DNA of 61,231 nt from a virus (Duplodnaviria > Caudoviricetes): IMG/VR virus record IMGVR_UViG_3300030202_002195, positions 1-61,231 of that record. One strand, given 5' to 3'. The notes beneath the pieces were generated by a model. That model searched no databases, was not told where the DNA came from, and saw only the letters and a program-made list of their open reading frames with translations. This document shows, one piece after another, positions 1 through 61,231 of the stretch. The translations under genes were made by a program, and so were the position numbers. Numbering within the stretch: the first letter of the stretch is position 1; every line of letters begins with the position of its first letter.

Positions 1-7
1 CTTTACG

Positions 8-238
8 CTAAATATCCGATTCTTTCAAATGGCTTCGTTCATATTTACCATTAGCAACATCCTCTTTGAACATTTCATCAATCTTCTCGATTATGAATCC
101 TTCAATCTCTCGAAAGATTGGACTATCGTTGTTAAGTTCAATTCCAATCTCTTTAGCATACTTTTCATACACTTTTGAATCTTGCATCAATGTTGAAATC
201 ACATATCGTTTGTGTATTTCATCTGCCCAATAATACAT
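8..238 (-). CDS. Early hypothetical protein (76 aa)
   Basis: ORF starting 25 nt after the conserved GTC^AGTTAC site. Confidence 0.8.
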   Translation of the reverse strand: MYYWADEIHKRYVISTLMQDSKVYEKYAKEIGIELNNDSPIFREIEGFIIEKIDEMFKEDVANGKYERSHLKESDI

Positions 239-253
239 AATAATATAGTTTTA

Positions 254-329
254 GTTTGTAACTGACAGAGGGTTGCCCCTCTATATTCTATCTCTTTAAC
301 TTACACTTTGACTTGGTGTAGCCATTTGC
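254..329. repeat. 76-bp sequence identical to contig end 61156-61231
   Basis: Direct comparison; identity begins 4 bp before GTAACTGAC and the sequences differ to the left. Confidence 0.95.
258..282 (-). repeat. Hammerhead substrate-like site 1 (hairpin + GUC^AGUUAC)
   Basis: Minus strand AGAGGG-GCAA-CCCUCU-GUC-AGUUAC. Confidence 0.9.
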
Positions 330-404
330 AGTAAGTTGTTTAGGAGATGAACAAGCTACCATAGTGGTAGCAATAACAAGTGTTGCAATAATTAACTTCT
401 TCAT
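288..404 (-). CDS. Small lipoprotein (38 aa), not in ORF track
   Basis: MKKLIIATLVIATTMVAC-SSPKQLTANGYTKSKCKLKR: basic N-terminus, hydrophobic core, lipobox MVAC. Confidence 0.75.
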   Translation of the reverse strand: MKKLIIATLVIATTMVACSSPKQLTANGYTKSKCKLKR

Positions 405-405
405 C

Positions 406-711
406 TTAAAAAGGTAATAGTGAGTTAATAAATTCAGTTCCGTTGATTCTCATATCAATCAATCTCTTCAAAGGTATCGTTCGGTATGCACCCTTCTTTG
501 TATCCCATACAATAGCATTCTTTCTTGCTCTTGCATCATACTTCAAAGTGCCACCCTTCAAACCTTTGGTTACACCAGTGCGACACACCATCTTTCGAGT
601 CGTGCCATCTTTCTTGATGAATGTAACCGAGAAGAATCTTCCCTTACTTAAATCAATCTCCTTCTGTAATCTGTCGCACCACACATCTTGTGGTATCATA
701 ACTTTGTTCAT
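406..711 (-). CDS. WYL_2/DUF2693-like SH3 (Sm-like) barrel protein
   Basis: FSVTFIKKDGTTRKM...VWDTKKGAYRTIPL pattern; start reassigned to ATG 711, 25 nt after site 2. Confidence 0.7.
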   Translation of the reverse strand: MNKVMIPQDVWCDRLQKEIDLSKGRFFSVTFIKKDGTTRKMVCRTGVTKGLKGGTLKYDARARKNAIVWDTKKGAYRTIPLKRLIDMRINGTEFINSLLPF

Positions 712-730
712 AATTTTGTAGTTTAAATTT

Positions 731-756
731 GTAACTGACACCAATCATAAGATTGG
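731..756 (-). repeat. Hammerhead substrate-like site 2
   Basis: CCAAUC-UUAU-GAUUGG-U-GUC-AGUUAC. Confidence 0.9.
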
Positions 757-957
757 CTCATTGAAATCTTCTCCGTAGTATTCTTGGGTACAGAATCTAC
801 TGCATAGTTTGTTCCCTCGTTCCACTTGCTCATCCGTAAGTTCTTCATCACACCACTTGCAAGTTGGATTAGATACCTCATCTCTTGAGTCATCCGTAGG
901 TCGGTGGTAAAGTGAATCAATAAAACTTGCGAATCCTTGTAAATCATTATCATTCAT
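745..957 (-). CDS. Small zinc-finger protein (70 aa)
   Basis: CKWC...CSRFC; start reassigned to ATG 957. Confidence 0.7.
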   Translation of the reverse strand: MNDNDLQGFASFIDSLYHRPTDDSRDEVSNPTCKWCDEELTDEQVERGNKLCSRFCTQEYYGEDFNEPIL

Positions 958-975
958 AGTAGTAAATTTTAGTTT

Positions 976-999
976 GTAACTGACCCCTCCAAAGGAGGG
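976..999 (-). repeat. Hammerhead substrate-like site 3
   Basis: CCCUCC-UUU-GGAGGG-GUC-AGUUAC. Confidence 0.9.
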
Positions 1000-1007
1000 T
1001 AAATGCA

Positions 1008-1442
1008 TTACACATTTGATGGTTGAAGGATGTACTCACAAGCTACCTCGTGATACTCGATAGTACCCTCGAAAGTTCTGATTCTGTTCTTATCTACTGA
1101 AATGTATCCAGTATCTTCAGAATCATCCCCTTGCCAATACATAATCCCTTCTGCGTAGATAGGAGAATCCTTACTACACTCGATTAAAAACTTGATGAAG
1201 TGTTTTATCCATCCGATACCTTCGTATGTCTTCTCGGTTTCATTCCAAGAAAACAAACCTTTGTTGTCGTGGTTACTGACTTCAAAGTTACACCATATCG
1301 AAGGAAATTCTCTTCTTTGGTCATTGTAGCCATATTGACTATCGTGCCTTTCTCGAGTCATTTCATTCCAAGTATCTAATTCAATTCTTGTGAATGGTCT
1401 GCTTGTTGCAAGTACACCATTCCATTCGGTATTATAACCCAT
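1008..1442 (-). CDS. Early hypothetical protein (144 aa)
   Basis: ORF after site 4; MGYNTEW...WC...EKTY...GIMYWQGDDSED resembles a common phage early protein pattern. Confidence 0.85.
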   Translation of the reverse strand: MGYNTEWNGVLATSRPFTRIELDTWNEMTRERHDSQYGYNDQRREFPSIWCNFEVSNHDNKGLFSWNETEKTYEGIGWIKHFIKFLIECSKDSPIYAEGIMYWQGDDSEDTGYISVDKNRIRTFEGTIEYHEVACEYILQPSNV

Positions 1443-1464
1443 AATTTTGTAGTTTTAATTATTC

Positions 1465-1490
1465 GTAACTGACAGAGGGCATTGCCCTCT
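1465..1490 (-). repeat. Hammerhead substrate-like site 4
   Basis: AGAGGGC-AAU-GCCCUCU-GUC-AGUUAC. Confidence 0.9.
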
Positions 1491-1494
1491 TACT

Positions 1495-1809
1495 TTACAC
1501 TAAATCTCCATTCTCATCAAAATCTCCCATAACAAATTCTGTTGGCATTGTGAAAAACTTGATTGCATCTAAATCTTTAGATGGTATTTCATCAAACATC
1601 AAGTTACCAATCAGAGTCATTGTATTAAATTCAAGATTCAAAGGTGATAGTATCTCTCTCAATTTAGAGTAGTATTTCAATGATAATCTACACCACACAT
1701 CTTCCTTATCATATTCGGTAGGATTGTCATATGCATTGATGCGTTCTTTGTACTCATTTCTGTACTCGGTTACAAGAGATAATACTCTTGCTTTCATTCC
1801 TATTGTCAT
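1495..1809 (-). CDS. Early hypothetical protein (104 aa)
   Basis: ORF 24 nt after site 5. Confidence 0.8.
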   Translation of the reverse strand: MTIGMKARVLSLVTEYRNEYKERINAYDNPTEYDKEDVWCRLSLKYYSKLREILSPLNLEFNTMTLIGNLMFDEIPSKDLDAIKFFTMPTEFVMGDFDENGDLV

Positions 1810-1827
1810 TGTAGTAAAAATTGGTTT

Positions 1828-1856
1828 GTAACTGACAAGAGTCTATTTAGACTCTT
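1828..1856 (-). repeat. Hammerhead substrate-like site 5
   Basis: AAGAGUCU-AAAU-AGACUCUU-GUC-AGUUAC. Confidence 0.9.
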
Positions 1857-1947
1857 CTTCACTTTCAATGATAAACTTCTCCATAAAGTAGAAGAATGTA
1901 CCGAAGATTGAAAGCATAATGATAATTTCAAGTATGTAAGCTAACAT
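1843..1947 (-). CDS. Single-pass membrane peptide (34 aa), not in ORF track
   Basis: MLAYILEIIIMLSIFGTFFYFMEKFIIESEEESK; ATG 25 nt after site 6, stop inside the site 5 hairpin. Confidence 0.75.
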   Translation of the reverse strand: MLAYILEIIIMLSIFGTFFYFMEKFIIESEEESK

Positions 1948-1966
1948 AATTTTGTAGTGTTTAGTT

Positions 1967-1995
1967 GTAACTGACAAGAGGTTATTCAACCTCTT
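1967..1995 (-). repeat. Hammerhead substrate-like site 6
   Basis: AAGAGGUU-GAAU-AACCUCUU-GUC-AGUUAC. Confidence 0.9.
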
Positions 1996-2182
1996 CATCT
2001 TTGGGTAGTTTGTCCCAATTTACTGCATCATCAATCGATTGAATAAGCAGTTGTTGATTCTCTTCTGTTATGAGCATTTCTGCTTGAAATACACTATCTA
2101 CATTAGAGAAGGTAGTGTGTTTTTGCTCTCCAATGAAAGTATGTAATGTACCTTCATTATCAATAAAATAACTTGTAATCAT
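1982..2182 (-). CDS. Early hypothetical protein (66 aa, acidic)
   Basis: ORF 26 nt after site 7. Confidence 0.8.
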   Translation of the reverse strand: MITSYFIDNEGTLHTFIGEQKHTTFSNVDSVFQAEMLITEENQQLLIQSIDDAVNWDKLPKDEEVE

Positions 2183-2202
2183 TGTAGTAAATTTAATTGT
2201 TT

Positions 2203-2231
2203 GTAACTAACACTCTCTGATTACAGAGAGT
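2203..2231 (-). repeat. Hammerhead substrate-like site 7 (GUU variant)
   Basis: ACUCUCUG-UAAU-CAGAGAGU-GUU-AGUUAC. Confidence 0.85.
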
Positions 2232-2457
2232 TATAAAGGTTAATAATGTATTCTAATTCTTGTTCAAGGTTAATCAAGTCATCCTCTGTTACTCGTTCGC
2301 CCAGCAACCATCTGTTCTCGTGTAATGCCCAAGTGACATCTCCGATATGATTCTCTACTTGTTTCTTGTTCCTTGTTAAGAATGATTTCTTAGATGAGGT
2401 AGTCTTGTATTTAGCAATCTCCTCTTGATAAAAATCTTTGTAAGTGTATTCTAACAT
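2221..2457 (-). CDS. First early protein (78 aa), hypothetical
   Basis: ORF 24 nt after the ribozyme cis cleavage site. Confidence 0.8.
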   Translation of the reverse strand: MLEYTYKDFYQEEIAKYKTTSSKKSFLTRNKKQVENHIGDVTWALHENRWLLGERVTEDDLINLEQELEYIINLYNSL

Positions 2458-2475
2458 TGTAGTAAATATTGGTTT

Positions 2476-2587
2476 GTAACTGACACAGATACATTCTCAA
2501 GTGTATCTGTCGTTTGTGTTTCGACCATCTAAGGTAGGTGCTTGAACACCCTCCAGAGTTTATACTCTCTGGCATCATCAGAGTTAC
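2476..2587 (-). ncRNA. Type I hammerhead ribozyme with expanded stem II; contains cis site 8
   Basis: GUAACU(2587-2582)-CUGAUGA(2581-2575)-U-GCCA...UGGU-C-GAAAC(2522-2518)...hairpin-GUC(2484-2482)^AGUUAC(2481-2476); 6-bp stem I, complete core. Confidence 0.85.
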
Positions 2588-2781
2588 CTAAGCTACTTAA
2601 GGTAGCTAATCTGTACTACATTTCCCATTGACTGATGTTTCTGGTGTGCTTCTATCTGATTCGATTGCTCTGTATCTTCCTATGCTCTATCGCCCACCAA
2701 ACTAAGAGATTTCACATCTGTATCATTGTTTGCTACGATAGTAGGTAAGATAGCCATTAGGCATCACCATAATTGTCAGTC

Positions 2782-2793
2782 TGTCAAAGAACA
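2782..2793 (-). promoter_or_regulatory. boxA-like antitermination element
   Basis: TGTTCTTTGACA shortly after the predicted start; compare rrn boxA TGCTCTTTAACA. Confidence 0.6.
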
Positions 2794-2823
2794 TATCCCA
2801 AACTCGTTCGTTCAAGAATTGTT

Positions 2824-2853
2824 CAAAAATAGTCTAAATATCTTACATATCAA
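2824..2853 (-). promoter_or_regulatory. Host sigma-type early promoter
   Basis: TTG(2853-2851)-N19-TATTTTTG(2831-2824), matching the Flavobacterium/Bacteroidota -33/-7 consensus. Confidence 0.75.
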
Positions 2854-3081
2854 CTATAAAATTAAAAAAGTTTTATGCGAAGTTTACTCTTTGTTCAAAT
2901 CTCTGTCAGTCAATGAGTTACAAGTCAAATTTGGGTGTAAAATGTATGGAATTTGGGTGATTGCTGGGTGATTATACGACACCTCTGTGTCTGTAAAACG
3001 TCAGATTTTGTCTGACCTTCCCTCCAAACGTTCACTTTTGGGTCGTATCAGAGGGGAAACCCTACCCAAGTGAGAGAGTTT

Positions 3082-3142
3082 ACCGAGTCAAACCGAGTAA
3101 CCGAGTAACACATAGGTAGTAGCTTCGGCAGATACTACCGAG
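3082..3142 (+). repeat. Four ACCGAG(T) direct repeats plus GGTAGTA/TACTACC hairpin
   Basis: ACCGAG at 3082, 3092, 3100, 3137 in the non-coding divergent region. Confidence 0.7.
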
Positions 3143-3294
3143 CCACATCAGATGCCATAGCAAAAAGCTAAAATGTTTGTAGTGTGCGAGTCAAACATCG
3201 ACCCCCCCTCAAAAAAAAAATCAGTTTCCGTACAGACGATGTGTGTGTATACGCTATAATAACCCTCAACCCCCAGGTATCTAATATTTTTTAT

Positions 3295-3302
3295 TACCTT
3301 TG
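3295..3302 (+). promoter_or_regulatory. -7 promoter element
   Basis: TACCTTTG just upstream of ATG 3316. Confidence 0.55.
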
Positions 3303-3315
3303 TAAAAAAGAAAAC

Positions 3316-3522
3316 ATGAAGAGTTACAAGAAACAAATAGATATGGGTCTTTCAATCGAGGGAGGTAGACTAATCAACGAGAGACCAGATGGTATGACAG
3401 GCATTCAGCTTGCTGCCAAAATGAAAAGAGCTCGCAAGCGTATGGATAAAGTTGATATGATTGCAGAAGGAAATGAGATGGCTCGTATGCGTAGAGATAT
3501 GCGAGACATGTTTAAGAAATAA
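3316..3522 (+). CDS. Small basic Met-rich protein (68 aa)
   Basis: ATG after promoter, followed by terminator. Confidence 0.65.
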   Translation: MKSYKKQIDMGLSIEGGRLINERPDGMTGIQLAAKMKRARKRMDKVDMIAEGNEMARMRRDMRDMFKK

Positions 3523-3567
3523 AGAAAACAATTTTCCCAATTGTTCTGTTTTGATTAGTTGTTGAAT

Positions 3568-3602
3568 AGGGGGTCTTCGTTCTGAAGATCCTCTTTTCTT
3601 TT
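3568..3602 (+). terminator. Intrinsic terminator
   Basis: GGGGTCTTC-GTTCT-GAAGATCCT then T-rich tract. Confidence 0.65.
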
Positions 3603-3614
3603 ATATATGTTAAA

Positions 3615-3790
3615 GTTCGACATTCTTCTGTCGATTTATTTTTAGTTCGACAGGATATAACTCTTTAGTTTTCAGTTACTTATATTATTTTATGTCGAAA
3701 TGTCGAAAAAGATACCAAAATATTACACAGTAAAAACAACTTACGATAGTATATATATATTATATGTAAGAGTTTACTAAACTCGACATA
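3615..3790. other. Origin-like iteron element A
   Basis: Repeated TGTCGAA/TTCGACA in both orientations around AT-rich DNA; TGTCGAAATGTCGAAA (3693-3708) also occurs at 55101-55116. Confidence 0.5.
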
Positions 3791-3820
3791 CCAACATTTA
3801 AGTATATATTATTTTTTTTA

Positions 3821-3828
3821 TATATTTG
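3821..3828 (+). promoter_or_regulatory. -7 promoter element for groEL operon
   Basis: TATATTTG upstream of ATG 3860. Confidence 0.6.
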
Positions 3829-3859
3829 CCTCATACTAATTCAATTAAATTAAACCAAA

Positions 3860-5470
3860 ATGGAAACACAAGGAGGGGGATACATCCCTAAAGACTTATC
3901 GTTCGATGAGGAAGCAAGAGCTAAGTTAATTAGCGGCATCAAGAAAATTTCAAAAGCAGTTAAGAGTACATTAGGACCAAGAGGTAGTACAGTTATTGTA
4001 GAGTCACCTGAACACACAAGGGGTATGACTGTTACAAAGGACGGTGTTACTGTTGCGAGTTCTATATTCTTAATGGACCCAATCGAGAACCTTGCGGTTC
4101 GTATGATGAAGCAAGCGTCTGAAGAGACAGCGACCAATGCTGGTGATGGTACAACTACAGCTATTGTCTTGACTGAAGCTTTGGTTGAAGCTGGTATGAA
4201 GTGGATCAAACCACATCACAATGTGGCTGAGGTGTTGAAGGACATCAACAAGCATGCTGAAGAGATTGGTAAGTTCTTAAAAAAGGAAAGGTCTAAGAAG
4301 TTAAACAAGTCCAGGCTACTTGATGTTGCTACCATATCTGCTAACAACGATAAGGAGATAGGTAAGATTATTGCTGACGCATATAACTCTGTTGGGAAGG
4401 ATGGGATTGTAACAGTTGAGCGATCTCAAACTGAGAAGACATATTCTGAGATAACTCACGGTATAAAGATTGACAGAGGTTACTCATCTCCAATGTTCAT
4501 CAACAACCACAAGAAGGATGAGTGCATCATGGACAATGTCAAAGTATTAGTGGCTGACCAGGACATATCTAATATATTACAGATTGAGAATATATTAAAA
4601 CCAATCATCAACGCACAAGAGAAACTACTTATCATTGGATCACTAAGTGACAATGTGGTGAATACCCTTGCGGCTAATGTGGTTCGTAATGGTTTAAAGT
4701 TCTGTCACATCCCTGTGCCATCGTTTGGTTACAGAACCCATGAGCTTATGCAAGACATTGCACTTGCTATTGGAGCTAAGTGTTTTTCTGAGAAGACAGG
4801 AGACGACCTATCTCTTGTTAGAATGGAAGACTTAGGATTGGCTGACAAGGTTATTGTTGGTAAAGACAATACTGTTATTATTAAAGACAACCAAGTAACT
4901 GACGAGATTACTAAACGAGTTGAAGAGCTGCGTGAGCAACAGAAGAATAAAACATTCACCAAGGCAGAGCGTGACTTTGTTAACGAGCGTATTGCTTCTT
5001 TGGTTGGAGGTATCGGCTGTATATATGTTGGAGGTAATTCTGATATAGAGCAAAAAGAAAAATTTGACCGAGTCGATGACTCGGTATGTGCAGTGCGTTC
5101 CGCACTACAAGAAGGGATCATCCCTGGAGGAGGTTTAGCATTATATGATTGTTCATTTGATTTTGAACCAAAAGAAGAGTACAATGAAAAGTATGATGAA
5201 GAACAGTGTGCTAAACTAATAATGAGAGATGCTCTTCAAGCACCAATGAAACAAATACTTTGTAACGCTGGTAAAGATGTTGATGATGTTATGCATGCTG
5301 ATCTTATACAGGACGAAGGGTTTGATGTAAAGAAAGGTAAGTACGGTGATATGTTTAAGATGGGTATTGTAGACCCAGTTAAAGTAACTCGTAACGCATT
5401 ATTAAATGCAGCCAGTGTTGCTACAACTATTCTTTCTACTAACGCTATTGTAACACACGCCAGACAATGA
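3860..5470 (+). CDS. groEL: Chaperonin GroEL (phage-encoded)
   Basis: TLGPRG, VTKDGVTVA, AGDGTTTA, GIIPGGG, GIVDP motifs; no GGM tail. Confidence 0.97.
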   Translation: METQGGGYIPKDLSFDEEARAKLISGIKKISKAVKSTLGPRGSTVIVESPEHTRGMTVTKDGVTVASSIFLMDPIENLAVRMMKQASEETATNAGDGTTTAIVLTEALVEAGMKWIKPHHNVAEVLKDINKHAEEIGKFLKKERSKKLNKSRLLDVATISANNDKEIGKIIADAYNSVGKDGIVTVERSQTEKTYSEITHGIKIDRGYSSPMFINNHKKDECIMDNVKVLVADQDISNILQIENILKPIINAQEKLLIIGSLSDNVVNTLAANVVRNGLKFCHIPVPSFGYRTHELMQDIALAIGAKCFSEKTGDDLSLVRMEDLGLADKVIVGKDNTVIIKDNQVTDEITKRVEELREQQKNKTFTKAERDFVNERIASLVGGIGCIYVGGNSDIEQKEKFDRVDDSVCAVRSALQEGIIPGGGLALYDCSFDFEPKEEYNEKYDEEQCAKLIMRDALQAPMKQILCNAGKDVDDVMHADLIQDEGFDVKKGKYGDMFKMGIVDPVKVTRNALLNAASVATTILSTNAIVTHARQ

Positions 5471-5625
5471 GAGACTTTGAATTAAGTATAGGGTTCTACC
5501 CAGGCATCTTGTTTGGGTTTAGAACCTACCCAGGTTATGATGCAGAACAAAACCCAGTAAACTCACATGTGTTATACTTACCATTTATAAGTGTGGGTAT
5601 TGAATTTTATAAAGAAGAACAATGA
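5467..5625 (+). CDS. Hypothetical protein (52 aa) between groEL and groES
   Basis: ATGA overlaps on both sides; MRDFELSIGFYPGILFG... Confidence 0.65.
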   Translation: MRDFELSIGFYPGILFGFRTYPGYDAEQNPVNSHVLYLPFISVGIEFYKEEQ

Positions 5626-5879
5626 AACCAATAGGAAAATATATTGTAATACAACCAATCGAAGAGCAGTTAACTTCTGACTCTGGATTAATATTAACAT
5701 CATCTGACGCTTCTAACTTCAGATATAAGAAGGGTGAGGTTGTTAAACCAGGAACAGATGTTTCTGTTATTAGTGCTGGTGATTTAATATACTACGATGG
5801 ATCTGCAGGCCACACCATGTTTATAAAGGATACTGTATATACAGTTATTCTGGAGAGAGATGTCGTTGTTGTTTTATAA
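5622..5879 (+). CDS. groES: Co-chaperonin GroES
   Basis: MKPIG.YIVI...SGLIL...GEVV..G...GD.I...I.ERDV. Confidence 0.9.
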   Translation: MKPIGKYIVIQPIEEQLTSDSGLILTSSDASNFRYKKGEVVKPGTDVSVISAGDLIYYDGSAGHTMFIKDTVYTVILERDVVVVL

Positions 5880-6276
5880 ACTCATTCATCTCTTTTATCA
5901 TCTTACGCTGCATCTTATCCATATAGGATGCGTCTAATCTAAATAAGGGGTTGATGTTAGGAGACTCTCCTACCTCTTCCCCGTTTAGTTTTCTATATAC
6001 TGTTCTAACTAAACTCTTTCCTTTATAAGATAGTTCGTAGAGAGTTGCGTTCTTACCAGATCTTCTTCTGAAAACTTGAAGCCAGCCATCACGCAATAAG
6101 TTATTGAATCGTTTAGTATCCCAAGACATTATTGTTTCAAACTCTTGAAACCTTGACTTAGTGAACATTTGTTCACTATATAAGAATAGAAGTAACTCAA
6201 GCTCAGGCGTTCCGATATTATACTTAGCTTTCACCCAATACCTGATTACCCTCCAGTATTTTAGGTAATCACTCAT
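5845..6276 (-). CDS. Winged-helix (MarR-like) DNA-binding protein
   Basis: LLLFL...NLLRDGWLQV...LYELSYKG wing pattern. Confidence 0.6.
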   Translation of the reverse strand: MSDYLKYWRVIRYWVKAKYNIGTPELELLLFLYSEQMFTKSRFQEFETIMSWDTKRFNNLLRDGWLQVFRRRSGKNATLYELSYKGKSLVRTVYRKLNGEEVGESPNINPLFRLDASYMDKMQRKMIKEMNEFIKQQRHLSPE

Positions 6277-6289
6277 TAAATTTAATTTG

Positions 6290-6297
6290 TATCTTTG
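6290..6297 (+). promoter_or_regulatory. -7 promoter element
   Basis: TATCTTTG before the basic-protein cluster. Confidence 0.55.
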
Positions 6298-6317
6298 TGT
6301 TTACAAATATAGTTATT

Positions 6318-6509
6318 ATGCCAAGTAAAACAAAACAATCTACAGCTGCTCTGAGACCAATGACAAAATCAGAGAAGTTGGCTATGAAAGGAAATCAAGG
6401 TAGCGCCCCTTCACCAGTGAAGACTTTATCTACAATATATAAAGGAGCTAAAAGACTATACAACAAAGCACATGCTGCTGCTCACACAAGTAAATATAAA
6501 CCAGAGTAA
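6318..6509 (+). CDS. Small basic protein
   Basis: Lys-rich ORF, ATG 6318. Confidence 0.65.
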   Translation: MPSKTKQSTAALRPMTKSEKLAMKGNQGSAPSPVKTLSTIYKGAKRLYNKAHAAAHTSKYKPE

Positions 6510-6667
6510 TGTTAAGCGGAGAAGAAAGAAAAAAGAAAAGAGAAGCTAAGAGAGCTGCTCGAAGAGTAAGAAAGTTTCAGAAGTCTACACCAGGGAAAGA
6601 CAAGGTGAAGAAGGCTGTTAAAACTTTCTTTGGTAAATTATCAAGACATGGCGGAGATTGGACGTAG
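6509..6667 (+). CDS. Small Lys/Arg-rich protein (52 aa)
   Basis: MLSGEERKKKREAKRAARRVRK...; TAATG coupling. Confidence 0.65.
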   Translation: MLSGEERKKKREAKRAARRVRKFQKSTPGKDKVKKAVKTFFGKLSRHGGDWT

Positions 6668-6695
6668 TAAATATTATTATGATTATTTTAGAAAT

Positions 6696-6989
6696 ATGAG
6701 TGAAGAACAAATAAAACACCATTGCGGCAGACCTACATGCGAGAAAGAGTTCTGCATTTGCTGCAAAGGTTTAGCAGAGTGCCCTAACGAAGTATGTGAG
6801 TGCATAGACAATGATGGGCCTGGTCCAACTTTAGAAGCTTGGAGAGATAGTTTAGATAATATCAAATCTGATGAACAGAATGGGTTTGATGCTTGGATAG
6901 AGGATCTTGAAGACGAAGATGTTCTAAGAAAAGAAAACTGTATGGTTGAAGAAGGTGAGTGTCATTCAGATCAAATATGTGATTGCTAA
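6696..6989 (+). CDS. Acidic Cys-rich protein (97 aa, 12 Cys)
   Basis: Cys clusters at both ends; ATG 6696. Confidence 0.65.
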   Translation: MSEEQIKHHCGRPTCEKEFCICCKGLAECPNEVCECIDNDGPGPTLEAWRDSLDNIKSDEQNGFDAWIEDLEDEDVLRKENCMVEEGECHSDQICDC

Positions 6990-7150
6990 TGGCAGGTAGA
7001 ACTAAAAAGAAAGGAAACAAAATTTGTCCTGCAGGTATAGCCTGGGCTAAGAGAACTTTTGATAAGTATCCTTCAGCTTATGCTAATCTTGCAGCATCTA
7101 AGTATTGCAAAGACCCTAACTACGCTAAGAAATCAAAAGGTAAAAAGTAA
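6989..7150 (+). CDS. Small basic protein (53 aa)
   Basis: MAGRTKKKGNKICPAG...KYPSAYAN; coupled start/stop. Confidence 0.75.
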   Translation: MAGRTKKKGNKICPAGIAWAKRTFDKYPSAYANLAASKYCKDPNYAKKSKGKK

Positions 7151-7374
7151 TGGCTAAAAAAGATTACAACAGTATAGGTTTTAAAAATAAAGATATAGAT
7201 AGAATATCTAATGACCCCCCTTCAACTAAAAGCGATACTATAACGGTAAGTTCTACTGATCAAGCACTTGCTAAAAAAAAGCTTATAAGAAAGTTTAATA
7301 ATAGAATGCCTAAAGGGGCTAAACTAACAAAGAAGGGTGATAAGTATATTTACACTGTCATAAAACCAAAGTAA
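7150..7374 (+). CDS. Small basic protein (74 aa)
   Basis: ORF; N-terminus shared with 7623-7769. Confidence 0.7.
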   Translation: MAKKDYNSIGFKNKDIDRISNDPPSTKSDTITVSSTDQALAKKKLIRKFNNRMPKGAKLTKKGDKYIYTVIKPK

Positions 7375-7622
7375 TGGGAGAACTTAAGAAGTGGCTAAAA
7401 CAAAAGTGGGTACGCATAGGGACAGATGGATCTATACTTGGTGAATGTGGTACAAGCAAGAACAAGAAGAATCCAGACAGATGTTTACCTTTAGCTAAAG
7501 CTAAAAGATTAAGTAAGGCTCAAAGAGCTGCTACAGCTAAAAAGAAAAAGAAATCAGGGGGAAAGAAACAATTTGTAAGTAACACATCAGCCGCAAAGGT
7601 TAGTTTTAAAAATAAAGCATAG
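7374..7622 (+). CDS. Small basic protein (DUF5872-like)
   Basis: LKKWLKQKWV...CG...RCLP motif typical of this phage protein family. Confidence 0.7.
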   Translation: MGELKKWLKQKWVRIGTDGSILGECGTSKNKKNPDRCLPLAKAKRLSKAQRAATAKKKKKSGGKKQFVSNTSAAKVSFKNKA

Positions 7623-7769
7623 ATGAACAAGAAAGACTACAACAGTATAGGTTTTAAAAACAAAGACATAGATAAGCTTACTGACAAGCAAAAGAAGATT
7701 GCTAAAGCTGCGCCTCCTTATAATAAAATAACAGGAGCAGACTTTAAAGCTTTAAAGAATAAAAAGTAA
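7623..7769 (+). CDS. Small basic protein (48 aa)
   Basis: MNKKDYNSIGFKNKDID...KITGADFKAL. Confidence 0.7.
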   Translation: MNKKDYNSIGFKNKDIDKLTDKQKKIAKAAPPYNKITGADFKALKNKK

Positions 7770-8065
7770 TGGCCAGAGTCAGTAAGAAAAATATGAAGTG
7801 CAATGTTGTTCGCTCCAGCACCAGACCTGGTAAGAAGCGAATGGTAAAAGCATGTGAGAATGGTCGAGAAAAGATTATACACTTTGGAGCCAAAGGGTAT
7901 GGTCATAATTATTCCGCAGCTGCACGCAAATCTTTTAGAGCAAGACATAAGTGTGGATCGGCTAAGTCAAAACTAACAGCAAGGTATTGGGCGTGTAAAA
8001 ATCTATGGGCTGGTAAGGGAGGATCTACCAAGAGCTCTCCTAAAAGTAGAAAAGGAAAATATTAG
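7769..8065 (+). CDS. Small basic protein (DUF5754-like)
   Basis: KK.MV...IHFG.KG...RKSFRARH.C...ARYW. Confidence 0.75.
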   Translation: MARVSKKNMKCNVVRSSTRPGKKRMVKACENGREKIIHFGAKGYGHNYSAAARKSFRARHKCGSAKSKLTARYWACKNLWAGKGGSTKSSPKSRKGKY

Positions 8066-8073
8066 TATATTTG
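8066..8073 (+). promoter_or_regulatory. -7 promoter element
   Basis: TATATTTG before ATG 8089. Confidence 0.5.
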
Positions 8074-8088
8074 TAAAAATTTAAAACG

Positions 8089-8259
8089 ATGCCAACAGTA
8101 AGTTATAAATGCCCTGATTCGGGCAAGATGAAAAAGAAAACCTTTCCCTATAACGCTATAGGCAAGGCTCAGGCTCAACAATTTGCTGGCGCAATGAAAG
8201 GTAAAGTAAAAAATAACCCAGGATATGGAATGGAGAAATCCATGAAATCTTCTTATTAA
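8089..8259 (+). CDS. Small basic protein (56 aa)
   Basis: MPTV...KKTFPY...GKAQA. Confidence 0.7.
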   Translation: MPTVSYKCPDSGKMKKKTFPYNAIGKAQAQQFAGAMKGKVKNNPGYGMEKSMKSSY

Positions 8260-8266
8260 TTATATT

Positions 8267-8464
8267 ATGAAAAAGCAAGGATACAACGCTCGATTGGATG
8301 AATCAATGGGAGCACGTAACGGAAAGAAATCTCAATCTATGAAAGATCGTAGAGATGAGTCAAAAGCAATGTCTAAGAAAATGTACGGTCACTCATACGG
8401 TGCTGACAAAGGAATGTCTTACAGACACTCTTCTTCTTGGAAGACGCACGACCACTTAAAGTAA
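8267..8464 (+). CDS. Small basic protein (65 aa)
   Basis: KQGYNARLDESMG...RRDESK. Confidence 0.7.
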   Translation: MKKQGYNARLDESMGARNGKKSQSMKDRRDESKAMSKKMYGHSYGADKGMSYRHSSSWKTHDHLK

Positions 8465-8667
8465 TGGCTGGTCGTACAAAGAAAGGCAAGTTCCCAGCTA
8501 TTAAAAAATCTAATGAAGGGAAGTTTACTTCATGGGTTGAAAAAAATATGAAGGGAATGTCTACTTGTGAAGCAGCTTCTAAGATAATGAAGAAGACTGA
8601 CAAGTATTCTGAAAACGTAGTTAAGATGGCCAACTACGCTAAAAACTTTGGCTGTAAAAGAAAATAA
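8464..8667 (+). CDS. Small basic protein (67 aa)
   Basis: MAGRTKKGK...IKKSNEGKFT...ANYAKN; ATG 8464. Confidence 0.7.
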   Translation: MAGRTKKGKFPAIKKSNEGKFTSWVEKNMKGMSTCEAASKIMKKTDKYSENVVKMANYAKNFGCKRK

Positions 8668-8835
8668 ATGAAAAGAACTAAGTCAAGAGGATTAGGTGAT
8701 ACTGTAGAGAAGTTTACAAAAGCTACAGGTATAAAAACCGTTGTCGACAAAGTATCTAAAGCTGCAGGTAAAGATTGTGGTTGTGGTGCAAGGCGTGACA
8801 CGTTAAACCGAATGTTCCCTTACGATAGAAAATAA
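8668..8835 (+). CDS. Small basic protein (55 aa)
   Basis: SRGLGDTVEK.TKATGIK...DCGC..R...LN pattern. Confidence 0.75.
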   Translation: MKRTKSRGLGDTVEKFTKATGIKTVVDKVSKAAGKDCGCGARRDTLNRMFPYDRK

Positions 8836-8841
8836 AAAATT

Positions 8842-9333
8842 ATGGCGTATCAAAAATTACAAGTAAGAGATGGTTTAGATGTTATACCAAGTGCTACCAT
8901 TCCTATTCCAGATCCCTCAACTGAGGTTTTATCAGGAACAGCTGACTTTAGCGTGGCAGGTACATTAACTGATGTAGGAACAACATTCCTATCAGCAGGT
9001 ATTCAAAACAATGCAATTGTATATAATACCACAGCTAATATTGCATACTTTGTGACAGAAGTTACGGATAATTTAAACTTAGCCTTATCTCCATCTTCTG
9101 CAGGAGGTGCGGCAGATAATTATGTTATCTATAACGCTTCAACCGAAGGATGTATTTTATATGTAGGAGGAACAGGAAATCTTACTGCTGTTATGGCAAC
9201 CGATAAAGATGTTGCTGCTGCAAGTCAGAAAGAGTTAACCTTCCAAAACCTACCTGACGCATCATTCTTACCTATACAGGTTTGTCGTGTAGACGATACA
9301 ACTACAGCTACTAACATTATAGCATTATTCTAA
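8842..9333 (+). CDS. Putative virion structural protein
   Basis: LYVGGTGNL...FLPIQV.RV..T.TA.NIIAL with an inserted beta-rich domain. Confidence 0.65.
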   Translation: MAYQKLQVRDGLDVIPSATIPIPDPSTEVLSGTADFSVAGTLTDVGTTFLSAGIQNNAIVYNTTANIAYFVTEVTDNLNLALSPSSAGGAADNYVIYNASTEGCILYVGGTGNLTAVMATDKDVAAASQKELTFQNLPDASFLPIQVCRVDDTTTATNIIALF

Positions 9334-9334
9334 T

Positions 9335-10114
9335 ATGTCTACAGGAATCGGTGTAGGCATATCTGGAAATGTATTTCAGACTAAAGCTGGATTAGGAGGT
9401 TCTGCTCCACCACCAGCAGTTTGTCCTACTACATATTCATGTTCGTATGATGGATCTACAGAGTTTCAGCAAGGATCAGGTGTACCTGGATTCGGTACAT
9501 CAGACTTTTCAATATCTTTTTGGATTAAAACACCAGACCCTTCAGGAGCTGGCGTAAATCAAAGAGTTATTGGTAAGTTTAGTGGAACAACACAGTGGAG
9601 TATATATTACAATCAATCCACCGCTAAGTTTCAGTGGGTAAGTTCAGGAACAGGAATAACCTGGAATGATGGTTATCCTTACGCCCCAACAGCAAATCAG
9701 TGGGACCACATTGTGTATTCAGTAGATAGAAGTGGTAATGCAGTTTGGTATGCCAATGGAGGAACACCAAACGCCCTTGATGTTTCTACTTCAACTGTAG
9801 ACTTTGGTACTGACGGTCTTCTTTATGTTGGTAGAAATGCTTCTGGTCAGTATTTTCAAGGAAACATTACAGAAGTTTCTATGTGGAACAAAGCACTTAG
9901 CGCTGCAGAGGTCTTAGAACTTTATAACAATATGTCTGGAAATGAATATTGTTTAGGTGATTTAAGCATGGGTGCCAACCTAACTAACTGGTGGAGAATG
10001 TTTAATCCTTCAGGAACTTATGTTGATCCTATTCCAAACGCAGCTTCTGGAGGAACAATAACACTTACTAATAATAACATGGATGCTACTAATGTGTCCA
10101 CTGAGGTACCTTAA
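9335..10114 (+). CDS. LamG/concanavalin-like domain virion protein
   Basis: FSISFWIK, WDHIV, F.GNITEVSMWNKALSA.EV. Confidence 0.85.
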   Translation: MSTGIGVGISGNVFQTKAGLGGSAPPPAVCPTTYSCSYDGSTEFQQGSGVPGFGTSDFSISFWIKTPDPSGAGVNQRVIGKFSGTTQWSIYYNQSTAKFQWVSSGTGITWNDGYPYAPTANQWDHIVYSVDRSGNAVWYANGGTPNALDVSTSTVDFGTDGLLYVGRNASGQYFQGNITEVSMWNKALSAAEVLELYNNMSGNEYCLGDLSMGANLTNWWRMFNPSGTYVDPIPNAASGGTITLTNNNMDATNVSTEVP

Positions 10115-10124
10115 AATATATATT

Positions 10125-10403
10125 ATGGCAATAGCATACGTAGTAGCACCAGACACAGCTATGAGAACTTTGGATTTTTCTTGGGTAAAAGAAACAGACT
10201 GGGATACAGCCAGATGGGCAACAGACAGAAGGTCAGCTATAATTCATTGGGAGTCTACCACACAAGATCCTAACCTAACAGCTTGGTTGAGAGACAATAG
10301 AATAGATAGAAACTTAGTTGACAAAGATTTTATAAACAACTACACCAGGGTTAGTGATAAAAGCGCCTGGGTTAATCAGCCATCACCACCGCCACGACCT
10401 TAA
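10125..10403 (+). CDS. Hypothetical protein (92 aa), possible fibre-associated chaperone
   Basis: ATG 10125 directly after the LamG gene. Confidence 0.6.
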   Translation: MAIAYVVAPDTAMRTLDFSWVKETDWDTARWATDRRSAIIHWESTTQDPNLTAWLRDNRIDRNLVDKDFINNYTRVSDKSAWVNQPSPPPRP

Positions 10404-10413
10404 TTTTTTTTAT

Positions 10414-10421
10414 TAACTTTG
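10414..10421 (+). promoter_or_regulatory. -7 promoter element for lysis genes
   Basis: TAACTTTG. Confidence 0.55.
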
Positions 10422-10493
10422 CGGTTATGAATTGGATACAGACAGCAACATGGGAAGGAGAGATCAGATGGGTCTCAAATAACACCTAAACAA

Positions 10494-10652
10494 ATGCACA
10501 CAGAAGTGAAAGATACAGCAGCAGTAGTAGGAGCCAACGCAGGAGCCTTTGGAATAACATTAGCCAACATCAACGAAGTCTTAACATTTATATCTCTTGC
10601 ATTAGCTATTGCATATACCGCAGTCAAGCTGTATAGAATGTATAAAAAATAA
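10494..10652 (+). CDS. Holin-like membrane protein (52 aa)
   Basis: Hydrophobic segments, basic C-terminus, next to putative endolysin. Confidence 0.65.
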   Translation: MHTEVKDTAAVVGANAGAFGITLANINEVLTFISLALAIAYTAVKLYRMYKK

Positions 10653-10655
10653 ATT

Positions 10656-11150
10656 TTGGAATTAGAAGTATTACGATTTAGTTCAGAAGCAGACTCAACA
10701 CACGGTCTGCTTTTTGAGTTAACAGATGTAGGTAAAAGATTTTTATGTTATACTTTGGAAGACGAAGCTCGTGTTCTAAAAGTGAGAGGAGAAACCAGAA
10801 TACCTGCTGGCACGTATAAAATAGAACTAAGAAAAGAAGGAGGATTTCATGCAAGATATGATAAAAAATATCCTGGTATACACCGTGGTATGCTTCACAT
10901 TACTGATGTCCCTGGGTTTGAGTATATTCTTATTCATACTGGGAATACTGACGAACATACTTCAGGCTGTCTTATCGTGGGCGATGTCCAGGAAAATAAT
11001 CAAATATTCAGAGATGGATTCGTGGGGAAAAGTGTTAATGCGTATAAGAGGATTTATCCAGCTATTGCAAAGGCAATAGAGAATGGAGAAGAAGTAACAA
11101 TTAAATATACTGATTATGATAAACAAATTATTAGGGGGCCTTTTCGGTAA
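10656..11150 (+). CDS. DUF5675-family putative endolysin
   Basis: CYTLED...ETRIPAGTY...VPGF..ILIH.GN...T.GCLIVG. Confidence 0.8.
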   Translation: MELEVLRFSSEADSTHGLLFELTDVGKRFLCYTLEDEARVLKVRGETRIPAGTYKIELRKEGGFHARYDKKYPGIHRGMLHITDVPGFEYILIHTGNTDEHTSGCLIVGDVQENNQIFRDGFVGKSVNAYKRIYPAIAKAIENGEEVTIKYTDYDKQIIRGPFR

Positions 11151-11523
11151 GGTGGTTGAGAATGCTGAGGGCATTCTTGATGAAGTTATTACTACTGACG
11201 AAGAAAGAGAGAAGGTCAAGTTAGAGTTAAAAAAGATAATACTTGAAGCGGAGCGTGAAGCATTTGCTAAAGAAGTAGAAGATAGAAAAGACGCACGATC
11301 TTTGTACAAAGACGATGCTTTTATTCAAAAGATATTAGCTGGTCTTTTCACTATAGCTTACTTTGTTTTGACATATATAATGTTTCAGTATTTTGTTTTA
11401 CATACTGTTGTTTTGACAGAGTATGAGATAGGTTTTATATCTACAACCTTTGGAGCTATGTCAGCAAAAGTCAATACTATTATAGATTTCTTTTTTGGAG
11501 GGTCAAGTAAAAAATCAGAGTAG
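11116..11523 (+). CDS. Holin (3TM/GTA-holin-like)
   Basis: Coiled N-terminus, DRKDAR, two TM helices, FFFGGS. Confidence 0.75.
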   Translation: MINKLLGGLFGKVVENAEGILDEVITTDEEREKVKLELKKIILEAEREAFAKEVEDRKDARSLYKDDAFIQKILAGLFTIAYFVLTYIMFQYFVLHTVVLTEYEIGFISTTFGAMSAKVNTIIDFFFGGSSKKSE

Positions 11524-12080
11524 TGCATTTTATAAATGAAGAGGATAGTAAGTCGGTTTCAGACTGGATTATTAAAAACTTAGATTGGATAAAAGATCAG
11601 CCTGATTCTACTCCTTCTGGACACAAAGGAGTTTTGCATGGTTTATTTGATATTAATCAACCATACATGCAGGATGTTTTAGAGAAAGTTGACTTTCCTT
11701 TTGAATCCATGGAAAGGATAGATAAAGAAATGAAAAGCTTCTACAAAATTCCTGAAGACTCTATGTTTGGGACTCTTGGATGGATGTTTGTTTATGCTGA
11801 AGAAGGGTATACTTGTAAGTGGCATAAAGACTCTTGTGATTGTGATGAAGATGGTATGACTCACATTAGGCTTAATGTTTTGATTAGCAAGCCTGAAGAA
11901 GGGGGAAATCCTCTATGGAGAGATGAAGAAGGAAAAGAATGGACTCAAGAGGTTTCTAAAAACGAGTCATGGATTTCTCTTTCAGGTAAATACGAACACT
12001 CTACCACCACAACCAAAGGGAAAACGCCAAGGATACTACTGTCTTTAGGCTATAATGTTTCGAAGAAATTGGTTGAATAA
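11523..12080 (+). CDS. 2OG-Fe(II) oxygenase
   Basis: WHKD...GG...EH...R.LLSLG. Confidence 0.8.
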   Translation: MHFINEEDSKSVSDWIIKNLDWIKDQPDSTPSGHKGVLHGLFDINQPYMQDVLEKVDFPFESMERIDKEMKSFYKIPEDSMFGTLGWMFVYAEEGYTCKWHKDSCDCDEDGMTHIRLNVLISKPEEGGNPLWRDEEGKEWTQEVSKNESWISLSGKYEHSTTTTKGKTPRILLSLGYNVSKKLVE

Positions 12081-12086
12081 ATTTCT

Positions 12087-12094
12087 TATCTTTG
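12087..12094 (+). promoter_or_regulatory. -7 promoter element
   Basis: TATCTTTG. Confidence 0.55.
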
Positions 12095-12125
12095 CAATAA
12101 TTATTAATCAATTAATTTTAATACA

Positions 12126-12374
12126 ATGTCAAAATTATCAAAAAAGGAACTTGAGACTATTCAAGAGCTTAACACTGAGTTTAATAAGATCAAGGTTCAA
12201 TTAGGAGATCTTGCTCTTCAAAAGCATGGATTATGTTTGAGAGTAGAGAAAATCAAATCTGAGTTCTCTGAAAATGAGAAGGCCTTAGCTGAAAAGTATG
12301 GAGCTGATGCTGTTATCAATTTAGAGACTGGAGAAGTAACTAAAAAAGAAGTTGAAGAAGTAACACAAGACTAA
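12126..12374 (+). CDS. Coiled-coil protein, probable tail-fibre chaperone
   Basis: Heptad helix, KYG...INLETGE. Confidence 0.6.
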   Translation: MSKLSKKELETIQELNTEFNKIKVQLGDLALQKHGLCLRVEKIKSEFSENEKALAEKYGADAVINLETGEVTKKEVEEVTQD

Positions 12375-12922
12375 TGGCAAAAATTGCAAACCAAACAGCT
12401 TACCCTATTATCACCCCTACAATTCGTGACTATTTTATAGTTACAGATGTTGAGGATAATAATAACACTAAGAATGTAAGCATTGGTTCTTTGCAGGGGT
12501 TTATGGGGTCTCAACCTCCAGTGGAAATAATATTAACAGGGGCTCAGATACAAAATCTACAAGGAGCTCCTGTTATTATTAATGTAGACAATCCGTCCAA
12601 CTCTTTGGTTGTTCCAGTTAGTTGTGCTTTTTACTACACTGCCACCAGTGAACCTTTTAATTTCGCAGCACCAACTAAGATTAAAATAGCCAATGAAAAC
12701 TATAGCGGCTTATTATCAACATATTTCGAGACGGATGCTACCTTCTTAAACACTGTTGTTTCTTCTTTAATAAGCCCTGTTAATACTTGGGGCCTTTCAC
12801 CTCAAACATTTCCTTTAGCAACACCAGGTACTAATCTGGTAGTATTTGCAGACAGTGTATCAACACAAGGAACAGGGACTTTAAAAATAAGCATTCAGTA
12901 TAGACTGGTTGCTACAACATAA
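12374..12922 (+). CDS. Short tail-fibre/spike-like protein
   Basis: N-terminal ~40 aa similar to that of the long fibre. Confidence 0.6.
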   Translation: MAKIANQTAYPIITPTIRDYFIVTDVEDNNNTKNVSIGSLQGFMGSQPPVEIILTGAQIQNLQGAPVIINVDNPSNSLVVPVSCAFYYTATSEPFNFAAPTKIKIANENYSGLLSTYFETDATFLNTVVSSLISPVNTWGLSPQTFPLATPGTNLVVFADSVSTQGTGTLKISIQYRLVATT

Positions 12923-12931
12923 AAATAAGAG

Positions 12932-15900
12932 ATGGCAAAAATTGAAAATACTACCGTATACCCCACGGTAACACCTTCAGCAGAAGACTTACTAATAGCA
13001 ACTGATGTTAGTAATAATAATGAAACGGTTACTTTTTTAGTAAGTGATCTTCTTGGACAGTCTACACTTCAGGGTTTACAGTCAGTATTAGATGTAAATA
13101 ACACCGCCATTCAAAACATGAATCTTACTGGGAATGCTACCTTTAACGGTACTATAATCCCAACAACAATCACCGCTGGTGGTGGTGTAGGATTAGCAGG
13201 TCAAGTATTAACTTCTACTGGAATTGGATTACAGTGGTCTAACGTTGCTCTAAATCAAAATTTACAACAAACATTAGATAATGGCAATAGTGCCACTGGT
13301 GTCAACATGGATATTGATGCTGGGGTTATTAATGTTACTAACGGTGGAGTTGTTTTAGATAACGCTTCTTATTTAACAGTTGGTGGAGTTTCAAATTTAA
13401 ACAGTGATGTTAATCTATCCACAACATTAAACTTTGCAGCAACAACCACTCTTAACGATTCTACGGGAGCTGTTGGTACACCAGGGCAAGTTCTTACTGT
13501 AGATGCAGCTGGAACTGGCGTTGTATGGTCGAGTGCAGCTGGAACAATACCTACTTGGCAACAAGTATTAAACGCTGGAAATACAGCTAATAATATTGGT
13601 GTTGTAATGACTGGTAACGGAAACTTTAGCACGTCATCAACTAACACTATGACATTAGGATCCGCTAATACATATAGTGGTACAAACACATTTAATTCAA
13701 CAGTTGAGATAAACGGAACACTGGAAGATGGAGCAGGAAACTTTGGTACTGCTGGTCAAATACTTGCTGTTAACTCAGCTGGAACTGGTGTAGAGTGGGT
13801 TAATGCGGCATCATCCACATCCCCTACTTTACAGATAGTTTTAGATAATGGAAATACCGCAGTTCAAAATATTAATCTAACGGGGACGATTGATCTTACT
13901 GGGAGTCTTTACTTCCAATCTGCAAGCACTATAAACGCTGGCGGTACAGTAGGAACAAATGGTCAGGTTTTAACATCTACAGGCGGAGGTCTTACATGGA
14001 GTAATGTGTCTGTTAATCCAACTTTAAATGATGTGTTAACTAACGGAAACACTTCAGCACAAAGTATAGTTCTAACAGGTTCTTCAACCATAACAGTGCC
14101 AACCCTTATACCAACTTACATTCAAGATAATAGTGGAGCAACGGGTTCTTCAGGACAAGTTCTTTCTGTTAACTCTGGAGGTCTTTTAGAATGGACTTCA
14201 GTTTCAGGATCTTCTGTAACATCTGTTACAGCGGTTGCAGGAGCAACATCCACAGGTAATCCACTTACTATATCTCCAACAACAGGTCTTGTAACTGTAG
14301 CTTCCAATGCTTATGGAGGTGCGGCAAATGTAGGTCACGTACCTTCTGGAGGTCTTGTAGGACAATATTTAGATGGTACTGGAGCTTGGGTTAACATCCC
14401 TTCTGGTGGAGGAACGATGAGCAGCTTTGATATTACAGATGGAGCAGCAAACACTCAAACCATAAATGACGGAAATACAATAAGTTTCTTAGTTGGAACT
14501 CCAGCGTTTAGTGCAGGAACAGGACTTACAGCTACTGTATCAGCTACAGATACGCTAACTCTTGTAAACACGGGTATTACAAACATAACAGGTTCAGCTG
14601 ACATATCAGTTACTATTGGTGCTGATGGACAAGCTGCCTTAAGTTTTACTGGTGGCGGAGGAAGTATGAGTAGCTGGAATATAGGTGACAACTCAAGCAC
14701 ATCATCTATAACTAATGGAGATACCGTAAATATAATAGGTGGAACAGGAATTACATCTACTTTATCTGGTGATGATATAACCTTAAGCACAGCTGCTGTT
14801 CTTACAGAGGCAGTAGCTACAGGAGTATCTACAGGAAATCCTTTGGCCGCTTCAATAACTACAAACAACCTTCAGCTTACATCTTTTTCTTATGCTGGAG
14901 GATCTAATGTTGGTTATGTTCCAACAGGTGGAACTGCAGGTACTGTTCTTGCTGGAGATGGAACATGGGTTGCTAACGAAGCTGGATTAGCATCTTTTAA
15001 TATTGCTGGCGACACTGGAAGCGATATTGTAAACGAAACAGACAACACACTTAGTATATTAGGAACAGCTCCTATCAGCACTGCTGTTACAGCAACAAAC
15101 AATGTCACTGTATCTCACGATACATCAGGCGTTGTAGCTGCAGCTTACAGTTACCCAAGCTCAGTTACAGTTACAGCTGAGGGACACGTTAGCGCTATTA
15201 CTGCTGGAACAGCTCCTGGGACAATGTCCGATTGGAAGCTTGGAGCATCAAGTCCTTCTGCAACTTACGCTAATATACAAGATGGAAATTATGTTTTATT
15301 TGCGGAAGGAGCAGGTATAACAACTGTAAGATCAGGTACTGGTTCATCATTTGATCCCGACCAAATATTAATAACCAATACTGGTGTTCTTGATATTACT
15401 GGAGGTAGTGGAATAAGCGCCTCTGCATCAACAGGAAGTGTCACACTTACTAATGACGGAGTGTTATCTTTAACCACTACAGACGGAACATATATAGATT
15501 TAACGCCTGACGCAGCTACTTCAGGTGCTGTTGTAGTTACTGCTGATCTTTCAGCTACTGGTACTGCTGACGCTACTACATTCTTAAGAGGAGACAATAC
15601 ATGGGCTACGCCAACACTTGCTGGAAATGTAGTTAATACTATAACATCTTCAGATGGAAACATTACGGTAACAGGTGACGGTGGTGGACCATTCACAGGA
15701 GATATAACACTGACATATAGTGGACCAACAGGGACTATGAGCTCGTGGGACTTAAACACCGACAGTGGAGGTCCAAACACAACAATATCCAATGGAGCAT
15801 TAGTTCAAGTGTTAGGTGGAACTGGTATTACAACATCCCATGCAGCTGCTACTGTAACCATTGAAAATGATGGGGTTTTAGATTTAACAGCTATTGGAGC

Positions 15901-17161
15901 TGGTATATCAGTAAGTGCAAACACTGGATCTATAAATATATCAAACACTGGTGTAACAAGTCTATCAGCTGGCGCTGGAATATCTTTAGACGCAAGCACT
16001 GGAGCTGTACAGATTAGCGCTACTGGTGGCGGAGGAGCAATGTCTTCTTGGAATTTAACTGCTGACTCTGGAGGAACACAAAGCATTACTGACGCAGAGT
16101 ATGTAAGTATAGAGGGCGGAACCAATATAAGCACTAACCTTTCTGGTACTGGTACCCTTGGAGATCCTTATGTTATAGAAATAAATTCAACAAGTGTTAT
16201 ATCAGGAACACTAAACTATATAGCTAAATTTACTGGAGCAACAACAGTTGGCAATAGTAAAATGTTTGACAATGGAGTTTCTGCCGAACCTATAGGTATA
16301 GCTACTAATGACGTAAGTAGAGCGGGTTATGGAATTTCTATGGGTGAAAATATGTTTGGTATTGAGATGGATCTCGCTACTGGTACTTCGTTTGTTGTTT
16401 TACAAAAAAATGCTACATCTGATTTATATAATAATAAATTTGGTCTTAATAATATATTAATAGCACCTGAAGGGTTGCTCACTGCGAACCCAACAGTACC
16501 TGGAGAGTTTGCATACAATGTTGTTATAGGAAGCGAGGTAGCTCAAACTATGACTACCGAAACAGATAATGTAATTATCGGATATAGAGCTGGCTGCGGT
16601 ACTAACGGTACTCAGTATGGTAGTGTTATTATAGGCTCAAGAGCTGCGGAGAATGCAAACTTTGGCGCTGGGCTAAACTCTACAGCCAGCGTTGTTATAG
16701 GTCGTGGAGCTGCTCAGAATGCTACTGGAGGTAACAAACAAGGATTTATTGTTATAGGTGATCAAGCCTGTAATTCAGGAGTAGGTGAAGGCGCTGTTGT
16801 TATTGGAACAAACGCTGCCGCAACAAGTGGAGACACAGCTTCATCTGTTATAATAGGAGACAATAACCTCGCCACTTTTACTGGATCTGCTCAAAATAGT
16901 GTTGTAATAGGTACTGAGAATCAAAATACAGGAGGATCTGGGACAGCTATCAGTTGTATAATTATTGGTACGAATAACGATAGTTATTACTCAGACTCTT
17001 TATTGTTAGGACAAGATGTAGTAAATAACGCAGGAGCTGGAACTGTTCATATAGGTTCTTCGGGACATAATTTAGGTTCTGTAAATACTCAAACAAACAC
17101 CTCTTCAAAATATTGGGAAGTCTTTATAAATGGACAGCCTCAGAAAATACTATTAGCATAA
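12932..17161 (+). CDS. Long tail fibre (1409 aa)
   Basis: Gly/Thr-rich; LQQVLDNGN, GQVLTS...W and MSSW repeats; C-terminal V.IG..A repeats. Confidence 0.85.
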   Translation: MAKIENTTVYPTVTPSAEDLLIATDVSNNNETVTFLVSDLLGQSTLQGLQSVLDVNNTAIQNMNLTGNATFNGTIIPTTITAGGGVGLAGQVLTSTGIGLQWSNVALNQNLQQTLDNGNSATGVNMDIDAGVINVTNGGVVLDNASYLTVGGVSNLNSDVNLSTTLNFAATTTLNDSTGAVGTPGQVLTVDAAGTGVVWSSAAGTIPTWQQVLNAGNTANNIGVVMTGNGNFSTSSTNTMTLGSANTYSGTNTFNSTVEINGTLEDGAGNFGTAGQILAVNSAGTGVEWVNAASSTSPTLQIVLDNGNTAVQNINLTGTIDLTGSLYFQSASTINAGGTVGTNGQVLTSTGGGLTWSNVSVNPTLNDVLTNGNTSAQSIVLTGSSTITVPTLIPTYIQDNSGATGSSGQVLSVNSGGLLEWTSVSGSSVTSVTAVAGATSTGNPLTISPTTGLVTVASNAYGGAANVGHVPSGGLVGQYLDGTGAWVNIPSGGGTMSSFDITDGAANTQTINDGNTISFLVGTPAFSAGTGLTATVSATDTLTLVNTGITNITGSADISVTIGADGQAALSFTGGGGSMSSWNIGDNSSTSSITNGDTVNIIGGTGITSTLSGDDITLSTAAVLTEAVATGVSTGNPLAASITTNNLQLTSFSYAGGSNVGYVPTGGTAGTVLAGDGTWVANEAGLASFNIAGDTGSDIVNETDNTLSILGTAPISTAVTATNNVTVSHDTSGVVAAAYSYPSSVTVTAEGHVSAITAGTAPGTMSDWKLGASSPSATYANIQDGNYVLFAEGAGITTVRSGTGSSFDPDQILITNTGVLDITGGSGISASASTGSVTLTNDGVLSLTTTDGTYIDLTPDAATSGAVVVTADLSATGTADATTFLRGDNTWATPTLAGNVVNTITSSDGNITVTGDGGGPFTGDITLTYSGPTGTMSSWDLNTDSGGPNTTISNGALVQVLGGTGITTSHAAATVTIENDGVLDLTAIGAGISVSANTGSINISNTGVTSLSAGAGISLDASTGAVQISATGGGGAMSSWNLTADSGGTQSITDAEYVSIEGGTNISTNLSGTGTLGDPYVIEINSTSVISGTLNYIAKFTGATTVGNSKMFDNGVSAEPIGIATNDVSRAGYGISMGENMFGIEMDLATGTSFVVLQKNATSDLYNNKFGLNNILIAPEGLLTANPTVPGEFAYNVVIGSEVAQTMTTETDNVIIGYRAGCGTNGTQYGSVIIGSRAAENANFGAGLNSTASVVIGRGAAQNATGGNKQGFIVIGDQACNSGVGEGAVVIGTNAAATSGDTASSVIIGDNNLATFTGSAQNSVVIGTENQNTGGSGTAISCIIIGTNNDSYYSDSLLLGQDVVNNAGAGTVHIGSSGHNLGSVNTQTNTSSKYWEVFINGQPQKILLA

Positions 17162-17165
17162 TAAA

Positions 17166-17300
17166 ATGGAAATTAAATTAAACGAAAATCAAATCAATCA
17201 AATCAACAAATTATTACAAAGCCTACCGATAAGTCATTTAGAAATAGTTCAAGAGATTAGTGCTATAATGAATCAGGCCATTGTTGATAATAAAAAATAA
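17166..17300 (+). CDS. Small protein (44 aa), probable fibre assembly chaperone
   Basis: MEIKLNENQINQINKLLQSLP... directly after the fibre gene. Confidence 0.6.
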   Translation: MEIKLNENQINQINKLLQSLPISHLEIVQEISAIMNQAIVDNKK

Positions 17301-17306
17301 AATACA

Positions 17307-17525
17307 ATGGATATTAGAAAGATTTCTATTGGCGCTGACTACAAGGACAACGCCATGCACTACATAGTTGGTCAAGATGTTTTAGGAGGAAAGTATAAGA
17401 TACACTTGATTCAAGCAAAAGAAAGCGGATACAAGATTTGGATTATAAAAGATGAGGCGGTATATTTGTGGAAAGAGTTTTTGTATACTCTTCCAATATC
17501 TGTTGAATTTAATATAAACTTCTAA
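17307..17525 (+). CDS. Hypothetical protein (72 aa)
   Basis: ORF in operon. Confidence 0.75.
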   Translation: MDIRKISIGADYKDNAMHYIVGQDVLGGKYKIHLIQAKESGYKIWIIKDEAVYLWKEFLYTLPISVEFNINF

Positions 17526-18088
17526 TGAAATCCCCATATCAATTTATCGTCAAGCCTGTTAAAGGTAAACGATACGACAACACTAAAGAAATAGGAGATG
17601 TTGACTTTATTGTAAGTTCATCTCAAGAGGATCACAAAGTTTCAAATAGATTTGCTGAGGTTGTTTCAACACCCATTATGTATACAGGACCTATCAGTCC
17701 TGGAGATATTTTACTGGTTCACCATAATGTATTTAAGTTTTACTACGATATGTATGGTAGGCAAAAAAGCGGAAGAAGTTATTTTAAAGATGACTTATTC
17801 TTTATAGATTACGATCAGTTCTTTTTGTTTCACAATGGAGAAAAGTGGAGTGCTCATGGAAAGTATTGTTTTATTAAACCTGTAGAAACTAAAGAATCGT
17901 TTTTATATAAGGGAACAAAAGAAGAACCACTTATGGGTGTGGTAAAATACATCAATCAAGAGTTGATAGACAAAGGAGTTAAGGAGGGAGACGAAATAAG
18001 TTTTGAGCCAGAAAGTGAATACGAGTTTACTGTAGATGGAGAGAAGTTGTATCGAATGTTTACTAACAATATTACAATGGTATTATGA
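17525..18088 (+). CDS. Tandem GroES-like co-chaperonin
   Basis: Two units: FIVKP...AEVV...PGD.LLV and FIKP...GVVK...VKEGDEI.F...F.VDGEKLY.M. Confidence 0.65.
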   Translation: MKSPYQFIVKPVKGKRYDNTKEIGDVDFIVSSSQEDHKVSNRFAEVVSTPIMYTGPISPGDILLVHHNVFKFYYDMYGRQKSGRSYFKDDLFFIDYDQFFLFHNGEKWSAHGKYCFIKPVETKESFLYKGTKEEPLMGVVKYINQELIDKGVKEGDEISFEPESEYEFTVDGEKLYRMFTNNITMVL

Positions 18089-18660
18089 TATATACTCTTG
18101 ATGATTTTGTAGATAAAGATCTTTTTCAGATAGCTGAAAATTATTTAAACGATGGTCCTTTTCAAAAGCATGTGTCTGGCGGAAAGGATTTTTATGTAAA
18201 AGAATCTCCTGTTGAGTTTGATGAATATGTATTAAACAAACTGTCTAACATTGAAGGAAAAAAGTTAGACAACATATTAAGCTTCTTTAGGGAGTCAACA
18301 GATGAGCTTGATGTTACTTGGAGAATACATTCAGACTTGAATATAAAAGGACAGAAGCCTGATAGAGCTTTAGTTTTGTATATGTCACCAAGAGAAAGAG
18401 AAGACCTTCATGGTACTGCTTTATGGGAACATGAAAGGTATGGAAGAGAGCTTCCAAAAGATATAACCAACGAAGAGTATGATCGTATGATAAGTATAGA
18501 CGCAGAGAATCTGGATATGTGGAGACTTAGTTCTGTTATAGGTTATAATCAAAACAGATTGGTTTCATATCCCTCAAGCTACTTTCATAGTAAGTATCCT
18601 AATAAATCTTGGAAGGAAGGAAGAAGAGTTTATGTAATGTTTTATAAGTATGGACAGTAA
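18085..18660 (+). CDS. 2OG-Fe(II) oxygenase (DUF6445-like)
   Basis: IHSD...GTALW...NRLV.Y....FHS...R...VMF. Confidence 0.8.
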   Translation: MIYTLDDFVDKDLFQIAENYLNDGPFQKHVSGGKDFYVKESPVEFDEYVLNKLSNIEGKKLDNILSFFRESTDELDVTWRIHSDLNIKGQKPDRALVLYMSPREREDLHGTALWEHERYGRELPKDITNEEYDRMISIDAENLDMWRLSSVIGYNQNRLVSYPSSYFHSKYPNKSWKEGRRVYVMFYKYGQ

Positions 18661-18928
18661 AGAAATAAAATTAGAAATTATACAGGCAGGAGAAAAGGCT
18701 GTAAGACAGCTGGTAAAGGTTGCTAAAGAAAATATAATCAAACCAGATCCTGATGACGAGCTGGCTGCTGATAGATTAAAGAATGCAGCTGCAACTAAGA
18801 AGCTTTGTATATTTGATGCTTTTGAAATATTAAAAAGAATCGAAGAAGAGAAGGCGTTGTTAGAGGGAGGAACAATAGAGGTAAAGTCAAGTAAACCAAA
18901 GGGATTTGCAGAGTCAAGATCAAAATAA
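18650..18928 (+). CDS. Probable terminase small subunit
   Basis: Helical 92 aa directly upstream of and overlapping TerL. Confidence 0.55.
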   Translation: MDSKEIKLEIIQAGEKAVRQLVKVAKENIIKPDPDDELAADRLKNAAATKKLCIFDAFEILKRIEEEKALLEGGTIEVKSSKPKGFAESRSK

Positions 18929-21155
18929 TCTATATACAACATTAAAAGATGTTGTGCCAAAGGCTGTCGTTTCTAACAAAAATAGAGCGAAGTCTTGGAG
19001 GTATGGTTATGACCCGAAATATGATATTGTAGTAATATCTAAAAGCGGTGAGATCGGTGAGGTTATTAATGTAAATGGACTGAAGATTGCTTTACCTAAA
19101 GCGCCTAAAGAGGTGCACAAAATATCTTCTAAAAAACAAGAACAATACTGGGAGCCTTTTGAATATCCAAAAGAACTTTCAAGAATAAAATCTATATTCC
19201 AGTGGCACGAAACCCCAGATCAATTCAAGTCTAAATGGGTAGACTATATAGAACAAGAGTTTGATCGCAGGGAGTATGGTTTCTGGTTTATGAACAATGG
19301 CGTACCAACTTACATCACTGGTACGCATTATATGTATTTGCAATGGACTAAAATTGATGTGGGTCATCCTGACTTCAGAGAGGCGAATAGAATATTCTAC
19401 ATATTCTGGGAAGCCTGTAAGGCTGATAAAAGAAGTTTCGGAATGTGTTATCTTAAGATAAGGCGTTCTGGTTTTTCATTTATGAGTTCAAGTGAGGGTG
19501 TTAATATGGCTACTATTACTAAAGATGCCAGAATAGGAATACTTTCTAAAACAGGTTCAGATGCAAAAAAAATGTTCACAGACAAAGTTGTCCCAATATC
19601 AAACAACTATCCGTTCTTCTTTAAACCGATACAAGACGGTATGGACAAACCGAAAACAGAATTGGCATATCGTGTCCCAGCTTCAAAAATTACAAAGAAG
19701 AATATGTACGAGATCGAAGAGGCTGAGTTAGAGGGTTTGGATACAACTATAGACTGGAAGAACACTGGAGATAACAGTTATGACGGTGAAAAACTTAAAC
19801 TACTACTTCACGATGAAAGTGGTAAATGGGAGAAGCCTGATAATATATTAAACAACTGGAGGGTAACTAAGACATGTTTGAGGTTAGGTAGAAAGGTTAT
19901 AGGAAAGTGTATGATGGGTTCTACATCAAACGCTTTAGATAAAGGAGGTAATAACTTCAAGTCTTTATATATGGACTCTGATCCAACTAAACGTAACTCC
20001 AACGGACAAACTAAAAGCGGTCTGTATAATTTATTTATTCCAATGGAATGGAATATGGAAGGATTTATAGATAGGTATGGTGCTCCTGTTCTCAAGACAC
20101 CTGAAGAGCCTGTGATTGGTATTGATGACGAATACATAGACATGGGGGCTATTGATTACTGGGAGAATGAAGTAGAGTCTTTAGCTCAAGACCCTGACGC
20201 TCTTAATGAATATTATAGACAGTTCCCAAGAACAGAGTCACACGCTTTTAGAGATGAAAGTAAACAATCTATATTCAACCTAACAAAGATATACCAACAG
20301 ATAGATTACAATGATTCTATAAACCTTAAACACCATTTGACACGTGGTTCTTTTCATTGGAAAGATGGAATCAAAGACTCCGAGGTTATATGGACACCAA
20401 GGAAAGACGGTAGGTTCTTAGTTAGCTGGACTCCTGAAAAAGGAATGAGAAACAGAGTTCAAACAAGAAACGGTATTAAGTATCCAGGGAATGAGCATCT
20501 TGGTTCTTTTGGCTGTGACTCTTATGATATATCTGGAGTTGTTGTTGGTAAGGGTTCAAATGGAGCTTTACACGGAATGACTAAGTTTAATATGGATAAC
20601 GCACCAAGTAATCACTTTTTCTTAGAATATATTGCAAGACCACAGACTGCAGAAATATTTTTTGAGGAAGTATTGATGGCTTTAGTTTTTTACGGTATGC
20701 CTATACTGTGTGAAAACAACAAGCCTCGTTTACTCTATCATTTAAAAAATAGAGGGTATAGAGGATACTCTATGAACAGACCAGATAAAACATATAACAA
20801 ACTTTCTAAAACAGAAAGAGAATTAGGAGGTATACCTAACACATCGGAAGATGTAAAGCAGTCCCACGCAGCCGCAATAGAATCCTACATAGAGAAGCAT
20901 GTGGGGATGGATTTTACAGAAGACTATAGGGATGCTGATGATATGGGCGAGATGTATTTTAACAGCACTTTACAAGATTGGGCTAAGTTTGATATAAGCA
21001 ATAGAACTAAATTCGATGCAGCTATTAGTTCGGGTCTTGCGATAATGGCGAATCAAAAACACTTATATACACCTTCTAAACAAAAATCAAAAATAAGTAT
21101 TAACTTTGCAAAATACGATAATAAGTCGAGCATTAGTAGAATAATTAATAGATGA
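18906..21155 (+). CDS. terL: Terminase large subunit
   Basis: KIRRSGFS Walker A variant, LLHDESGK Walker B, GCDSYD nuclease; start (TTG) uncertain. Confidence 0.9.
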   Translation: MQSQDQNNLYTTLKDVVPKAVVSNKNRAKSWRYGYDPKYDIVVISKSGEIGEVINVNGLKIALPKAPKEVHKISSKKQEQYWEPFEYPKELSRIKSIFQWHETPDQFKSKWVDYIEQEFDRREYGFWFMNNGVPTYITGTHYMYLQWTKIDVGHPDFREANRIFYIFWEACKADKRSFGMCYLKIRRSGFSFMSSSEGVNMATITKDARIGILSKTGSDAKKMFTDKVVPISNNYPFFFKPIQDGMDKPKTELAYRVPASKITKKNMYEIEEAELEGLDTTIDWKNTGDNSYDGEKLKLLLHDESGKWEKPDNILNNWRVTKTCLRLGRKVIGKCMMGSTSNALDKGGNNFKSLYMDSDPTKRNSNGQTKSGLYNLFIPMEWNMEGFIDRYGAPVLKTPEEPVIGIDDEYIDMGAIDYWENEVESLAQDPDALNEYYRQFPRTESHAFRDESKQSIFNLTKIYQQIDYNDSINLKHHLTRGSFHWKDGIKDSEVIWTPRKDGRFLVSWTPEKGMRNRVQTRNGIKYPGNEHLGSFGCDSYDISGVVVGKGSNGALHGMTKFNMDNAPSNHFFLEYIARPQTAEIFFEEVLMALVFYGMPILCENNKPRLLYHLKNRGYRGYSMNRPDKTYNKLSKTERELGGIPNTSEDVKQSHAAAIESYIEKHVGMDFTEDYRDADDMGEMYFNSTLQDWAKFDISNRTKFDAAISSGLAIMANQKHLYTPSKQKSKISINFAKYDNKSSISRIINR

Positions 21156-23584
21156 AAGCAGTAACAGTAGAAGTAAATGCTGCTGCGTTTCCTGATCAAT
21201 ATGTTTCGGACGCTAAGAAGGCTACGAAAGAATATGGACTTCAGATAGGTCAGGCAATCCAGTATGAGTGGTTTAGAAGAAGCGGACAACAGTGTCGTTT
21301 CTATGACCAATGGAGAGAGTTCAACAGATTAAGATTATACGCAAGAGGCGAACAATCTGTTGCAAAGTATAAAGATGAGTTAGCTGTTGACGGAGATTTA
21401 TCGTATCTAAACTTGGACTGGACACCAGTTCCAATCATCCCTAAATTTGTTGATATAGTTGTGAATGGAATGTCAGACAGATTGTTTGACGTTAAGTGCT
21501 TTGCTCAAGACGCAATGTCTGCTGAGAAAAGAAATCAGTTCCAGACTATGGTTGAAGGCAACATGATTGCTAAACCATTATTCCAGCAAATCGAAAAAGA
21601 CTTTGGTATTAATGTGTTTGAGGTTGCAGAAGACCAGCTTCCAGAAAGTGATTTAGAGCTTGAGTTGTTTATGCAAATGAACTATAAGCCAGCTGTAGAG
21701 ATTGCTGCAGAGCAGGCTATCAATACAATGCTTGAAGAGAATCATTACGAAGATGTTAGAAAAAGATGTGATATGGATATTACAACTTTAGGTCTTGGTA
21801 TTGTAAAGCATGAGTTCCAAATGGGCGATGGCGTTAGGGTAAAGTATGTAGACCCTGCTAATGTTGTATACAGTTATACGGAAGACCCTCAGTTTAAAGA
21901 TTGTTTTTATTGGGGTGAAATCAAAACAGTTCCAATGACGGAGCTTTTAAAAATAAACCCAGACCTTACGAATGATGACTTAGAGGAAATATCTAAGTAT
22001 AGTCAGTCGTGGTATCAGTATTACAATGTACCACAATATAATAACAGTATGTTCTCAAGAGATACTGTTACCCTTATGTTCTTTAACTACAAGACAACTA
22101 ACAAGTTTGTTTACAAAAAGAAAGAAGTTGGGGATGGAAGTTTTAGAGTTGTAGAAAAGGATGACCAGTTCAATCCTCCACAAGAGATGATGGACGAGGG
22201 TAAGTTCGAGAAAGTAGAGAAGACCATTGATGTTTGGTATGATGGCGTAATGGTTATGGGTACCAACTTTATTCTTAAGTGGGAGCTTATGAAGAATATG
22301 GTGAGACCAAACTCAGCTAATCAGTTTGCATTTCCTAACTATATAGCTACAGCTCCAAGAATGTATAAAGGTGTTCCTGAATCTTTGGTTAGAAGAATGG
22401 TTCCTTTTGCTGACTTAATACAAATGACACACCTAAAGATACAACAGGTGGTTTCACGAGTTGTTCCTGACGGTGTATTTATAGATGCTGATGGACTTAA
22501 CGAGGTTGATCTCGGAGAGGGCGGAGCATACAATCCAGAAGATGCTTTACGACTTTACTTCCAGACTGGTAGTGTTGTTGGTAGAAGTTACACTCAGGAT
22601 GGCGAGTTTAATAACGCCAGAGTTCCAATCACACAATTAACAGCTAATAGTGGTAATGGCAAAATGCAAATGCTTATATCTAATTACAACCACTATCTAA
22701 ATATGATTAGATCGGTGACGGGTCTTAACGAGGCTCGTGATGGTTCTACTCCCGACCCCAACTCTTTAGTTGGTATACAAAAATTAGCTGCGTTAAATTC
22801 AAACACAGCCACAAGACATATATTAGAAGGCAGTCTTTATCTAACCAGAACTTTAGCAGAGTGCTTAGCTATAAGAACAGCTGATGTTTTAGAGTATGCA
22901 GACTTCAAAGATGAGTTTGCTATGCAAATTGGTAAATATAATATGGGTCTATTAGAGGATATAAAGAACTTATATCTGTATGACTTTGGTATATTTATAG
23001 AGGTTGCTCCAGATGAAGAAGAGAAACAAATGCTTGAGCAAAACATTCAGATGGCATTATCTCAAAAGGATATTAGTTTGGAGGATGCTATAGATATTAG
23101 AGAGTTGAAGAATATTAAAATGGCTAACCAACTCTTGAAAGTAAAAAGAAAGCAAAAGCAGGAGCAGGAGCAACAGCAGAAGGCTACTGAAATGCAGATG
23201 CAACAACAAAACAATATGCAGTCTCAACAAGCCGCAGCTCAGGCAGCTATGCAAAAGATGCAAGCTGAAGCTCAATCTAAGATACAGGTTAAGCAGGCTG
23301 AGATTGCTTTTGATATTGAGAAGCTTAAAAATGAAGCTGCATTAAAGCAGCAATTAATGCAGTTGGAGTTCCAGATGAATATGCAACTTCAAGGAATGAC
23401 ACAACAGCAGATGGATAAGAGAGAAGAAATGCGTGAAGATGGTAAGTCTAAAAGAATTAGTCAAGCCAACACGGAGCAATCTAAACTTATTCAGCAGAGA
23501 AAAAATAACACAGCTCCAATAAACTTTGAATCAAACGAGGATAGTTTAGATGGTTTTGATCTTGCGGAATTTAACCCAAGATAA
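21152..23584 (+). CDS. Portal protein
   Basis: 810 aa after TerL; PIIPKFVDIVVN, Gln-rich barrel tail. Confidence 0.85.
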   Translation: MKAVTVEVNAAAFPDQYVSDAKKATKEYGLQIGQAIQYEWFRRSGQQCRFYDQWREFNRLRLYARGEQSVAKYKDELAVDGDLSYLNLDWTPVPIIPKFVDIVVNGMSDRLFDVKCFAQDAMSAEKRNQFQTMVEGNMIAKPLFQQIEKDFGINVFEVAEDQLPESDLELELFMQMNYKPAVEIAAEQAINTMLEENHYEDVRKRCDMDITTLGLGIVKHEFQMGDGVRVKYVDPANVVYSYTEDPQFKDCFYWGEIKTVPMTELLKINPDLTNDDLEEISKYSQSWYQYYNVPQYNNSMFSRDTVTLMFFNYKTTNKFVYKKKEVGDGSFRVVEKDDQFNPPQEMMDEGKFEKVEKTIDVWYDGVMVMGTNFILKWELMKNMVRPNSANQFAFPNYIATAPRMYKGVPESLVRRMVPFADLIQMTHLKIQQVVSRVVPDGVFIDADGLNEVDLGEGGAYNPEDALRLYFQTGSVVGRSYTQDGEFNNARVPITQLTANSGNGKMQMLISNYNHYLNMIRSVTGLNEARDGSTPDPNSLVGIQKLAALNSNTATRHILEGSLYLTRTLAECLAIRTADVLEYADFKDEFAMQIGKYNMGLLEDIKNLYLYDFGIFIEVAPDEEEKQMLEQNIQMALSQKDISLEDAIDIRELKNIKMANQLLKVKRKQKQEQEQQQKATEMQMQQQNNMQSQQAAAQAAMQKMQAEAQSKIQVKQAEIAFDIEKLKNEAALKQQLMQLEFQMNMQLQGMTQQQMDKREEMREDGKSKRISQANTEQSKLIQQRKNNTAPINFESNEDSLDGFDLAEFNPR

Positions 23585-23601
23585 GGTGTTTAAATAATGT
23601 T

Positions 23602-23609
23602 TAACTTTG
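23602..23609 (+). promoter_or_regulatory. -7 promoter element
   Basis: TAACTTTG before the scaffold gene. Confidence 0.55.
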
Positions 23610-23624
23610 TAAAAATTAAATTAA

Positions 23625-24737
23625 ATGGAAATTAAAGTAAAAGCACTTGAAGGCGCTGAGCAAAAGTCAGTAGCTGAAGTAGAAGAAAAACTACTAAAAG
23701 AGCAAGAGGAAAAAACACAAGAAGCACCAGCAGTAGAGGAAACTCCTGTAGCAGAAGTGAAAACTGAAACTACAGAAACTGTACAACCGACAGAGGAAGT
23801 ACAAGAAGCTGGTCTAAAAGATGAAGATGTTCTATCTTATATTAGAGATAGATACAATAAAGAGATTACATCTGTGGATGATTTGTTTACTCAGAAAGAG
23901 TCTAACGAGGAGCTTCCAGAAGATGTAAAAGCGTTCTTTGAATATAAAAGAGAGACAGGCAGAGGCATGGATGACTTCGTAAAGCTGCAAAGAAATTACG
24001 ATGAAATGGATGCTTCTGACTTGCTAACTCAATATTACTCAGCTACTGAAGAAGGATTGGATGCTATAGACATTCAAGACATTATTGATGATAAGTTTGG
24101 GTATGATGAAGATCTTGATGATGAAAAAGACATTAAGAAAAAGAAGTTAGCACAAAAAAGAGAACTTGTAAAAGCGAAGAAGTTCTTTGAAGATCAGAAA
24201 GATAAATATAAAATTCCTCTTGAGTCAAGTGGGAGTGGGTTATCAGAAGATGTTCAGGAAGAAATGAATCGCTATAAGAGTTATATAGATGAGTCTAAAA
24301 CTGCTAAAGAGCAAACCAAGAAAAGGTATGACTATTTCCTACAAAAAACCAATGAGGTTTTTAACGATGAGTTCAAAGGTTTTGAGTTCGAAGTCGGAGG
24401 AAGTAAAGTTATATTTAAACCTGGTGATTCGAAAGAATTAAAAAGCTTACAGTCTGATGTAAACAACTTTGTTGGAAAGTACATGGATAAGGAGACAGGC
24501 TTGATGAATGATCCGAAAGGATACCATAGAGCTATGGCTGCTGCCATGAATCCAGAGAAGTTTGCTCAGTTTTTTTACGAGCAAGGCGTTGCCGCTGCTG
24601 TTGACAATGTATCTAAGAAATCTAAGAACATTGATATGGTAAGGTCAGCACCTCAAACCGTAACTAAAAACGGAACAACAATCAGAGCTATAAGCCCTCA
24701 AAGTATGAATGGACTCAGAATTAAAAGTAAAAAGTAA
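23625..24737 (+). CDS. Capsid scaffolding protein
   Basis: Acidic helical protein between portal and capsid. Confidence 0.7.
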   Translation: MEIKVKALEGAEQKSVAEVEEKLLKEQEEKTQEAPAVEETPVAEVKTETTETVQPTEEVQEAGLKDEDVLSYIRDRYNKEITSVDDLFTQKESNEELPEDVKAFFEYKRETGRGMDDFVKLQRNYDEMDASDLLTQYYSATEEGLDAIDIQDIIDDKFGYDEDLDDEKDIKKKKLAQKRELVKAKKFFEDQKDKYKIPLESSGSGLSEDVQEEMNRYKSYIDESKTAKEQTKKRYDYFLQKTNEVFNDEFKGFEFEVGGSKVIFKPGDSKELKSLQSDVNNFVGKYMDKETGLMNDPKGYHRAMAAAMNPEKFAQFFYEQGVAAAVDNVSKKSKNIDMVRSAPQTVTKNGTTIRAISPQSMNGLRIKSKK

Positions 24738-24757
24738 TTATTAAAAAATTTTAGAAA

Positions 24758-26203
24758 ATGCCAGTACAAGCAATTCCAGGGTTCCAATTACAGCCTTCAT
24801 CGGCTCAGGTCCCTACAGCAACAAACTACCTGACGACTTTCGATTTTTTGAGCCAGTATCTTCCTGATACTTACGAAAAAGAATTTGAGCGTTATGGTAA
24901 CAGATCAGTAGCGTCATTCTTACGAATGGTAGGCGCTGAAATGCCTTGTGTATCAGACATGATTAAGTGGGCTGAGCAAGGTCGTTTACACACAAAGTAC
25001 ACAGGGTGTACATCAGCGCAAGGTGCATTAGCAACTCAGGCTACTATCACTATCCCTGCAGCACAAATCCAAAACAACCCAACTGCGACACCTCCAGGTT
25101 CACAGATGCCAAACACTACAGCTGTTAGCGGTCCTGCGTTCAGAGTAGGTCAAACTATCATGTTATGTGATGAGACTGCTGGATCAGGATTAAGCAACAA
25201 AGCTGTTGTTACAGATGTTCCTACAGTTAACACAATCGTAGTAGATTACTACGAAGCAGGTGGTCAAGCATTTGGCGCAGGTGTTAACCTTACAATCTGG
25301 AACTACGGTTCTGAGTTCGCAAAAGGTTCTTCAACTGCAGGTGTTAATGGTTTAGAGCCAGCTGATTTAATCTTTGATAACAAGCCAATCATTATCCGTG
25401 ACACTTATGCTGTTTCTGGTTCTGACATGGCTCAAATCGGATGGATTGAAGTTTCAACTGAAAACGGTGAGTCAGGATACTTATGGTACCTAAAAGCTGA
25501 AGGTGAAACAAGAATGCGTTTCGAAGACCACTTAGAGACTGCTATGATTGAAGCTGTTCCTGCTGGTGCAGGTTCAGGTGCTCTTGCAGCAGGATTATCT
25601 GGTTCTGAAGGTATCTTCTATGTTGTTAACAACAGAGGAAACGTTTGGGGCGGTGGTAACCCAGTTGCCTTAGCAGGTTTCGACTCTATCATTCAGAGAC
25701 TTGACAAGCAAGGTTCTATTGAAGAGAATGTATTATTCGTTAACCGTCAGTTCTCTTTCGATATTGACGATATGTTGGCTGCTCAAAACTCTTACGGAGC
25801 TGGTGGTACTTCATACGGATTATTCGACAATGATGCTGATATGGCACTTAACTTAGGTTTCACAGGATTCCGTAGAGGTTATGACTTCTACAAGTCTGAC
25901 TGGAAATATCTAAACGATCCTACAATGAGAGGTGGTTTAGTTAACGGTGCTGTTAATGGTTTATTAGTTCCTGCAGGATCTACAACTGTATACGATCAAG
26001 TATTAGGAAAGAACGCTAAGCGTCCATTCTTACATGTTCGTTATAGAGCTTCAGAGACTGAGGACAGACGTTACAAGACTTGGGTTACTGGTTCTGCTGG
26101 TGGCGTAAGAACTAACGACATTGACGAAATGCGAGTGAACTTCTTGAGTGAAAGAGCTGTATGTACTTTAGGTGCAAACAACTTCTTCATCTTCAATGCA
26201 TAA
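24758..26203 (+). CDS. Major capsid protein
   Basis: 481 aa, position after scaffold, biased codons, strong terminator follows. Confidence 0.85.
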   Translation: MPVQAIPGFQLQPSSAQVPTATNYLTTFDFLSQYLPDTYEKEFERYGNRSVASFLRMVGAEMPCVSDMIKWAEQGRLHTKYTGCTSAQGALATQATITIPAAQIQNNPTATPPGSQMPNTTAVSGPAFRVGQTIMLCDETAGSGLSNKAVVTDVPTVNTIVVDYYEAGGQAFGAGVNLTIWNYGSEFAKGSSTAGVNGLEPADLIFDNKPIIIRDTYAVSGSDMAQIGWIEVSTENGESGYLWYLKAEGETRMRFEDHLETAMIEAVPAGAGSGALAAGLSGSEGIFYVVNNRGNVWGGGNPVALAGFDSIIQRLDKQGSIEENVLFVNRQFSFDIDDMLAAQNSYGAGGTSYGLFDNDADMALNLGFTGFRRGYDFYKSDWKYLNDPTMRGGLVNGAVNGLLVPAGSTTVYDQVLGKNAKRPFLHVRYRASETEDRRYKTWVTGSAGGVRTNDIDEMRVNFLSERAVCTLGANNFFIFNA

Positions 26204-26215
26204 GCATAGATAATT

Positions 26216-26247
26216 AGGGGGAGGATTAATCTCCTCCCCTTTTTTTT
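26216..26247 (+). terminator. Intrinsic terminator
   Basis: GGGGAGGA/TCCTCCCC stem + T8. Confidence 0.85.
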
Positions 26248-26270
26248 AACTTTAATTAAATTATAATAAA

Positions 26271-27011
26271 ATGAAAAACAAAAAAGTATTTGTAGACAAG
26301 ATCTACAAGTTGACACGAGATGTAGCACCTCTATCCTACATCCTACCTTCATCTCACAGTAGAAGATATCCATTAATGCATTTTGATAACGAGACAGGAG
26401 AGAATAGAACTCTTCGTTATGCTCGTAACCAAAAGTCTCCATTTGAGGATGAGCAAGACGGAAATGCTATATTAGAGCCAATTATATTTGAGGATGGATA
26501 TTTAACGGTATATAAAAACAATCAAGTATTACAACAATTCTTACATTATCATCCAGGTAATGGAAACACTTTCAAAGAGCTTGACAAAGCTAAAGAAGCT
26601 CAAGAGGATATTGATATAGTACAACAAGAGATTGATGCTTTAGTGGCTGCTAATGACATGTCTTTAGAAAGAAAGATTGCTGTAGCACGAGTGGTGTTTA
26701 ATAATGTAGACAAGATGAGCACTGCTGAAATAAAGAGAGATATTCTTATGTTCGCTAAAAATGAACCAGCAGAATTTTTAGAAGTTATAAATGATCCTGA
26801 CCTGGAGATTGATAGCAATATTGCTGAGTTCATTAGTAACAACTATTTAGAGTTGACTACGAAAAGTGTAACTCTAACAACTGGTAAGACTAAAAAGAAA
26901 TTATTATCTTTGCCTTTCGGAGAAGATCCGATGTACATCATCTCATCCTGGATGAAGAGTGATGAAGGATTACCAACATATAAGATGCTGCTTAAAAAAT
27001 TAAAGTCATAA
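26271..27011 (+). CDS. Hypothetical virion-module protein (246 aa)
   Basis: ORF after capsid gene. Confidence 0.75.
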   Translation: MKNKKVFVDKIYKLTRDVAPLSYILPSSHSRRYPLMHFDNETGENRTLRYARNQKSPFEDEQDGNAILEPIIFEDGYLTVYKNNQVLQQFLHYHPGNGNTFKELDKAKEAQEDIDIVQQEIDALVAANDMSLERKIAVARVVFNNVDKMSTAEIKRDILMFAKNEPAEFLEVINDPDLEIDSNIAEFISNNYLELTTKSVTLTTGKTKKKLLSLPFGEDPMYIISSWMKSDEGLPTYKMLLKKLKS

Positions 27012-27030
27012 TGTTTTAAGTTAACTAAAG

Positions 27031-27058
27031 AAACACTCAGAAATGGGTGTTTTTTTTT
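27031..27058 (+). terminator. Intrinsic terminator
   Basis: AAACACTCA-GAAA-TGGGTGTTT + T tract. Confidence 0.75.
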
Positions 27059-27102
27059 GTTTATCTTTGTGGTTTATTAACTCAATAATTATATTATTTA
27101 TT

Positions 27103-27405
27103 ATGGAAAAATTCTTAAGCGTTCCTGTCACAGGTGCTGGAACACAATTAATCCCATGTAGTAATGTAAAGTTTGTAGAGATTGGTGATGCTGGCGGTCC
27201 AGCTTCTAACCCAACTACAGCTACTACAATATACTACGGTGACGCACAAACACTTACATTAACCCATGCTGCTGTAGCTGCTAACTCTGTAGAGTTTAGA
27301 ACATTTATTCAAGACTCGTTAGCTAAAGTATTAAAGCTTGAGTGGACAGAGCCTTCTTTGGATATTGTTCCTGAGTTTGCTGTATCTGCAATAGCATACG
27401 CATAA
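27103..27405 (+). CDS. Small structural protein, paralog 1
   Basis: MEKFLSVPV...IQDS...EWTEP; TATCTTTG at 27062-27069; ATG 27103. Confidence 0.7.
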   Translation: MEKFLSVPVTGAGTQLIPCSNVKFVEIGDAGGPASNPTTATTIYYGDAQTLTLTHAAVAANSVEFRTFIQDSLAKVLKLEWTEPSLDIVPEFAVSAIAYA

Positions 27406-27426
27406 CCCTTAATCTTATTATTTATT

Positions 27427-27777
27427 ATGGAAAAGTTTTTATCAATACCAGTTTTAGATCCAGGTGCAGCTACTGATGCTGACACAAGTCTACAGTTGGT
27501 TTCAATTAGCGGAGGTTTGGTTTTGAATCAGGTTGACGCTGACACGTTAACAATAACTTATTCTCAAGGAAAAGTTGTTACATTAAATTATGATGCGGCT
27601 ATCGTAGGATCAGCTGCTCCAGTTCTTCTACTACATCTTCAAGATGCTATTGAGAAGGCGTTAATCTCAGGATGGTCAAACCCTGTTCATGAGTACATAC
27701 CATACGGATGTTTTATTACAAATGATGGTGCAACTCAAACATTTAATAACCCTATGACATCGATAACGATTGCATAA
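27427..27777 (+). CDS. Small structural protein, paralog 2
   Basis: MEKFLSIPV...LQDAI...GWSNP. Confidence 0.7.
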   Translation: MEKFLSIPVLDPGAATDADTSLQLVSISGGLVLNQVDADTLTITYSQGKVVTLNYDAAIVGSAAPVLLLHLQDAIEKALISGWSNPVHEYIPYGCFITNDGATQTFNNPMTSITIA

Positions 27778-27791
27778 ATATGTATATAAAA

Positions 27792-28625
27792 ATGGAAAAA
27801 TATTTAAAATTTGATGTTCTTAGGTTAGCTGCTTCAGGGACATCCACAGCTGATGGTAGCGCTGGTCTTACTTTAACAGACTCAGCTGCTACATTTTTAT
27901 CAAGCGTTTTAGCTAACGCTTTTGTTTATAACACTACAGATGGTGAGTTTTACTACGTTGCCTCTGTTGATTCAGACACTCAGTTAACTTTAGTTGCTAT
28001 GGGTGTAACTGCTACTCAAGGTGGCGGTATAGGTAATGCTAAGGCTTATCAAATCTACATGCCTTTCGACACTATTGTTGTAGGTGGTACTGCAGATGGA
28101 ACTACAGCAAATCAATTAGTAGATACTACTAAAAACTTTGTAGCTTCAGGAGTAAGAGAAGGTGATATTGTTAGAGATATAACAGGAGCTGCTGTTGCTA
28201 ATGTAACAGGTTTTGCTACTAACACAAACCCTAACGATTCATTAAAGGTTGATGCTGACATTTTTGTTGGTGGTGATGTTTATGTTGTATACAGAGCAGG
28301 TGCTGATGACTTTGAAATGATCATCCCTTCTGCTGGTGTAGCTAACGTAGTAAACAGTTCTGCAGACGCTTTAGAGTCTACATCTTTAGTTACTATGGGT
28401 GGAGCTACTGGAGAGGTTGTGTCAGTAAGATACATTCACACTGACACAGCTACAGGTGATGAAGCTGTTAGTCAAGGTATTAGTGATGCTATTGTAGGTT
28501 CTCTAAAAACAGAATGGACTGACTTAGATTACAAAGTACCAGGAATCGCAAACCCTTACGATGCTGCTACTAATCCAAGTGTATATGGAGGAAGAGACTT
28601 CTTCTACTTCTCTATCACTTCGTAA
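27792..28625 (+). CDS. Structural protein, paralog 3 with two inserted domains
   Basis: MEKYLKF...ISDAI...EWTD. Confidence 0.7.
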   Translation: MEKYLKFDVLRLAASGTSTADGSAGLTLTDSAATFLSSVLANAFVYNTTDGEFYYVASVDSDTQLTLVAMGVTATQGGGIGNAKAYQIYMPFDTIVVGGTADGTTANQLVDTTKNFVASGVREGDIVRDITGAAVANVTGFATNTNPNDSLKVDADIFVGGDVYVVYRAGADDFEMIIPSAGVANVVNSSADALESTSLVTMGGATGEVVSVRYIHTDTATGDEAVSQGISDAIVGSLKTEWTDLDYKVPGIANPYDAATNPSVYGGRDFFYFSITS

Positions 28626-28644
28626 GTATTTAAGTATATAATTA

Positions 28645-28680
28645 AGAGAGGTTCTAAAAAAATAGGACCTCTTTTTTTTT
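28645..28680 (+). terminator. Intrinsic terminator
   Basis: AGAGGTTCTA/TAGGACCTCT + T tract; TATCTTTG promoter follows at 28683-28690. Confidence 0.75.
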
Positions 28681-28695
28681 GCTATCTTTGTAATC

Positions 28696-29700
28696 ATGAT
28701 TAACTCGGTTAGAAACACAGTATTAGCTATAGCTAATAAAAATAATTACGGATACATATCTCCTCAAGATTTCAACCTCTACGCTAAGCAAGCTCAGATG
28801 GATATGTTTGAGGATTATTTCTATGCGTATAACAATTGGATAAATAGAGAAAACCAAAGAAGCTCTGGTAAAGGTTATGCTGATATAGTTAAAGGATTGG
28901 CTGAAGTAATAGAATCTTTTTCACAACAAGCATTTTTAACTCAATACAGCCCTATAACTTTTGGAGGTATTTCTACCAGTAATCAATTTGGTTTACCTAC
29001 TGACTATTATTTGATTGATAAAGTTTATTATTATCCGTCAAAGATTCTTATTGATACAGCTTCAGCTGTTGTGGGTAATCAGTTTGTAGCAACAAATCCT
29101 ATATTTGAAACAATACCAACAAGTCAAACTTTTCCACGAGTAAACAGCATTATTGTAAACACTACAACACTTGCTCAAGCAAGAGTTCTTCAGGTTTTAA
29201 ACGCCAACACTTTGGCTTTGTCAGCTGATATATTTACAACCGCTGGAGATAGAGCTGTGGTTTATAGTAATACAAACATTGTTGATGTAGAGAAGGTTAC
29301 TCAAAATAAAATATTTAACCTAACGAGCTCTAACTTAACAGCACCTTCAAAGCAGTACCCTGCTTATGTAAAGGGAGACTTCTCGAATGTTGGTCAAGAA
29401 GTTATAACTGTTTACCCAGAATCTATAGATCAATTTGGAGACATCCAGGTTAATTATATAAGATACCCAAAGGACCCTAAATGGACTTATGTCAATCTTG
29501 GTGGTGGTGGTACAGCCTTCCCAGAGGAGCCTTTGTACGATCCTACTCAGCCAGACTTTCAAGACTTTGAGTTGCCACCTTCGGATGAGCCAACTCTTAT
29601 AGCTAAGATATGTCAGTACATAGGAATAGAAATTAGAGAGCCAGATGTTTACAACTTTGGTAAAGCAGAAGAGTCGTTAGATACACAAGAAACAAGCTAA
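28696..29700 (+). CDS. Tail ring/adaptor protein
   Basis: NKNNYGYISP.DFN..A..AQ...YIRYP..P...DFELP; position. Confidence 0.65.
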   Translation: MINSVRNTVLAIANKNNYGYISPQDFNLYAKQAQMDMFEDYFYAYNNWINRENQRSSGKGYADIVKGLAEVIESFSQQAFLTQYSPITFGGISTSNQFGLPTDYYLIDKVYYYPSKILIDTASAVVGNQFVATNPIFETIPTSQTFPRVNSIIVNTTTLAQARVLQVLNANTLALSADIFTTAGDRAVVYSNTNIVDVEKVTQNKIFNLTSSNLTAPSKQYPAYVKGDFSNVGQEVITVYPESIDQFGDIQVNYIRYPKDPKWTYVNLGGGGTAFPEEPLYDPTQPDFQDFELPPSDEPTLIAKICQYIGIEIREPDVYNFGKAEESLDTQETS

Positions 29701-29701
29701 T

Positions 29702-30679
29702 ATGTCATATATAACAGATTATCAATATTACGAAAACGGAGGAGTAGCTCCTGAAGACCAAAACTGGGGTTCATATCAGTATGTTTCTTTAGAAGATATA
29801 GTCAATAATTTTATGTTGATTTACCAAGGAAACCATGAATTGATAAACAACATTAATAGGTATCAAGTTTTGTTTCACGCTAAGCGTGGTATACAAGAGT
29901 TGAACTACGATGCTATGAAGCAAATAAAAATATTAATGCTTCAAGTAGATGATCAGCTAAGATTTATTCTTCCTCAAGATTATATAAACTGGGTAAGAAT
30001 ATCTCAGTATACAGATGGACAGGTATTAATACCTCTTACTGAAAATATACAAACTAATTATAGTTCTGCATATCTGCAAGATAATCAATACAAAATACTT
30101 TTTGATATAGATGGAAATGTTTTAAAACCAAACAAATCTAAAATAGATATAGACAGAATAGCTGGAACAAAGCCAAGTATATATCTTAATCAAGGTAGTC
30201 CTTACAACGGACAGCTTGGTTATTGTGTTGATGGTTGCTGGTATTTTGATTTTGGTATTGGAGCAAGATATGGTTTAAATACAGAAACAGCCAATCAAAA
30301 CCCTACATTTAGCATTGATAGAATGGGTGGAGTTATAAACTTTAGTTCTGGACTTGAAGGAAAGTTTGTAGTTTTAGAATATGTGTCTGATGGTATGGCT
30401 GAGTATGAGCACGTTCCTGGTGTACCTGGAAGCGGAGAACCTCCTATACCTGATGTTAAACAAAGTAAAATAGGCGTACACAAAATGTTTGAAGAATATT
30501 TGTATGCTTATATAAAATACGCTATATTAAACACACGCTTTAATGTTCCTGAATATCAGGTTAATAGAGCGAGAAAAGATAAGTCATCTCTTTTGAGAAA
30601 TGCAAAACTAAGACTAAGCAATATACATCCAGGCAGACTCTTGATGAATTTGAGAGGGCAAAATAAATGGTTAAAGTAG
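29702..30679 (+). CDS. Second tail ring/adaptor protein
   Basis: INFSS...VVLEYVSDG...EEYLYAYI; position. Confidence 0.6.
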   Translation: MSYITDYQYYENGGVAPEDQNWGSYQYVSLEDIVNNFMLIYQGNHELINNINRYQVLFHAKRGIQELNYDAMKQIKILMLQVDDQLRFILPQDYINWVRISQYTDGQVLIPLTENIQTNYSSAYLQDNQYKILFDIDGNVLKPNKSKIDIDRIAGTKPSIYLNQGSPYNGQLGYCVDGCWYFDFGIGARYGLNTETANQNPTFSIDRMGGVINFSSGLEGKFVVLEYVSDGMAEYEHVPGVPGSGEPPIPDVKQSKIGVHKMFEEYLYAYIKYAILNTRFNVPEYQVNRARKDKSSLLRNAKLRLSNIHPGRLLMNLRGQNKWLK

Positions 30680-30680
30680 A

Positions 30681-33600
30681 ATGAGTCAAAATTTAAGAAC
30701 AACTTTTGTAGGAGGTAAAATGAACAAGAGCGTTGATGAACGACTCTTACCCCCTGGTGAATATGTTGACGCAAGGAATGTTAGGCTTGGATCAACAGAG
30801 CAATCCGAAATAGGAGCTGTAGAAAACTCAAAGGGGAATGTTCAAATATCTTTCCTTTCATACGCAGGTGAAAATCTTAGTCCTTCCGCTCTCTGTATTG
30901 GAGCTTATGAGGATGGTATAAATGAAACTATATACTGGTTTGTTCACGACCAAAACCATCCTTCAGGAAAGGTTGATATGATTGTTTCTTTAAATATGAG
31001 AACAAACATTCTAACCTATCATGTCGTTTCTATAAGTGTTCTTAATTTTGATCCTAAGTTTTTAATAACTGGAGTTGATAAAATTGATAATCTATTATTT
31101 TTTACAGACGATAAGAATCCGCCCAGAAGAATTAATGTAACAAAAAATTATGACGATCCTGCTGGTGGAGTAGATGGTATAGAGCCAGAAGATATTAATG
31201 TAATAAAGAAGCCCCCTGGATTCGAGGATTCAGTTGCTGGATACATTCCTTTAGCTGTTCCACAAGTTTCACTTCAAATTTTACCAGGCGATGAGAATTA
31301 TATTACAGATAGGTTTTTGTCTTTTGGATATAGGTATAGATATGAGGATGGTGAATACAGCGCCACCTCTTTATTTAGTCAACCAGCTTTTCAGCCCAGT
31401 GCATTTAGGATAAATTTAGATAATTACACTAATGCTGGTATGATTAACAGATTTAATTCTGCTATTATTAGTTTTTCCACTGGTTCTAAAAGAGTAGTTC
31501 AGGTAGACTTGTTATATAAAGAATCAGTTTCTAATGAAATATATGTAATAGAGAGATTTAAAAAAGCTGACTACGGTTGGAGTGATAATGAAACACAAAG
31601 CTTTACTTTTAAGAACTCTAAAATATACACTTTATTAGGTTCGGACGAATTGTTGAGATTGTACGATAATGTTCCTCATAAAGCAAAAGCTCAAACCATA
31701 CAAGGTAATAGATTGATGTATGGAAACTATGTGGATCAGTTTGACATAGACAGTTCTCCAGGTGTTCCTATACAGATAAGCTATCAGACTGAGCCTGTTA
31801 CTCAAACAATTGGTGGTGTAGGGCTTCCTACTCCTACTTCAGCTTCTGCTACATACGACATAAACCCTGCTGGAGCTCAAACAAATATAGAGGGAGCTGT
31901 GGTTTTTGACTTAACTGATGTACCAACTCCTATAACTCAAGGGACAACTTTCACCTTTAGTATTGAAGTGGTTTCTTCTGTAAATGTTGGAATAGAAACT
32001 TCAGGAACAAATGTCGATGCTTCTTATCAACAAAACGGAGGGCAGGCTTATGATATTTCATGGATATTTACTGCGAGTCAAGATTACTCTTCGGTAGAAA
32101 ATATGTTAAATAGCTCTGAGTTTTCTGAAATTATAGGTACTACTGCAGCTGGAAACTTTCAACCTGTAGCGACAGCGAGTAATGGAGTAACTCTTACGGA
32201 TAGATTCAACGCAACTATAAGCCCAACAATCCCAAACACAATCCCTGATTTAGAATTTATAAATTCGGGAATCTCTGGGAACTGTGGTAGCCCCACAGTT
32301 ATTGGAAACTGTGTTCAACAAGGCTTTGGTTTAGTGGTTAACGGTCCAACTTTTCAGCTTACAATACCTGCTGTTCAATACTCTGATGTTGCTGGAGGAG
32401 GTAATTCCGATCAGTGGGAATACTTTGACATAAATGCTTTTGGGTGTACTGTGGGGTATTTAAAGTCTTCAAACACATTAAGCCTTCATAGTAATAGAAA
32501 CTATGAGGTAGGCGTGGTTTATATGGATGAATATGGCAGGGCATCTACTGTTCAGGTTTCTGACGATAACACTGTGTTTTTTGATTCAAGCACAGCTGTT
32601 TCAAAAAATAATATAAAAGTAACACTGAATAACCCCCCTCCTTATTGGGCTAAAAAATACAAGTTTGTTGTAAAGCCAAGTGAGGGCACATACAACACTG
32701 TTATAGTTAATACTTTTTATTTTGACGATAATGATCCTCAAATTTATTATTTTAAATTAGAAGGTTTATCTACTTCATTTGTAAAGGCTGGAGATGTTTT
32801 GATAGTAAAGTCAGACACTCAAGGACCTGTAAACACAGAAATAAAAGCAACAGTATTAGAAGTGAAGGCTTTTGCAGCAGCCACCATACCAGGAAATACA
32901 GGGGCAAATGGTAATTTACCAGGCCTCTACATGCTTATAAAGCCAGGTGGTTTTAGTGTAGCTGAAATACCAAATGCAAATATTAGTTACGGAAACAAGA
33001 CTGACGAAGGAGATACTTGTAGTAACACTCGTTTAAATTACTCTCTTGCTTTACCAGGAGGTGCACCTTATGTGGATTACGATTTACCAGCTGGTAGTAA
33101 TGTTAGAGTTAGAATATACAACTGGAGGGGAGAGTCTGGAAGTAATTGTACACGTAAAAAATATTTGTTTGACGAGACATTTACCGTTACTCAAGATTAC
33201 CCTAATTTTTATGAGTGGCTTGTAGGTGATAGTATAAACTTAACAACGGGTACAGCTCAGGCTACCAGTGCATATCAAGATTTTTCTCAGATTTATACTG
33301 ATTTTAATGCTATTGGTTCTACCTGCTTTCAAACAAGACTTCATGTTTGGAGGAATGCAGCAAACCATTTGTTTTTACATAACAACGCAGGAATAAAACA
33401 GTGTTCAAACTTTTGGGGAGACACCAGACCAGGTCACGCTGAAACAAGAATAGAGGTCACCAGAAGGGGAGGTCTTTTAGTTTTTGAAACTGAACCTGCT
33501 GATGCAGATCCAAACTTTTTTTATGACGCTCCAGAAGCGTATGAAATTGTTGGGGGTAATCATCAAGGCGGAACAGCTGATGGAGATCAAGATCAAGATT

Positions 33601-35405
33601 TATCAGCTGGAACTCCATTAAAAGTTACAATAGCCAATGCTAATTCCTTTACTTTTAGCAATGGGGTTGAGAGTTACAAAATAGAAGACTTATGGACAGG
33701 AAAATCATTTGGTCTTGGTGAAAGGGTTTTAGCTGTATCTAATCAAGACTTCTCTGAGGCTGATAGATTTGCATCTATGACATACAGTGGAGTTATACAA
33801 CCTGGAGCAAATGTAAATAATCTAAACGAGTTTAACCTTGGTCTTGTAAACTTTAAAGACTTAGAGTCTTCGTTTGGCCCAATCATGAAACTATACTCTC
33901 GTGAAACAGATATACTTGTTTTGCAAGAAGATAGAATATCTTATGTTCTTTCTGGTAAAAATGTTATAACAGATTCTACAGGTGGTGGAGCTATCGCTTC
34001 TGTTCCTGAAGTATTAGGAACTCAAGTAGCACGAATAGAGGAATATGGTATAAGCTTTAACCCTGAGAGTTTTGTTTCTTGGGGTAGCTCAATGTTTTTT
34101 ACAGATGTTAAAAGAGGGGCTGTACTTCAGCTTCAAGGAGCGAGTGCTAATAGCGACCAGCTTCAAGTTATATCAGAGTATGGTATGAGGTCTTGGTTTA
34201 GGGATCAGTTCTTAGACCAATTAGAAACTCAAAAGCTTGGAGGCTACGACCCTTATATGAATGAATATGTTTTATGTACAAACAATAGAGAGAACATATC
34301 TTCTACAGTGTTTTATGATTGTGGAACTACTATTGAGCAATTTGATGCTACTGGAATTTTAAGTTACGATATTGATTTTGGTAATGGATTAGGAGATATA
34401 TTGTTGAATTATACAGTTACAAGTGGAACGGTGGATATTTCTTTTACTTGGAATGGAAATACAGAAACATTTAGCACAACTGCTGTAAATAGCACAGGAG
34501 TTCTTACCATAGATAAAAACTTACCAGCTCCAACTACAGCAACTGTAACTATAACACCAACAAGCGAGACAGCTACTTATGAGATTCAAGGAGGCTGCCC
34601 TCCTTCTAATGAAATAACGGTTATTAAAGTCGTGGTAAATGGAACGGATACAGCAGGTCAATTTACTACCTTTGGTTATAGCTGGACTAACGGTACTTAC
34701 AACAGTCCTTTGTTTAGTCAACAAACAGAGCTTGATTTAGTTAACCCATCCGCTTATAATTCGGCTACAGGGGAAGCTGGATTTGGCGTATTCCCTTATG
34801 ATGGTGTTGATTTAACTATGTCTATTACACAGACAGGTACAGATAATTTTGTTTTTAATCCAGGCACTAATTCTTTTAAGTATTACACAAGTAATACTCT
34901 TTACACAGATTCTATTGCAGATATAAACACTTTATTATCTTTATCTACAACAGCACCTCAACCTTATAATAATCCAAGCGGAGACAACTATAATGTAAGT
35001 ATAAGTCCTTTTGATATTCCATCGACAGACAATTACATTTACCTTATCTACGACTTAAGAAGTGTAGTTGAAAACACTTTGTGTTATTCTACTGATATAA
35101 ACGAGGCTTGTTGTGCATGTGTAGTAGATTGCAATACAGCTTACTTTGGTCCTCAAGAATCTACTATAGTTGATGTTTGTAATACCAACACCAATACTTC
35201 AGGATCTGCTCAAAACTCATTCTATGGGTCTGGTAATATACCTATATTAGGAGACTCTTGTTTCCTTGGAACAGAATGCAACGTATCTACTCCTTTATTA
35301 CCTGGATACTATATCGTTGACACAGCTTCTCCAGCAGTATCCAACCCTAAAAATTGGATAGAAGTAGATCAATATGGAATTGTAATTAACACAGGAACTT
35401 GTTAA
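30681..35405 (+). CDS. Tail nozzle/stabilisation protein, N-terminal part plus extra domains
   Basis: F..GKMNK..DERL.P.GEY..A.N, LFFTD..NPPR.IN, EYGIS.NPES, GGYDP. Confidence 0.75.
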   Translation: MSQNLRTTFVGGKMNKSVDERLLPPGEYVDARNVRLGSTEQSEIGAVENSKGNVQISFLSYAGENLSPSALCIGAYEDGINETIYWFVHDQNHPSGKVDMIVSLNMRTNILTYHVVSISVLNFDPKFLITGVDKIDNLLFFTDDKNPPRRINVTKNYDDPAGGVDGIEPEDINVIKKPPGFEDSVAGYIPLAVPQVSLQILPGDENYITDRFLSFGYRYRYEDGEYSATSLFSQPAFQPSAFRINLDNYTNAGMINRFNSAIISFSTGSKRVVQVDLLYKESVSNEIYVIERFKKADYGWSDNETQSFTFKNSKIYTLLGSDELLRLYDNVPHKAKAQTIQGNRLMYGNYVDQFDIDSSPGVPIQISYQTEPVTQTIGGVGLPTPTSASATYDINPAGAQTNIEGAVVFDLTDVPTPITQGTTFTFSIEVVSSVNVGIETSGTNVDASYQQNGGQAYDISWIFTASQDYSSVENMLNSSEFSEIIGTTAAGNFQPVATASNGVTLTDRFNATISPTIPNTIPDLEFINSGISGNCGSPTVIGNCVQQGFGLVVNGPTFQLTIPAVQYSDVAGGGNSDQWEYFDINAFGCTVGYLKSSNTLSLHSNRNYEVGVVYMDEYGRASTVQVSDDNTVFFDSSTAVSKNNIKVTLNNPPPYWAKKYKFVVKPSEGTYNTVIVNTFYFDDNDPQIYYFKLEGLSTSFVKAGDVLIVKSDTQGPVNTEIKATVLEVKAFAAATIPGNTGANGNLPGLYMLIKPGGFSVAEIPNANISYGNKTDEGDTCSNTRLNYSLALPGGAPYVDYDLPAGSNVRVRIYNWRGESGSNCTRKKYLFDETFTVTQDYPNFYEWLVGDSINLTTGTAQATSAYQDFSQIYTDFNAIGSTCFQTRLHVWRNAANHLFLHNNAGIKQCSNFWGDTRPGHAETRIEVTRRGGLLVFETEPADADPNFFYDAPEAYEIVGGNHQGGTADGDQDQDLSAGTPLKVTIANANSFTFSNGVESYKIEDLWTGKSFGLGERVLAVSNQDFSEADRFASMTYSGVIQPGANVNNLNEFNLGLVNFKDLESSFGPIMKLYSRETDILVLQEDRISYVLSGKNVITDSTGGGAIASVPEVLGTQVARIEEYGISFNPESFVSWGSSMFFTDVKRGAVLQLQGASANSDQLQVISEYGMRSWFRDQFLDQLETQKLGGYDPYMNEYVLCTNNRENISSTVFYDCGTTIEQFDATGILSYDIDFGNGLGDILLNYTVTSGTVDISFTWNGNTETFSTTAVNSTGVLTIDKNLPAPTTATVTITPTSETATYEIQGGCPPSNEITVIKVVVNGTDTAGQFTTFGYSWTNGTYNSPLFSQQTELDLVNPSAYNSATGEAGFGVFPYDGVDLTMSITQTGTDNFVFNPGTNSFKYYTSNTLYTDSIADINTLLSLSTTAPQPYNNPSGDNYNVSISPFDIPSTDNYIYLIYDLRSVVENTLCYSTDINEACCACVVDCNTAYFGPQESTIVDVCNTNTNTSGSAQNSFYGSGNIPILGDSCFLGTECNVSTPLLPGYYIVDTASPAVSNPKNWIEVDQYGIVINTGTC

Positions 35406-35408
35406 AAT

Positions 35409-36380
35409 ATGGCAACAACAGGAACATATTATTTTGACGGAGGGACATTTGCTTCCTCCTCGTATCTTTATACAGACGCAGGTCTTACGACCCCAGCTGA
35501 TATGGGTTTTTATTCTATAGGCGGTATCGTAAGAGAAGTGCTTAATGCAGATGGAGAACTTGGCGTGGTTCAATCTTGTCCGTCTTGCATACCAGAGTGT
35601 AGTTATGCATTAGGACCTACTTATCAAACCACTACTGAAACTGCTGGAGAATATAATCATACTATAGATGTTGGAGCAGATACTGGTGCTATTATTGTTG
35701 AGGTAATTCCTTGGGGTTCTAATGTTGGTTTTACATGGACATATAACGGTCTTACCGCTTCAGAGTATACCAATCCAACTTACGGTTATTTGCAGGGGGT
35801 AATAGGTGTAGAGAGCCCATCTACTGGAGATTGTAGTGCTCTTCCTTTAACTAATGCTTTAGGAAGTAATGGAGCTACTTTAGCTGGCAACACTTTCACT
35901 TACAACGCTACACTTAATGAGTATATTGTTGGGTCGGCTATAACCCTTGGACCTATATCTGACGAGGCTTCTGGCGGTGTAACATTAACTCCTTTAGCTC
36001 CTGGTAATTCCTATATGGTAATACCTAAACCAAATGCCAACCCTCAAACTATACAGATAGAAGCGCTTGTAACATGCGCTCACGCTGACTTTACAATAAC
36101 AACATTTTGCCCTATAACTTTACAAGGTTTTGATGGCACTGTTGCTCACGCTTCATGTCCAGGTGCTTGTGCTTTAAGCTATACAACTACTTATTATAAT
36201 GTGCCTCCATCGAGTAATCCAGCTCCAAACTTAGGTATTCCAAGTGTTAATGATTGGGTGTTTATGGATGAAAATGCTGTAACAGCAGTTCCTAATGGAA
36301 ATTATTCTGTTGATGTAAACGGAGTTTCTCATTGTATGGCAGTAGAAAACGGAGTAATAACAACCTTAACAGCGTGCTAA
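35409..36380 (+). CDS. Cys/Thr-rich tail accessory protein
   Basis: ORF between the two nozzle-like genes; NGVI...C end resembles that of the upstream ORF. Confidence 0.65.
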   Translation: MATTGTYYFDGGTFASSSYLYTDAGLTTPADMGFYSIGGIVREVLNADGELGVVQSCPSCIPECSYALGPTYQTTTETAGEYNHTIDVGADTGAIIVEVIPWGSNVGFTWTYNGLTASEYTNPTYGYLQGVIGVESPSTGDCSALPLTNALGSNGATLAGNTFTYNATLNEYIVGSAITLGPISDEASGGVTLTPLAPGNSYMVIPKPNANPQTIQIEALVTCAHADFTITTFCPITLQGFDGTVAHASCPGACALSYTTTYYNVPPSSNPAPNLGIPSVNDWVFMDENAVTAVPNGNYSVDVNGVSHCMAVENGVITTLTAC

Positions 36381-36381
36381 T

Positions 36382-37221
36382 ATGGCTAATGCAGAAACTA
36401 TAACCTACGCAGGAGATGTAAAAGGATGGCCATCTTTTTATGATTATTTACCTGACTACATGATAGGTATGAACCAGTATTTTTATACTTTTAAAGGTGG
36501 TAATATATACAGGCACAACGTATCGGCTAATAGAAATGAATATTATGGAGTGCAACATCCTTCAACTATAACTACTGTATTTAATACAGATCCCTCAACC
36601 ATCAAGCTATTCAAAACAATGTCTTACGAAAGTAATGATGTTTGGACTTGCACAGAACTTTTTACGGATTTAAGCACTGGATCTATGCCAGCCATTAGTT
36701 CGTGGAGACAGAAGGAGGGTGAGTGGTTTGCTTTTCTTAGAGAGAACGCTGGAACTGTAAATTTGAAACACAGAAGTGTTCAAGGTGTTGGTGAGGCTAC
36801 CGCTGCTGCTGGAGTTGTTGGAGCCATTTTAATTACCTTTGGTAGTGCCACAGCTCAAAACCCTGGAATATCAGATTCTGTTGCTGTTGGTGATATTGCT
36901 TATGGTGTTATTGCTGGAGTTCAAACAGAGATTGGTCCCATAACAGCCTTGGGGTCTGTTACTATACCAGCGGTTACTGCTGGTACCCCTTTCCCAGTGG
37001 TACAATACAACATTACTGTAGACGCTACTGCAACAGGTGTTACGCCTGCTCAGATATTTACAGCCCCTGCTCCTGGCGCTTTTATTTACGCTGTAAAAGA
37101 CCCGATTGCTGAATCTACAGGAGCGAGAGGATACTTTATGCACTTCACATTATCTAATAGTAATGTAGAGCCTGTTGAGCTTTTTGCTGTTAACAGCAAT
37201 ATCATGAAAAGTTTTCCATAG
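36382..37221 (+). CDS. Nozzle/stabilisation protein C-terminal module
   Basis: KGWPSF...P..M...N..FYTFK.G..YRH, K.FKT..YES, KEG.WF, RG.F. Confidence 0.65.
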   Translation: MANAETITYAGDVKGWPSFYDYLPDYMIGMNQYFYTFKGGNIYRHNVSANRNEYYGVQHPSTITTVFNTDPSTIKLFKTMSYESNDVWTCTELFTDLSTGSMPAISSWRQKEGEWFAFLRENAGTVNLKHRSVQGVGEATAAAGVVGAILITFGSATAQNPGISDSVAVGDIAYGVIAGVQTEIGPITALGSVTIPAVTAGTPFPVVQYNITVDATATGVTPAQIFTAPAPGAFIYAVKDPIAESTGARGYFMHFTLSNSNVEPVELFAVNSNIMKSFP

Positions 37222-37241
37222 AATTTATTATCTTTGCGATA

Positions 37242-37652
37242 ATGAAATTGTATGTCAGACCATTAATCGCAGAAGATTACGATAAAACACTTAGACAGTG
37301 GTGGTTTGATTGGAGATGGACACCGCCATCAAGAGATTTTTTACCAGAAAATGGAGAGGGTGGGTTCATTGTTTATGATGAGGAAACCCCTGTATGTGCG
37401 GGGTTTATGTATGAAACCAACTCTAAAGCAGTTTGGTGTGATTGGATAATCTCCAATATAAAATACAAGGACAGAAACAATAGAAAAGAAGCCTTATCTT
37501 TGCTTATCAAAAGAATAGGTGAGGAAGCAGAGAGGCTTGATAAAAAATATATATACGCATTGATTAAGAATAAACCACTTATTAATGTGTATAAAAAACA
37601 AGGATTCGTTGAAGGTAGCTCTTACAGTCACGAACTAATAAAAAAAATTTGA
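37242..37652 (+). CDS. GNAT-fold protein (position equivalent to T7 gp13)
   Basis: PVCAGF...W.DWIISN...YKKQGF; TATCTTTG at 37229-37236. Confidence 0.65.
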   Translation: MKLYVRPLIAEDYDKTLRQWWFDWRWTPPSRDFLPENGEGGFIVYDEETPVCAGFMYETNSKAVWCDWIISNIKYKDRNNRKEALSLLIKRIGEEAERLDKKYIYALIKNKPLINVYKKQGFVEGSSYSHELIKKI

Positions 37653-37653
37653 T

Positions 37654-38406
37654 ATGGCAGTAACCACAGCAGCAGTCGTTGGTATCGCTACAGGAGTAGC
37701 AAGTACAGCTAAGTCTTTTTCTGACGCTGCTAAAGCAAAGAAGGCTCAACAAAAAGCAAGTGAAGATGCGGCAAGGCTTATGTCGGATGCTCGTAAAAGA
37801 GCTGAGAAGAATGAGTTTGAAGGTCTTACAGTTCCTACGGATGCTTATGAGGCTGCTTTTGAAACTACATTGGCAGCAAATAAACAGCAGGTAGAAGCTC
37901 TACAAGAAGGAGACGCTCGTGCATTAGCGGCTGGTGTAGGTAGAGCAGGAGCAGCAGCGCAAGCTGGCGCTGAAAAGACTCGTATAGCTATGGGTCAAGA
38001 CCTTTTTAATGTTCAAAAGATGAAAGCTCAATCCAGAGAAAACATCAAGCAACAACTTATTGGTATGGATGTAGGTGCGGCTAAAGATGCTAAAGCTGAA
38101 GCTGCTTATCAAGAACAATTAAGAGCTCAAAACATACAACAAGGTATTAAAGGTATTGGTCAGGTAGCTGGAACAATAGGAAGTAACGCTGCTTTATTTA
38201 GTAAAAAAGACGCTACAGATGCTATTAGTAGTATAGGGGATAATATGGTTTCAGCTAACGAACCTTTAATGAGCAATGACTTTAATACTCAGGCTGGAAA
38301 TTTTGCTGGATCTTCAAACTATAACCCTACTGAACAAACAAGCTTTCTTTTTGATGATGCGCTTTTAGAATTAGGATTAGGTGGCGGTGGCTCACCAACA
38401 GGTTGA
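37654..38406 (+). CDS. Ejection/internal virion protein 1
   Basis: Ala/Gly-rich hydrophobic N-terminus, helical body. Confidence 0.7.
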   Translation: MAVTTAAVVGIATGVASTAKSFSDAAKAKKAQQKASEDAARLMSDARKRAEKNEFEGLTVPTDAYEAAFETTLAANKQQVEALQEGDARALAAGVGRAGAAAQAGAEKTRIAMGQDLFNVQKMKAQSRENIKQQLIGMDVGAAKDAKAEAAYQEQLRAQNIQQGIKGIGQVAGTIGSNAALFSKKDATDAISSIGDNMVSANEPLMSNDFNTQAGNFAGSSNYNPTEQTSFLFDDALLELGLGGGGSPTG

Positions 38407-38422
38407 TAATAAAAAATAAAAC

Positions 38423-40261
38423 ATGGCATTAGAAACAGGGGAACCAAAATTACAAACAGTAAATCCTAATCAGTATTCAATAAGGGCTGAAAAGGATTTA
38501 GAAAAATCAAATGTTAATTGGGCTAAGGTTGCGTCCGATTTAACAGGCGTTGTTGACAAGGTACGTGATGATCGTCAAAAGAGAAAGACAGAGCTTGACG
38601 ATGCGACTACCGAAGCAATGAATAACCTCAACGAGATTACACCAGTTGATAATCAGACGTTGGGGACTATGGTTTTAGATACCTCCAATGCCAGTAAAGA
38701 AGCTTTACAAATACAAAACGATTTAATGAAGCAGGGCAAGCTGAAGCCAAACGACTATATGAAGTTTCAGCAAAGACTATCAGACCAATGGGCTTCTTGG
38801 AATAATTCAGTAAAGAACTGGGACGCAAGCTACAAGACAGCTATGGAGCGTGTGCAAAATGGTACAGCATCTTCTCAAGAAATATTTATCAACGAACTTA
38901 CTCAATCTTTTGGAAACGTAAATGGTTTGCAAATGTATGTAAACCCTGAAACAGGCGATATGTCTTTAGTTAGGATGAATGAAGATGGTTCTATGCCAGA
39001 CCCTAAAAAGAATCCTGATGCATATATGAGTATGAACTACATCAATCAAAGAATGAACCAGCAGGTTGATTCTGTTGATGTTTCTAAAGAGGTTGCCCCA
39101 GCAGTTGATAGGTTTGCTAACGTTATTACAATGGAAATTAATGACGCTAATGGATCCTACAGAAGTTATGAAGACTTTAGACAAATGCCTGACTTTGAAA
39201 AAATGATTAACGATCAGGTCAATGCTTTTACTACAGACCCTAACAATGTTGCAAGTATTCTTGCTGATAACGTTGGTGGCTATTCATTTACTCAAAACCC
39301 TGACGAAGCAAAAAAAGATCCTAAGAAAATACTTTTACAAAACAATTCAAACGGACAGCTAATACCACAGCTAACTGATGAGCAGCTCACTGAGGCTCAA
39401 AAATATACAAGGACAGCTATGGAGTCTCAGCTTGACAGTAAGATGGATTACGATAAAGGAGCGAGGTTTGATCCTACCAGAAAAAGCTCACAAGATTACG
39501 CTAAAAATAGAGATAAGGTTGCTGGATATATGGGGAATGCAAACAGACTTCAGACTTCCAATGATGAAGAATTTGAGTTGGTTTCTCGTGATATAATTAC
39601 GGATGTAAACGCTCAAGCAAGAGAGGGTGACAATAGAATAGAAAAGATTGATAGAAACGCAGATGAATTTATTGTTACTGTAGTCGATGCAAGAGGAAGA
39701 ACCAGACCAGAAAGAATACCACGAAAGAAAGATGGTAAAGACTTGTCAATGCAGGATGTTGCTCAAGGTCTTATAAGATTCATCGCTCCTTCATCTCAGA
39801 TTGGAGACCAGTCATTTGATGCTATGGTGGATATATACAATGAGGTAAGCGGAGGGTTTACAGGTGATGTGTCAGGCGAGTCAGCTTCAGCTGGTGTTGG
39901 ATTCCAAGAGGTTCCAACTATAAGTTATAGACCAGAAGAAACTGAAGTGTTTGAAAACATTGATGGACAGGATATAGAGACTGTTGGTATAGCTGCTGGA
40001 AATCTTTTAAACTCTAAGCTTAGAAGGTTAGATATGCAGGGATCTGTTACTATTGATCCAGATTTTGCTGGAGGTGACGGTGAGATAACCATAAATGTAC
40101 CTGGTGTTGGTGAAGAAACATTTAGATACGATGGAGAGAATGCAAATGTTTTACAGTTAGTGAAAGATTATGTAGAGAAAGCTCGTATTGTTCACAACGC
40201 TGAAGGTGGGGTGAAAAAGTCAGGTGGAACAACTAACTCAAGTGGAGGAAACGTAAGATAA
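38423..40261 (+). CDS. Ejection/internal virion protein 2
   Basis: 612-aa helical protein between ejection genes. Confidence 0.65.
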   Translation: MALETGEPKLQTVNPNQYSIRAEKDLEKSNVNWAKVASDLTGVVDKVRDDRQKRKTELDDATTEAMNNLNEITPVDNQTLGTMVLDTSNASKEALQIQNDLMKQGKLKPNDYMKFQQRLSDQWASWNNSVKNWDASYKTAMERVQNGTASSQEIFINELTQSFGNVNGLQMYVNPETGDMSLVRMNEDGSMPDPKKNPDAYMSMNYINQRMNQQVDSVDVSKEVAPAVDRFANVITMEINDANGSYRSYEDFRQMPDFEKMINDQVNAFTTDPNNVASILADNVGGYSFTQNPDEAKKDPKKILLQNNSNGQLIPQLTDEQLTEAQKYTRTAMESQLDSKMDYDKGARFDPTRKSSQDYAKNRDKVAGYMGNANRLQTSNDEEFELVSRDIITDVNAQAREGDNRIEKIDRNADEFIVTVVDARGRTRPERIPRKKDGKDLSMQDVAQGLIRFIAPSSQIGDQSFDAMVDIYNEVSGGFTGDVSGESASAGVGFQEVPTISYRPEETEVFENIDGQDIETVGIAAGNLLNSKLRRLDMQGSVTIDPDFAGGDGEITINVPGVGEETFRYDGENANVLQLVKDYVEKARIVHNAEGGVKKSGGTTNSSGGNVR

Positions 40262-40267
40262 TAAATT

Positions 40268-43200
40268 ATGGAAGAACAAGTATTAAAAGATTTAATAGCA
40301 ACATCTGAATCTTTAAATTATAACTGGGATGAAATAATGCCGAAGTTTCCAGAGCTTGAAGGTGTTGATCTTCAAGTATTAAAAGATTATGTAGAAACAG
40401 CAAAAGCGTATGACTACAATTACGAGGTTATTAATCCTAAATTTCCTGAGCTAAACATAAAAAAAAAAGACGATTCTCTACCCACTGGGGAAGAGGAAGT
40501 TATGGTATCAGATACTACAGTGGTGGAAGAACCTGGCTCATCGGAGCCTTCCGCTCCAGAAACTGATGAGGTTGTAGTAGAAGACACAGAAGTCCTTGAA
40601 ACTCCTGAGCCTGTCGTGCAGGAGTTAGATGATCCTTTTGAAAACTCAATGCAGGTTATCAACTTAGACTTGATGACCAAGAATGAAGAAGCTGTTGTTC
40701 CTAAGCTGGAGTATCACTTTGGAGACTATGGTTTTAAGTTTGAACAAACTGGCCTTGGTGACAGGGTAAAAGCTATCGCACCAAACGGTGAAGAGATAGT
40801 TGTCGAAACAGACAATATTACAGATAAAAAAGATACAAGAGAAGGCGAGAAACTTAAGGAGTTTATAAGAGCAAATAAGCTTGACGGATCTCAAGAGCTT
40901 GACTTAGAGAATAGGTATAAGCAGAACGAAAGAAAATTCTTTACTGATGAAGAAGTAAAGATTGAGTTAGCTAACATGAATGACTTAGCTAAGATTCAAG
41001 CAGATCAAATCAAACAATATGTAGCTAACAAGACTGAGTTCGAAGTATTGAATGCTCAGTATGAATCTATGGATCAAGCTCAGATAGATGATAACCCTGA
41101 GTTTATGAAACTATGGAGTGAGCAGAAGGATGCTTTAGACAAACAACTTGCTCAACTCAAAAACCAAGACAATATTTTAAAGCTACAAGGAGTTGAGTTG
41201 GATAGATCTGTAGGTGCTTATTATGAAATGAAAGCTCAGACTGGTACTAAGATGGGAGCTTTTTACAATGCCTTACTGCAGGGTTATTCAAACATGGCTT
41301 CAGGTCTTGCTGACGTAGTAATAGATGTGTCCACTTATTTAGCTCCTTTGAAAGCTCAGATGGGTGAAGAAAACTACAACGCTGAAGTTGTAAAGAAAGC
41401 CATTGAGAAAGGGTTTATAAAAGGAGAAGAAGAGAATGTACTTCAAAATGTAGAGAGATATATAGAGTTGTTAGAAGGTGATCAGCTGGATGAAATAAAC
41501 AGCGAGATACTTGACGATAACAGAAAACTATTAAAGGCAGGTGATGATGAGATTGTAGAGCAACCCTACTCTCAATTTGCTGGTGCTCTCAATGAAGATA
41601 TGGGGATACTCCAAGCAATACGAGAGGGACTCGTGACTACTGTGGGTGATGATGAAACAACCAGAGAGTACAGCGATTTAAAAAAACAATCTTTTTGGGG
41701 TGGTGCTTTGCTTGGTTTAACCGAATCATTACCAGCTATGGTTGGTGGTATAGGTGGTTGGGCACAACGTACAGCACAGATGTATGCCCAGGTTTCAGAT
41801 GCTCTTACAAAAGAGATGGAGGATGACCCTACATTTGCTGATGTAAGTGAAGCAGAAAAGGCTGCACTAAAACTTCCGTTAGGAGCTGTAGTAGCTGGAT
41901 TAGAAGCTGTTGGTTTAAGAAATGTGATGGCGCAAACAGGTGTTGCCCAAACAGTTTTAATGCGTGTTCTTCGTAAAAAAAGCGCTGATATAGCTGGTCG
42001 ATCTTTTAACGAGGTTGTTTCCAGAGAGATAAACAACATGATTGCTAAAGGAGCCTTGGTGGTTACAGCTGCTGGTCTTGCTGAATTTGAAACAGGAGCT
42101 GCTCAAGAGCTTGCTGATATTGGAGCAAAAGAATTATTTAACTACATAAAAGAAGATGAATACTTTAAGACTCCAGAAAATATATTGTCTGAAGTTTTAT
42201 ACGCTGGAGCTCAAGAAGCAGTGGGTGGTTTTATATTGGGTGTACCAGGAGCTATATCTACAGCTGCTCGTAAGTATGACTTTACTAAGTTAGACGAAGG
42301 TGTCTTTGAAATGTTTGAGGATATAAGCAAAGACCCTGCATACAAAGATGCTTATGTGCAAATAATAAAGCAAGCAATCCTTGATGGAGATATAACAAAA
42401 CAGGAAGGTCAATCACAGTTAGACGCATACAATGAAGTGGTTAATGTGATGAACCAAATACCTGTAGACTTCTCAACAGAACAAAAGAAGAAAGCTTTGG
42501 GTATATTATTAAGAACTCAAAAGCTTGAACAAGAGATAGAGGGTAAGGACCCTCGATTGGTTAAGAGACAAAAACAAGAGATTGAAGATCTTAACCAACA
42601 GTTAGATAACATTTTATACGAAGAAACAGATGCCAGTACGGAGCAAAGCACAGTGGAGGAAACTGTCCCAGTCGAATCCGAGACTACTGAAGAAGTGGTT
42701 GATGGAGTACCCGACCAAGTTCAGCGACCTACCAGAGAAGGTGACACCCAAACCGAAGGGACTCAATCCCAGGAGACGGAAGAGAAAATAGTAGACGGAA
42801 AAGTAGGTGATACATTTACAAGCAATAGAGGTACAGAAGTTATTGTTAAGAAAACTAAAAACCTTACAATAACTGAGAGTCAAACCGAAACAGTTAATCC
42901 TGCTGATCAAAGAAATTTTGGATTAAAAAAGACTACTAAAATTTATGAGCAGATTTACGGTGATAGAATGAATGGAACCGAGCCTGTTCCAAAGCTTAAC
43001 ACCTACCAAAATGAGTCAGTAGTAACTGGCAGAAAAACAACGCAAGTAACAGAAGAAACAAAAGACCTTCAGCTTATGGTTGAGGGTGAAGTAACTGAAG
43101 ATACTGATGTATCCACAGATCAGGATGGACAGGTATTTGAGCAAGTCGATGAGGTTGTATCTATTAATAGAGCAAGTAAGCCACCTAAAAGAACTAACCA

Positions 43201-46200
43201 ATTTAAAAACTTTGTACAGAAGAAAGCAAGGCGTGCTGGAAAAGCATTAGCTCGTATTGCTCCTGATGTAAAGATAGTTCTTCACGAAAATGCAGAGGAC
43301 TACTTCAATGTAACTAACAGTAGAGGTAAAGGAACATTTGTAGATAATACTGTCCACATAAACCTTGAGTCTGCTGACAGAACTACAGTAGCTCACGAGG
43401 CTTTTCACGCAATACTATTAAGCAAGTTAAAGACAGATGCTGCTGCTGGTCGTGTTACTAAAAATATGATGACTGCCATCTCAAAGTCTTTGAACAAAGA
43501 TTCTGAGCTAAAGAAAAGCATAGATGCTTTTGCTTCTAATTATGATGAGAATATACAGAACGAAGAGAAGCTGGCTCAGATTATAGGAGAGATAGCGGCT
43601 GGCTACAAAGAGCTTGACGCTGGATCTAAGAGCACTTTGAGAAGGTGGATAGATAGGATAGCCAAAGGACTTGGTATAAAGGTAGAGGAGTTTACACAGA
43701 CCGAGCAAGATGTTGTGAATCTTCTTAACACCATAGCTAAAAAGGTAACTACAGGACAAGAGATTCAAGAAGGTGAGGTAGACTTAATTGAAAAGCTTCA
43801 GGATGATGACCTTCTAAATACACCTCCTTATGAAGGCGGAGAAACATTAACAGTAAATCCAGAAGGTCCAAAAGATCCAGAGCCAAGAGATCAAAAAAAT
43901 ATTTACAGTAAGATAAATTTTGCAACAAATCTTCCTGTGGTTTCTTTGCAGGAATTTGTAAACAAGGTTGGAGGTAATCTTTTTGCTGTCACTTCTGATG
44001 CCACTGGTTTAGGCTTTGACTCTCAAGGAGACAGAATAGATGGTGGGTTTGGATACTCTGCTATAACTGACAACTTAAATAATGGTATTGGGTTTGCTTC
44101 ATTGAACCCAACATTTGCTAAAATGACACTGTCTAAAATAGCTAAAAGATTTAAAGCTGGCACGAAGATAGGTGTAATGATAATGGTTCAGAGTCCTAAC
44201 GCAACTCTTGGAAACTACTACGGAGGAAAATATTTAGGAAGAGCATTGGGTCAAATAAAAAAATCCAACCCAAATGAATATCAGGTAGTAGTAGATGGAG
44301 TAAGAGAGTTGCTTGAGAACAACAAGTCTGTAAAAAAAGAACTTGACAAGAATACAGATTTTAATGCTGAAACAATATTAGACTTGGTTTCTAATCCTGA
44401 AAACTACACTGAGGCAGAGTTTGGTAAAGAGTGGATTAAGGATACTAACTTTGAGATAAGAAGAATACTTTTAAACTCGTTGTTTATTAACAGTCAAGAA
44501 ACAAGAACAACTAAACAAACTAACCCAGCAAAACTAAAACTAAAAGAAGCTGGCTTCACCATGAGAGATTTCTTGATGGAGTACGGTGATAAGCAGTTGT
44601 TAGGTGAGAACAACCTTAAAGAAAACAAAGGAGGATTTGTTGTTGGAGGTTTTGAAATGATTATTCCAGAAGATATTGACAAAGCTTTAGCTGACATAGA
44701 TAACAAAGGAATAGTTCACCCGCAGTTTAATGGTAAACTTCCAAGCACAGGTAATAACTTTTTGTTTGATGGTTTATACCCAATACAAGAAAACTTTGTT
44801 GAGTACGCTAAAAAGGAAACAACTATATCTAAAGAGCAACAAGAAAGTGCCGATGCAGCTGTTAGAAAAATGTTTAAGGAGGATAAGTTTTATAAGGATG
44901 AGTTTCTTTCTGGACCTAAGAAGGTTGCTAAAAGTAAAAGAGGATACGCTAATTTAAAGACTGGTCCTAAAATTAGATTTAAGGCAGAGAGTCCTCAATT
45001 CTTGGAGGAAAGAACACCTGGTATAACAGCAAGTGTAGCAAAAGGATTGGGCTTATCTTTGGATAAAGACATACCAACTAAAGAAGCTTTTGAAAAACCA
45101 GTTGCTCGTGAACAAAAAGGTGATGCTCTTACATTCCAGGAGATGGAAACGCTTTATGATGTAGAGCAGAGAGAGCAAAAGGATATGCCAAAGCTTACTC
45201 AAAAGCAGGTAGATGAAGCTCTTCAAACAGATAAGGTTGCAAGAAGAATTATTGCAGAAGGCAACCAGCCTAAGCAAGGTGAGAATGTAGGTGTAAGACT
45301 TAATCTTAATGTGTTTAAGAATACAGGGCTGCCAATACAAGCGATACACCAGGGGACTAAAACAGATGCTTACAAGAGAGTTGATGGTGTCTCTGGTAAC
45401 TTTAGAGGCAAGGTAATAAACTATGCCCCAGCAGTTACATTGAAAGATGTATACTTGAATACACATCAAAAGGCTGTATATCAAGTTAAGAACAAAATAA
45501 AAAATAAGTTTCCATTAGCATCTGTTGATGGTCTATACCAAGATATACCATACGATAAGCAAGACTTAACAGGTACAGAGTTGAGGTTCAATCCATTCAA
45601 CACTATGTTGTTTGAAACACTTGATGGAACTCCAGTAAGAAGCGTAGAGGAAGCTACTATATATGGAACAAGAGTTTTTGCAAGAGGTAAAATAGAATAC
45701 TTTACAGAAGAGAATACTCCTCCACCTTATGAACCAACAAAGACTGAGAAGAGAGAACAGAAGGATGTTAAGTTTAAGATTCAAAAGAAAAGAATATATA
45801 AAGAAACACCAAGAGCATTAACTATATTAACATCAGGTTACGGTGGTAAGTTTATCAACCTGCCAATGTCTCAGATAACAATATCAGAAGCTCCTCCAAA
45901 GCGTGGATACTACGGACAAGATATTGGCGAAAGTGGTGAAATGGTTAGAATAACTATGCCACAGTGGTTGTTTAGTAGAAATACTGAGCTGGAAGAAACA
46001 GGCGGTTTTGAGTTAGAAACAAAACCAAAGAAGCGTGAACAAAGAGATGTGTTCAAAAAAGATATGTCTGCTACTGAAATAATAATAGCTGGTAGAGATA
46101 ATAACTTTAGTGATGCATCAATAAAAGAATACCTTACTAAGATAAGAAAGCTGAAGGTAAAAGAAGTAAATGAGTTGATGGCTATAAAAGCCGATCTCTT

Positions 46201-49200
46201 TTCTAAGATGCCTCCAAGCTTTGGTGATGTAAAGGGTGGTGCTAAAGTAGGTGCTAAGTTGTATTCAAAGATACTAAAGCTTAGAGCTAAGTTAGAAAAG
46301 GATAAGACATTAAGTAAGAATGAAGTAATGGATCGTCTTATTGAGTTTTTACAAGCTCAACCTGAATACATAGCTGAGGGGAAGAAGGGTGGTCTTACTG
46401 TTCAACAAGCTAAGATGGAGACCGAACTTCAAAGAGAGACAGGTATACGACCAACTAAAAATATTGGAGCCAATCTTCGTGCAGCTCGTCAGCTTATAAG
46501 AAACACTAATAGAACTAAAAAGAATCTTCAAGCTATCAAAAGAGAGTTGAGAAACTTTATCCGCAAATCTCTACCTAAAGACTCTTATACTAAAAGTGAG
46601 GTAATAAACATGGTTCGTAAGATTACAGATGCTGATGCCACTAACATAGATAGGTTGATGGGTGAGGTTGAGACCTTTGTAATGAAGAGAGCTATCCGTG
46701 ATTTGGATTCTAAAATATCTAAGATATTAGATTTAAAACAGTACACCAAGAGGTCAGGCAAAAGAAAAGCTGCAAAGGGTGTAGATGTAACAGTTCTTGA
46801 AAGACTTACATTCATTTCAGATTTTTACGCAGACATTAAAAATGCTCAGACCGCAGACTCTTTAGGTAAACTATACGAGTCACTACTTAGTGAGTTTAAT
46901 AAGTTAGCTAAAAAGCCTGAACCAACTGACGCTGAGATTCAAAAGATGGTAGACTTAGAGATACTTATGTCTTTAACTAATGCTGAGGTAATGAAAGATC
47001 AGATTGATGCTAACAGGATAGACGCTTTAGATAAAGCGGCATCTAACCTTGCGGACCTTGTAGCTTTTGGTAAGACAAATCTCAAAGATCAAATCAATGA
47101 GGCTCGTCAAAAGTATCTGAATGATTTTGCTATAGCTTATCAAGCTATAAGAAATGACAAAGACAGGTTAGATATGAATGATCCTGAAACTAAAGAGATG
47201 CTTCGAGATCAAGAAATATTAGACGCTCAAGACCCAGATGTTAAAGGTGTGCAGAAAAGATTAAAGAAATGGTATGGAGGTCTTAGAACAATGCTTGGAA
47301 GACCATTCAACGCCTTGATGGATCTTAGCACATTGATGAATCATATTGATGCAATGCCAGGGGATTTGTTTGGAGGGGAACTTCAGACTCTTGTTACTGA
47401 TAGAATAGACGCTTCAAACAGAGAGTTTAAAGGTCGTATTATGTTGGTGGAAAAAGCTGTAACACTAAAGCTTCAAGATATATTCGGAAAGAAATGGAAG
47501 TCGTTAGTGCCTAAGCTAAGAGAACCTAAACCCACTGGTATATTTATTGAAAATAGAGCTGGTAGAAAAGAGTTGATACTGAGTCAAAATCAAATGTACT
47601 ATTATTACAATCAGTACAAAGACCCTGCTAACGCAGGCAAGTTTGAGAAAACGTTTGGTGATAACTATGTTGAAATAATGGAGCAGATTACTGAACAGCT
47701 TGATCCTAAAGTAAAAGAGTTTGCAGACTGGCAGGTCAACGAGTTCTTCCCATCATTATATAACCACTACAACGAAGTGTATAAAAAAATATACCGAACC
47801 AATATGCCTTGGAATCAGTTCTACGCAGGTATGTTATACACTCAAGGTCAAAAGGAAGCGGCTGGGGTTCTTAATATGTTAGGTGAAGGTAACCCATACC
47901 AGACATCTGTGGGTACTGGGTCTACAATAGCAAGACAAGCTAATAACAATCCAATATTAGAAATGGATGGTACAGACGCTCTGTTTACCTACTTAAGAAA
48001 TATGGAATACTTCTCTGCTTATGCAGAAAGTATAAGAGATATTAATAAAATATTTACCAACGATATTATACGTGGAAACATAAAACGATTGTACGGTAAA
48101 GATATAATGGGTAAAATAGATACTATAATAGAGCGTGTAGCATCTAAAGGTTTGCAGTCTCAACAGTCAGCTATATTTATTAACTGGATGAACAATGCCT
48201 TTATCTTGTCAAGATTAGGATTAAGCCCACTAATCCACGTTAAACAGATGACTTCTGTATTTACATACGCTAATGATATTGGTGTAACTAATTGGTTGAA
48301 GTATGGAGCTGGACTTGCTAACATTCCAAAGCTTGTAAGAACCTGGAAAGAGATGGGTAATAATTCTGTTTATATGCAAGACAGAAAGTACGAAAGCATT
48401 GTTAAAGTTTTAGAAAGCTATAGCGATACTGCAATGCAAGAGTTTATTCCAACACCAGTTAAGGATAAGATAGTTAACATGATGATGTTCTTCATTAAGA
48501 CTGGTGATAGAAATGCAATTATGTTAGGTGGTATGCCAAACTACTTGTACTACAAAGACCAAGCTTTGAAAGCAGGTAAGAGTGAGCAAGAGGCTATTGA
48601 CGAAGCTATCATTAAGTTTGAAAGAGATACTAAGAGAACTCAGCAGTCATCTGATATACAAGATAGAGATGTACTACAAACTGGTGATCCTTTGTATCGT
48701 GCTTTGAATATGTTCTTGACAACACCTAAACAGTATATGCGTAAAGAAATACAAGCGTTTACAAACCTCAACCGAAAGCTTATGGCTTGGGATAAAACTG
48801 CTGGAAAAGGAACTCGTGGAGAAAACTTTAGAACATTAGCTATGTACCACGTGTTTATGCCTGTTCTTTTCCAATGGGTAACTAACGGTATGCCTGGATT
48901 ACTTGCTGAATGGGAAGACGAGGATGAAGCAGATTTATTAAGAGCGGCTGTTATAGGAAACTTAAACGCACTATTTATTATAGGAGATGTGTTTAATGTT
49001 ATTGGGGACGTTGCCACTGGTAAACCTTGGGCTGGTAATCCAACAAGGAACATGCCTATAGTTGCAGTTGCGGCTAATATAGCTAAGCAATATGACAGGA
49101 TTAATAAGATAAAAGATCCTGAAAAGAAAGCGGAAGCTACCAAGAAGATGTTTTACGAAATTTTAACTTTAGGTGGAATACCTGCCAGTAATATAGATAA

Positions 49201-49507
49201 GATAGCTAATAACTTTATGAAGGTTGTTGAGGGTGGTGAATCGCCTGAGAAAGCTATAATGAGATTGTTAAATTATTCAGAGTATCAAATCGAAGGTAAG
49301 CAAAAGAAAAAGAAGAAGCCTAAAAGAACAACTAAGCTTACTAAAGAAGAGATGAAGAAGTATGATCCTGAAGCTTACTACGAAATGATGGACGCAAAGA
49401 AGGAGTATGAGCGTGAGAACGCTGAGTATCTATATCAGCAGAAGCTTGATAAACGAGAGAGAGAAAGAGAGCGTAGAGAGTATTTAGATGACTTGTACTT
49501 AGACTAA
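40268..49507 (+). CDS. Giant polyvalent ejection protein (3079 aa) with zincin-like HExxH
   Basis: VAHEAFH at ~43390-43408, R(E/D)Q(K/R) linkers, helical C-terminal region. Confidence 0.8.
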   Translation: MEEQVLKDLIATSESLNYNWDEIMPKFPELEGVDLQVLKDYVETAKAYDYNYEVINPKFPELNIKKKDDSLPTGEEEVMVSDTTVVEEPGSSEPSAPETDEVVVEDTEVLETPEPVVQELDDPFENSMQVINLDLMTKNEEAVVPKLEYHFGDYGFKFEQTGLGDRVKAIAPNGEEIVVETDNITDKKDTREGEKLKEFIRANKLDGSQELDLENRYKQNERKFFTDEEVKIELANMNDLAKIQADQIKQYVANKTEFEVLNAQYESMDQAQIDDNPEFMKLWSEQKDALDKQLAQLKNQDNILKLQGVELDRSVGAYYEMKAQTGTKMGAFYNALLQGYSNMASGLADVVIDVSTYLAPLKAQMGEENYNAEVVKKAIEKGFIKGEEENVLQNVERYIELLEGDQLDEINSEILDDNRKLLKAGDDEIVEQPYSQFAGALNEDMGILQAIREGLVTTVGDDETTREYSDLKKQSFWGGALLGLTESLPAMVGGIGGWAQRTAQMYAQVSDALTKEMEDDPTFADVSEAEKAALKLPLGAVVAGLEAVGLRNVMAQTGVAQTVLMRVLRKKSADIAGRSFNEVVSREINNMIAKGALVVTAAGLAEFETGAAQELADIGAKELFNYIKEDEYFKTPENILSEVLYAGAQEAVGGFILGVPGAISTAARKYDFTKLDEGVFEMFEDISKDPAYKDAYVQIIKQAILDGDITKQEGQSQLDAYNEVVNVMNQIPVDFSTEQKKKALGILLRTQKLEQEIEGKDPRLVKRQKQEIEDLNQQLDNILYEETDASTEQSTVEETVPVESETTEEVVDGVPDQVQRPTREGDTQTEGTQSQETEEKIVDGKVGDTFTSNRGTEVIVKKTKNLTITESQTETVNPADQRNFGLKKTTKIYEQIYGDRMNGTEPVPKLNTYQNESVVTGRKTTQVTEETKDLQLMVEGEVTEDTDVSTDQDGQVFEQVDEVVSINRASKPPKRTNQFKNFVQKKARRAGKALARIAPDVKIVLHENAEDYFNVTNSRGKGTFVDNTVHINLESADRTTVAHEAFHAILLSKLKTDAAAGRVTKNMMTAISKSLNKDSELKKSIDAFASNYDENIQNEEKLAQIIGEIAAGYKELDAGSKSTLRRWIDRIAKGLGIKVEEFTQTEQDVVNLLNTIAKKVTTGQEIQEGEVDLIEKLQDDDLLNTPPYEGGETLTVNPEGPKDPEPRDQKNIYSKINFATNLPVVSLQEFVNKVGGNLFAVTSDATGLGFDSQGDRIDGGFGYSAITDNLNNGIGFASLNPTFAKMTLSKIAKRFKAGTKIGVMIMVQSPNATLGNYYGGKYLGRALGQIKKSNPNEYQVVVDGVRELLENNKSVKKELDKNTDFNAETILDLVSNPENYTEAEFGKEWIKDTNFEIRRILLNSLFINSQETRTTKQTNPAKLKLKEAGFTMRDFLMEYGDKQLLGENNLKENKGGFVVGGFEMIIPEDIDKALADIDNKGIVHPQFNGKLPSTGNNFLFDGLYPIQENFVEYAKKETTISKEQQESADAAVRKMFKEDKFYKDEFLSGPKKVAKSKRGYANLKTGPKIRFKAESPQFLEERTPGITASVAKGLGLSLDKDIPTKEAFEKPVAREQKGDALTFQEMETLYDVEQREQKDMPKLTQKQVDEALQTDKVARRIIAEGNQPKQGENVGVRLNLNVFKNTGLPIQAIHQGTKTDAYKRVDGVSGNFRGKVINYAPAVTLKDVYLNTHQKAVYQVKNKIKNKFPLASVDGLYQDIPYDKQDLTGTELRFNPFNTMLFETLDGTPVRSVEEATIYGTRVFARGKIEYFTEENTPPPYEPTKTEKREQKDVKFKIQKKRIYKETPRALTILTSGYGGKFINLPMSQITISEAPPKRGYYGQDIGESGEMVRITMPQWLFSRNTELEETGGFELETKPKKREQRDVFKKDMSATEIIIAGRDNNFSDASIKEYLTKIRKLKVKEVNELMAIKADLFSKMPPSFGDVKGGAKVGAKLYSKILKLRAKLEKDKTLSKNEVMDRLIEFLQAQPEYIAEGKKGGLTVQQAKMETELQRETGIRPTKNIGANLRAARQLIRNTNRTKKNLQAIKRELRNFIRKSLPKDSYTKSEVINMVRKITDADATNIDRLMGEVETFVMKRAIRDLDSKISKILDLKQYTKRSGKRKAAKGVDVTVLERLTFISDFYADIKNAQTADSLGKLYESLLSEFNKLAKKPEPTDAEIQKMVDLEILMSLTNAEVMKDQIDANRIDALDKAASNLADLVAFGKTNLKDQINEARQKYLNDFAIAYQAIRNDKDRLDMNDPETKEMLRDQEILDAQDPDVKGVQKRLKKWYGGLRTMLGRPFNALMDLSTLMNHIDAMPGDLFGGELQTLVTDRIDASNREFKGRIMLVEKAVTLKLQDIFGKKWKSLVPKLREPKPTGIFIENRAGRKELILSQNQMYYYYNQYKDPANAGKFEKTFGDNYVEIMEQITEQLDPKVKEFADWQVNEFFPSLYNHYNEVYKKIYRTNMPWNQFYAGMLYTQGQKEAAGVLNMLGEGNPYQTSVGTGSTIARQANNNPILEMDGTDALFTYLRNMEYFSAYAESIRDINKIFTNDIIRGNIKRLYGKDIMGKIDTIIERVASKGLQSQQSAIFINWMNNAFILSRLGLSPLIHVKQMTSVFTYANDIGVTNWLKYGAGLANIPKLVRTWKEMGNNSVYMQDRKYESIVKVLESYSDTAMQEFIPTPVKDKIVNMMMFFIKTGDRNAIMLGGMPNYLYYKDQALKAGKSEQEAIDEAIIKFERDTKRTQQSSDIQDRDVLQTGDPLYRALNMFLTTPKQYMRKEIQAFTNLNRKLMAWDKTAGKGTRGENFRTLAMYHVFMPVLFQWVTNGMPGLLAEWEDEDEADLLRAAVIGNLNALFIIGDVFNVIGDVATGKPWAGNPTRNMPIVAVAANIAKQYDRINKIKDPEKKAEATKKMFYEILTLGGIPASNIDKIANNFMKVVEGGESPEKAIMRLLNYSEYQIEGKQKKKKKPKRTTKLTKEEMKKYDPEAYYEMMDAKKEYERENAEYLYQQKLDKRERERERREYLDDLYLD

Positions 49508-49824
49508 AAGTTCTTGTCAAAGTTTTCTCTTTCAACTTCAAGTTTGTAATATAGGAATGCGTGGAACCCATTGATGTGAGAGTCAGTGGGAAAGAAATAC
49601 TTCCAGCCTTTGGACATGCCTCTGTTTATATAATAACAAAAAGCCAACCCAATCTTACCAGTATTCTTTTTAAATCTAACCACTGCTGTGTGGTCTGATG
49701 TTGGTATAACTTCTTCAACATGAAATGTTTCTTTGTTTGAATTACCTTCCCTATCTGTTCTTGAATATCTCAAGGCCAGCTCAGCTGCAAACTCGTTCAG
49801 CTCTATTGCTATCTCTTTTTTCAT
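49504..49824 (-). CDS. Hypothetical protein (106 aa)
   Basis: Last ORF of the minus-strand operon. Confidence 0.7.
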   Translation of the reverse strand: MKKEIAIELNEFAAELALRYSRTDREGNSNKETFHVEEVIPTSDHTAVVRFKKNTGKIGLAFCYYINRGMSKGWKYFFPTDSHINGFHAFLYYKLEVERENFDKNF

Positions 49825-50161
49825 TCCTTCTTTGATCAGTTACTATTCTGTGACAGTTAGCACACCTAACCTCACACTTGTCTATCTCAGCTTGTATTGT
49901 TTTTAATCCGTAGGACTGTCGTGCCATATCAGAGACACATCTAATCTTTTCTCCTCTGACGTGGTCAAAGTCTAATACTACAGGATTGTTTTCCCCACAA
50001 TCAATACAACCTCTTTCTGCTTTTATCTTGTCAATGTAAATCTTATTCCTATCTGACCTAACCCTATTAGTTTTAAGAGACCTGGCTTTTACTTCTTTCT
50101 TGTGTTGTTCGTAGTAACGCTTTGACGCTTTCGCCTGGTCTTCTTTATTTTTATAGGGCAT
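49781..50161 (-). CDS. HNH endonuclease
   Basis: CIDC...DFDH...KCEVRCANCH. Confidence 0.85.
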   Translation of the reverse strand: MPYKNKEDQAKASKRYYEQHKKEVKARSLKTNRVRSDRNKIYIDKIKAERGCIDCGENNPVVLDFDHVRGEKIRCVSDMARQSYGLKTIQAEIDKCEVRCANCHRIVTDQRRNEKRDSNRAERVCS

Positions 50162-50349
50162 TATACTTCTTCTGTTAATGACCTATCAAGATCGGTAAGA
50201 TGCTTTATGATTTCTTTGATGTGTTCCTTAGCCTCCTCGTTATCTCGATCCATAAGTGACTCGTATATATCATCCACCTTGTCGTGAATCTCTTTACATA
50301 CGAAGGATATTTGAGATATCTTTTCTGTGTCTTCGGCTAATACTCCCAT
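50161..50349 (-). CDS. Hypothetical protein (62 aa)
   Basis: Coupled ORF. Confidence 0.65.
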   Translation of the reverse strand: MGVLAEDTEKISQISFVCKEIHDKVDDIYESLMDRDNEEAKEHIKEIIKHLTDLDRSLTEEV

Positions 50350-50353
50350 TGTT

Positions 50354-50875
50354 TTACATACCGTTTAGTATGCTGTTTAATTTTCTTTCAACCTCCTGAA
50401 GTCTTTCTTCAGGTACACGATCATCAATCATTCCGATGATATTTCTGTGTCTTTTGTGTTGTCTTTGAACAGTTTCCAACTGTTCTTGAACATCTAATAA
50501 GGACAAATTTAACAAATTATTTTTCTCTTGCAAGTCTTTTAACTCTTTTTTTAGTTGAGTAGGATTCAACTCTACATATTGATCAGCCTCTTGTTCCCAT
50601 ATTCCAACAATCTGATGGTAAGCCCTTTGCAAACCCTTGTCATACTTCATCATGAAAGGAAACTCTTTCAGTGAATGCATTATGGTTGCGTGGTTTTTAC
50701 CAAACTGATCGGCAATGTACTTGAGAGTGAAGTAACATTCGTCTCTCATAATCTTATAACAGATTGCTCTTGCTTTTACAATCTCATCTGTTTTCTTTCG
50801 TTCATCTACGTTGACATTCAGAACAGTGTTAACTATGTTCTTCAGTGCTATTGTCTTCTGTGTGTTGATATTCAT
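50354..50875 (-). CDS. DnaA C-terminal-like HTH protein with coiled coil
   Basis: IVKARAICYKI...TL..IA..FGKNHATIMHS. Confidence 0.75.
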   Translation of the reverse strand: MNINTQKTIALKNIVNTVLNVNVDERKKTDEIVKARAICYKIMRDECYFTLKYIADQFGKNHATIMHSLKEFPFMMKYDKGLQRAYHQIVGIWEQEADQYVELNPTQLKKELKDLQEKNNLLNLSLLDVQEQLETVQRQHKRHRNIIGMIDDRVPEERLQEVERKLNSILNGM

Positions 50876-51191
50876 CTGTTTTAATATATAAATTTAAGTT
50901 GATTAAGTCTAAGTATTCATCCATCTCTATTAGCTTTATGTCGGTTAGAAGAATGAAGTCATCCTCTAATCTCAATAACTCTAATGCGTATGTAACATAT
51001 TCTCCATCGTGTTCTACAACACCACCGAGAACGTGTGATACCATATTTGTGTGGGGTAAAGTAACCCAGCCATTACCAATGTTACGTGCAATCTTAATAG
51101 CTGTAGTAAAGTCTATCTCAGAAATACTTTCTAAAAAATCTTCTGACACATCATAGTCCTCACCCCCTGTATACCTCAGTTTTACATCCAT
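50829..51191 (-). CDS. Hypothetical acidic protein (120 aa)
   Basis: ORF in operon. Confidence 0.65.
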   Translation of the reverse strand: MDVKLRYTGGEDYDVSEDFLESISEIDFTTAIKIARNIGNGWVTLPHTNMVSHVLGGVVEHDGEYVTYALELLRLEDDFILLTDIKLIEMDEYLDLINLNLYIKTDEYQHTEDNSTEEHS

Positions 51192-51399
51192 GTTTATCTA
51201 ATTCTTTTAGTCTATATTCTTGTAGCTTGGATAGTTTACCTGTTGGTTTCTTAACCTCAGAAAAGATTACATCACAATCAGGTGGTATTGCTACTAAATC
51301 AGGTATTCCGTTTTTGTTTGTTTTGATCAGCTTGATTACATAATAGCCTTCGTCCTCCAATTGTTTTATACGCTTGGCTTGTATCTGCTGTTCAGTCAT
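51160..51399 (-). CDS. VRR-NUC nuclease (resolvase-like)
   Basis: TE..IQ...G.PDL...F.EVK...G.LS.LQ. Confidence 0.85.
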   Translation of the reverse strand: MTEQQIQAKRIKQLEDEGYYVIKLIKTNKNGIPDLVAIPPDCDVIFSEVKKPTGKLSKLQEYRLKELDKHGCKTEVYRG

Positions 51400-51401
51400 A
51401 A

Positions 51402-52634
51402 TTACAAAGTTAATAAATCTCTCTTGAAATGTTTTAGCGTGTAGTCCTTCTTCTTAATAACAGCCTTGTATATATCTTTCTCTATACCGCCCTTACTAAA
51501 AACCCAGTACACATCATTTTTTAGTCTATCTTTAGTTGTCATTCTATCTCTCGACTGCCAGTAACTGGTAGCACTGAAGTCTATGTTGTAGTAGACAAGA
51601 GCATCAGCTTCTCTTAAGCTAATACCTTCACGACCACTAACAATCTGTAGAGCAATGTTTTTATCTGTTGTGTTAAAGCATTCCAGGTCTTGACAAATAT
51701 CTTCTCCAAAGACATTCTTGATAGCATTTAGTTCTTCTTTGAACTTGTAGAATATACCTATCTTTTTACCAGCAAACTTCTCTTTAATGAAATGTGCCTT
51801 ACTATAATCAAGAACCATAGAGTTACCACTCTCAAACTTAATAGTACCACTGCATAGCTGGTGTACCTTTGTCATAAGCTTAACAGATGTATCAGCCAGT
51901 ATAACCTCACTCTCTCCTTCAATCACAAGATCCTTCTTTAGTTTCTTGATAATTTTAGAAGTCTCCTTTTCCATCTCTACCTCCAACACATGCTCTTGTG
52001 TATCCACAACAAATCCAGCATCCTTTTGGCTGAACCTTATGGTATATGGTTTCATTGCTTCTATAATCTTTTCAGAACCTCTTGAGTAATCATTGATGTA
52101 CATACCTCCAACCTTTAACTTGGTTACACTTACATATTGATGTGCAAACTGGTAGAAGTTTTTGAATACTCTGAATGGATTGTTAGGTATAGAATACACT
52201 TGATGGTACATCTGTGAGTAGGCTTCGGGTGTGGGTGTTCCGCTAAGCAAAATGATATAAGGGTTAGAATGAAAAACAAATTCCTTAAATCTTTTGGCAC
52301 GTCCACTTGGCTTAGGGAAAGCACCCATACCGTGAGCCTCATCTGCTATAATTACATCCCAACCTTTTCTGCTAAGCTTATGCAGAGATTCGTAGTTAAT
52401 TACAGTTAATTCAAAGTTTGGATTAAGCAGATTGTAATCATTTTCTATACTTGATATTGCTTTCTTCTTGGTGATAAACAAAACCTTTTTAGGTTTCAGT
52501 TCCTGACAGATGCCTAAACTTGTTAGTGTCTTGCCAGTACGAACCTCCATTGCAAGGTAAAGGAATCTATGAGTACGGATAATTTCCGTACCCTTTCCAA
52601 TAATCTCTGTTTGATAATCTCTAAACTCTATCAT
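51402..52634 (-). CDS. SNF2-like SF2 helicase
   Basis: RDYQ, RTGKT, DEAH, LSGTP, QSRDR; start set at ATG 52634. Confidence 0.85.
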   Translation of the reverse strand: MIEFRDYQTEIIGKGTEIIRTHRFLYLAMEVRTGKTLTSLGICQELKPKKVLFITKKKAISSIENDYNLLNPNFELTVINYESLHKLSRKGWDVIIADEAHGMGAFPKPSGRAKRFKEFVFHSNPYIILLSGTPTPEAYSQMYHQVYSIPNNPFRVFKNFYQFAHQYVSVTKLKVGGMYINDYSRGSEKIIEAMKPYTIRFSQKDAGFVVDTQEHVLEVEMEKETSKIIKKLKKDLVIEGESEVILADTSVKLMTKVHQLCSGTIKFESGNSMVLDYSKAHFIKEKFAGKKIGIFYKFKEELNAIKNVFGEDICQDLECFNTTDKNIALQIVSGREGISLREADALVYYNIDFSATSYWQSRDRMTTKDRLKNDVYWVFSKGGIEKDIYKAVIKKKDYTLKHFKRDLLTL

Positions 52635-55030
52635 AGCAATGAGGTTTGCATATTCTTTTTCTTGAACTCTATCCATCTTCCATTCTCATCTCTACCATCT
52701 ATAGGTTTCTGATGGAACTTATACATAGAGAATGAATCAAGCCACTTGTAGAATCTTTGTCTTGATATAGTCATCCTTGCTTTTGGTCCATAGTCAGGAT
52801 ACTCTTCAATGAAGTCAAGGTAAAGTCTTTGCTTCATAATCCTTGCTCCCTCTCTTAAACTTGAGTTGTAACTACCATCCAGTAGTCCACACCACTCAAC
52901 AAACTCGTGAGATGTTTCAGCGGATAGTCTACGAAGTTCAAGATTTACAAATGTACTTTTCAGTAATCCATTTTCTAAATACATCTGAAGACAACTAATC
53001 ATAAAGTTATCAAACTGACACCACTCACTGTCATCCCACTCTCCAAAGAAATGTTTACCGAACTCTACCAATGGGGTAAACTCTTTGGTGTAATGTTGAG
53101 CAAGTTCCAACTCCCACTTTCTTCTCTCGAATGAACTACCCTTACCACGAATAGCGTAGTTAGTAGTGATAGCAATCTTTGGAGATTTGCTAAATGGTAT
53201 CTTGATAGCATCCTTGTTTTTCTTTTCAAGCGTTAGTCCTTCTGTCACCACAGAGAACAATCTCTCAAAGTCGAAATACTTTTTTACATCATCAAAGCAT
53301 AGTAGTTGTGTATCGGCTGATACCAACTGGTAAGCAAACGACCTTTCAAAGTTGAATGACTTACCATCTATTACTACTAACTTTTTCATTTGTGATAGAC
53401 CTTTCATAAACAAACCCTTACCAGTTCCTCCTTCAGGATTGTCCGATATAACCTCATCATTTAAGATGACAGCAGGACAGTATGATAAGTTCTTAAATCC
53501 GTGCATCATATATCCTATGGTAGAATACATAGAGTTTATTCTCTCTTTAGTTCCACCAGCAATGTTCTGAACGAACACTCTGAAATCACAATTGTTTACC
53601 TCACATATTGTAAAGTCTCTATCTATAACATGGTCTTTCCAAACATAACCTCCAAGATCTATGTAGTCTATAGGCTTGACTTCATTACTGGTAATCTTAA
53701 CTGCACAATTTCTGTAGTATAAATAAGATGTGCTTGAAGTATCTTCAATAAAGAAAACATCAATAGATGAAAGTAGAGTAAGGAACTCTTCTCTAAAGTA
53801 CCTTGTGTGCTCAGCAAAGTAATTGTATATACTGATGTCATCATCAGAAAGAAGGTAGTTCAATATAAAATCTTTAATCTCTTTCTCTGATGTGTGGTCG
53901 ATGAGGTTGTTAGTAACCCTTACAAAGACATAATTCTTACTACCTTGAGGGTTAAACTTGTAGAAACCATTCTCTTCCAAGAATTGCTTGAATGCTATGT
54001 GCACAATCTTTATTACACCCTTGTCAGACTTGGTCCAGAACTTTTGTTTAGCATTCTCATCCTCTATCCTTTCAAGTACACTGTCCACATTGTCTACATC
54101 AAACTTCTCCTCCTCCAGTTGATACTTGATTTCTTTTTTAGATACACCTCTTCTAAATTTATTTTTGATTTGGTTTACCTTATCCTCATCCTCGTAATAC
54201 TTGGTTCCAAAGTTCTGCTTCTGTGCGTAGGCTGACTCAATAGTTCTTTTGATCTCGTAGTCAGGAAAGTCTTTGGTTGCAAAGTTTGACATCACATACT
54301 CTGCAAGAGTTTGGTTTACTCCAAAGTCATTGAAGGCGGATGCCAATACATATATATTATTGTTTCTTTCTCCTTCTTTCAATCCATACTTTTTGTCCCA
54401 CCACTTCATTAGTATATCTACAATCTTATTCTCATTAGTAATGGGTATGGTAGGTCTATCTCTGTACTTAATAACCTCTTGGTATTCTGTTTCCTCTATC
54501 TTCTCCCACAAACTTGATAGTTCGTTGATGTGAATCAGAGGGTCATAACTTTCATAGCACACCCTTGAAATGTTTTTAGATGTCTTATCAAAGTATTCAC
54601 TATCAAAATGTTTTTCAAGAGAGTTGAAATAGTTTTTATGGTTGTCAGCATCTTTTGGTATCTTAACCAATACCTTCAAACCATTACCACTTGGTGATAT
54701 AAAAACAGAAAAGACACTCTTGTCTTTTGACAATCTCTCTTTCTCTTGTAGCATATCCTTGTTGGTTTTATACCCATCAAAGTCAAGGCATATAATACCA
54801 CTATGCTCCACTAAAGAACTGTCGTTTCTCTTTGTAAACTTACCACTAAAGCACACTGCTGGTAGTGATTGCTTCAATCTATTTCGTTGTGTTTTATCTT
54901 TTTCAGACCTGATTTTCTTTACCAAATCTTTACTTGAACCTTCTCTTATTCTGTTAAGGATCACCACAACATCTCTGTAAAATGGCTGAGAAGTATCCTT
55001 AATATCCTTAAAAATGGTGATTTCTGACAT
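52631..55030 (-). CDS. Primase-helicase (BT4734/VirE-N-like primase, PriCT-like linker, P-loop helicase)
   Basis: KQSLP...SG.ICLDFD...SPSG.GLK; GERNN; GGTGKG; FDD. Confidence 0.85.
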   Translation of the reverse strand: MSEITIFKDIKDTSQPFYRDVVVILNRIREGSSKDLVKKIRSEKDKTQRNRLKQSLPAVCFSGKFTKRNDSSLVEHSGIICLDFDGYKTNKDMLQEKERLSKDKSVFSVFISPSGNGLKVLVKIPKDADNHKNYFNSLEKHFDSEYFDKTSKNISRVCYESYDPLIHINELSSLWEKIEETEYQEVIKYRDRPTIPITNENKIVDILMKWWDKKYGLKEGERNNNIYVLASAFNDFGVNQTLAEYVMSNFATKDFPDYEIKRTIESAYAQKQNFGTKYYEDEDKVNQIKNKFRRGVSKKEIKYQLEEEKFDVDNVDSVLERIEDENAKQKFWTKSDKGVIKIVHIAFKQFLEENGFYKFNPQGSKNYVFVRVTNNLIDHTSEKEIKDFILNYLLSDDDISIYNYFAEHTRYFREEFLTLLSSIDVFFIEDTSSTSYLYYRNCAVKITSNEVKPIDYIDLGGYVWKDHVIDRDFTICEVNNCDFRVFVQNIAGGTKERINSMYSTIGYMMHGFKNLSYCPAVILNDEVISDNPEGGTGKGLFMKGLSQMKKLVVIDGKSFNFERSFAYQLVSADTQLLCFDDVKKYFDFERLFSVVTEGLTLEKKNKDAIKIPFSKSPKIAITTNYAIRGKGSSFERRKWELELAQHYTKEFTPLVEFGKHFFGEWDDSEWCQFDNFMISCLQMYLENGLLKSTFVNLELRRLSAETSHEFVEWCGLLDGSYNSSLREGARIMKQRLYLDFIEEYPDYGPKARMTISRQRFYKWLDSFSMYKFHQKPIDGRDENGRWIEFKKKNMQTSLL

Positions 55031-55210
55031 TGTTCTGTTGAAATTATGTTAAAATTATTTTATTTAACTTACTGATTATTAGTTGTTTATATATTAATCC
55101 TGTCGAAATGTCGAAATTAATAATAAAATATCATATATAAAAATTATTAGATACTTAATTTATTAATGCTTGTATATTGATTAGTTGAGTTTGACATCTT
55201 GACATTGACA
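55024..55210. other. Origin-like iteron element B upstream of primase
   Basis: TGTCGAAATGTCGAAA (55101-55116), TTGACA x3 (55191-55210), very AT-rich; same layout as 3615-3790. Confidence 0.55.
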
Positions 55211-55212
55211 AG

Positions 55213-55242
55213 AGAAAAGAAAAGGGACACGAAGTCCCTCTT
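55213..55242 (-). terminator. Intrinsic terminator
   Basis: AGGGAC-TTCGT-GTCCCT-TTTCTTTT on minus strand. Confidence 0.75.
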
Positions 55243-55257
55243 CATTTAACTGGTTGT

Positions 55258-55515
55258 TTAGAAAGGTAATATCTCTTCCTCTTTCTTTGGAGTAGGAGTA
55301 TCCGTTTCTTCAGGTTTCCAAGTATCCACTGCAACATAGTGCGTACGACCATAGTCATCAGCTTCTCTTCTTTGTTGAACCACTAACTTGATGTACTTTT
55401 TCCCATCGTACTCAAAGATGTGTTCCTTTGGAAGATCAGTTAAACATAAGCTTACTGCTACTTGTTGTCCATCAAACTTGGACTTACCATTTCCGACATA
55501 AATTTTGTCTGCCAT
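55258..55515 (-). CDS. Probable single-stranded DNA-binding protein
   Basis: GKKY..L......D.YG.TH, acidic tail ending LPF; follows SSAP and exonuclease. Confidence 0.65.
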   Translation of the reverse strand: MADKIYVGNGKSKFDGQQVAVSLCLTDLPKEHIFEYDGKKYIKLVVQQRREADDYGRTHYVAVDTWKPEETDTPTPKKEEEILPF

Positions 55516-55621
55516 AATATATAAAGTTGTGTTCCGATAATAATTAAAAGTCCATCAGCAGTTCGGAACGATCCTACTGAAAGCTTTATCTATGAAGGCC
55601 AAATGACCACTATATTCTCCA

Positions 55622-56359
55622 TTATAATTCTTCTTTAATTACAAAATCCTCTATACTTTTTACTGAACCTTCAGCAAAAAAATCATTATATACTTCTACT
55701 GCTTTCTCCACTTTATACTTACCTCTTTCAAGGAAGTCTACTGTTGGATTGAATATACCCAGTTGTAAAGTTATCTTGTCTACTACATAGAAAATTAAAG
55801 GTTTGTCAAATAGTTGCTGGTATATGTAAGCTTGACTATCGTAGTTGTACTTACGAGCAGAGTATTTAAAGTCTTTTATGTTGGATGTAGTTTTTAAATC
55901 TATCAACATATCAGGTGTAACAATATCTGCTTTGCCCTTCCATTGAACACCCATTATTGTTGTAATAGCTGGAACCTCGAAAGCATTGTTCACATCATAG
56001 ATAGCATCACAGAAATCAAGATTACCTTTCATTGTGTTTATGGCACAATCAGTTTCTTCTTTCTCTTTTGCTAACATCATTAACATTCTGCCATTTTCGT
56101 TGAGTGCATCCTTGTACTTCTTTGTGTTTCTACTACTTGCATCTACACTTTTAAATTCTACACTATTTACCTTATCAGGTTCCAGCATTGCAGTATGAAA
56201 GTATCTACCAAGTAGCATAGCTTTAGTAGGTTCTTTCGGTAATCGAAATCCTTTAGGATCATTGAGTAGAGTTATTATGTCAGAGTTGGAAAGCCATTGC
56301 CTTCCATACTCTCCATAATAGTGTTCATCAAGTTGTAGTTTTGCTAAATGCTCTTTCAT
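55622..56359 (-). CDS. PD-(D/E)xK exonuclease (RecE/ExoVIII C-terminal, DUF3799-like)
   Basis: LSNS...G..FH...LEP...KGKAD...IDLKT...Y..Q...Y. Confidence 0.85.
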   Translation of the reverse strand: MKEHLAKLQLDEHYYGEYGRQWLSNSDIITLLNDPKGFRLPKEPTKAMLLGRYFHTAMLEPDKVNSVEFKSVDASSRNTKKYKDALNENGRMLMMLAKEKEETDCAINTMKGNLDFCDAIYDVNNAFEVPAITTIMGVQWKGKADIVTPDMLIDLKTTSNIKDFKYSARKYNYDSQAYIYQQLFDKPLIFYVVDKITLQLGIFNPTVDFLERGKYKVEKAVEVYNDFFAEGSVKSIEDFVIKEEL

Positions 56360-56952
56360 TACACATGCTTTGAAAGTTCTTTCTTAACAGAAGCTTTGAT
56401 CTTGTACTTTTGCTCAAGATTCTTTACAATCTTTGGAAGACCTAAATGCTTGTTCTGTGCTACATAAGTTAATACTTTCTTCCAGTTAGCATCACCAATA
56501 TCTAAATCAAATGTTGTTATTGTTTTAGGTTTTGACTTTGGCTTTTCTTCTGTAGTAGCAGTCTTAACAATGTCTTCTCCAATCCACAAGCTTAACCCTA
56601 ATCCGTGCATAGCAATAGCTTTAGCAGTTGATCTTTGGATTGCAGTATTGATGTCCATAGATGTAATCTTATCCATAGCAATAGACCTATTTCTAAAGTC
56701 CATTACTGGTAAGTAATCAATATGCTCAACACCTCCAATAGTCACACCCACTTTTACATAAGCAGTTCTACCATCAGTGAAAAAGTTTAGTCCAGTTTCC
56801 ATAGACTCATATACTTTTCTTTGTGCATCAGGGTAAGTTGTTTTAACTAAATGCCAAGCACTTGCCCAAGAGAGATAGTCGTGTTGACCTTTCTTCTCTA
56901 CCATACTCTTTACATCTATTGATGAAAGATTTTTGAAAATGTTTTTCTCCAT
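56359..56952 (-). CDS. Sak-like (DUF1071, Rad52-type) single-strand annealing protein
   Basis: EKKG..DYLSWA.AW...LPVMD.RN...IN..IQR...KAIAMHGLGL. Confidence 0.85.
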   Translation of the reverse strand: MEKNIFKNLSSIDVKSMVEKKGQHDYLSWASAWHLVKTTYPDAQRKVYESMETGLNFFTDGRTAYVKVGVTIGGVEHIDYLPVMDFRNRSIAMDKITSMDINTAIQRSTAKAIAMHGLGLSLWIGEDIVKTATTEEKPKSKPKTITTFDLDIGDANWKKVLTYVAQNKHLGLPKIVKNLEQKYKIKASVKKELSKHV

Positions 56953-56959
56953 AATAAAT

Positions 56960-57373
56960 TTAATTTAAGTTTAATAGTTGTTGTTTTCTTTGTGAATACT
57001 TTTGGATTATCTTTTCTCGTGAGTTCTTTAGTCGCTTGATGTACTTATCATTCTTTCTACTATTCATCTCACTTTGTATTCTTCCTTCAATGATTTTTAT
57101 TTTCCTTTCATAGTTACCAAGAGAAGTGAGGAGAACACCTTTCTTCCATCCGTGATCGTAAAAGTGTTGATACTCTTCACTGGTTAGTTCTTGAAAGTAG
57201 TCTCCACCCTTCGTGGTATTTAGGATTTCGATTGCTCCTGAAGGGTACTTATATAATAGTATGCCGAGTTTTATAATACCTTGTTTGCCACCAAAACTTT
57301 TTGGATGACCAGCACCAAAATCCTCCATACCTTCTTGGTATATATCTTCTAAACTATAGGTAGGAAATTTCAT
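56960..57373 (-). CDS. Hypothetical protein (137 aa)
   Basis: ORF in operon. Confidence 0.7.
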   Translation of the reverse strand: MKFPTYSLEDIYQEGMEDFGAGHPKSFGGKQGIIKLGILLYKYPSGAIEILNTTKGGDYFQELTSEEYQHFYDHGWKKGVLLTSLGNYERKIKIIEGRIQSEMNSRKNDKYIKRLKNSREKIIQKYSQRKQQLLNLN

Positions 57374-57647
57374 TCGCTATATCCTTGAAGTCATTGTCTT
57401 TGTCAATCATTTCTTTTGCTTTCTTGTATCCATGTATGATGGTAGAGTGAGACACAGAGTGTCCATAATCCTCCATAAACCTTTGAATATAAGATATTCT
57501 AATAGGTCTTTCCATACATAAATAGTAAAGCATTTGTCGTGCATCAACGCAGTCCCTTCTTCTCGTTTTCTCCATCATTTGATCTAAAGTCAAATGAAAT
57601 TGCTTTGCAATAGCATAAGCATATTTATCAAAGATTTCTTTCTTCAT
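57354..57647 (-). CDS. Second DnaA C-terminal-like HTH protein
   Basis: KTRRR..VDARQMLYYLC...HSTIIHG. Confidence 0.75.
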   Translation of the reverse strand: MKKEIFDKYAYAIAKQFHLTLDQMMEKTRRRDCVDARQMLYYLCMERPIRISYIQRFMEDYGHSVSHSTIIHGYKKAKEMIDKDNDFKDIANEISYL

Positions 57648-57668
57648 TTCGTGTTCTGTTTTGAGTTG

Positions 57669-57700
57669 CTAATTTAAGTTATTTCTATAACTTTTGCAAA
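57669..57700 (-). promoter_or_regulatory. Probable middle promoter
   Basis: TTTG-N20-TAAATTAG (variant -7 element). Confidence 0.45.
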
Positions 57701-57711
57701 CTTTGTTCATA

Positions 57712-57981
57712 TTATTTCTCTTCTTTCTTACACTGAACCTTGTATAAAATAAGGTATCCAATCAAATCAAGAAGGGTATCTTCAGTTTTATCGTTGATCC
57801 CCACTTGCTTGATTCTACTTAACTTGTCATCTATTCGTGCAAGTATGCCCTCTTTTGGAGAGAGTTTAGAGAATATGTTTGGAGGATTGTTAGCAGTATC
57901 TCCATACGCTTTGTTCTTTTCCAGTAGTAACATAACTACTTCTCTTCCTACTTCCTTAATTAGTTCATCAGTTTTCTTCAT
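57712..57981 (-). CDS. DUF1599/Nmad1-like (dNTP pyrophosphatase-like) protein
   Basis: KNKAYGD...RIDDKLSR...EDT..DL.GY. Confidence 0.75.
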   Translation of the reverse strand: MKKTDELIKEVGREVVMLLLEKNKAYGDTANNPPNIFSKLSPKEGILARIDDKLSRIKQVGINDKTEDTLLDLIGYLILYKVQCKKEEK

Positions 57982-57982
57982 A

Positions 57983-58189
57983 TTACTTATAGCTTTTTCT
58001 TTCAAAATCAGGTTTGTAATTTGGGTTGTCAGCTTTGAGTTCTACATACGCTTCATAATGTCGAAACGCTTCCTCCAATACTGATTCTAAATCTACCAGT
58101 TGGTAGTCCATCTTGGATGTTTCCATCCAATGTGATACATTCTTTAATATCTGTACAGATATTTTCTTATGGTCTTTATAGTTTGCCAT
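57983..58189 (-). CDS. Hypothetical protein (68 aa)
   Basis: ORF in operon. Confidence 0.65.
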   Translation of the reverse strand: MANYKDHKKISVQILKNVSHWMETSKMDYQLVDLESVLEEAFRHYEAYVELKADNPNYKPDFERKSYK

Positions 58190-58337
58190 CTTTATTAATT
58201 TTAAAGTTATTTACTCGTTGTTCAAATTCTTTTCTTCTCTTTTCTGCCCTATGCTCCATCCATAACCAAAGTAGGATGTAAGAGCATAGGATTAAAAGAA
58301 AGCTACTTAATAGTGCTTGAGTCATTGTCATAGTCAT
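58176..58337 (-). CDS. Small single-pass membrane protein
   Basis: ...QALLSSFLLILCSYILLWLWMEHRAEKRRK...; start uncertain. Confidence 0.55.
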   Translation of the reverse strand: MTMTMTQALLSSFLLILCSYILLWLWMEHRAEKRRKEFEQRVNNFKINKDGKL

Positions 58338-58369
58338 CAATTTTTTGTTGCAGTTTTTGTATTAGTTTC

Positions 58370-59053
58370 TTATTGGGAGATGGCTTCATCTTCTCCAATA
58401 GAATCTTCTTCCATAAAATTAGCTTGTATATATTTCTTCGCATCTTCTAAAGTTTTACCTGCAAATTCGCTACACCAATCCACATACCATCCGATACCAT
58501 CTTCAAAGTTTGGGTGTTCTTCTGCAAGTTTGGTTAATGTTACTGGGTATCTTCCACCACAATCTATCTCTTCTTCTCCATTCCAAGTGGGTACATCATA
58601 GTGTACGACATCTATGAAGTCTCCTCCTTCGATGGATATTTCTGCACCCCATCCTTGTTCTTCCTCAAAAGTCCAAAACATATCAGGAAAGTCTTGAGCC
58701 ATTTGCTTGATGATTAGTTCATCCATTGGCGACCAAGCAGTAGTGAAACGAAGTTGATCATCATCTTTCTCAAATTCATAGCATCCCCACTTGGTACCCC
58801 AATTAGCATTACACCAGTCGTACCAATTGTCGTGTCCGTACTTGTGTTTAAGTTCTTCTGACTTTGCTTCTGTAATAGTGCAGTTCTCTGTATCTCCAAT
58901 TCTTTGTGGAGATGTAGTTCCTTCAAGTTCTTTAGGCATTGGCTTGTAGTATCTACAGATACCACCCACTTTTTCAATAGCATCTAAAATTTCTTGTCTT
59001 TCTTTGGTAATCTCACTACCAATAGAAATGTTGTGATAACAATGATTAGGCAT
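58370..59053 (-). CDS. DUF1281/YubB-like ferredoxin-fold protein
   Basis: MPN.C.....PMP.EL...WYDW...NWGTKW...F.TAWSP. Confidence 0.8.
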   Translation of the reverse strand: MPNHCYHNISIGSEITKERQEILDAIEKVGGICRYYKPMPKELEGTTSPQRIGDTENCTITEAKSEELKHKYGHDNWYDWCNANWGTKWGCYEFEKDDDQLRFTTAWSPMDELIIKQMAQDFPDMFWTFEEEQGWGAEISIEGGDFIDVVHYDVPTWNGEEEIDCGGRYPVTLTKLAEEHPNFEDGIGWYVDWCSEFAGKTLEDAKKYIQANFMEEDSIGEDEAISQ

Positions 59054-59055
59054 AA

Positions 59056-59235
59056 TTAGTTGTTTTTAGTTAATTCATTTACTTTCTTCTCCAAGTATTC
59101 CATATACTCAATCATAGCTTCAAGGTAGTACCTATCATCTGATTTAAGTTCTTCCATACGGAAACCTAAAAAATAATCTAACCCATCTTCGACTCTGTCG
59201 AGTAGGTCTTTCTTTACTTTAATTCTGTTTGACAT
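59056..59235 (-). CDS. Hypothetical protein (59 aa), not in ORF track
   Basis: MSNRIKVKKDLLDRVEDG... with AU-rich leader. Confidence 0.6.
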   Translation of the reverse strand: MSNRIKVKKDLLDRVEDGLDYFLGFRMEELKSDDRYYLEAMIEYMEYLEKKVNELTKNN

Positions 59236-59250
59236 AATAATTTAATTAGT

Positions 59251-59303
59251 TGGTTAGTGGGATGGAGGGTTGCGAAGCCCTCTAAAGTACGCATTACCAT
59301 CCC
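59251..59303 (-). ncRNA. tRNA-like minihelix (acceptor stem + T-arm only)
   Basis: GGGAUG...GAGGG-CUUCGCAA-CCCUC-CAUCCC-ACUAACCA. Confidence 0.4.
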
Positions 59304-59425
59304 TTCGTTACAAACAAGTATGAATAATAAATAAGGCAAGAGTTTGGTTTCGCTACTGAATTTTACTCTTATTAAGTGTATTGTAGTTAATTAAGCTACC
59401 ACCACCACACACCTTATTTTCATAT
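59304..59425 (-). ncRNA. Candidate structured small RNA
   Basis: Outer stem AAAUAAGG/CCUUAUUU with inner GUAG/CUAC and AAGAGU/ACUCUU stems; directly after a promoter. Confidence 0.45.
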
Positions 59426-59431
59426 CTCGTG

Positions 59432-59463
59432 CAAATATATAATATAATTTGTTTATATCCAAA
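59432..59463 (-). promoter_or_regulatory. Host-type promoter
   Basis: TTTG-N20-TATATTTG. Confidence 0.7.
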
Positions 59464-59498
59464 TTATCTTTGACATAATGGGAAATGTAGTTTAGTTA

Positions 59499-59777
59499 CT
59501 ATAAGTGTCCTCCTTCTCCGTTGGCTTCATACCTCCATTCGCTTTCTGCGTTTGTGTCGGTCATACCAGTATAATCATCTACACCAGTTCCATACTCAAA
59601 ATTAGCTTCACTAATAGCTTTATCTATCTTATCTTCATACAAATTAGCATTGTCAAATAGATAATCTGTTATTGATGCACCTACATCCGTATACTCTTTT
59701 AGTTTCTTTTCATCAACATCAATTTCTACCTCTGCATACTTGTGGTACACACTTCTTTGCATAATTTTAACTTTCAT
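59499..59777 (-). CDS. Last early-array protein (92 aa)
   Basis: ORF 24 nt after site 9. Confidence 0.8.
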   Translation of the reverse strand: MKVKIMQRSVYHKYAEVEIDVDEKKLKEYTDVGASITDYLFDNANLYEDKIDKAISEANFEYGTGVDDYTGMTDTNAESEWRYEANGEGGHL

Positions 59778-59795
59778 TGTAATATAGTTTTAGTT

Positions 59796-59823
59796 GTAAC
59801 TGACAAGGGAAGTTATTCTTCCC
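59796..59823 (-). repeat. Hammerhead substrate-like site 9
   Basis: GGGAAG-AAUAA-CUUCCC-UU-GUC-AGUUAC. Confidence 0.9.
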
Positions 59824-60088
59824 AAGCATTAGAGTATGCTGGATTGTACCACTCGTGCCACATTCCATACTTCTCCATTATTCCATTGAGTTTATCAGAC
59901 CCCCAAAAGTTATTGTAATAATCAAGGTGTAAATCAGTTTCTTCCGTAACACCTTCACACCATATCCAAAAATAACCTCTGTCTTCGTGATAATGTTCAT
60001 CTCCCCAATTTTTCTGTACTGCTATTCCTAATTTTTTTAGTTCTTCATAACAAGAAATAACATTTTTGGGTGGATTTTGATAGTTCAT
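59813..60088 (-). CDS. Early hypothetical protein (91 aa)
   Basis: Start reassigned to ATG 60088, 25 nt after site 10. Confidence 0.8.
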   Translation of the reverse strand: MNYQNPPKNVISCYEELKKLGIAVQKNWGDEHYHEDRGYFWIWCEGVTEETDLHLDYYNNFWGSDKLNGIMEKYGMWHEWYNPAYSNAWEE

Positions 60089-60107
60089 AATAATATAGTT
60101 TTGATTC

Positions 60108-60133
60108 GTAACTGACAGAGGGATACACCCTCT
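60108..60133 (-). repeat. Hammerhead substrate-like site 10
   Basis: AGAGGG-UGUAU-CCCUCU-GUC-AGUUAC. Confidence 0.9.
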
Positions 60134-60139
60134 CATTTG

Positions 60140-60463
60140 TTAGAATATCTCTAACTTGGAAAGCAATTCTTTAGTGTGCTTTCTAACTAATTTCTCCTTG
60201 AAATTAATTTGAAGTTCTCTGTGTAACTTATGTTTAAGACCACTCCATTCAACAATCCTTGTTAGACTTCTTCGTTTCTCATTATCGTGTCCAGCAGTAT
60301 CACACCATTCCTTGTAATCTGAAATGTAATCGTAAAACATTTCTCTACCATTACACTCTTCTTGGATGTCTTTGATAATTTTTACTATCTCTTCTGCTTT
60401 CACTTTTAAATAGTCATCAGACTTTCTTTCAAGTTGCTTTTGAATTTCATTTGTAGTTTTCAT
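60140..60463 (-). CDS. Early hypothetical protein (107 aa)
   Basis: Start reassigned to ATG 60463, 23 nt after site 11. Confidence 0.8.
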   Translation of the reverse strand: MKTTNEIQKQLERKSDDYLKVKAEEIVKIIKDIQEECNGREMFYDYISDYKEWCDTAGHDNEKRRSLTRIVEWSGLKHKLHRELQINFKEKLVRKHTKELLSKLEIF

Positions 60464-60480
60464 AATAATAAATTTGATTT

Positions 60481-60506
60481 GTAACTGACAGAGGAAATTA
60501 ATCCTC
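60481..60506 (-). repeat. Hammerhead substrate-like site 11
   Basis: GAGGA-UUAAUU-UCCUC-U-GUC-AGUUAC. Confidence 0.9.
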
Positions 60507-60728
60507 CCATTCTGTGTAATAGTAGAAGTCGCATTGATAGTAATCTTCCAGTAAAAAATCATCTGTCAATCTACCCTCTGCAACATCCTTATCGTATTGT
60601 GGGTTGCCCTTCTTCTCTATCTTACGAAGATAATTTATCAAATCCTTCTCGTACTTGATGTACATCTCTCCATCTCGAATACAAAAACCTTCGGTCATTG
60701 TTTCTTTGGTAATATCACATACTCTCAT
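60498..60728 (-). CDS. Early hypothetical protein (76 aa)
   Basis: ORF 25 nt after site 12. Confidence 0.8.
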   Translation of the reverse strand: MRVCDITKETMTEGFCIRDGEMYIKYEKDLINYLRKIEKKGNPQYDKDVAEGRLTDDFLLEDYYQCDFYYYTEWED

Positions 60729-60747
60729 TTTAATATAGTATTAGTTT

Positions 60748-60851
60748 GTAACTGACAAGGTTGGTGTGAAGCACATTGGCTATTGCCTTTGGGGATGATT
60801 TTTACGAGGGGCTGACTCCCTATTACCCTCCTACTTACCACACCTAACCTT
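60748..60851 (-). ncRNA. Site 12 with ~95-nt branched RNA in place of the simple hairpin
   Basis: AAGGUU-A-GGUGUG...CACACC-AACCUU-GUC-AGUUAC enclosing GAGGG/CCCUC and GGC/GCC hairpins. Confidence 0.6.
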
Positions 60852-60857
60852 AATTAT

Positions 60858-61139
60858 TTAATACGCTGATACTGGTAGGTTTGAGTCTACATATTCCATA
60901 TCCAAACCCATCCTTTTACAATAGTAAATGCGTAATTCAAATGCAAGATCTATGAGAGCCATATCTGACTTCCAATTTTGTATGGTACAATCATTTCCTA
61001 TTGCACCCAACATTCCACCACCAAGATAGTTTTGGTATGCAGTCATCTTTTCCCCTTCGTATCCGAAGTAAGTTAAGTCAATCTCTACACCTCCACCTCT
61101 TGAAGATAGTTGCTCTCTTAATACATTGTCTTTAATCAT
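60858..61139 (-). CDS. Early hypothetical protein (93 aa)
   Basis: ORF 26 nt after site 13. Confidence 0.8.
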   Translation of the reverse strand: MIKDNVLREQLSSRGGGVEIDLTYFGYEGEKMTAYQNYLGGGMLGAIGNDCTIQNWKSDMALIDLAFELRIYYCKRMGLDMEYVDSNLPVSAY

Positions 61140-61159
61140 AATCGTAGTTTTAATTGTTT

Positions 61160-61184
61160 GTAACTGACAGAGGGTTGCCCCTCT
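61160..61184 (-). repeat. Hammerhead substrate-like site 13 (same sequence as site 1)
   Basis: AGAGGG-GCAA-CCCUCU-GUC-AGUUAC. Confidence 0.9.
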
Positions 61185-61231
61185 ATATTCTATCTCTTTA
61201 ACTTACACTTTGACTTGGTGTAGCCATTTGC

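What the first reader, a model, noticed from the sequence alone, without database searches (positions are those of the whole stretch)
258..2587. One hammerhead ribozyme and an array of matching cleavage sites: candidate ribozyme-based processing of a polycistronic phage mRNA
Seen in sequence: the early-operon leader has a full hammerhead core on the minus strand (GUAACU-CUGAUGA-stem II-GAAAC...GUC^AGUUAC, 2587-2476). Its substrate half, GUC-AGUUAC, recurs with no catalytic core upstream of nearly every early gene. + strand GTAACTGAC starts at 258, 731, 976, 1465, 1828, 1967, 2203 (GUU variant) and 2476 (cis), and across the contig junction at 59796, 60108, 60481, 60748 and 61160. The invariant bases are exactly those the ribozyme would read: AGUUAC pairs with its GUAACU arm (stem I) and GU pairs with AC of GAAAC (stem III). 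The only variant changes the cleaved base C to U, still allowed by the NUH rule. Established: hammerheads cleave after NUH and can be split into enzyme and substrate strands; T7 cuts its early polycistron with host RNase III. Inference: this phage does the same with its own catalytic RNA, which self-cleaves once and then acts in trans or at long range on about 11 other sites. I know of no described natural system of one ribozyme with many mRNA sites, but could not search the literature.
Basis: partly seen in the sequence, partly recalled or inferred. Interest (0 to 1): 0.97.

Follow-up and report, generated by a model that had tools for sequence, protein, structure and literature searches.

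The report
One hammerhead, twelve coreless cleavage sites
A marine phage carries one hammerhead-like ribozyme in the leader of its early operon and twelve further copies of only the ribozyme's target half in front of early genes, which would be the first natural small ribozyme that cuts many sites in trans if experiments confirm it.

Summary
GUCAGUUAC lies on the coding (minus) strand before 13 early genes: 12 exact copies plus one GUU variant. In 10 of the 13, a variable hairpin directly abuts the motif. Only the leader copy has GUAACU-CUGAUGA...GAAAC upstream.

Rfam finds no hammerhead in the window.
- Related GroEL-encoding podophages carry hammerheads at the same place. Some have one in the early leader (type III or type I). 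Others have complete type-I hammerheads before successive early genes, with the same layout: stem III hairpin, GUC, constant arm, A-rich spacer, AUG.
- The window's sites look like the 3' halves of those ribozymes.
- Across the clade, the only position of the 9-mer that varies is the unpaired cleavage base (C or U).
- The leader core is complete. It has an extra U after A9, which one relative's ordinary hammerhead shares. Two covarying hairpins are inserted in stem II, and a 7-10 nt linker sits in stem III.

I put about 0.75 on the leader being a self-cleaving hammerhead and about 0.5 on the coreless sites being cut by it. No cleavage data exist. The helices that define the hammerhead are invariant, so covariation cannot test them. 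I found no natural trans-cleaving hammerhead in the literature I searched.

The parts
2821..2831 (-). Bacteroidota-type -7 promoter box (TAnnTTTG, TATTTTTG at 2831-2824) upstream of the leader; inferred start of the early leftward transcript near 2815
   Evidence: pattern scan; strong conservation among relatives begins just downstream. The consensus is recalled, and the transcription start is inferred.
2608..2815 (-). 5' domain of the conserved noncoding leader, of unknown role. It holds GACUGAC (within 2771-2785), complementary to GUCAGUU, and GCACACCAGA (2640-2649), complementary to the CUGAUGAUGC core.
   Evidence: (8 sequences, 88% mean column identity; compensatory pairs at alignment columns 71/140 and 72/139)
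2591..2607 (-). Hairpin P_a (AGCUAC/GUAGCU) just 5' of the ribozyme arm
   Evidence: two compensatory pairs
2582..2587 (-). Stem I 5' strand GUAACU (enzyme arm)
   Evidence: invariant in 8 of 8 leaders
2573..2581 (-). Core CUGAUGA (2581-2575), extra U (2574), G10.1 (2573)
   Evidence: relative L006 has the same extra U; PMC3705267 passage on an extra nucleotide at this position
2524..2572 (-). Stem II domain: hairpins P_b (2572-2553), P_c (2551-2536) and P_d (2535-2524). P_d plus the G2573-C2523 pair corresponds to stem II of relatives; P_b and P_c are inserted.
   Evidence: 5 compensatory pairs, all in these three hairpins
2518..2523 (-). C11.1 (2523), G12 A13 A14 (2522-2520), A15.1 (2519), C15.2 (2518)
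   Evidence: invariant
2511..2517 (-). Linker ACAAACG between C15.2 and the stem III hairpin; 7 nt here, 10 nt in 3 of 8 relatives
2476..2510 (-). Cis substrate: hairpin P_e (2510-2485), G16.2 U16.1 C17 (2484-2482), AGUUAC (2481-2476). Predicted cut between 2482 and 2481; first early gene ATG at 2457.
2203..2231 (-). Coreless site, GUU variant: hairpin 2231-2212, GUUAGUUAC 2211-2203, ATG at 2182
1967..1995 (-). Coreless site: hairpin 1995-1976, motif 1975-1967, ATG at 1947
1828..1856 (-). Coreless site: hairpin 1856-1837, motif 1836-1828, ATG at 1809
1465..1490 (-). Coreless site: hairpin 1490-1474, motif 1473-1465, ATG at 1442
976..999 (-). Coreless site: hairpin 999-985, motif 984-976, ATG at 957
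731..757 (-). Coreless site: hairpin 757-740, motif 739-731, ATG at 711
258..282 (-). Coreless site: hairpin 282-267, motif 266-258, ATG at 238
61160..61184 (-). Coreless site: hairpin 61184-61169, motif 61168-61160, ATG at 61139. It lies in the 77-nt stretch identical to 253-329.
60748..60756 (-). Coreless site without an adjacent hairpin; ATG at 60728
60481..60506 (-). Coreless site: hairpin 60506-60491 (gap 1), motif 60489-60481, ATG at 60463
60108..60133 (-). Coreless site: hairpin 60133-60117, motif 60116-60108, ATG at 60088
59796..59823 (-). Last coreless site of the array: hairpin 59823-59807 (gap 2), motif 59804-59796, ATG at 59777
59432..59439 (-). Host-type promoter (TTTG-N20-TATATTTG) just past the last motif-bearing gene; marks the end of the array

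Best explanation
The leftward early operon is transcribed from a host-type promoter near 2831 as one long RNA. That RNA begins with a conserved leader of about 335 nt. The 3' third of the leader is a type-I hammerhead: stem I GUAACU/AGUUAC, core CUGAUGA(U)G...C-GAAA, and cleavage after GUC at 2482/2481. It differs from ordinary hammerheads in two places. Two hairpins are inserted in stem II, and a flexible linker follows the first two pairs of stem III.

The 12 other sites are the substrate half alone: a hairpin standing in for stem III, then GU(C/U), then AGUUAC. They are most likely cut by the leader ribozyme, either after it has released itself or at long range within the same transcript. 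The enzyme would pair through 6 bp of stem I plus A15.1-U16.1 and C15.2-G16.2, stacked on the site's own hairpin.

The result would be monocistronic early mRNAs. Each would carry a 3' hairpin ending in a 2',3'-cyclic phosphate and a 5'-OH leader of 23-28 nt before the AUG.

Shown: the anatomy, the conservation and the homology of position with hammerheads in relatives. Inferred: transcription as one unit, self-cleavage and trans cleavage.
For: 1. Relatives carry hammerheads at the same place.
- Rfam Hammerhead_3 scores 36.3 bits (E 2e-6) in the early leader of Flavobacterium phage elemoA.
- 7 of 25 related records match at E <= 1, the best at 41.5, 36.3 and 35.2 bits; none reaches the 48.5-bit cut-off.
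- L013, L028 and L010 have complete type-I hammerheads before successive early genes, laid out as hairpin-GUC-constant arm-A-rich spacer-AUG.
- L006, L011 and L021 have one complete type-I hammerhead before the first early gene.

2. A relaxed type-I descriptor hits the leader once in each genome of the window's clade. In 1.98 Mb of other fetched phage loci it hits only 4 times, all in one multi-hammerhead contig, L222.

3. Among 54 intergenic-like unique site contexts in the clade, 42 have GUC and 12 have GUU. None shows any other single change. The only variable base is the one that does not pair with the enzyme.

4. The hairpin abuts G16.2 with no gap in 49 of 59 contexts that passed the filter, 5 of them likely false, and in 10 of 13 window sites. 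The cis site has the same anatomy.

5. The extra U after A9 is also in L006's otherwise ordinary hammerhead. A review passage says a U at this position raised the trans-cleaving rate 3-4 fold in another hammerhead (PMC3705267).

6. The hammerhead-compatible structure is 100% paired in 7 distinct leaders, with 5 compensatory pairs.

7. 8 of 12 predicted enzyme-substrate dimers keep the full 6-bp stem I.

8. No phage RNA polymerase or sigma factor was found in 76 ORFs scanned. The sites carry no host-type promoter.
Against: - No Rfam hammerhead model matches the leader, even at E up to 10 with permissive filters. The same kind of search finds the elemoA ribozyme. RF00008 and RF00163 run over the whole record also miss the leader.
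- All 5 compensatory pairs lie in the inserted or stem II hairpins. Stem I, the 10.1-11.1 pair, the two stem III pairs and P_e never vary, so they say nothing for or against.
- The hammerhead-compatible fold is -25.7 kcal/mol against an MFE of -35.9. The MFE pairs CUGAU of the core with GUCAG of the site.
- RNAalifold prefers to pair the core with an upstream GCACAUCAGA, and the cis site with GACUGAC.
- I know of no hammerhead with a four-way junction at stem II. That statement is recalled, not searched.
- A 2-bp stem III in trans is weak.
- 4 of 12 predicted dimers lose stem I.
- One site (60748) has no adjacent hairpin.
- Only one clade shows the layout, and its arm and sites never vary, so there is no arm-site covariation.
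- Relatives' hammerheads are all below Rfam's curated cut-offs.
- No RNA data could be obtained.
Confidence: 0.5

Rival explanations
1. The leader hammerhead works only in cis, as in relatives with a single leader ribozyme. The 12 coreless sites do something else at the RNA level. They could be a shared 5'-UTR or translation-initiation module, or the target of a phage or host protein (an endoribonuclease or an RNA-binding regulator). In that reading their likeness to a hammerhead substrate is inherited from the leader site or from lost complete ribozymes.
For: A single cis leader hammerhead without downstream sites is a common state in relatives (L006, L011, L021; elemoA). Conservation runs past the pairing region into (A/G)A(A/C/U). 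The motif sits at a fixed 17-22 nt from the AUG. Other relatives have different constant intergenic elements that are not hammerhead-like: GUGUCGUUAACGACAC in MW202828 and GUCUAGYCGACUAGAC in L004. So intergenic repeats in this phage group need not be ribozyme parts.
Against: It does not explain several things: why G16.2 and U16.1 are invariant, why only H17 varies (0 other single changes in 54 contexts), why the hairpin abuts the G, or why conservation is complementary to the arm next to the only CUGAUGA...GAAAC element of the early arm. No candidate nuclease or RNA-binding protein emerged from Pfam or PHROGs scans. Most small early proteins have no match at all, so this is weak evidence.
Confidence: 0.27
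2. Each site is a terminator hairpin followed by a phage-specific promoter, like the promoter-stem-loop cassettes (PeSLs) of T4-type phages. The match to the leader arm would then be coincidental.
For: The hairpin-plus-conserved-box anatomy before each small early gene resembles PeSLs (PMC2839356 and PMC4122927; search listing and start of abstracts only). Genes and hairpins are shuffled at the motif between related genomes, as described for PeSLs. In relatives, a copy of the motif without a hairpin faces the rightward operon.
Against: The sites lack the host TTTG/TAnnTTTG promoter that is present at operon starts. No phage RNA polymerase or sigma factor was found, and none of the three largest proteins has a DFDxD-type motif. 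Spacing from the motif to the next conserved block (ACUAC) varies. Homologous positions in relatives hold complete hammerheads.
Confidence: 0.1
3. The coreless sites are inert remnants of once-complete hammerheads. They are kept alike by recombination between cassettes rather than by selection.
For: The same hairpin is joined to different downstream genes and vice versa, with breakpoints at the motif. The record's own ends repeat a site.
Against: Identity stops sharply at the motif borders, next to hairpins of unrelated sequence. Nine bases are too few to be homogenised by homologous exchange (inference). The motif is unchanged in genomes whose GroEL is only 76% identical in protein.
Confidence: 0.06

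Closest known systems
Clustered complete hammerheads flanking genes in prophage and phage transcripts (Perreault et al. 2011, PMC3088659; passages read)
   Same: Hammerhead cleavage is proposed to cut long phage transcripts into gene-length mRNAs. Relatives of this phage (L010, L013, L028) show exactly this arrangement.
   Different: There, every site carries its own full ribozyme. Here, 12 of 13 sites have no catalytic half.
HHphage of haloviruses HF1/HF2 (PMC3088659, passage)
   Same: A hammerhead sits 13 nt upstream of the first gene of an early polycistronic transcript, and the mapped 5' end is close to the cleavage site. The window's leader ribozyme sits before the first early gene in the same way.
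   Different: It is a single cis ribozyme with no repeated target sites, in an archaeal virus.
Discontinuous hammerhead in mammalian Clec2 3' UTRs (Martick et al. 2008; known to me from the passage and reference list of PMC6765202)
   Same: Enzyme and substrate halves are far apart in the primary sequence.
   Different: It has one enzyme half and one substrate half on the same mRNA, in a eukaryote, and is not a multi-site system.
RNase P RNA
   Same: A natural ribozyme that acts in trans on many substrates (PMC6765202, figure legend passage).
   Different: It is a large ribonucleoprotein with hydrolytic chemistry that recognises tRNA shape, not sequence. It is unrelated to hammerheads.
RNase III processing of the T7 early polycistronic mRNA (recalled, not looked up)
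   Same: Intergenic hairpins mark cuts that leave a stabilising 3' hairpin on each early mRNA.
   Different: It relies on a host protein enzyme that cuts double-stranded RNA.
PeSL promoter-stem-loop cassettes of T4-type phages (PMC2839356, PMC4122927; listing and start of abstracts only)
   Same: Repeated composite intergenic elements lie between small early genes and act as junctions for cassette shuffling.
   Different: PeSLs are DNA-level promoter-terminator units. No promoter consensus is present here.

Membership tests
Hammerhead ribozyme (leader element 2587-2476, minus strand) | Core nucleotides C3 U4 G5 A6 N7 G8 A9 and G12 A13 A14 | tested here: met
   CUGAUGA at 2581-2575 and GAAA at 2522-2519, invariant in 8 of 8 leaders. 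One extra U (2574) lies between A9 and G10.1. L006's hammerhead has it too, and a review passage reports it as tolerated.
Hammerhead ribozyme (leader element) | A15.1-U16.1 pair and a non-G nucleotide (H17) at the cleavage site | tested here: met
   A2519 pairs with U2483, and C2482 is H17. In the coreless sites H17 is C (42) or U (12).
Hammerhead ribozyme (leader element) | Stem I | tested here: met
   GUAACU (2587-2582) pairs with AGUUAC (2481-2476): 6 pairs, 100% paired in 7 distinct leaders. They never vary, so there is no covariation support. Pair probabilities are 0.24-0.58.
Hammerhead ribozyme (leader element) | Stem II starting with a 10.1-11.1 pair next to the core | tested here: inconclusive
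   G2573-C2523 can pair, and P_d (3 bp, one compensatory pair) continues the 3' strand. However, two hairpins (P_b, P_c; 4 compensatory pairs) are inserted after G10.1. I know of no described hammerhead with this junction (recalled).
Hammerhead ribozyme (leader element) | Stem III | tested here: inconclusive
   Two pairs (A-U, C-G) are followed by a 7-10 nt one-sided linker and then a 9-bp hairpin.
Hammerhead ribozyme (leader element) | Match to a curated covariance model (Rfam hammerhead families) | tested here: not met
   There were 0 hits at gathering score in the window and no hammerhead at E up to 10 in 2300-3000. RF00008 and RF00163 over the record miss the leader. The insertions may explain the miss (inference).
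Hammerhead ribozyme (leader element) | Site-specific self-cleavage giving 2',3'-cyclic phosphate and 5'-OH ends | not testable with these tools
PeSL-type promoter-terminator cassette | A promoter consensus for the host or a phage polymerase within the repeat | tested here: not met
   The sites have no TTTG/TAnnTTTG in the coding direction, while operon starts do. No phage polymerase or sigma factor was found.
Integron attC-like cassette sites (considered briefly) | A tyrosine recombinase plus long imperfect hairpins with paired core sites | tested here: not met
   No integrase family appears among the Pfam hits of 67 ORFs. The hairpins are only 15-26 nt long.

The most novel reading that the evidence does not exclude
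The leader is a true multiple-turnover RNA enzyme. After cutting itself free it cleaves a dozen enzyme-less sites, and in relatives also a site on the oppositely transcribed operon. That would make it the first natural small nucleolytic ribozyme acting in trans on many mRNA targets.

A bolder extension rests on the fact that hammerhead cleavage is reversible. The leader's own GUC>p end, tethered by the flexible linker, could be ligated onto the 5'-OH of each cleaved cistron. That would be a spliced-leader-like RNA rearrangement in a phage. Nothing here tests the extension.
Probability: 0.45. Interest if true: 0.95.

Novelty: new variant of a known kind. Interest (0 to 1): 0.86.

Why it matters
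[quoted passage not shown] An abstract says most natural hammerheads self-cleave rather than cut in trans (PMC6412130). My searches found no natural hammerhead with separate multiple targets.

If confirmed, this system would matter in three ways:
- It would show that evolution reached the enzyme/substrate split that laboratories engineered.
- It would suggest a route to that split. Relatives have complete hammerheads with identical arms at successive junctions, which would make the enzyme halves redundant and so open to loss.
- It would provide a compact natural design for cutting hairpin-flanked targets with only 6 + 2 base pairs.

It also indicates that a group of marine Bacteroidota podophages, including the cultured Elemovirus, may process early transcripts with hammerheads. 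Those hammerheads are not annotated in the records I read.

Tried and rejected
Rejected readings
- My first reading was a PeSL-like terminator plus phage promoter (about 60%), with the hammerhead under 5%. I dropped it after finding hammerheads in relatives, no promoter consensus at the sites and no phage polymerase.
- N4-like or crAss-like virion RNA polymerase promoters. The 3079-aa protein has no PDB sequence match at E <= 1 and only one Pfam hit, Phage_L5_gp82. None of the three largest proteins has a D[FYVIL]DxD motif. In phi14:2, early transcripts had no common upstream motif (bioRxiv 10.1101/2020.03.07.982082, passage).
- The leader as a coding region. ORF 2411-2578 is broken by stops in 6 of 6 correctly anchored relatives. 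The seventh, L155, was anchored at the wrong place by my script and is not counted.

Searches and analyses that added nothing
- nhmmer with the leader alignment found it only in the window's clade, not in the other GroEL loci.
- Counting UH+arm matches for every CUGANGA was too noisy with AT-rich arms.
Of 120 loci, 2 held a complete hammerhead of that kind.
- I meant to build a covariance model from the relatives' type-I hammerheads. MAFFT misaligned stem III, so I built no model.
- A type-III reading of the leader (cut after UGUA at about 2612) would give only a 3-bp stem III. L155's 26-nt insertion removes its stem I base, so I set it aside.
- I recalled that the complement of the motif resembles a stretch of Bacteroidota 16S rRNA. 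I could not test this: no host genome handle was available, and one search gave no control loci. I make no claim from it.
- Avoidance of the site inside genes cannot be shown, because only about 0.5 copies are expected by chance.

Not available
- No supplements of papers were opened. Supplementary alignments of PMC3088659 might already contain hammerheads from this phage group.

Full report
WHAT THE WINDOW IS
The window is a whole IMG/VR virus record of 61,231 bases. It is classed as linear and estimated 100% complete. It encodes a terminase, a portal and virion proteins, plus GroEL/GroES, Sak-type recombination proteins and a crAss muzzle-like domain. Its nearest named relatives are 60-kb podophages: MW202828.1 and the Flavobacterium Elemovirus phages. 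Small genes on the minus strand, at 2457 down to 8 and at 61139 down to 59499, form an early-looking arm that diverges from groEL.

THE OBSERVATION
GTAACTGAC occurs exactly 13 times, always on the + strand, and GTAACTAAC occurs at 2203. Thirteen of these sites are intergenic. Read on the coding strand, each is GU(C/U)AGUUAC followed by an A-rich spacer, with the AUG 17-22 nt further on. The fourteenth (4895) lies antisense inside groEL. A hairpin of unrelated sequence ends directly at the G in 10 of 13 sites, leaves a gap of 1 or 2 nt in two, and is missing at 60748. Only the site at 2476 has GUAACU-CUGAUGA...GAAAC upstream. The record's last 77 nt equal 253-329, so the two halves of the array do not meet in a clean circle.

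FIRST TESTS WENT AGAINST A HAMMERHEAD
Rfam gave no hit at gathering score in the whole window. It gave no hammerhead at E up to 10 in 2300-3000. I therefore first favoured terminator-plus-promoter cassettes.

THE LEADER IS A CONSERVED STRUCTURED RNA
Close relatives were found through GroEL and through leader words: L002, L003, L064 and L153-L160. They keep the same motif 11-15 times each. They also keep a leader of about 335 nt at 88% mean column identity, although GroEL is only 76% identical in protein.

The apparent ORF 2411-2578 is broken by stops in 6 of 6 correctly anchored relatives. RNAalifold finds 93 pairs, 9 of them with compensatory changes. A host-type -7 box (TATTTTTG, 2831-2824) precedes the leader. 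Similar boxes stand before the rightward genes and at 59439, just past the last motif-bearing gene. The Bacteroidota consensus used here is recalled.

THE TURNING POINT: RELATIVES CARRY HAMMERHEADS AT THIS PLACE
- The early leader of Flavobacterium phage elemoA matches Hammerhead_3 over the full model, at 36.3 bits and E 2e-6. This also serves as a positive control for the kind of search that failed on the window.
- Over 25 related records, 7 match RF00008 at E <= 1. The best scores are 41.5, 36.3 and 35.2 bits, and none is above the curated 48.5. The window's best is 14.6 bits, inside a gene at 56780. RF00163 is insensitive here.
- By eye and by pattern, L013, L028 and L010 carry complete type-I hammerheads before successive early genes. 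The layout is arm-CUGAUGA-stem II-GAAAC-stem III hairpin-GUC-arm', then an A-rich spacer and the AUG. Within a genome most copies share the same arm: AAUACU in L013 and L028; in L010, GGUUAA in 2 of 3 copies and GAUUAU in the third. They match RAGATH-1-hammerhead at 23.7 and 27.3 bits, below its cut-off. Their hammerhead fold is the MFE in 4 of 6.
- L006, L011 and L021 have a single complete type-I hammerhead before the first early gene and no further sites.
- A relaxed type-I descriptor requires a 6-nt arm, CUGANGA, an optional base, G...C-GAAA, a 15.2-16.2 pair, UH and the complementary arm. It hits the leader once per genome in the window's clade and hits these relatives. In 1.98 Mb of other fetched phage loci it hits 4 times, all in one contig (L222) that evidently holds four real hammerheads. 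That contig had been fetched with a hammerhead word, so it is not an unbiased control.

RE-READING THE LEADER ELEMENT
On the minus strand the element runs as follows:
- GUAACU, 2587-2582
- CUGAUGA, 2581-2575
- extra U, 2574
- G10.1, 2573
- P_b, an A, P_c and P_d, 2572-2524
- C11.1, 2523
- GAAA, then C15.2, 2522-2518
- linker ACAAACG, 2517-2511
- hairpin P_e, 2510-2485
- GUC, 2484-2482
- AGUUAC, 2481-2476

Every core nucleotide is present. The extra U is also in L006's ordinary hammerhead. A review passage states that a U at this position raised the trans-cleaving rate 3-4 fold in the CChMVd hammerhead (PMC3705267).

Stem II can be read as the G-C pair plus P_d, with P_b and P_c inserted after G10.1. 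Natural hammerheads with stem II of one or two pairs are on record (PMC3088659, passage).

On the 8-leader alignment this structure is 100% paired and has 5 compensatory pairs. All 5 lie in P_b, P_c and P_d. Stem I, the 10.1-11.1 pair, the two stem III pairs and P_e never vary.

Thermodynamics does not favour the hammerhead fold: -25.7 against -35.9 kcal/mol. Two upstream leader segments can pair with the core and with the cis site. These alternatives could be regulatory or could simply be the true fold.

THE CORELESS SITES BEHAVE LIKE SUBSTRATES
In the clade, 54 intergenic-like unique contexts carry GUC (42) or GUU (12), and none shows any other single change. The 5 two-mismatch contexts that passed my filter look intragenic. 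By inspection, the same downstream gene has C in one genome and U in another at least four times. So the one base that does not pair with the enzyme is the one that drifts.

The hairpin's abutment on G16.2 mirrors the cis site. This is what coaxial stacking on a 2-bp stem III would need (inference). The 7-10 nt linker in the cis copy is the only thing that distinguishes 'cis' from 'trans' geometry.

Eight of 12 predicted enzyme-substrate dimers keep all six stem I pairs, with binding energies of -3.5 to -11.7 kcal/mol.

Hairpins and downstream genes are recombined at the motif between genomes. This fits any repeated element and does not discriminate between the models.

HOW THE LAYOUT COULD ARISE (INFERENCE)
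In genomes like L013 and L028, every junction has a full ribozyme with the same arms. Any enzyme half could then serve any site. Enzyme halves would become redundant and could be lost everywhere except in the leader, which in this clade alone carries extra domains.

WHAT REMAINS OPEN
- No cleavage has been observed. RNA run data were not available.
- The layout is known from one clade with invariant arm and sites.
- Relatives with other, non-hammerhead intergenic repeats exist: MW202828 and L004.
- I put about 0.75 on a self-cleaving leader hammerhead and about 0.5 on cleavage of the coreless sites by it.

LITERATURE
Clustered complete hammerheads in prophage transcripts, and a halovirus hammerhead before the first early gene, are known (PMC3088659, passages). 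A 2019 review treats small nucleolytic ribozymes as cis-acting and cites the discontinuous Clec2 hammerhead as having spurred a search for trans-cleaving ones (PMC6765202, passages). Searches found no natural multi-target trans hammerhead. Subscription papers and supplements were not covered.

Noticed in passing
window 61155-61231 and 253-329: The last 77 nt of the record repeat 253-329 exactly, so the same hairpin and site precede two different genes (8-238 and 60858-61139). This may be an assembly join at a repeated cassette border, a population variant or a real duplication. The record is classed as linear.
   Followed up: partly
window 2608-2815 (minus strand): The 5' two-thirds of the leader is as conserved as the ribozyme part and has its own covarying helix (alignment columns 64-81 with 123-146). 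It contains segments complementary to the ribozyme core (2640-2649) and to the cis site (within 2771-2785). Its role is unknown; it may be an on/off switch or a scaffold.
   Followed up: partly
L161 (MT497017.1) 19083-19139, minus strand: The cultured Flavobacterium phage vB_FspP_elemoA_7-9A has an unannotated type-III hammerhead candidate (36.3 bits, all core bases) at the end of its early leader. The match ends 13 nt before the first early ATG (19069), and the predicted cut lies about 65 nt upstream of it.
   Followed up: yes
L010 528-919, L013 964-1876, L028 2447-3276 (minus strands); L006 near 8094, L011 near 8088, L021 near 5931: Uncultured relatives carry one to three complete type-I hammerheads before early genes. 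Within a genome most copies share the same stem I: all copies seen in L013 and L028, and 2 of 3 in L010.
   Followed up: yes
L222 (IMG/VR contig), minus strand, four places: A contig whose relatedness I did not check, fetched by a 14-mer, holds four complete type-I hammerhead candidates with four different arms.
   Followed up: no
window 2903-2923 (+); L002 7349, L154 4958, L158 253 (+): Relatives have an exact GUCAGUUAC without a hairpin facing the rightward (groEL-side) operon, about 100 nt upstream of the leader promoter. In the window this copy is interrupted (GTCAGTCAATGAGTTAC).
   Followed up: partly
window about 2900-3850: About 0.9 kb between the divergent promoters and groEL has only short ORFs and repeated GGGTG(A/T) words (2933, 2955, 2966). 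It may be an origin or another noncoding region.
   Followed up: no
clade loci, all sites: Gene cassettes are shuffled at the motif: one hairpin is joined to up to three different downstream genes, and one downstream gene is preceded by four different hairpins.
   Followed up: partly
L001 (MW202828.1) 44500-50000; L004 and L005, upstream of groEL: Other relatives have different constant palindromic intergenic elements 20-30 nt before early ATGs (GTGTCGTTAACGACAC; GTCTAGYCGACTAGAC), with no hammerhead found. Their function is unknown.
   Followed up: no
window 40268-49507 (+): A 3079-aa protein lies at the end of the structural module, where crAss-like and N4-like phages place a virion RNA polymerase. 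It has no DFDxD-type motif, no PDB sequence match and only a Phage_L5_gp82 Pfam hit.
   Followed up: partly
window 56780-56819 (minus strand): A weak Hammerhead_3 match (14.6 bits, E 0.12) lies inside a gene. It is probably chance.
   Followed up: no

What the first reader, a model, noticed from the sequence alone, without database searches (positions are those of the whole stretch)
59796..61184. Second half of the site array; every site has its own hairpin just before GUC and a fixed-length leader
Seen: at all 13 sites a stem of at least 5 bp, of largely different sequence, ends 0-2 nt before the GUH, so structure is kept while sequence is not. At several sites (2, 5, 6, 7, 9, 11) the upstream gene's last codons and stop form part of the hairpin. 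The distance from predicted cut to ATG is 23-28 nt in every case. Inference: the hairpin could stack on the 2-3 bp intermolecular stem III, explaining how a short recognition sequence stays specific. After cleavage it would cap the upstream mRNA 3' end, while the downstream mRNA gets a uniform 5'-OH AU-rich leader. The hairpins lack U-tracts, so they are not ordinary terminators.
Basis: partly seen in the sequence, partly recalled or inferred. Interest (0 to 1): 0.8.

Follow-up and report, generated by a model that had tools for sequence, protein, structure and literature searches.

The report
Hammerhead half-sites before phage early genes
Each small early gene of this marine phage is preceded by a hairpin, the triplet GUC and a short fixed leader that together look like the cut-site half of a hammerhead ribozyme, while the only matching catalytic half sits once at the head of the operon, so one RNA enzyme may cut many sites, which has not been tested.

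Summary
All 13 sites have a stem ending 0-2 nt before GUC/GUU: 12 simple 6-9 bp hairpins, against 7% of random positions, and one closing stem of a ~95-nt fold. Cut-to-ATG distance is 23-28 nt.

New here: related phages, including cultured Flavobacterium phage elemoA, carry complete compact type I hammerheads at the same place before early genes. In them the hairpin before GUC is helix III. The window's modules are therefore hammerhead substrate halves: helix III hairpin, GUY, and helix I strand AGUUAC.

Only one core (2473-2610, minus strand) matches them. In 26 loci of this lineage I found 157 distinct sites. Of these, 144 have a hairpin, 132 of them flush with the G, using 48 different stems. 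Position 17 is only C or U.

Contigs from other samples break and rejoin exactly at the 9-mer, so the modules are also cassette joints.

The core instead holds three covarying hairpins closed by one G-C pair.

Cleavage, in cis or trans, is untested, and no RNA data exist. The scan noted the same "one hammerhead, many sites" layout before in other genomes.

Verdict: real, RNA-level, a new variant of hammerhead-based mRNA processing. The trans-cleavage reading is plausible but unproven.

The parts
59778..59823 (-). Site 9 module: hairpin 59807-59823 (GGGAAG/CUUCCC, upstream stop codon in its loop), UU spacer, GUC 59802-59804, AGUUAC 59796-59801, 24-nt leader up to ATG 59777
60089..60133 (-). Site 10 module: hairpin 60117-60133 (AGAGGG/CCCUCU), GUC 60114-60116, AGUUAC 60108-60113, 25-nt leader up to ATG 60088
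60464..60507 (-). Site 11 module: hairpin 60490-60507 (GGAGGA/UCCUCU with one G-U pair; upstream stop in loop), GUC 60487-60489, AGUUAC 60481-60486, 23-nt leader up to ATG 60463
60729..60851 (-). Site 12 module: ~95-nt branched fold 60757-60851 whose closing stem ends flush at GUC 60754-60756; AGUUAC 60748-60753; 25-nt leader up to ATG 60728
   Evidence: a homologous fold in L290 and L302
61140..61184 (-). Site 13 module: hairpin 61169-61184 (AGAGGG/CCCUCU), GUC 61166-61168, AGUUAC 61160-61165, 26-nt leader up to ATG 61139
59499..61139 (-). Five small early genes served by these modules (60858-61139, 60498-60728, 60140-60463, 59813-60088, 59499-59777); no Pfam family at E<=0.05
258..2484 (-). 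First half of the array: eight further sites. The G of each GUY lies at 266, 739, 984, 1473, 1836, 1975, 2211 (GUU) and 2484. Same anatomy as the second half
2473..2610 (-). The only hammerhead-type core. Order: hairpin H0; GGUAACU (helix I strand, 2582-2588); CUGAUGA (2575-2581); an extra U; G; three hairpins H1-H3; C-GAAA-C (2518-2525); a 7-nt linker; hairpin; GUC 2482-2484; AGUUAC
2821..2853 (-). Bacteroidetes-type promoter (TTG N19 TAttTTTG) at the head of the early operon; boxA-like GUUCUUUGACA at 2782-2792
   Evidence: the consensus itself is recalled
59429..59463 (-). Second host-type promoter (TTTG ... TAtaTTTG) just after the last array gene; it marks the end of the array's transcription unit

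Best explanation
The hairpin-GUY-AGUUAC-leader modules are the substrate halves of type I hammerhead ribozymes. The hairpin stands for helix III, GUY is the cleavage triplet, and AGUUAC is one strand of helix I. None of the modules has a catalytic core of its own.

The early operon is transcribed from one host-type promoter. Its leader holds the only core, whose arm GUAACU pairs with AGUUAC and whose GAAAC can pair with the G and U of GUY.

The most likely mechanism is this. The leader core cuts its own site first. It then cuts the other sites, on the same transcript or in trans. Each site's hairpin stacks flush on a 2-3 bp helix III.

Cleavage would leave a hairpin-capped upstream message ending in a 2',3'-cyclic phosphate. 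The downstream message would start with a 5'-OH, A-rich leader of about 25 nt.

Because the 9-mer is identical at all sites, it also serves as the crossover point at which related phages swap gene cassettes.

Shown: anatomy, statistics, the positional match to complete hammerheads, cassette breakpoints, and covariation in the leader RNA.
Inferred: that any cut happens, and that the leader core makes it.
For: 1. Hairpins: 12 of 13 sites have flush or near-flush stems of at least 6 bp, against 7% at random positions. The 13th has a flush closing stem.

2. Relatives with complete hammerheads: my type I hammerhead descriptor gave 26 hits in the window, MW202828.1 and 33 GroEL-linked relatives, against 3 in 439 kb of shuffled sequence.
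- Twelve of the hits are compact complete hammerheads: L251 (1), L255 (3), L256 (1), L257 (2), L258 (2), L266 (1), L273 (2).
- In each, the hairpin lies directly between GAAA-C and G-UH, followed by an A-rich leader and ATG.
- Cultured phage elemoA has one too.

3. In those seven loci, every GUH+arm site that the arm patterns found has its own core. Only the window lineage has one core plus many coreless sites.

4. Across 26 loci there are 157 distinct sites:
- 144 have a stem of at least 5 bp, and 132 of these are flush.
- There are 48 distinct stems.
- Position 17 is C in 118 and U in 39, never A or G.
- Position -1 is U in 128 of 157.
- The 5' flank is C in 5 of 132.
- Cut-to-ATG is 20-31 nt, with the mode at 25.

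5. Homologous upstream genes keep a hairpin while its sequence is replaced.

6. No host-type promoter lies at any site; there is one at 2853 and one at 59463.

7. The leader RNA is under structural selection: 8 pairs show changes on both sides and 99.7% of cells are paired.

8. Predicted binding of the leader core to the coreless sites is -5.7 to -8.4 kcal/mol. This is similar to its own site offered in trans, -7.1 to -8.6.

9. Contigs of other samples break and join at 59791/59805, 60117/60128, 60490/60501 and 61156/61169.
Against: - No RNA data: nothing shows a cut at any site.
- The core is non-canonical. It has an unpaired U after A9, a single G-C pair where helix II should be, and three hairpins inside it.
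- Perreault et al. rejected candidates with a mispair next to the core (PMC3088659, methods passage).
- Helix I, the G-C pair and the core bases never vary in the 16 aligned leaders. The search patterns fixed most of them, so they carry no covariation support.
- Helix I is only 6 bp and helix III 2-3 bp, so predicted binding is weak.
- After self-cleavage the core keeps its own hairpin-GUC tethered by a 6-10 nt linker. That tethered end should compete with foreign sites.
- AAA after AGUUAC is as conserved as the paired part (150-155 of 157), and the core cannot pair with it.
- Thirteen of 157 sites lack a perfect flush hairpin. Six of them have a hairpin plus a U-rich tail 17 nt upstream instead.
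- Small nucleolytic ribozymes are described as acting in cis in nature.
- Many of the 157 sites share ancestry, so the counts are not independent.
Confidence: 0.45

Rival explanations
1. Relics that are no longer cut. The modules descend from hammerhead 3' halves and now serve only as intercistronic hairpins plus a shared leader. The identical 9-mer is kept by frequent homologous recombination between cassettes. The phage's own Sak annealing protein and PDDEXK nuclease would drive this.
For: Breakpoints lie exactly at the 9-mer in contigs of other samples and in relatives. The phage encodes Sak SSAP and a PDDEXK nuclease. The core looks degenerate at helix II. The conserved AAA and the leader boxes suggest shared descent or a translation function.
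Against: Recombination needs no hairpin. Yet 48 different stems have been installed flush against the G, and a hairpin is kept when its sequence is replaced. Among 150 distinct candidates found with up to 2 mismatches, 135 are exact GUC/GUU forms. The only varying position is the one a hammerhead leaves unpaired. The leader RNA shows compensatory changes, so it is not decaying.
Confidence: 0.25
2. Protein-made cuts. A host or phage endoribonuclease recognises hairpin plus U-GUY-AGUUAC-AAA and cuts there. The leader hammerhead handles only its own site.
For: The conserved block (U, GUY, AGUUAC, AAA, Y) is longer than what the core can pair with. Short arms make RNA-only recognition weak. One array gene (406-711) encodes a WYL_2/Sm-like fold.
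Against: No nuclease family was found among the 20 early and middle proteins scanned. The motif is the exact complement of the core's arm and carries GUH. That would be a coincidence under this reading.
Confidence: 0.15
3. Promoter-terminator cassettes like the PeSLs of T4-type phages. The hairpin stops transcription from upstream and the 9-mer region is a phage-specific promoter for the next gene.
For: The layout is the same: stop codon, stem-loop, conserved block, short leader, ATG. The elements play the same role as recombination joints (PMC2839356, passages).
Against: No Bacteroidetes-type -33/-7 motif lies at any of the 13 sites. Sigma-70-like matches are at chance level, 10 against 8.5 +/- 3.0, and their -10 boxes overlap the ATG. 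No U-tract is present. No RNA polymerase or sigma family was found in the proteins scanned. The operon has its own promoter and a boxA-like element.
Confidence: 0.07
4. The hairpins act on the opposite (+) strand as terminators of antisense transcription.
For: Read on the + strand, 3 of the 5 hairpins here are followed by T-rich tails and score as terminator-like: 4 hits against 0.6 +/- 0.8 in shuffles.
Against: Stems with G-U pairs on the sense strand (739, 60489) would be A-C mismatches on the + strand. The fixed distance to the sense-strand ATG and the sense-strand GUY motif are left unexplained. The T-rich tails follow from the A-rich gene ends.
Confidence: 0.03

Closest known systems
Clustered self-cleaving hammerheads that flank single genes in prophages and phages (Perreault et al. 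2011, PMC3088659; passages read)
   Same: A hammerhead cleavage triplet and helices sit between small phage genes. The proposed role is to cut long phage transcripts into gene-length messages. Relatives of this phage have exactly this arrangement.
   Different: There, every site carries its own complete core. Here 12 of 13 sites have only helix III, GUY and one helix I strand, and a single core sits in the operon leader.
Discontinuous hammerhead in mammalian CLEC2 mRNAs (Martick et al. 2008; seen only as a reference and one review sentence, the rest recalled)
   Same: Enzyme and substrate parts of one hammerhead lie far apart in one transcript.
   Different: That case has one enzyme part and one substrate part, not one enzyme part and many substrate parts. 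It is not a gene-cassette array.
Engineered trans-cleaving hammerheads (Uhlenbeck-type split ribozymes; review PMC6155905, passages)
   Same: A core strand with two arms binds a separate substrate at NUH and can turn over.
   Different: Designed ribozymes use two open arms of several base pairs. Here helix III would be 2-3 bp extended by the substrate's own hairpin. No natural case is described in the papers I read.
PeSL promoter/stem-loop cassettes of T4-type phages (PMC2839356, passages; PMC4122927, abstract)
   Same: Repeated stem-loop plus conserved block before small accessory early genes. Recombination between copies shuffles, deletes and inserts genes.
   Different: PeSLs contain a consensus host promoter and a working terminator. 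Here there is no promoter motif and no U-tract, and the conserved block is a hammerhead target.
RNase III processing hairpins between phage T7 early genes (recalled, not checked here)
   Same: One long early transcript is cut between genes, leaving hairpin-capped 3' ends.
   Different: T7 sites are long duplexes cut within the stem by a host protein. Here the stems are 6-9 bp and the putative cut is 3 nt past the stem.

Membership tests
Self-cleaving hammerhead ribozyme (each of sites 9-13 taken alone) | Core strand CUGANGA upstream of the site | tested here: not met
   On the minus strand near the array, CUGANGA occurs only at 2581 (the leader), 60420 and 1120. The last two lie inside genes without a matching arm. 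A whole-window scan for CUGANGA...GAAA with a closing helix gave 0 hits.
Self-cleaving hammerhead ribozyme (each of sites 9-13 taken alone) | NUH cleavage triplet preceded by helix III and followed by a helix I strand | tested here: met
   GUC at all five sites. A hairpin or closing stem ends 0-2 nt before it. AGUUAC follows, complementary to GUAACU at 2582-2587.
Hammerhead ribozyme, type I (leader element 2473-2610) | Invariant core bases C3 U4 G5 A6 N7 G8 A9, G12 A13 A14, A15.1-U16.1, H17 | tested here: met
   CUGAUGA, GAAA and GUC are in register. In the 16 aligned relatives they are constant, but the search patterns fixed them.
Hammerhead ribozyme, type I (leader element 2473-2610) | Helix II closing the core between A9 and G12 | tested here: inconclusive
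The data support an extra U, one invariant G-C pair and three covarying hairpins. The compact hammerhead of L251 has the same extra U.
Hammerhead ribozyme, type I (leader element 2473-2610) | Helices I and III | tested here: met
   Helix I is 6 bp (GUAACU/AGUUAC). Helix III is C-G plus the stacked hairpin, or the alternative CACA/UGUG. All cells are paired, but nothing varies, so there is no covariation.
Hammerhead ribozyme, type I (leader element 2473-2610) | Match to the Rfam hammerhead covariance models | tested here: not met
   No hit at gathering score, nor at E<=10 in 2300-2900. This is weak evidence. Of 10 compact complete hammerheads in five relatives, the same library reported one, at 24.7 bits, below threshold.
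Hammerhead ribozyme (any part of the system) | Site-specific self-cleavage giving 2',3'-cyclic phosphate and 5'-OH ends | not testable with these tools
   No RNA run holds the phage. This needs a bench assay.
Intrinsic (Rho-independent) terminator | GC-rich hairpin followed at once by a U-tract on the transcribed strand | tested here: not met
   Every hairpin is followed by GUCAGUUACAAA. No minus-strand terminator-like site was reported in 59400-61231.
PeSL-type promoter/terminator cassette | Consensus host promoter inside each repeat | tested here: not met
   TTG-N-TAnnTTTG is found only at 2853 and 59463 on the sense strand in or beside the array. Sigma-70-type matches are at chance level.
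PeSL-type promoter/terminator cassette | Repeats act as crossover points for gene shuffling | tested here: met
   Joints and loose ends of contigs from three other runs fall at the four sites 59796, 60108, 60481 and 61160. In relatives the same hairpin is followed by different genes.

The most novel reading that the evidence does not exclude
This would be a natural multiple-turnover hammerhead. One leader-encoded catalytic half processes up to 14 substrate halves spread over a 5-kb early transcript. Each substrate presents its own hairpin as a stand-in for helix III, so 8-9 paired bases suffice for specificity. The same 9-mer doubles as the recombination joint of a ribozyme-defined gene-cassette system.
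Probability: 0.35. Interest if true: 0.9.

Novelty: new variant of a known kind. Interest (0 to 1): 0.7.

Why it matters
Small self-cleaving ribozymes are described as working only on their own strand in nature (reviews read). What they do in bacteria and phages is an open question.

This clade of marine Bacteroidetes-type phages offers a natural comparison. Relatives carry a complete hammerhead before several early genes. This lineage keeps one core and 9-14 coreless target halves.

If the single core cuts those sites, it would be the first natural trans-acting, multi-turnover hammerhead. It would also show how a substrate hairpin can replace a long recognition arm, which is useful for ribozyme design.

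If it does not, the array still shows how ribozyme remnants become the joints of a gene-cassette exchange system comparable to the PeSLs of T4-type phages.

Both outcomes can be tested with short transcripts. Cultured phage elemoA and its Flavobacterium host give a system in which at least the complete hammerheads can be studied.

Tried and rejected
Rfam. There were no hits in the window, none in 2300-2900 at E<=10 apart from two chance sRNA matches, and none in ten relatives. I do not count this against a hammerhead. The library reported only 1 of 10 compact complete hammerheads in five relatives, and that one below threshold.

tRNA/tmRNA: none.

N4-like hairpin promoters read by a virion RNA polymerase. 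The 3079-aa protein has no polymerase family in Pfam, PHROGs or PDB sequences. The idea was dropped, though a fold search was not done.

Integron attC-like sites. No inverse core precedes the hairpins, and no integrase appeared among the 32 proteins scanned. The rest of the proteome was not scanned.

Sigma-70-type and Bacteroidetes-type promoters at the sites: not found.

Expression data. No RNA holder was listed. X18 is only guessed to be RNA, and its contigs cannot show ends.

Nearest named phage, MW202828.1. It has a different repeat (a GUGUCG UUAA CGACAC hairpin about 16 nt before the ATG) and no hammerhead by my descriptor. It gives no test of the model.

Test of arm covariation between core and sites: not possible.
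- The 26 loci found with patterns that include the arm necessarily share it.
- L306 and L307, found with a pattern that leaves the arm free, have the same arm.
- So the clade is too shallow for this test.

Chance matches dropped:
- L152 (four copies of the 14-mer inside a repeated coding sequence).
- L280-L282.
- L286.
- Descriptor hits without a helix II or III hairpin: window 55361 and 50412, L257-465, L263, L264, L265, L268, L270, L274.

Megablast of the 3079-aa gene against phages: no match.

They may bear on whether a core like this one has been tested.

Recalled, not checked:
- The Bacteroidetes -33/-7 promoter consensus.
- The lack of Shine-Dalgarno use in this phylum.
- The boxA consensus.
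- The tolerated extra base after A9 in a viroid hammerhead.
- The protection that a 5'-OH gives against 5'-end-dependent RNases.
Full report
WHAT THE WINDOW IS. The window is a whole IMG/VR virus record of 61,231 bp, rated complete. Its terminase is 73% identical to that of the uncultured podovirus MW202828.1. It is 46% identical to those of Flavobacterium 'elemo' phages, and Cellulophaga, Tenacibaculum and Maribacter phages also match. It encodes GroEL, terminase, portal, a Sak annealing protein, a PDDEXK nuclease, a primase-like protein and an SNF2 helicase. The finding lies at the right end, where all genes are on the minus strand. The array continues across the record's ends into 1-2484. 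Positions 61156-61231 repeat 254-329 exactly.

THE OBSERVATION. On the RNA strand the repeat reads hairpin, GUC, AGUUAC, an A-rich leader, then AUG.
- There are thirteen array sites: 12 with exact GUCAGUUAC and one with GUU at 2211.
- The exact copy at 4903 is antisense inside GroEL and has no hairpin. The one-mismatch copy at 1280 is intragenic. I set both aside as chance.
- Twelve of 13 sites have uninterrupted stems of 6-9 bp ending 0 nt (11 sites) or 2 nt (one site) before the G. At 20,000 random positions of the same strand, only 7% have such a stem of at least 6 bp.
- The 13th site (60756) is closed by the outer stem of a ~95-nt branched fold that ends flush at the G.
- Cut-to-AUG distance is 23-28 nt.
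One caveat: four hairpins share AGAGGG/CCCUCU arms, and two are identical through the 76-nt repeat.

NOT PROMOTERS, NOT TERMINATORS. Bacteroidetes-type promoter motifs (recalled consensus TTTG / TAnnTTTG) occur on the sense strand in intergenic position at 2853, ahead of the array, and at 59463, just after it. None occurs at any of the 13 sites. Sigma-70-type matches in 59400-61231 are at chance level, 10 against 8.5 +/- 3.0. No hairpin is followed by a U-tract on the sense strand. The operon leader carries a boxA-like GUUCUUUGACA that recurs in L247, L248, L266 and MW202828.1. This fits one long read-through transcript.

WHAT THE HAIRPIN IS. The scan's notes on this genome pointed me to a hammerhead-like element at 2485-2610. 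I wrote a type I hammerhead descriptor with these requirements:
- CUGANGA;
- GAAA within 100 nt;
- a 15.2-16.2 pair;
- UH;
- at least 5 bp of helix I.
I ran it on the window, MW202828.1 and 33 loci found through the phage GroEL. It gave 26 hits, against 3 in shuffled copies totalling 439 kb.
- Three hits are the window's leader element and its copies in L247 and L248.
- Fourteen rows describe 12 compact, complete hammerheads in seven relatives: L251, L255 (3), L256, L257 (2), L258 (2), L266 and L273 (2).
- Nine are poor matches, which I dropped.
In the 12 good ones a 4-bp helix II hairpin follows CUGANGA. A 4-8 bp hairpin sits directly between GAAA-C and G-UH. The helix I strand, an A-rich leader and an AUG follow. 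Cultured Flavobacterium phage elemoA has one as well, plus a type III-like one.

The hairpin just before GUC is thus the counterpart of hammerhead helix III. The short leader is what hammerhead-processed genes of this phage group have. In the seven relatives, every GUH+arm site that the arm patterns found has its own core.

THE WINDOW'S LINEAGE. A gapped pattern for the leader element found 22 more loci in metagenomes, after dropping one chance hit, L286. Three IMG/VR contigs also belong to the lineage. Each locus has one core followed by 2-14 sites, depending on how much DNA is held.
- With up to two mismatches allowed, 135 of 150 distinct candidates are exact GUCAGUUAC (102) or GUUAGUUAC (33).
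- I then collected sites with GUNAGUUAC, so eight positions were fixed by the search. This gave 157 distinct sites.
- Of these, 144 have a perfect stem of at least 5 bp, and 132 of the 144 are flush.
- The stems have 48 different sequences.
- The free position is C in 118 and U in 39, never A or G.
- The base before the G is U in 128.
- The base 5' of a flush hairpin is C in only 5 of 132, while C makes up 14.3% of this strand.
- Cut-to-AUG is 20-31 nt.
Thirteen sites lack a perfect flush hairpin. Three have long closing stems or large loops, several have imperfect stems, and six have a GC hairpin with a U-rich tail 17 nt upstream.

Where the upstream gene is homologous, the hairpin is kept in one of three ways. 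It stays the same, it changes compensatorily (1975 against L290), or it is replaced outright (1473 against L026). The downstream leader and gene usually differ.

CASSETTE JOINTS. I laid contigs of four runs on 57000-61231. Joints and loose ends fall at 59791/59805, 60117/60128, 60490/60501 and 61156/61169, that is, at four of the five 9-mers. Beyond these points the same leader is found behind other hairpins, for example those of sites 2211 and 2484 before the 61139 gene. The modules are therefore crossover points, as PeSLs are in T4-type phages (PMC2839356).

THE CORE. I aligned sixteen distinct leader sequences from 28 loci.
- A structure with hairpin H0, helix I, one G-C pair, three tandem hairpins H1-H3, the two helix III pairs and the site-1 hairpin is 99.7% paired. 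Eight pairs change on both sides: four in H1, two in H0, one in H2 and one in H3.
So the leader is a selected, structured RNA with a perfect hammerhead core sequence. But its helix II is an extra U, one G-C pair and a three-hairpin junction. L251's compact hammerhead has the same extra U. Core bases, helix I and the G-C pair do not vary, and the search patterns fixed most of them. Activity is therefore open. Perreault et al. discarded candidates with a mispair next to the core unless the context suggested function.

MECHANISM AND ITS WEAK POINTS.
- The core's GAAAC can pair with U16.1 and G16.2, and its next A with the U at -1.
- The substrate's hairpin would stack on these pairs across a nick.
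- Helix I is 6 bp.
- The leader's own site has the same geometry, joined by a linker that varies from 6 to 10 nt.
- Predicted binding of the core to sites 9, 10, 11 and 13 is -5.7 to -8.4 kcal/mol. For its own site offered in trans it is -7.1 to -8.6. This is weak but similar.

Against the idea:
- No RNA evidence exists.
- Helix II is odd.
- The tethered own product should compete.
- The conserved AAA is unexplained.
- Some sites lack a hairpin.
- The literature knows only cis action in nature.
- Searches of the paper library for a natural hammerhead with many separate targets found none (listings; passages).

VERDICT. The modules are real, non-random, RNA-level elements, and they are the substrate halves of hammerheads.
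- I put 0.45 on cleavage by the single leader core.
- 0.25 on uncut relics that serve as hairpin spacers and recombination joints.
- 0.15 on a protein nuclease.
- 0.07 on promoter-terminator cassettes.
- 0.03 on antisense terminators.
The scan has noted the same one-core, many-sites layout in other genomes without sequence likeness to this one. I could not check those.

Noticed in passing
window 61156-61231 and 254-329: This is an exact 76-nt repeat: gene end, hairpin and 9-mer. It is followed by two different genes (61139 or 238). Contigs from run X3 carry both continuations, plus a third in which the 61139 gene follows the hairpin of site 2211. The population therefore differs in cassette content, and the record probably broke at this repeat.
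   Followed up: partly
window 2782-2792 (-): A boxA-like GUUCUUUGACA sits in the early leader. The same 11-mer occurs in L247, L248 and L266, and in the early leader of MW202828.1 (L009, 43603; a second copy on the other strand of L010). It may be a conserved antitermination signal.
   Followed up: partly
window 406-711 (-): One array gene encodes a 101-aa protein with a WYL_2 / Sm-like SH3 barrel (Pfam E 1.3e-6). It could be an RNA-binding helper for the processing system; this is pure speculation.
   Followed up: no
window 59236-59498 (-): This is a non-coding stretch after the array. It holds a host-type promoter (59463-59429), an inverted partial copy of the motif (UUGUUUGUAAC, 59307-59317) and a 19-mer (59329-59347), 17 nt of which (AAACUCUUGCCUUAUUU) also occur in the distant relative L256. 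Relatives skip or replace 59322-59426.
   Followed up: partly
L308 (MT497097.1, Flavobacterium phage elemoA) 18900-18990 (+) and about 17120-17186 (+): The cultured phage carries a compact type I hammerhead just before gene 18989. The record annotates a small minus-strand ORF over it. A type III-like hammerhead (CUGAAGA ... GAAAC, cut after GUA) lies before gene 17187.
   Followed up: partly
L009 (MW202828.1) 43800-50000 (+): The nearest named relative uses a different repeat before at least seven early genes and once in the leader. It is a perfect palindrome hairpin, GUGUCG UUAA CGACAC, 3-4 nt after the stop codon and about 16 nt before the AUG. No hammerhead core was found.
   Followed up: partly
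L260 4300-5700 (-), L249 1200-4700 (-): Other relatives have their own intergenic hairpin families 15-25 nt before early start codons. Examples are UAUAAACCA + GGGAGCG GAAA CGCUCCC, which shows compensatory changes, and GUCUAG NNNN CUAGAC. Neither has a hammerhead core.
   Followed up: no
L026 about 3470-3515 and five or more similar sites in relatives: A few sites lack the flush hairpin. They have instead a GC-rich hairpin with a U-rich tail, which looks like a true terminator, 17 nt upstream of GUCAGUUAC.
   Followed up: no
window 40268-49507 (+): This is a 3079-aa protein with a HEAFH zincin-like motif and one Pfam hit (Phage_L5_gp82, residues 1705-1804). PHROGs, PDB sequences and megablast to phages gave nothing. 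It is probably an injected or virion polyprotein.
   Followed up: partly
window 59400-61231 (+): Read on the + strand, the hairpins at 60117-60133 and 61169-61184 and part of the 60757-60851 fold score as terminator-like (4 hits against 0.6 expected). This is probably a by-product of the A-rich gene ends.
   Followed up: partly
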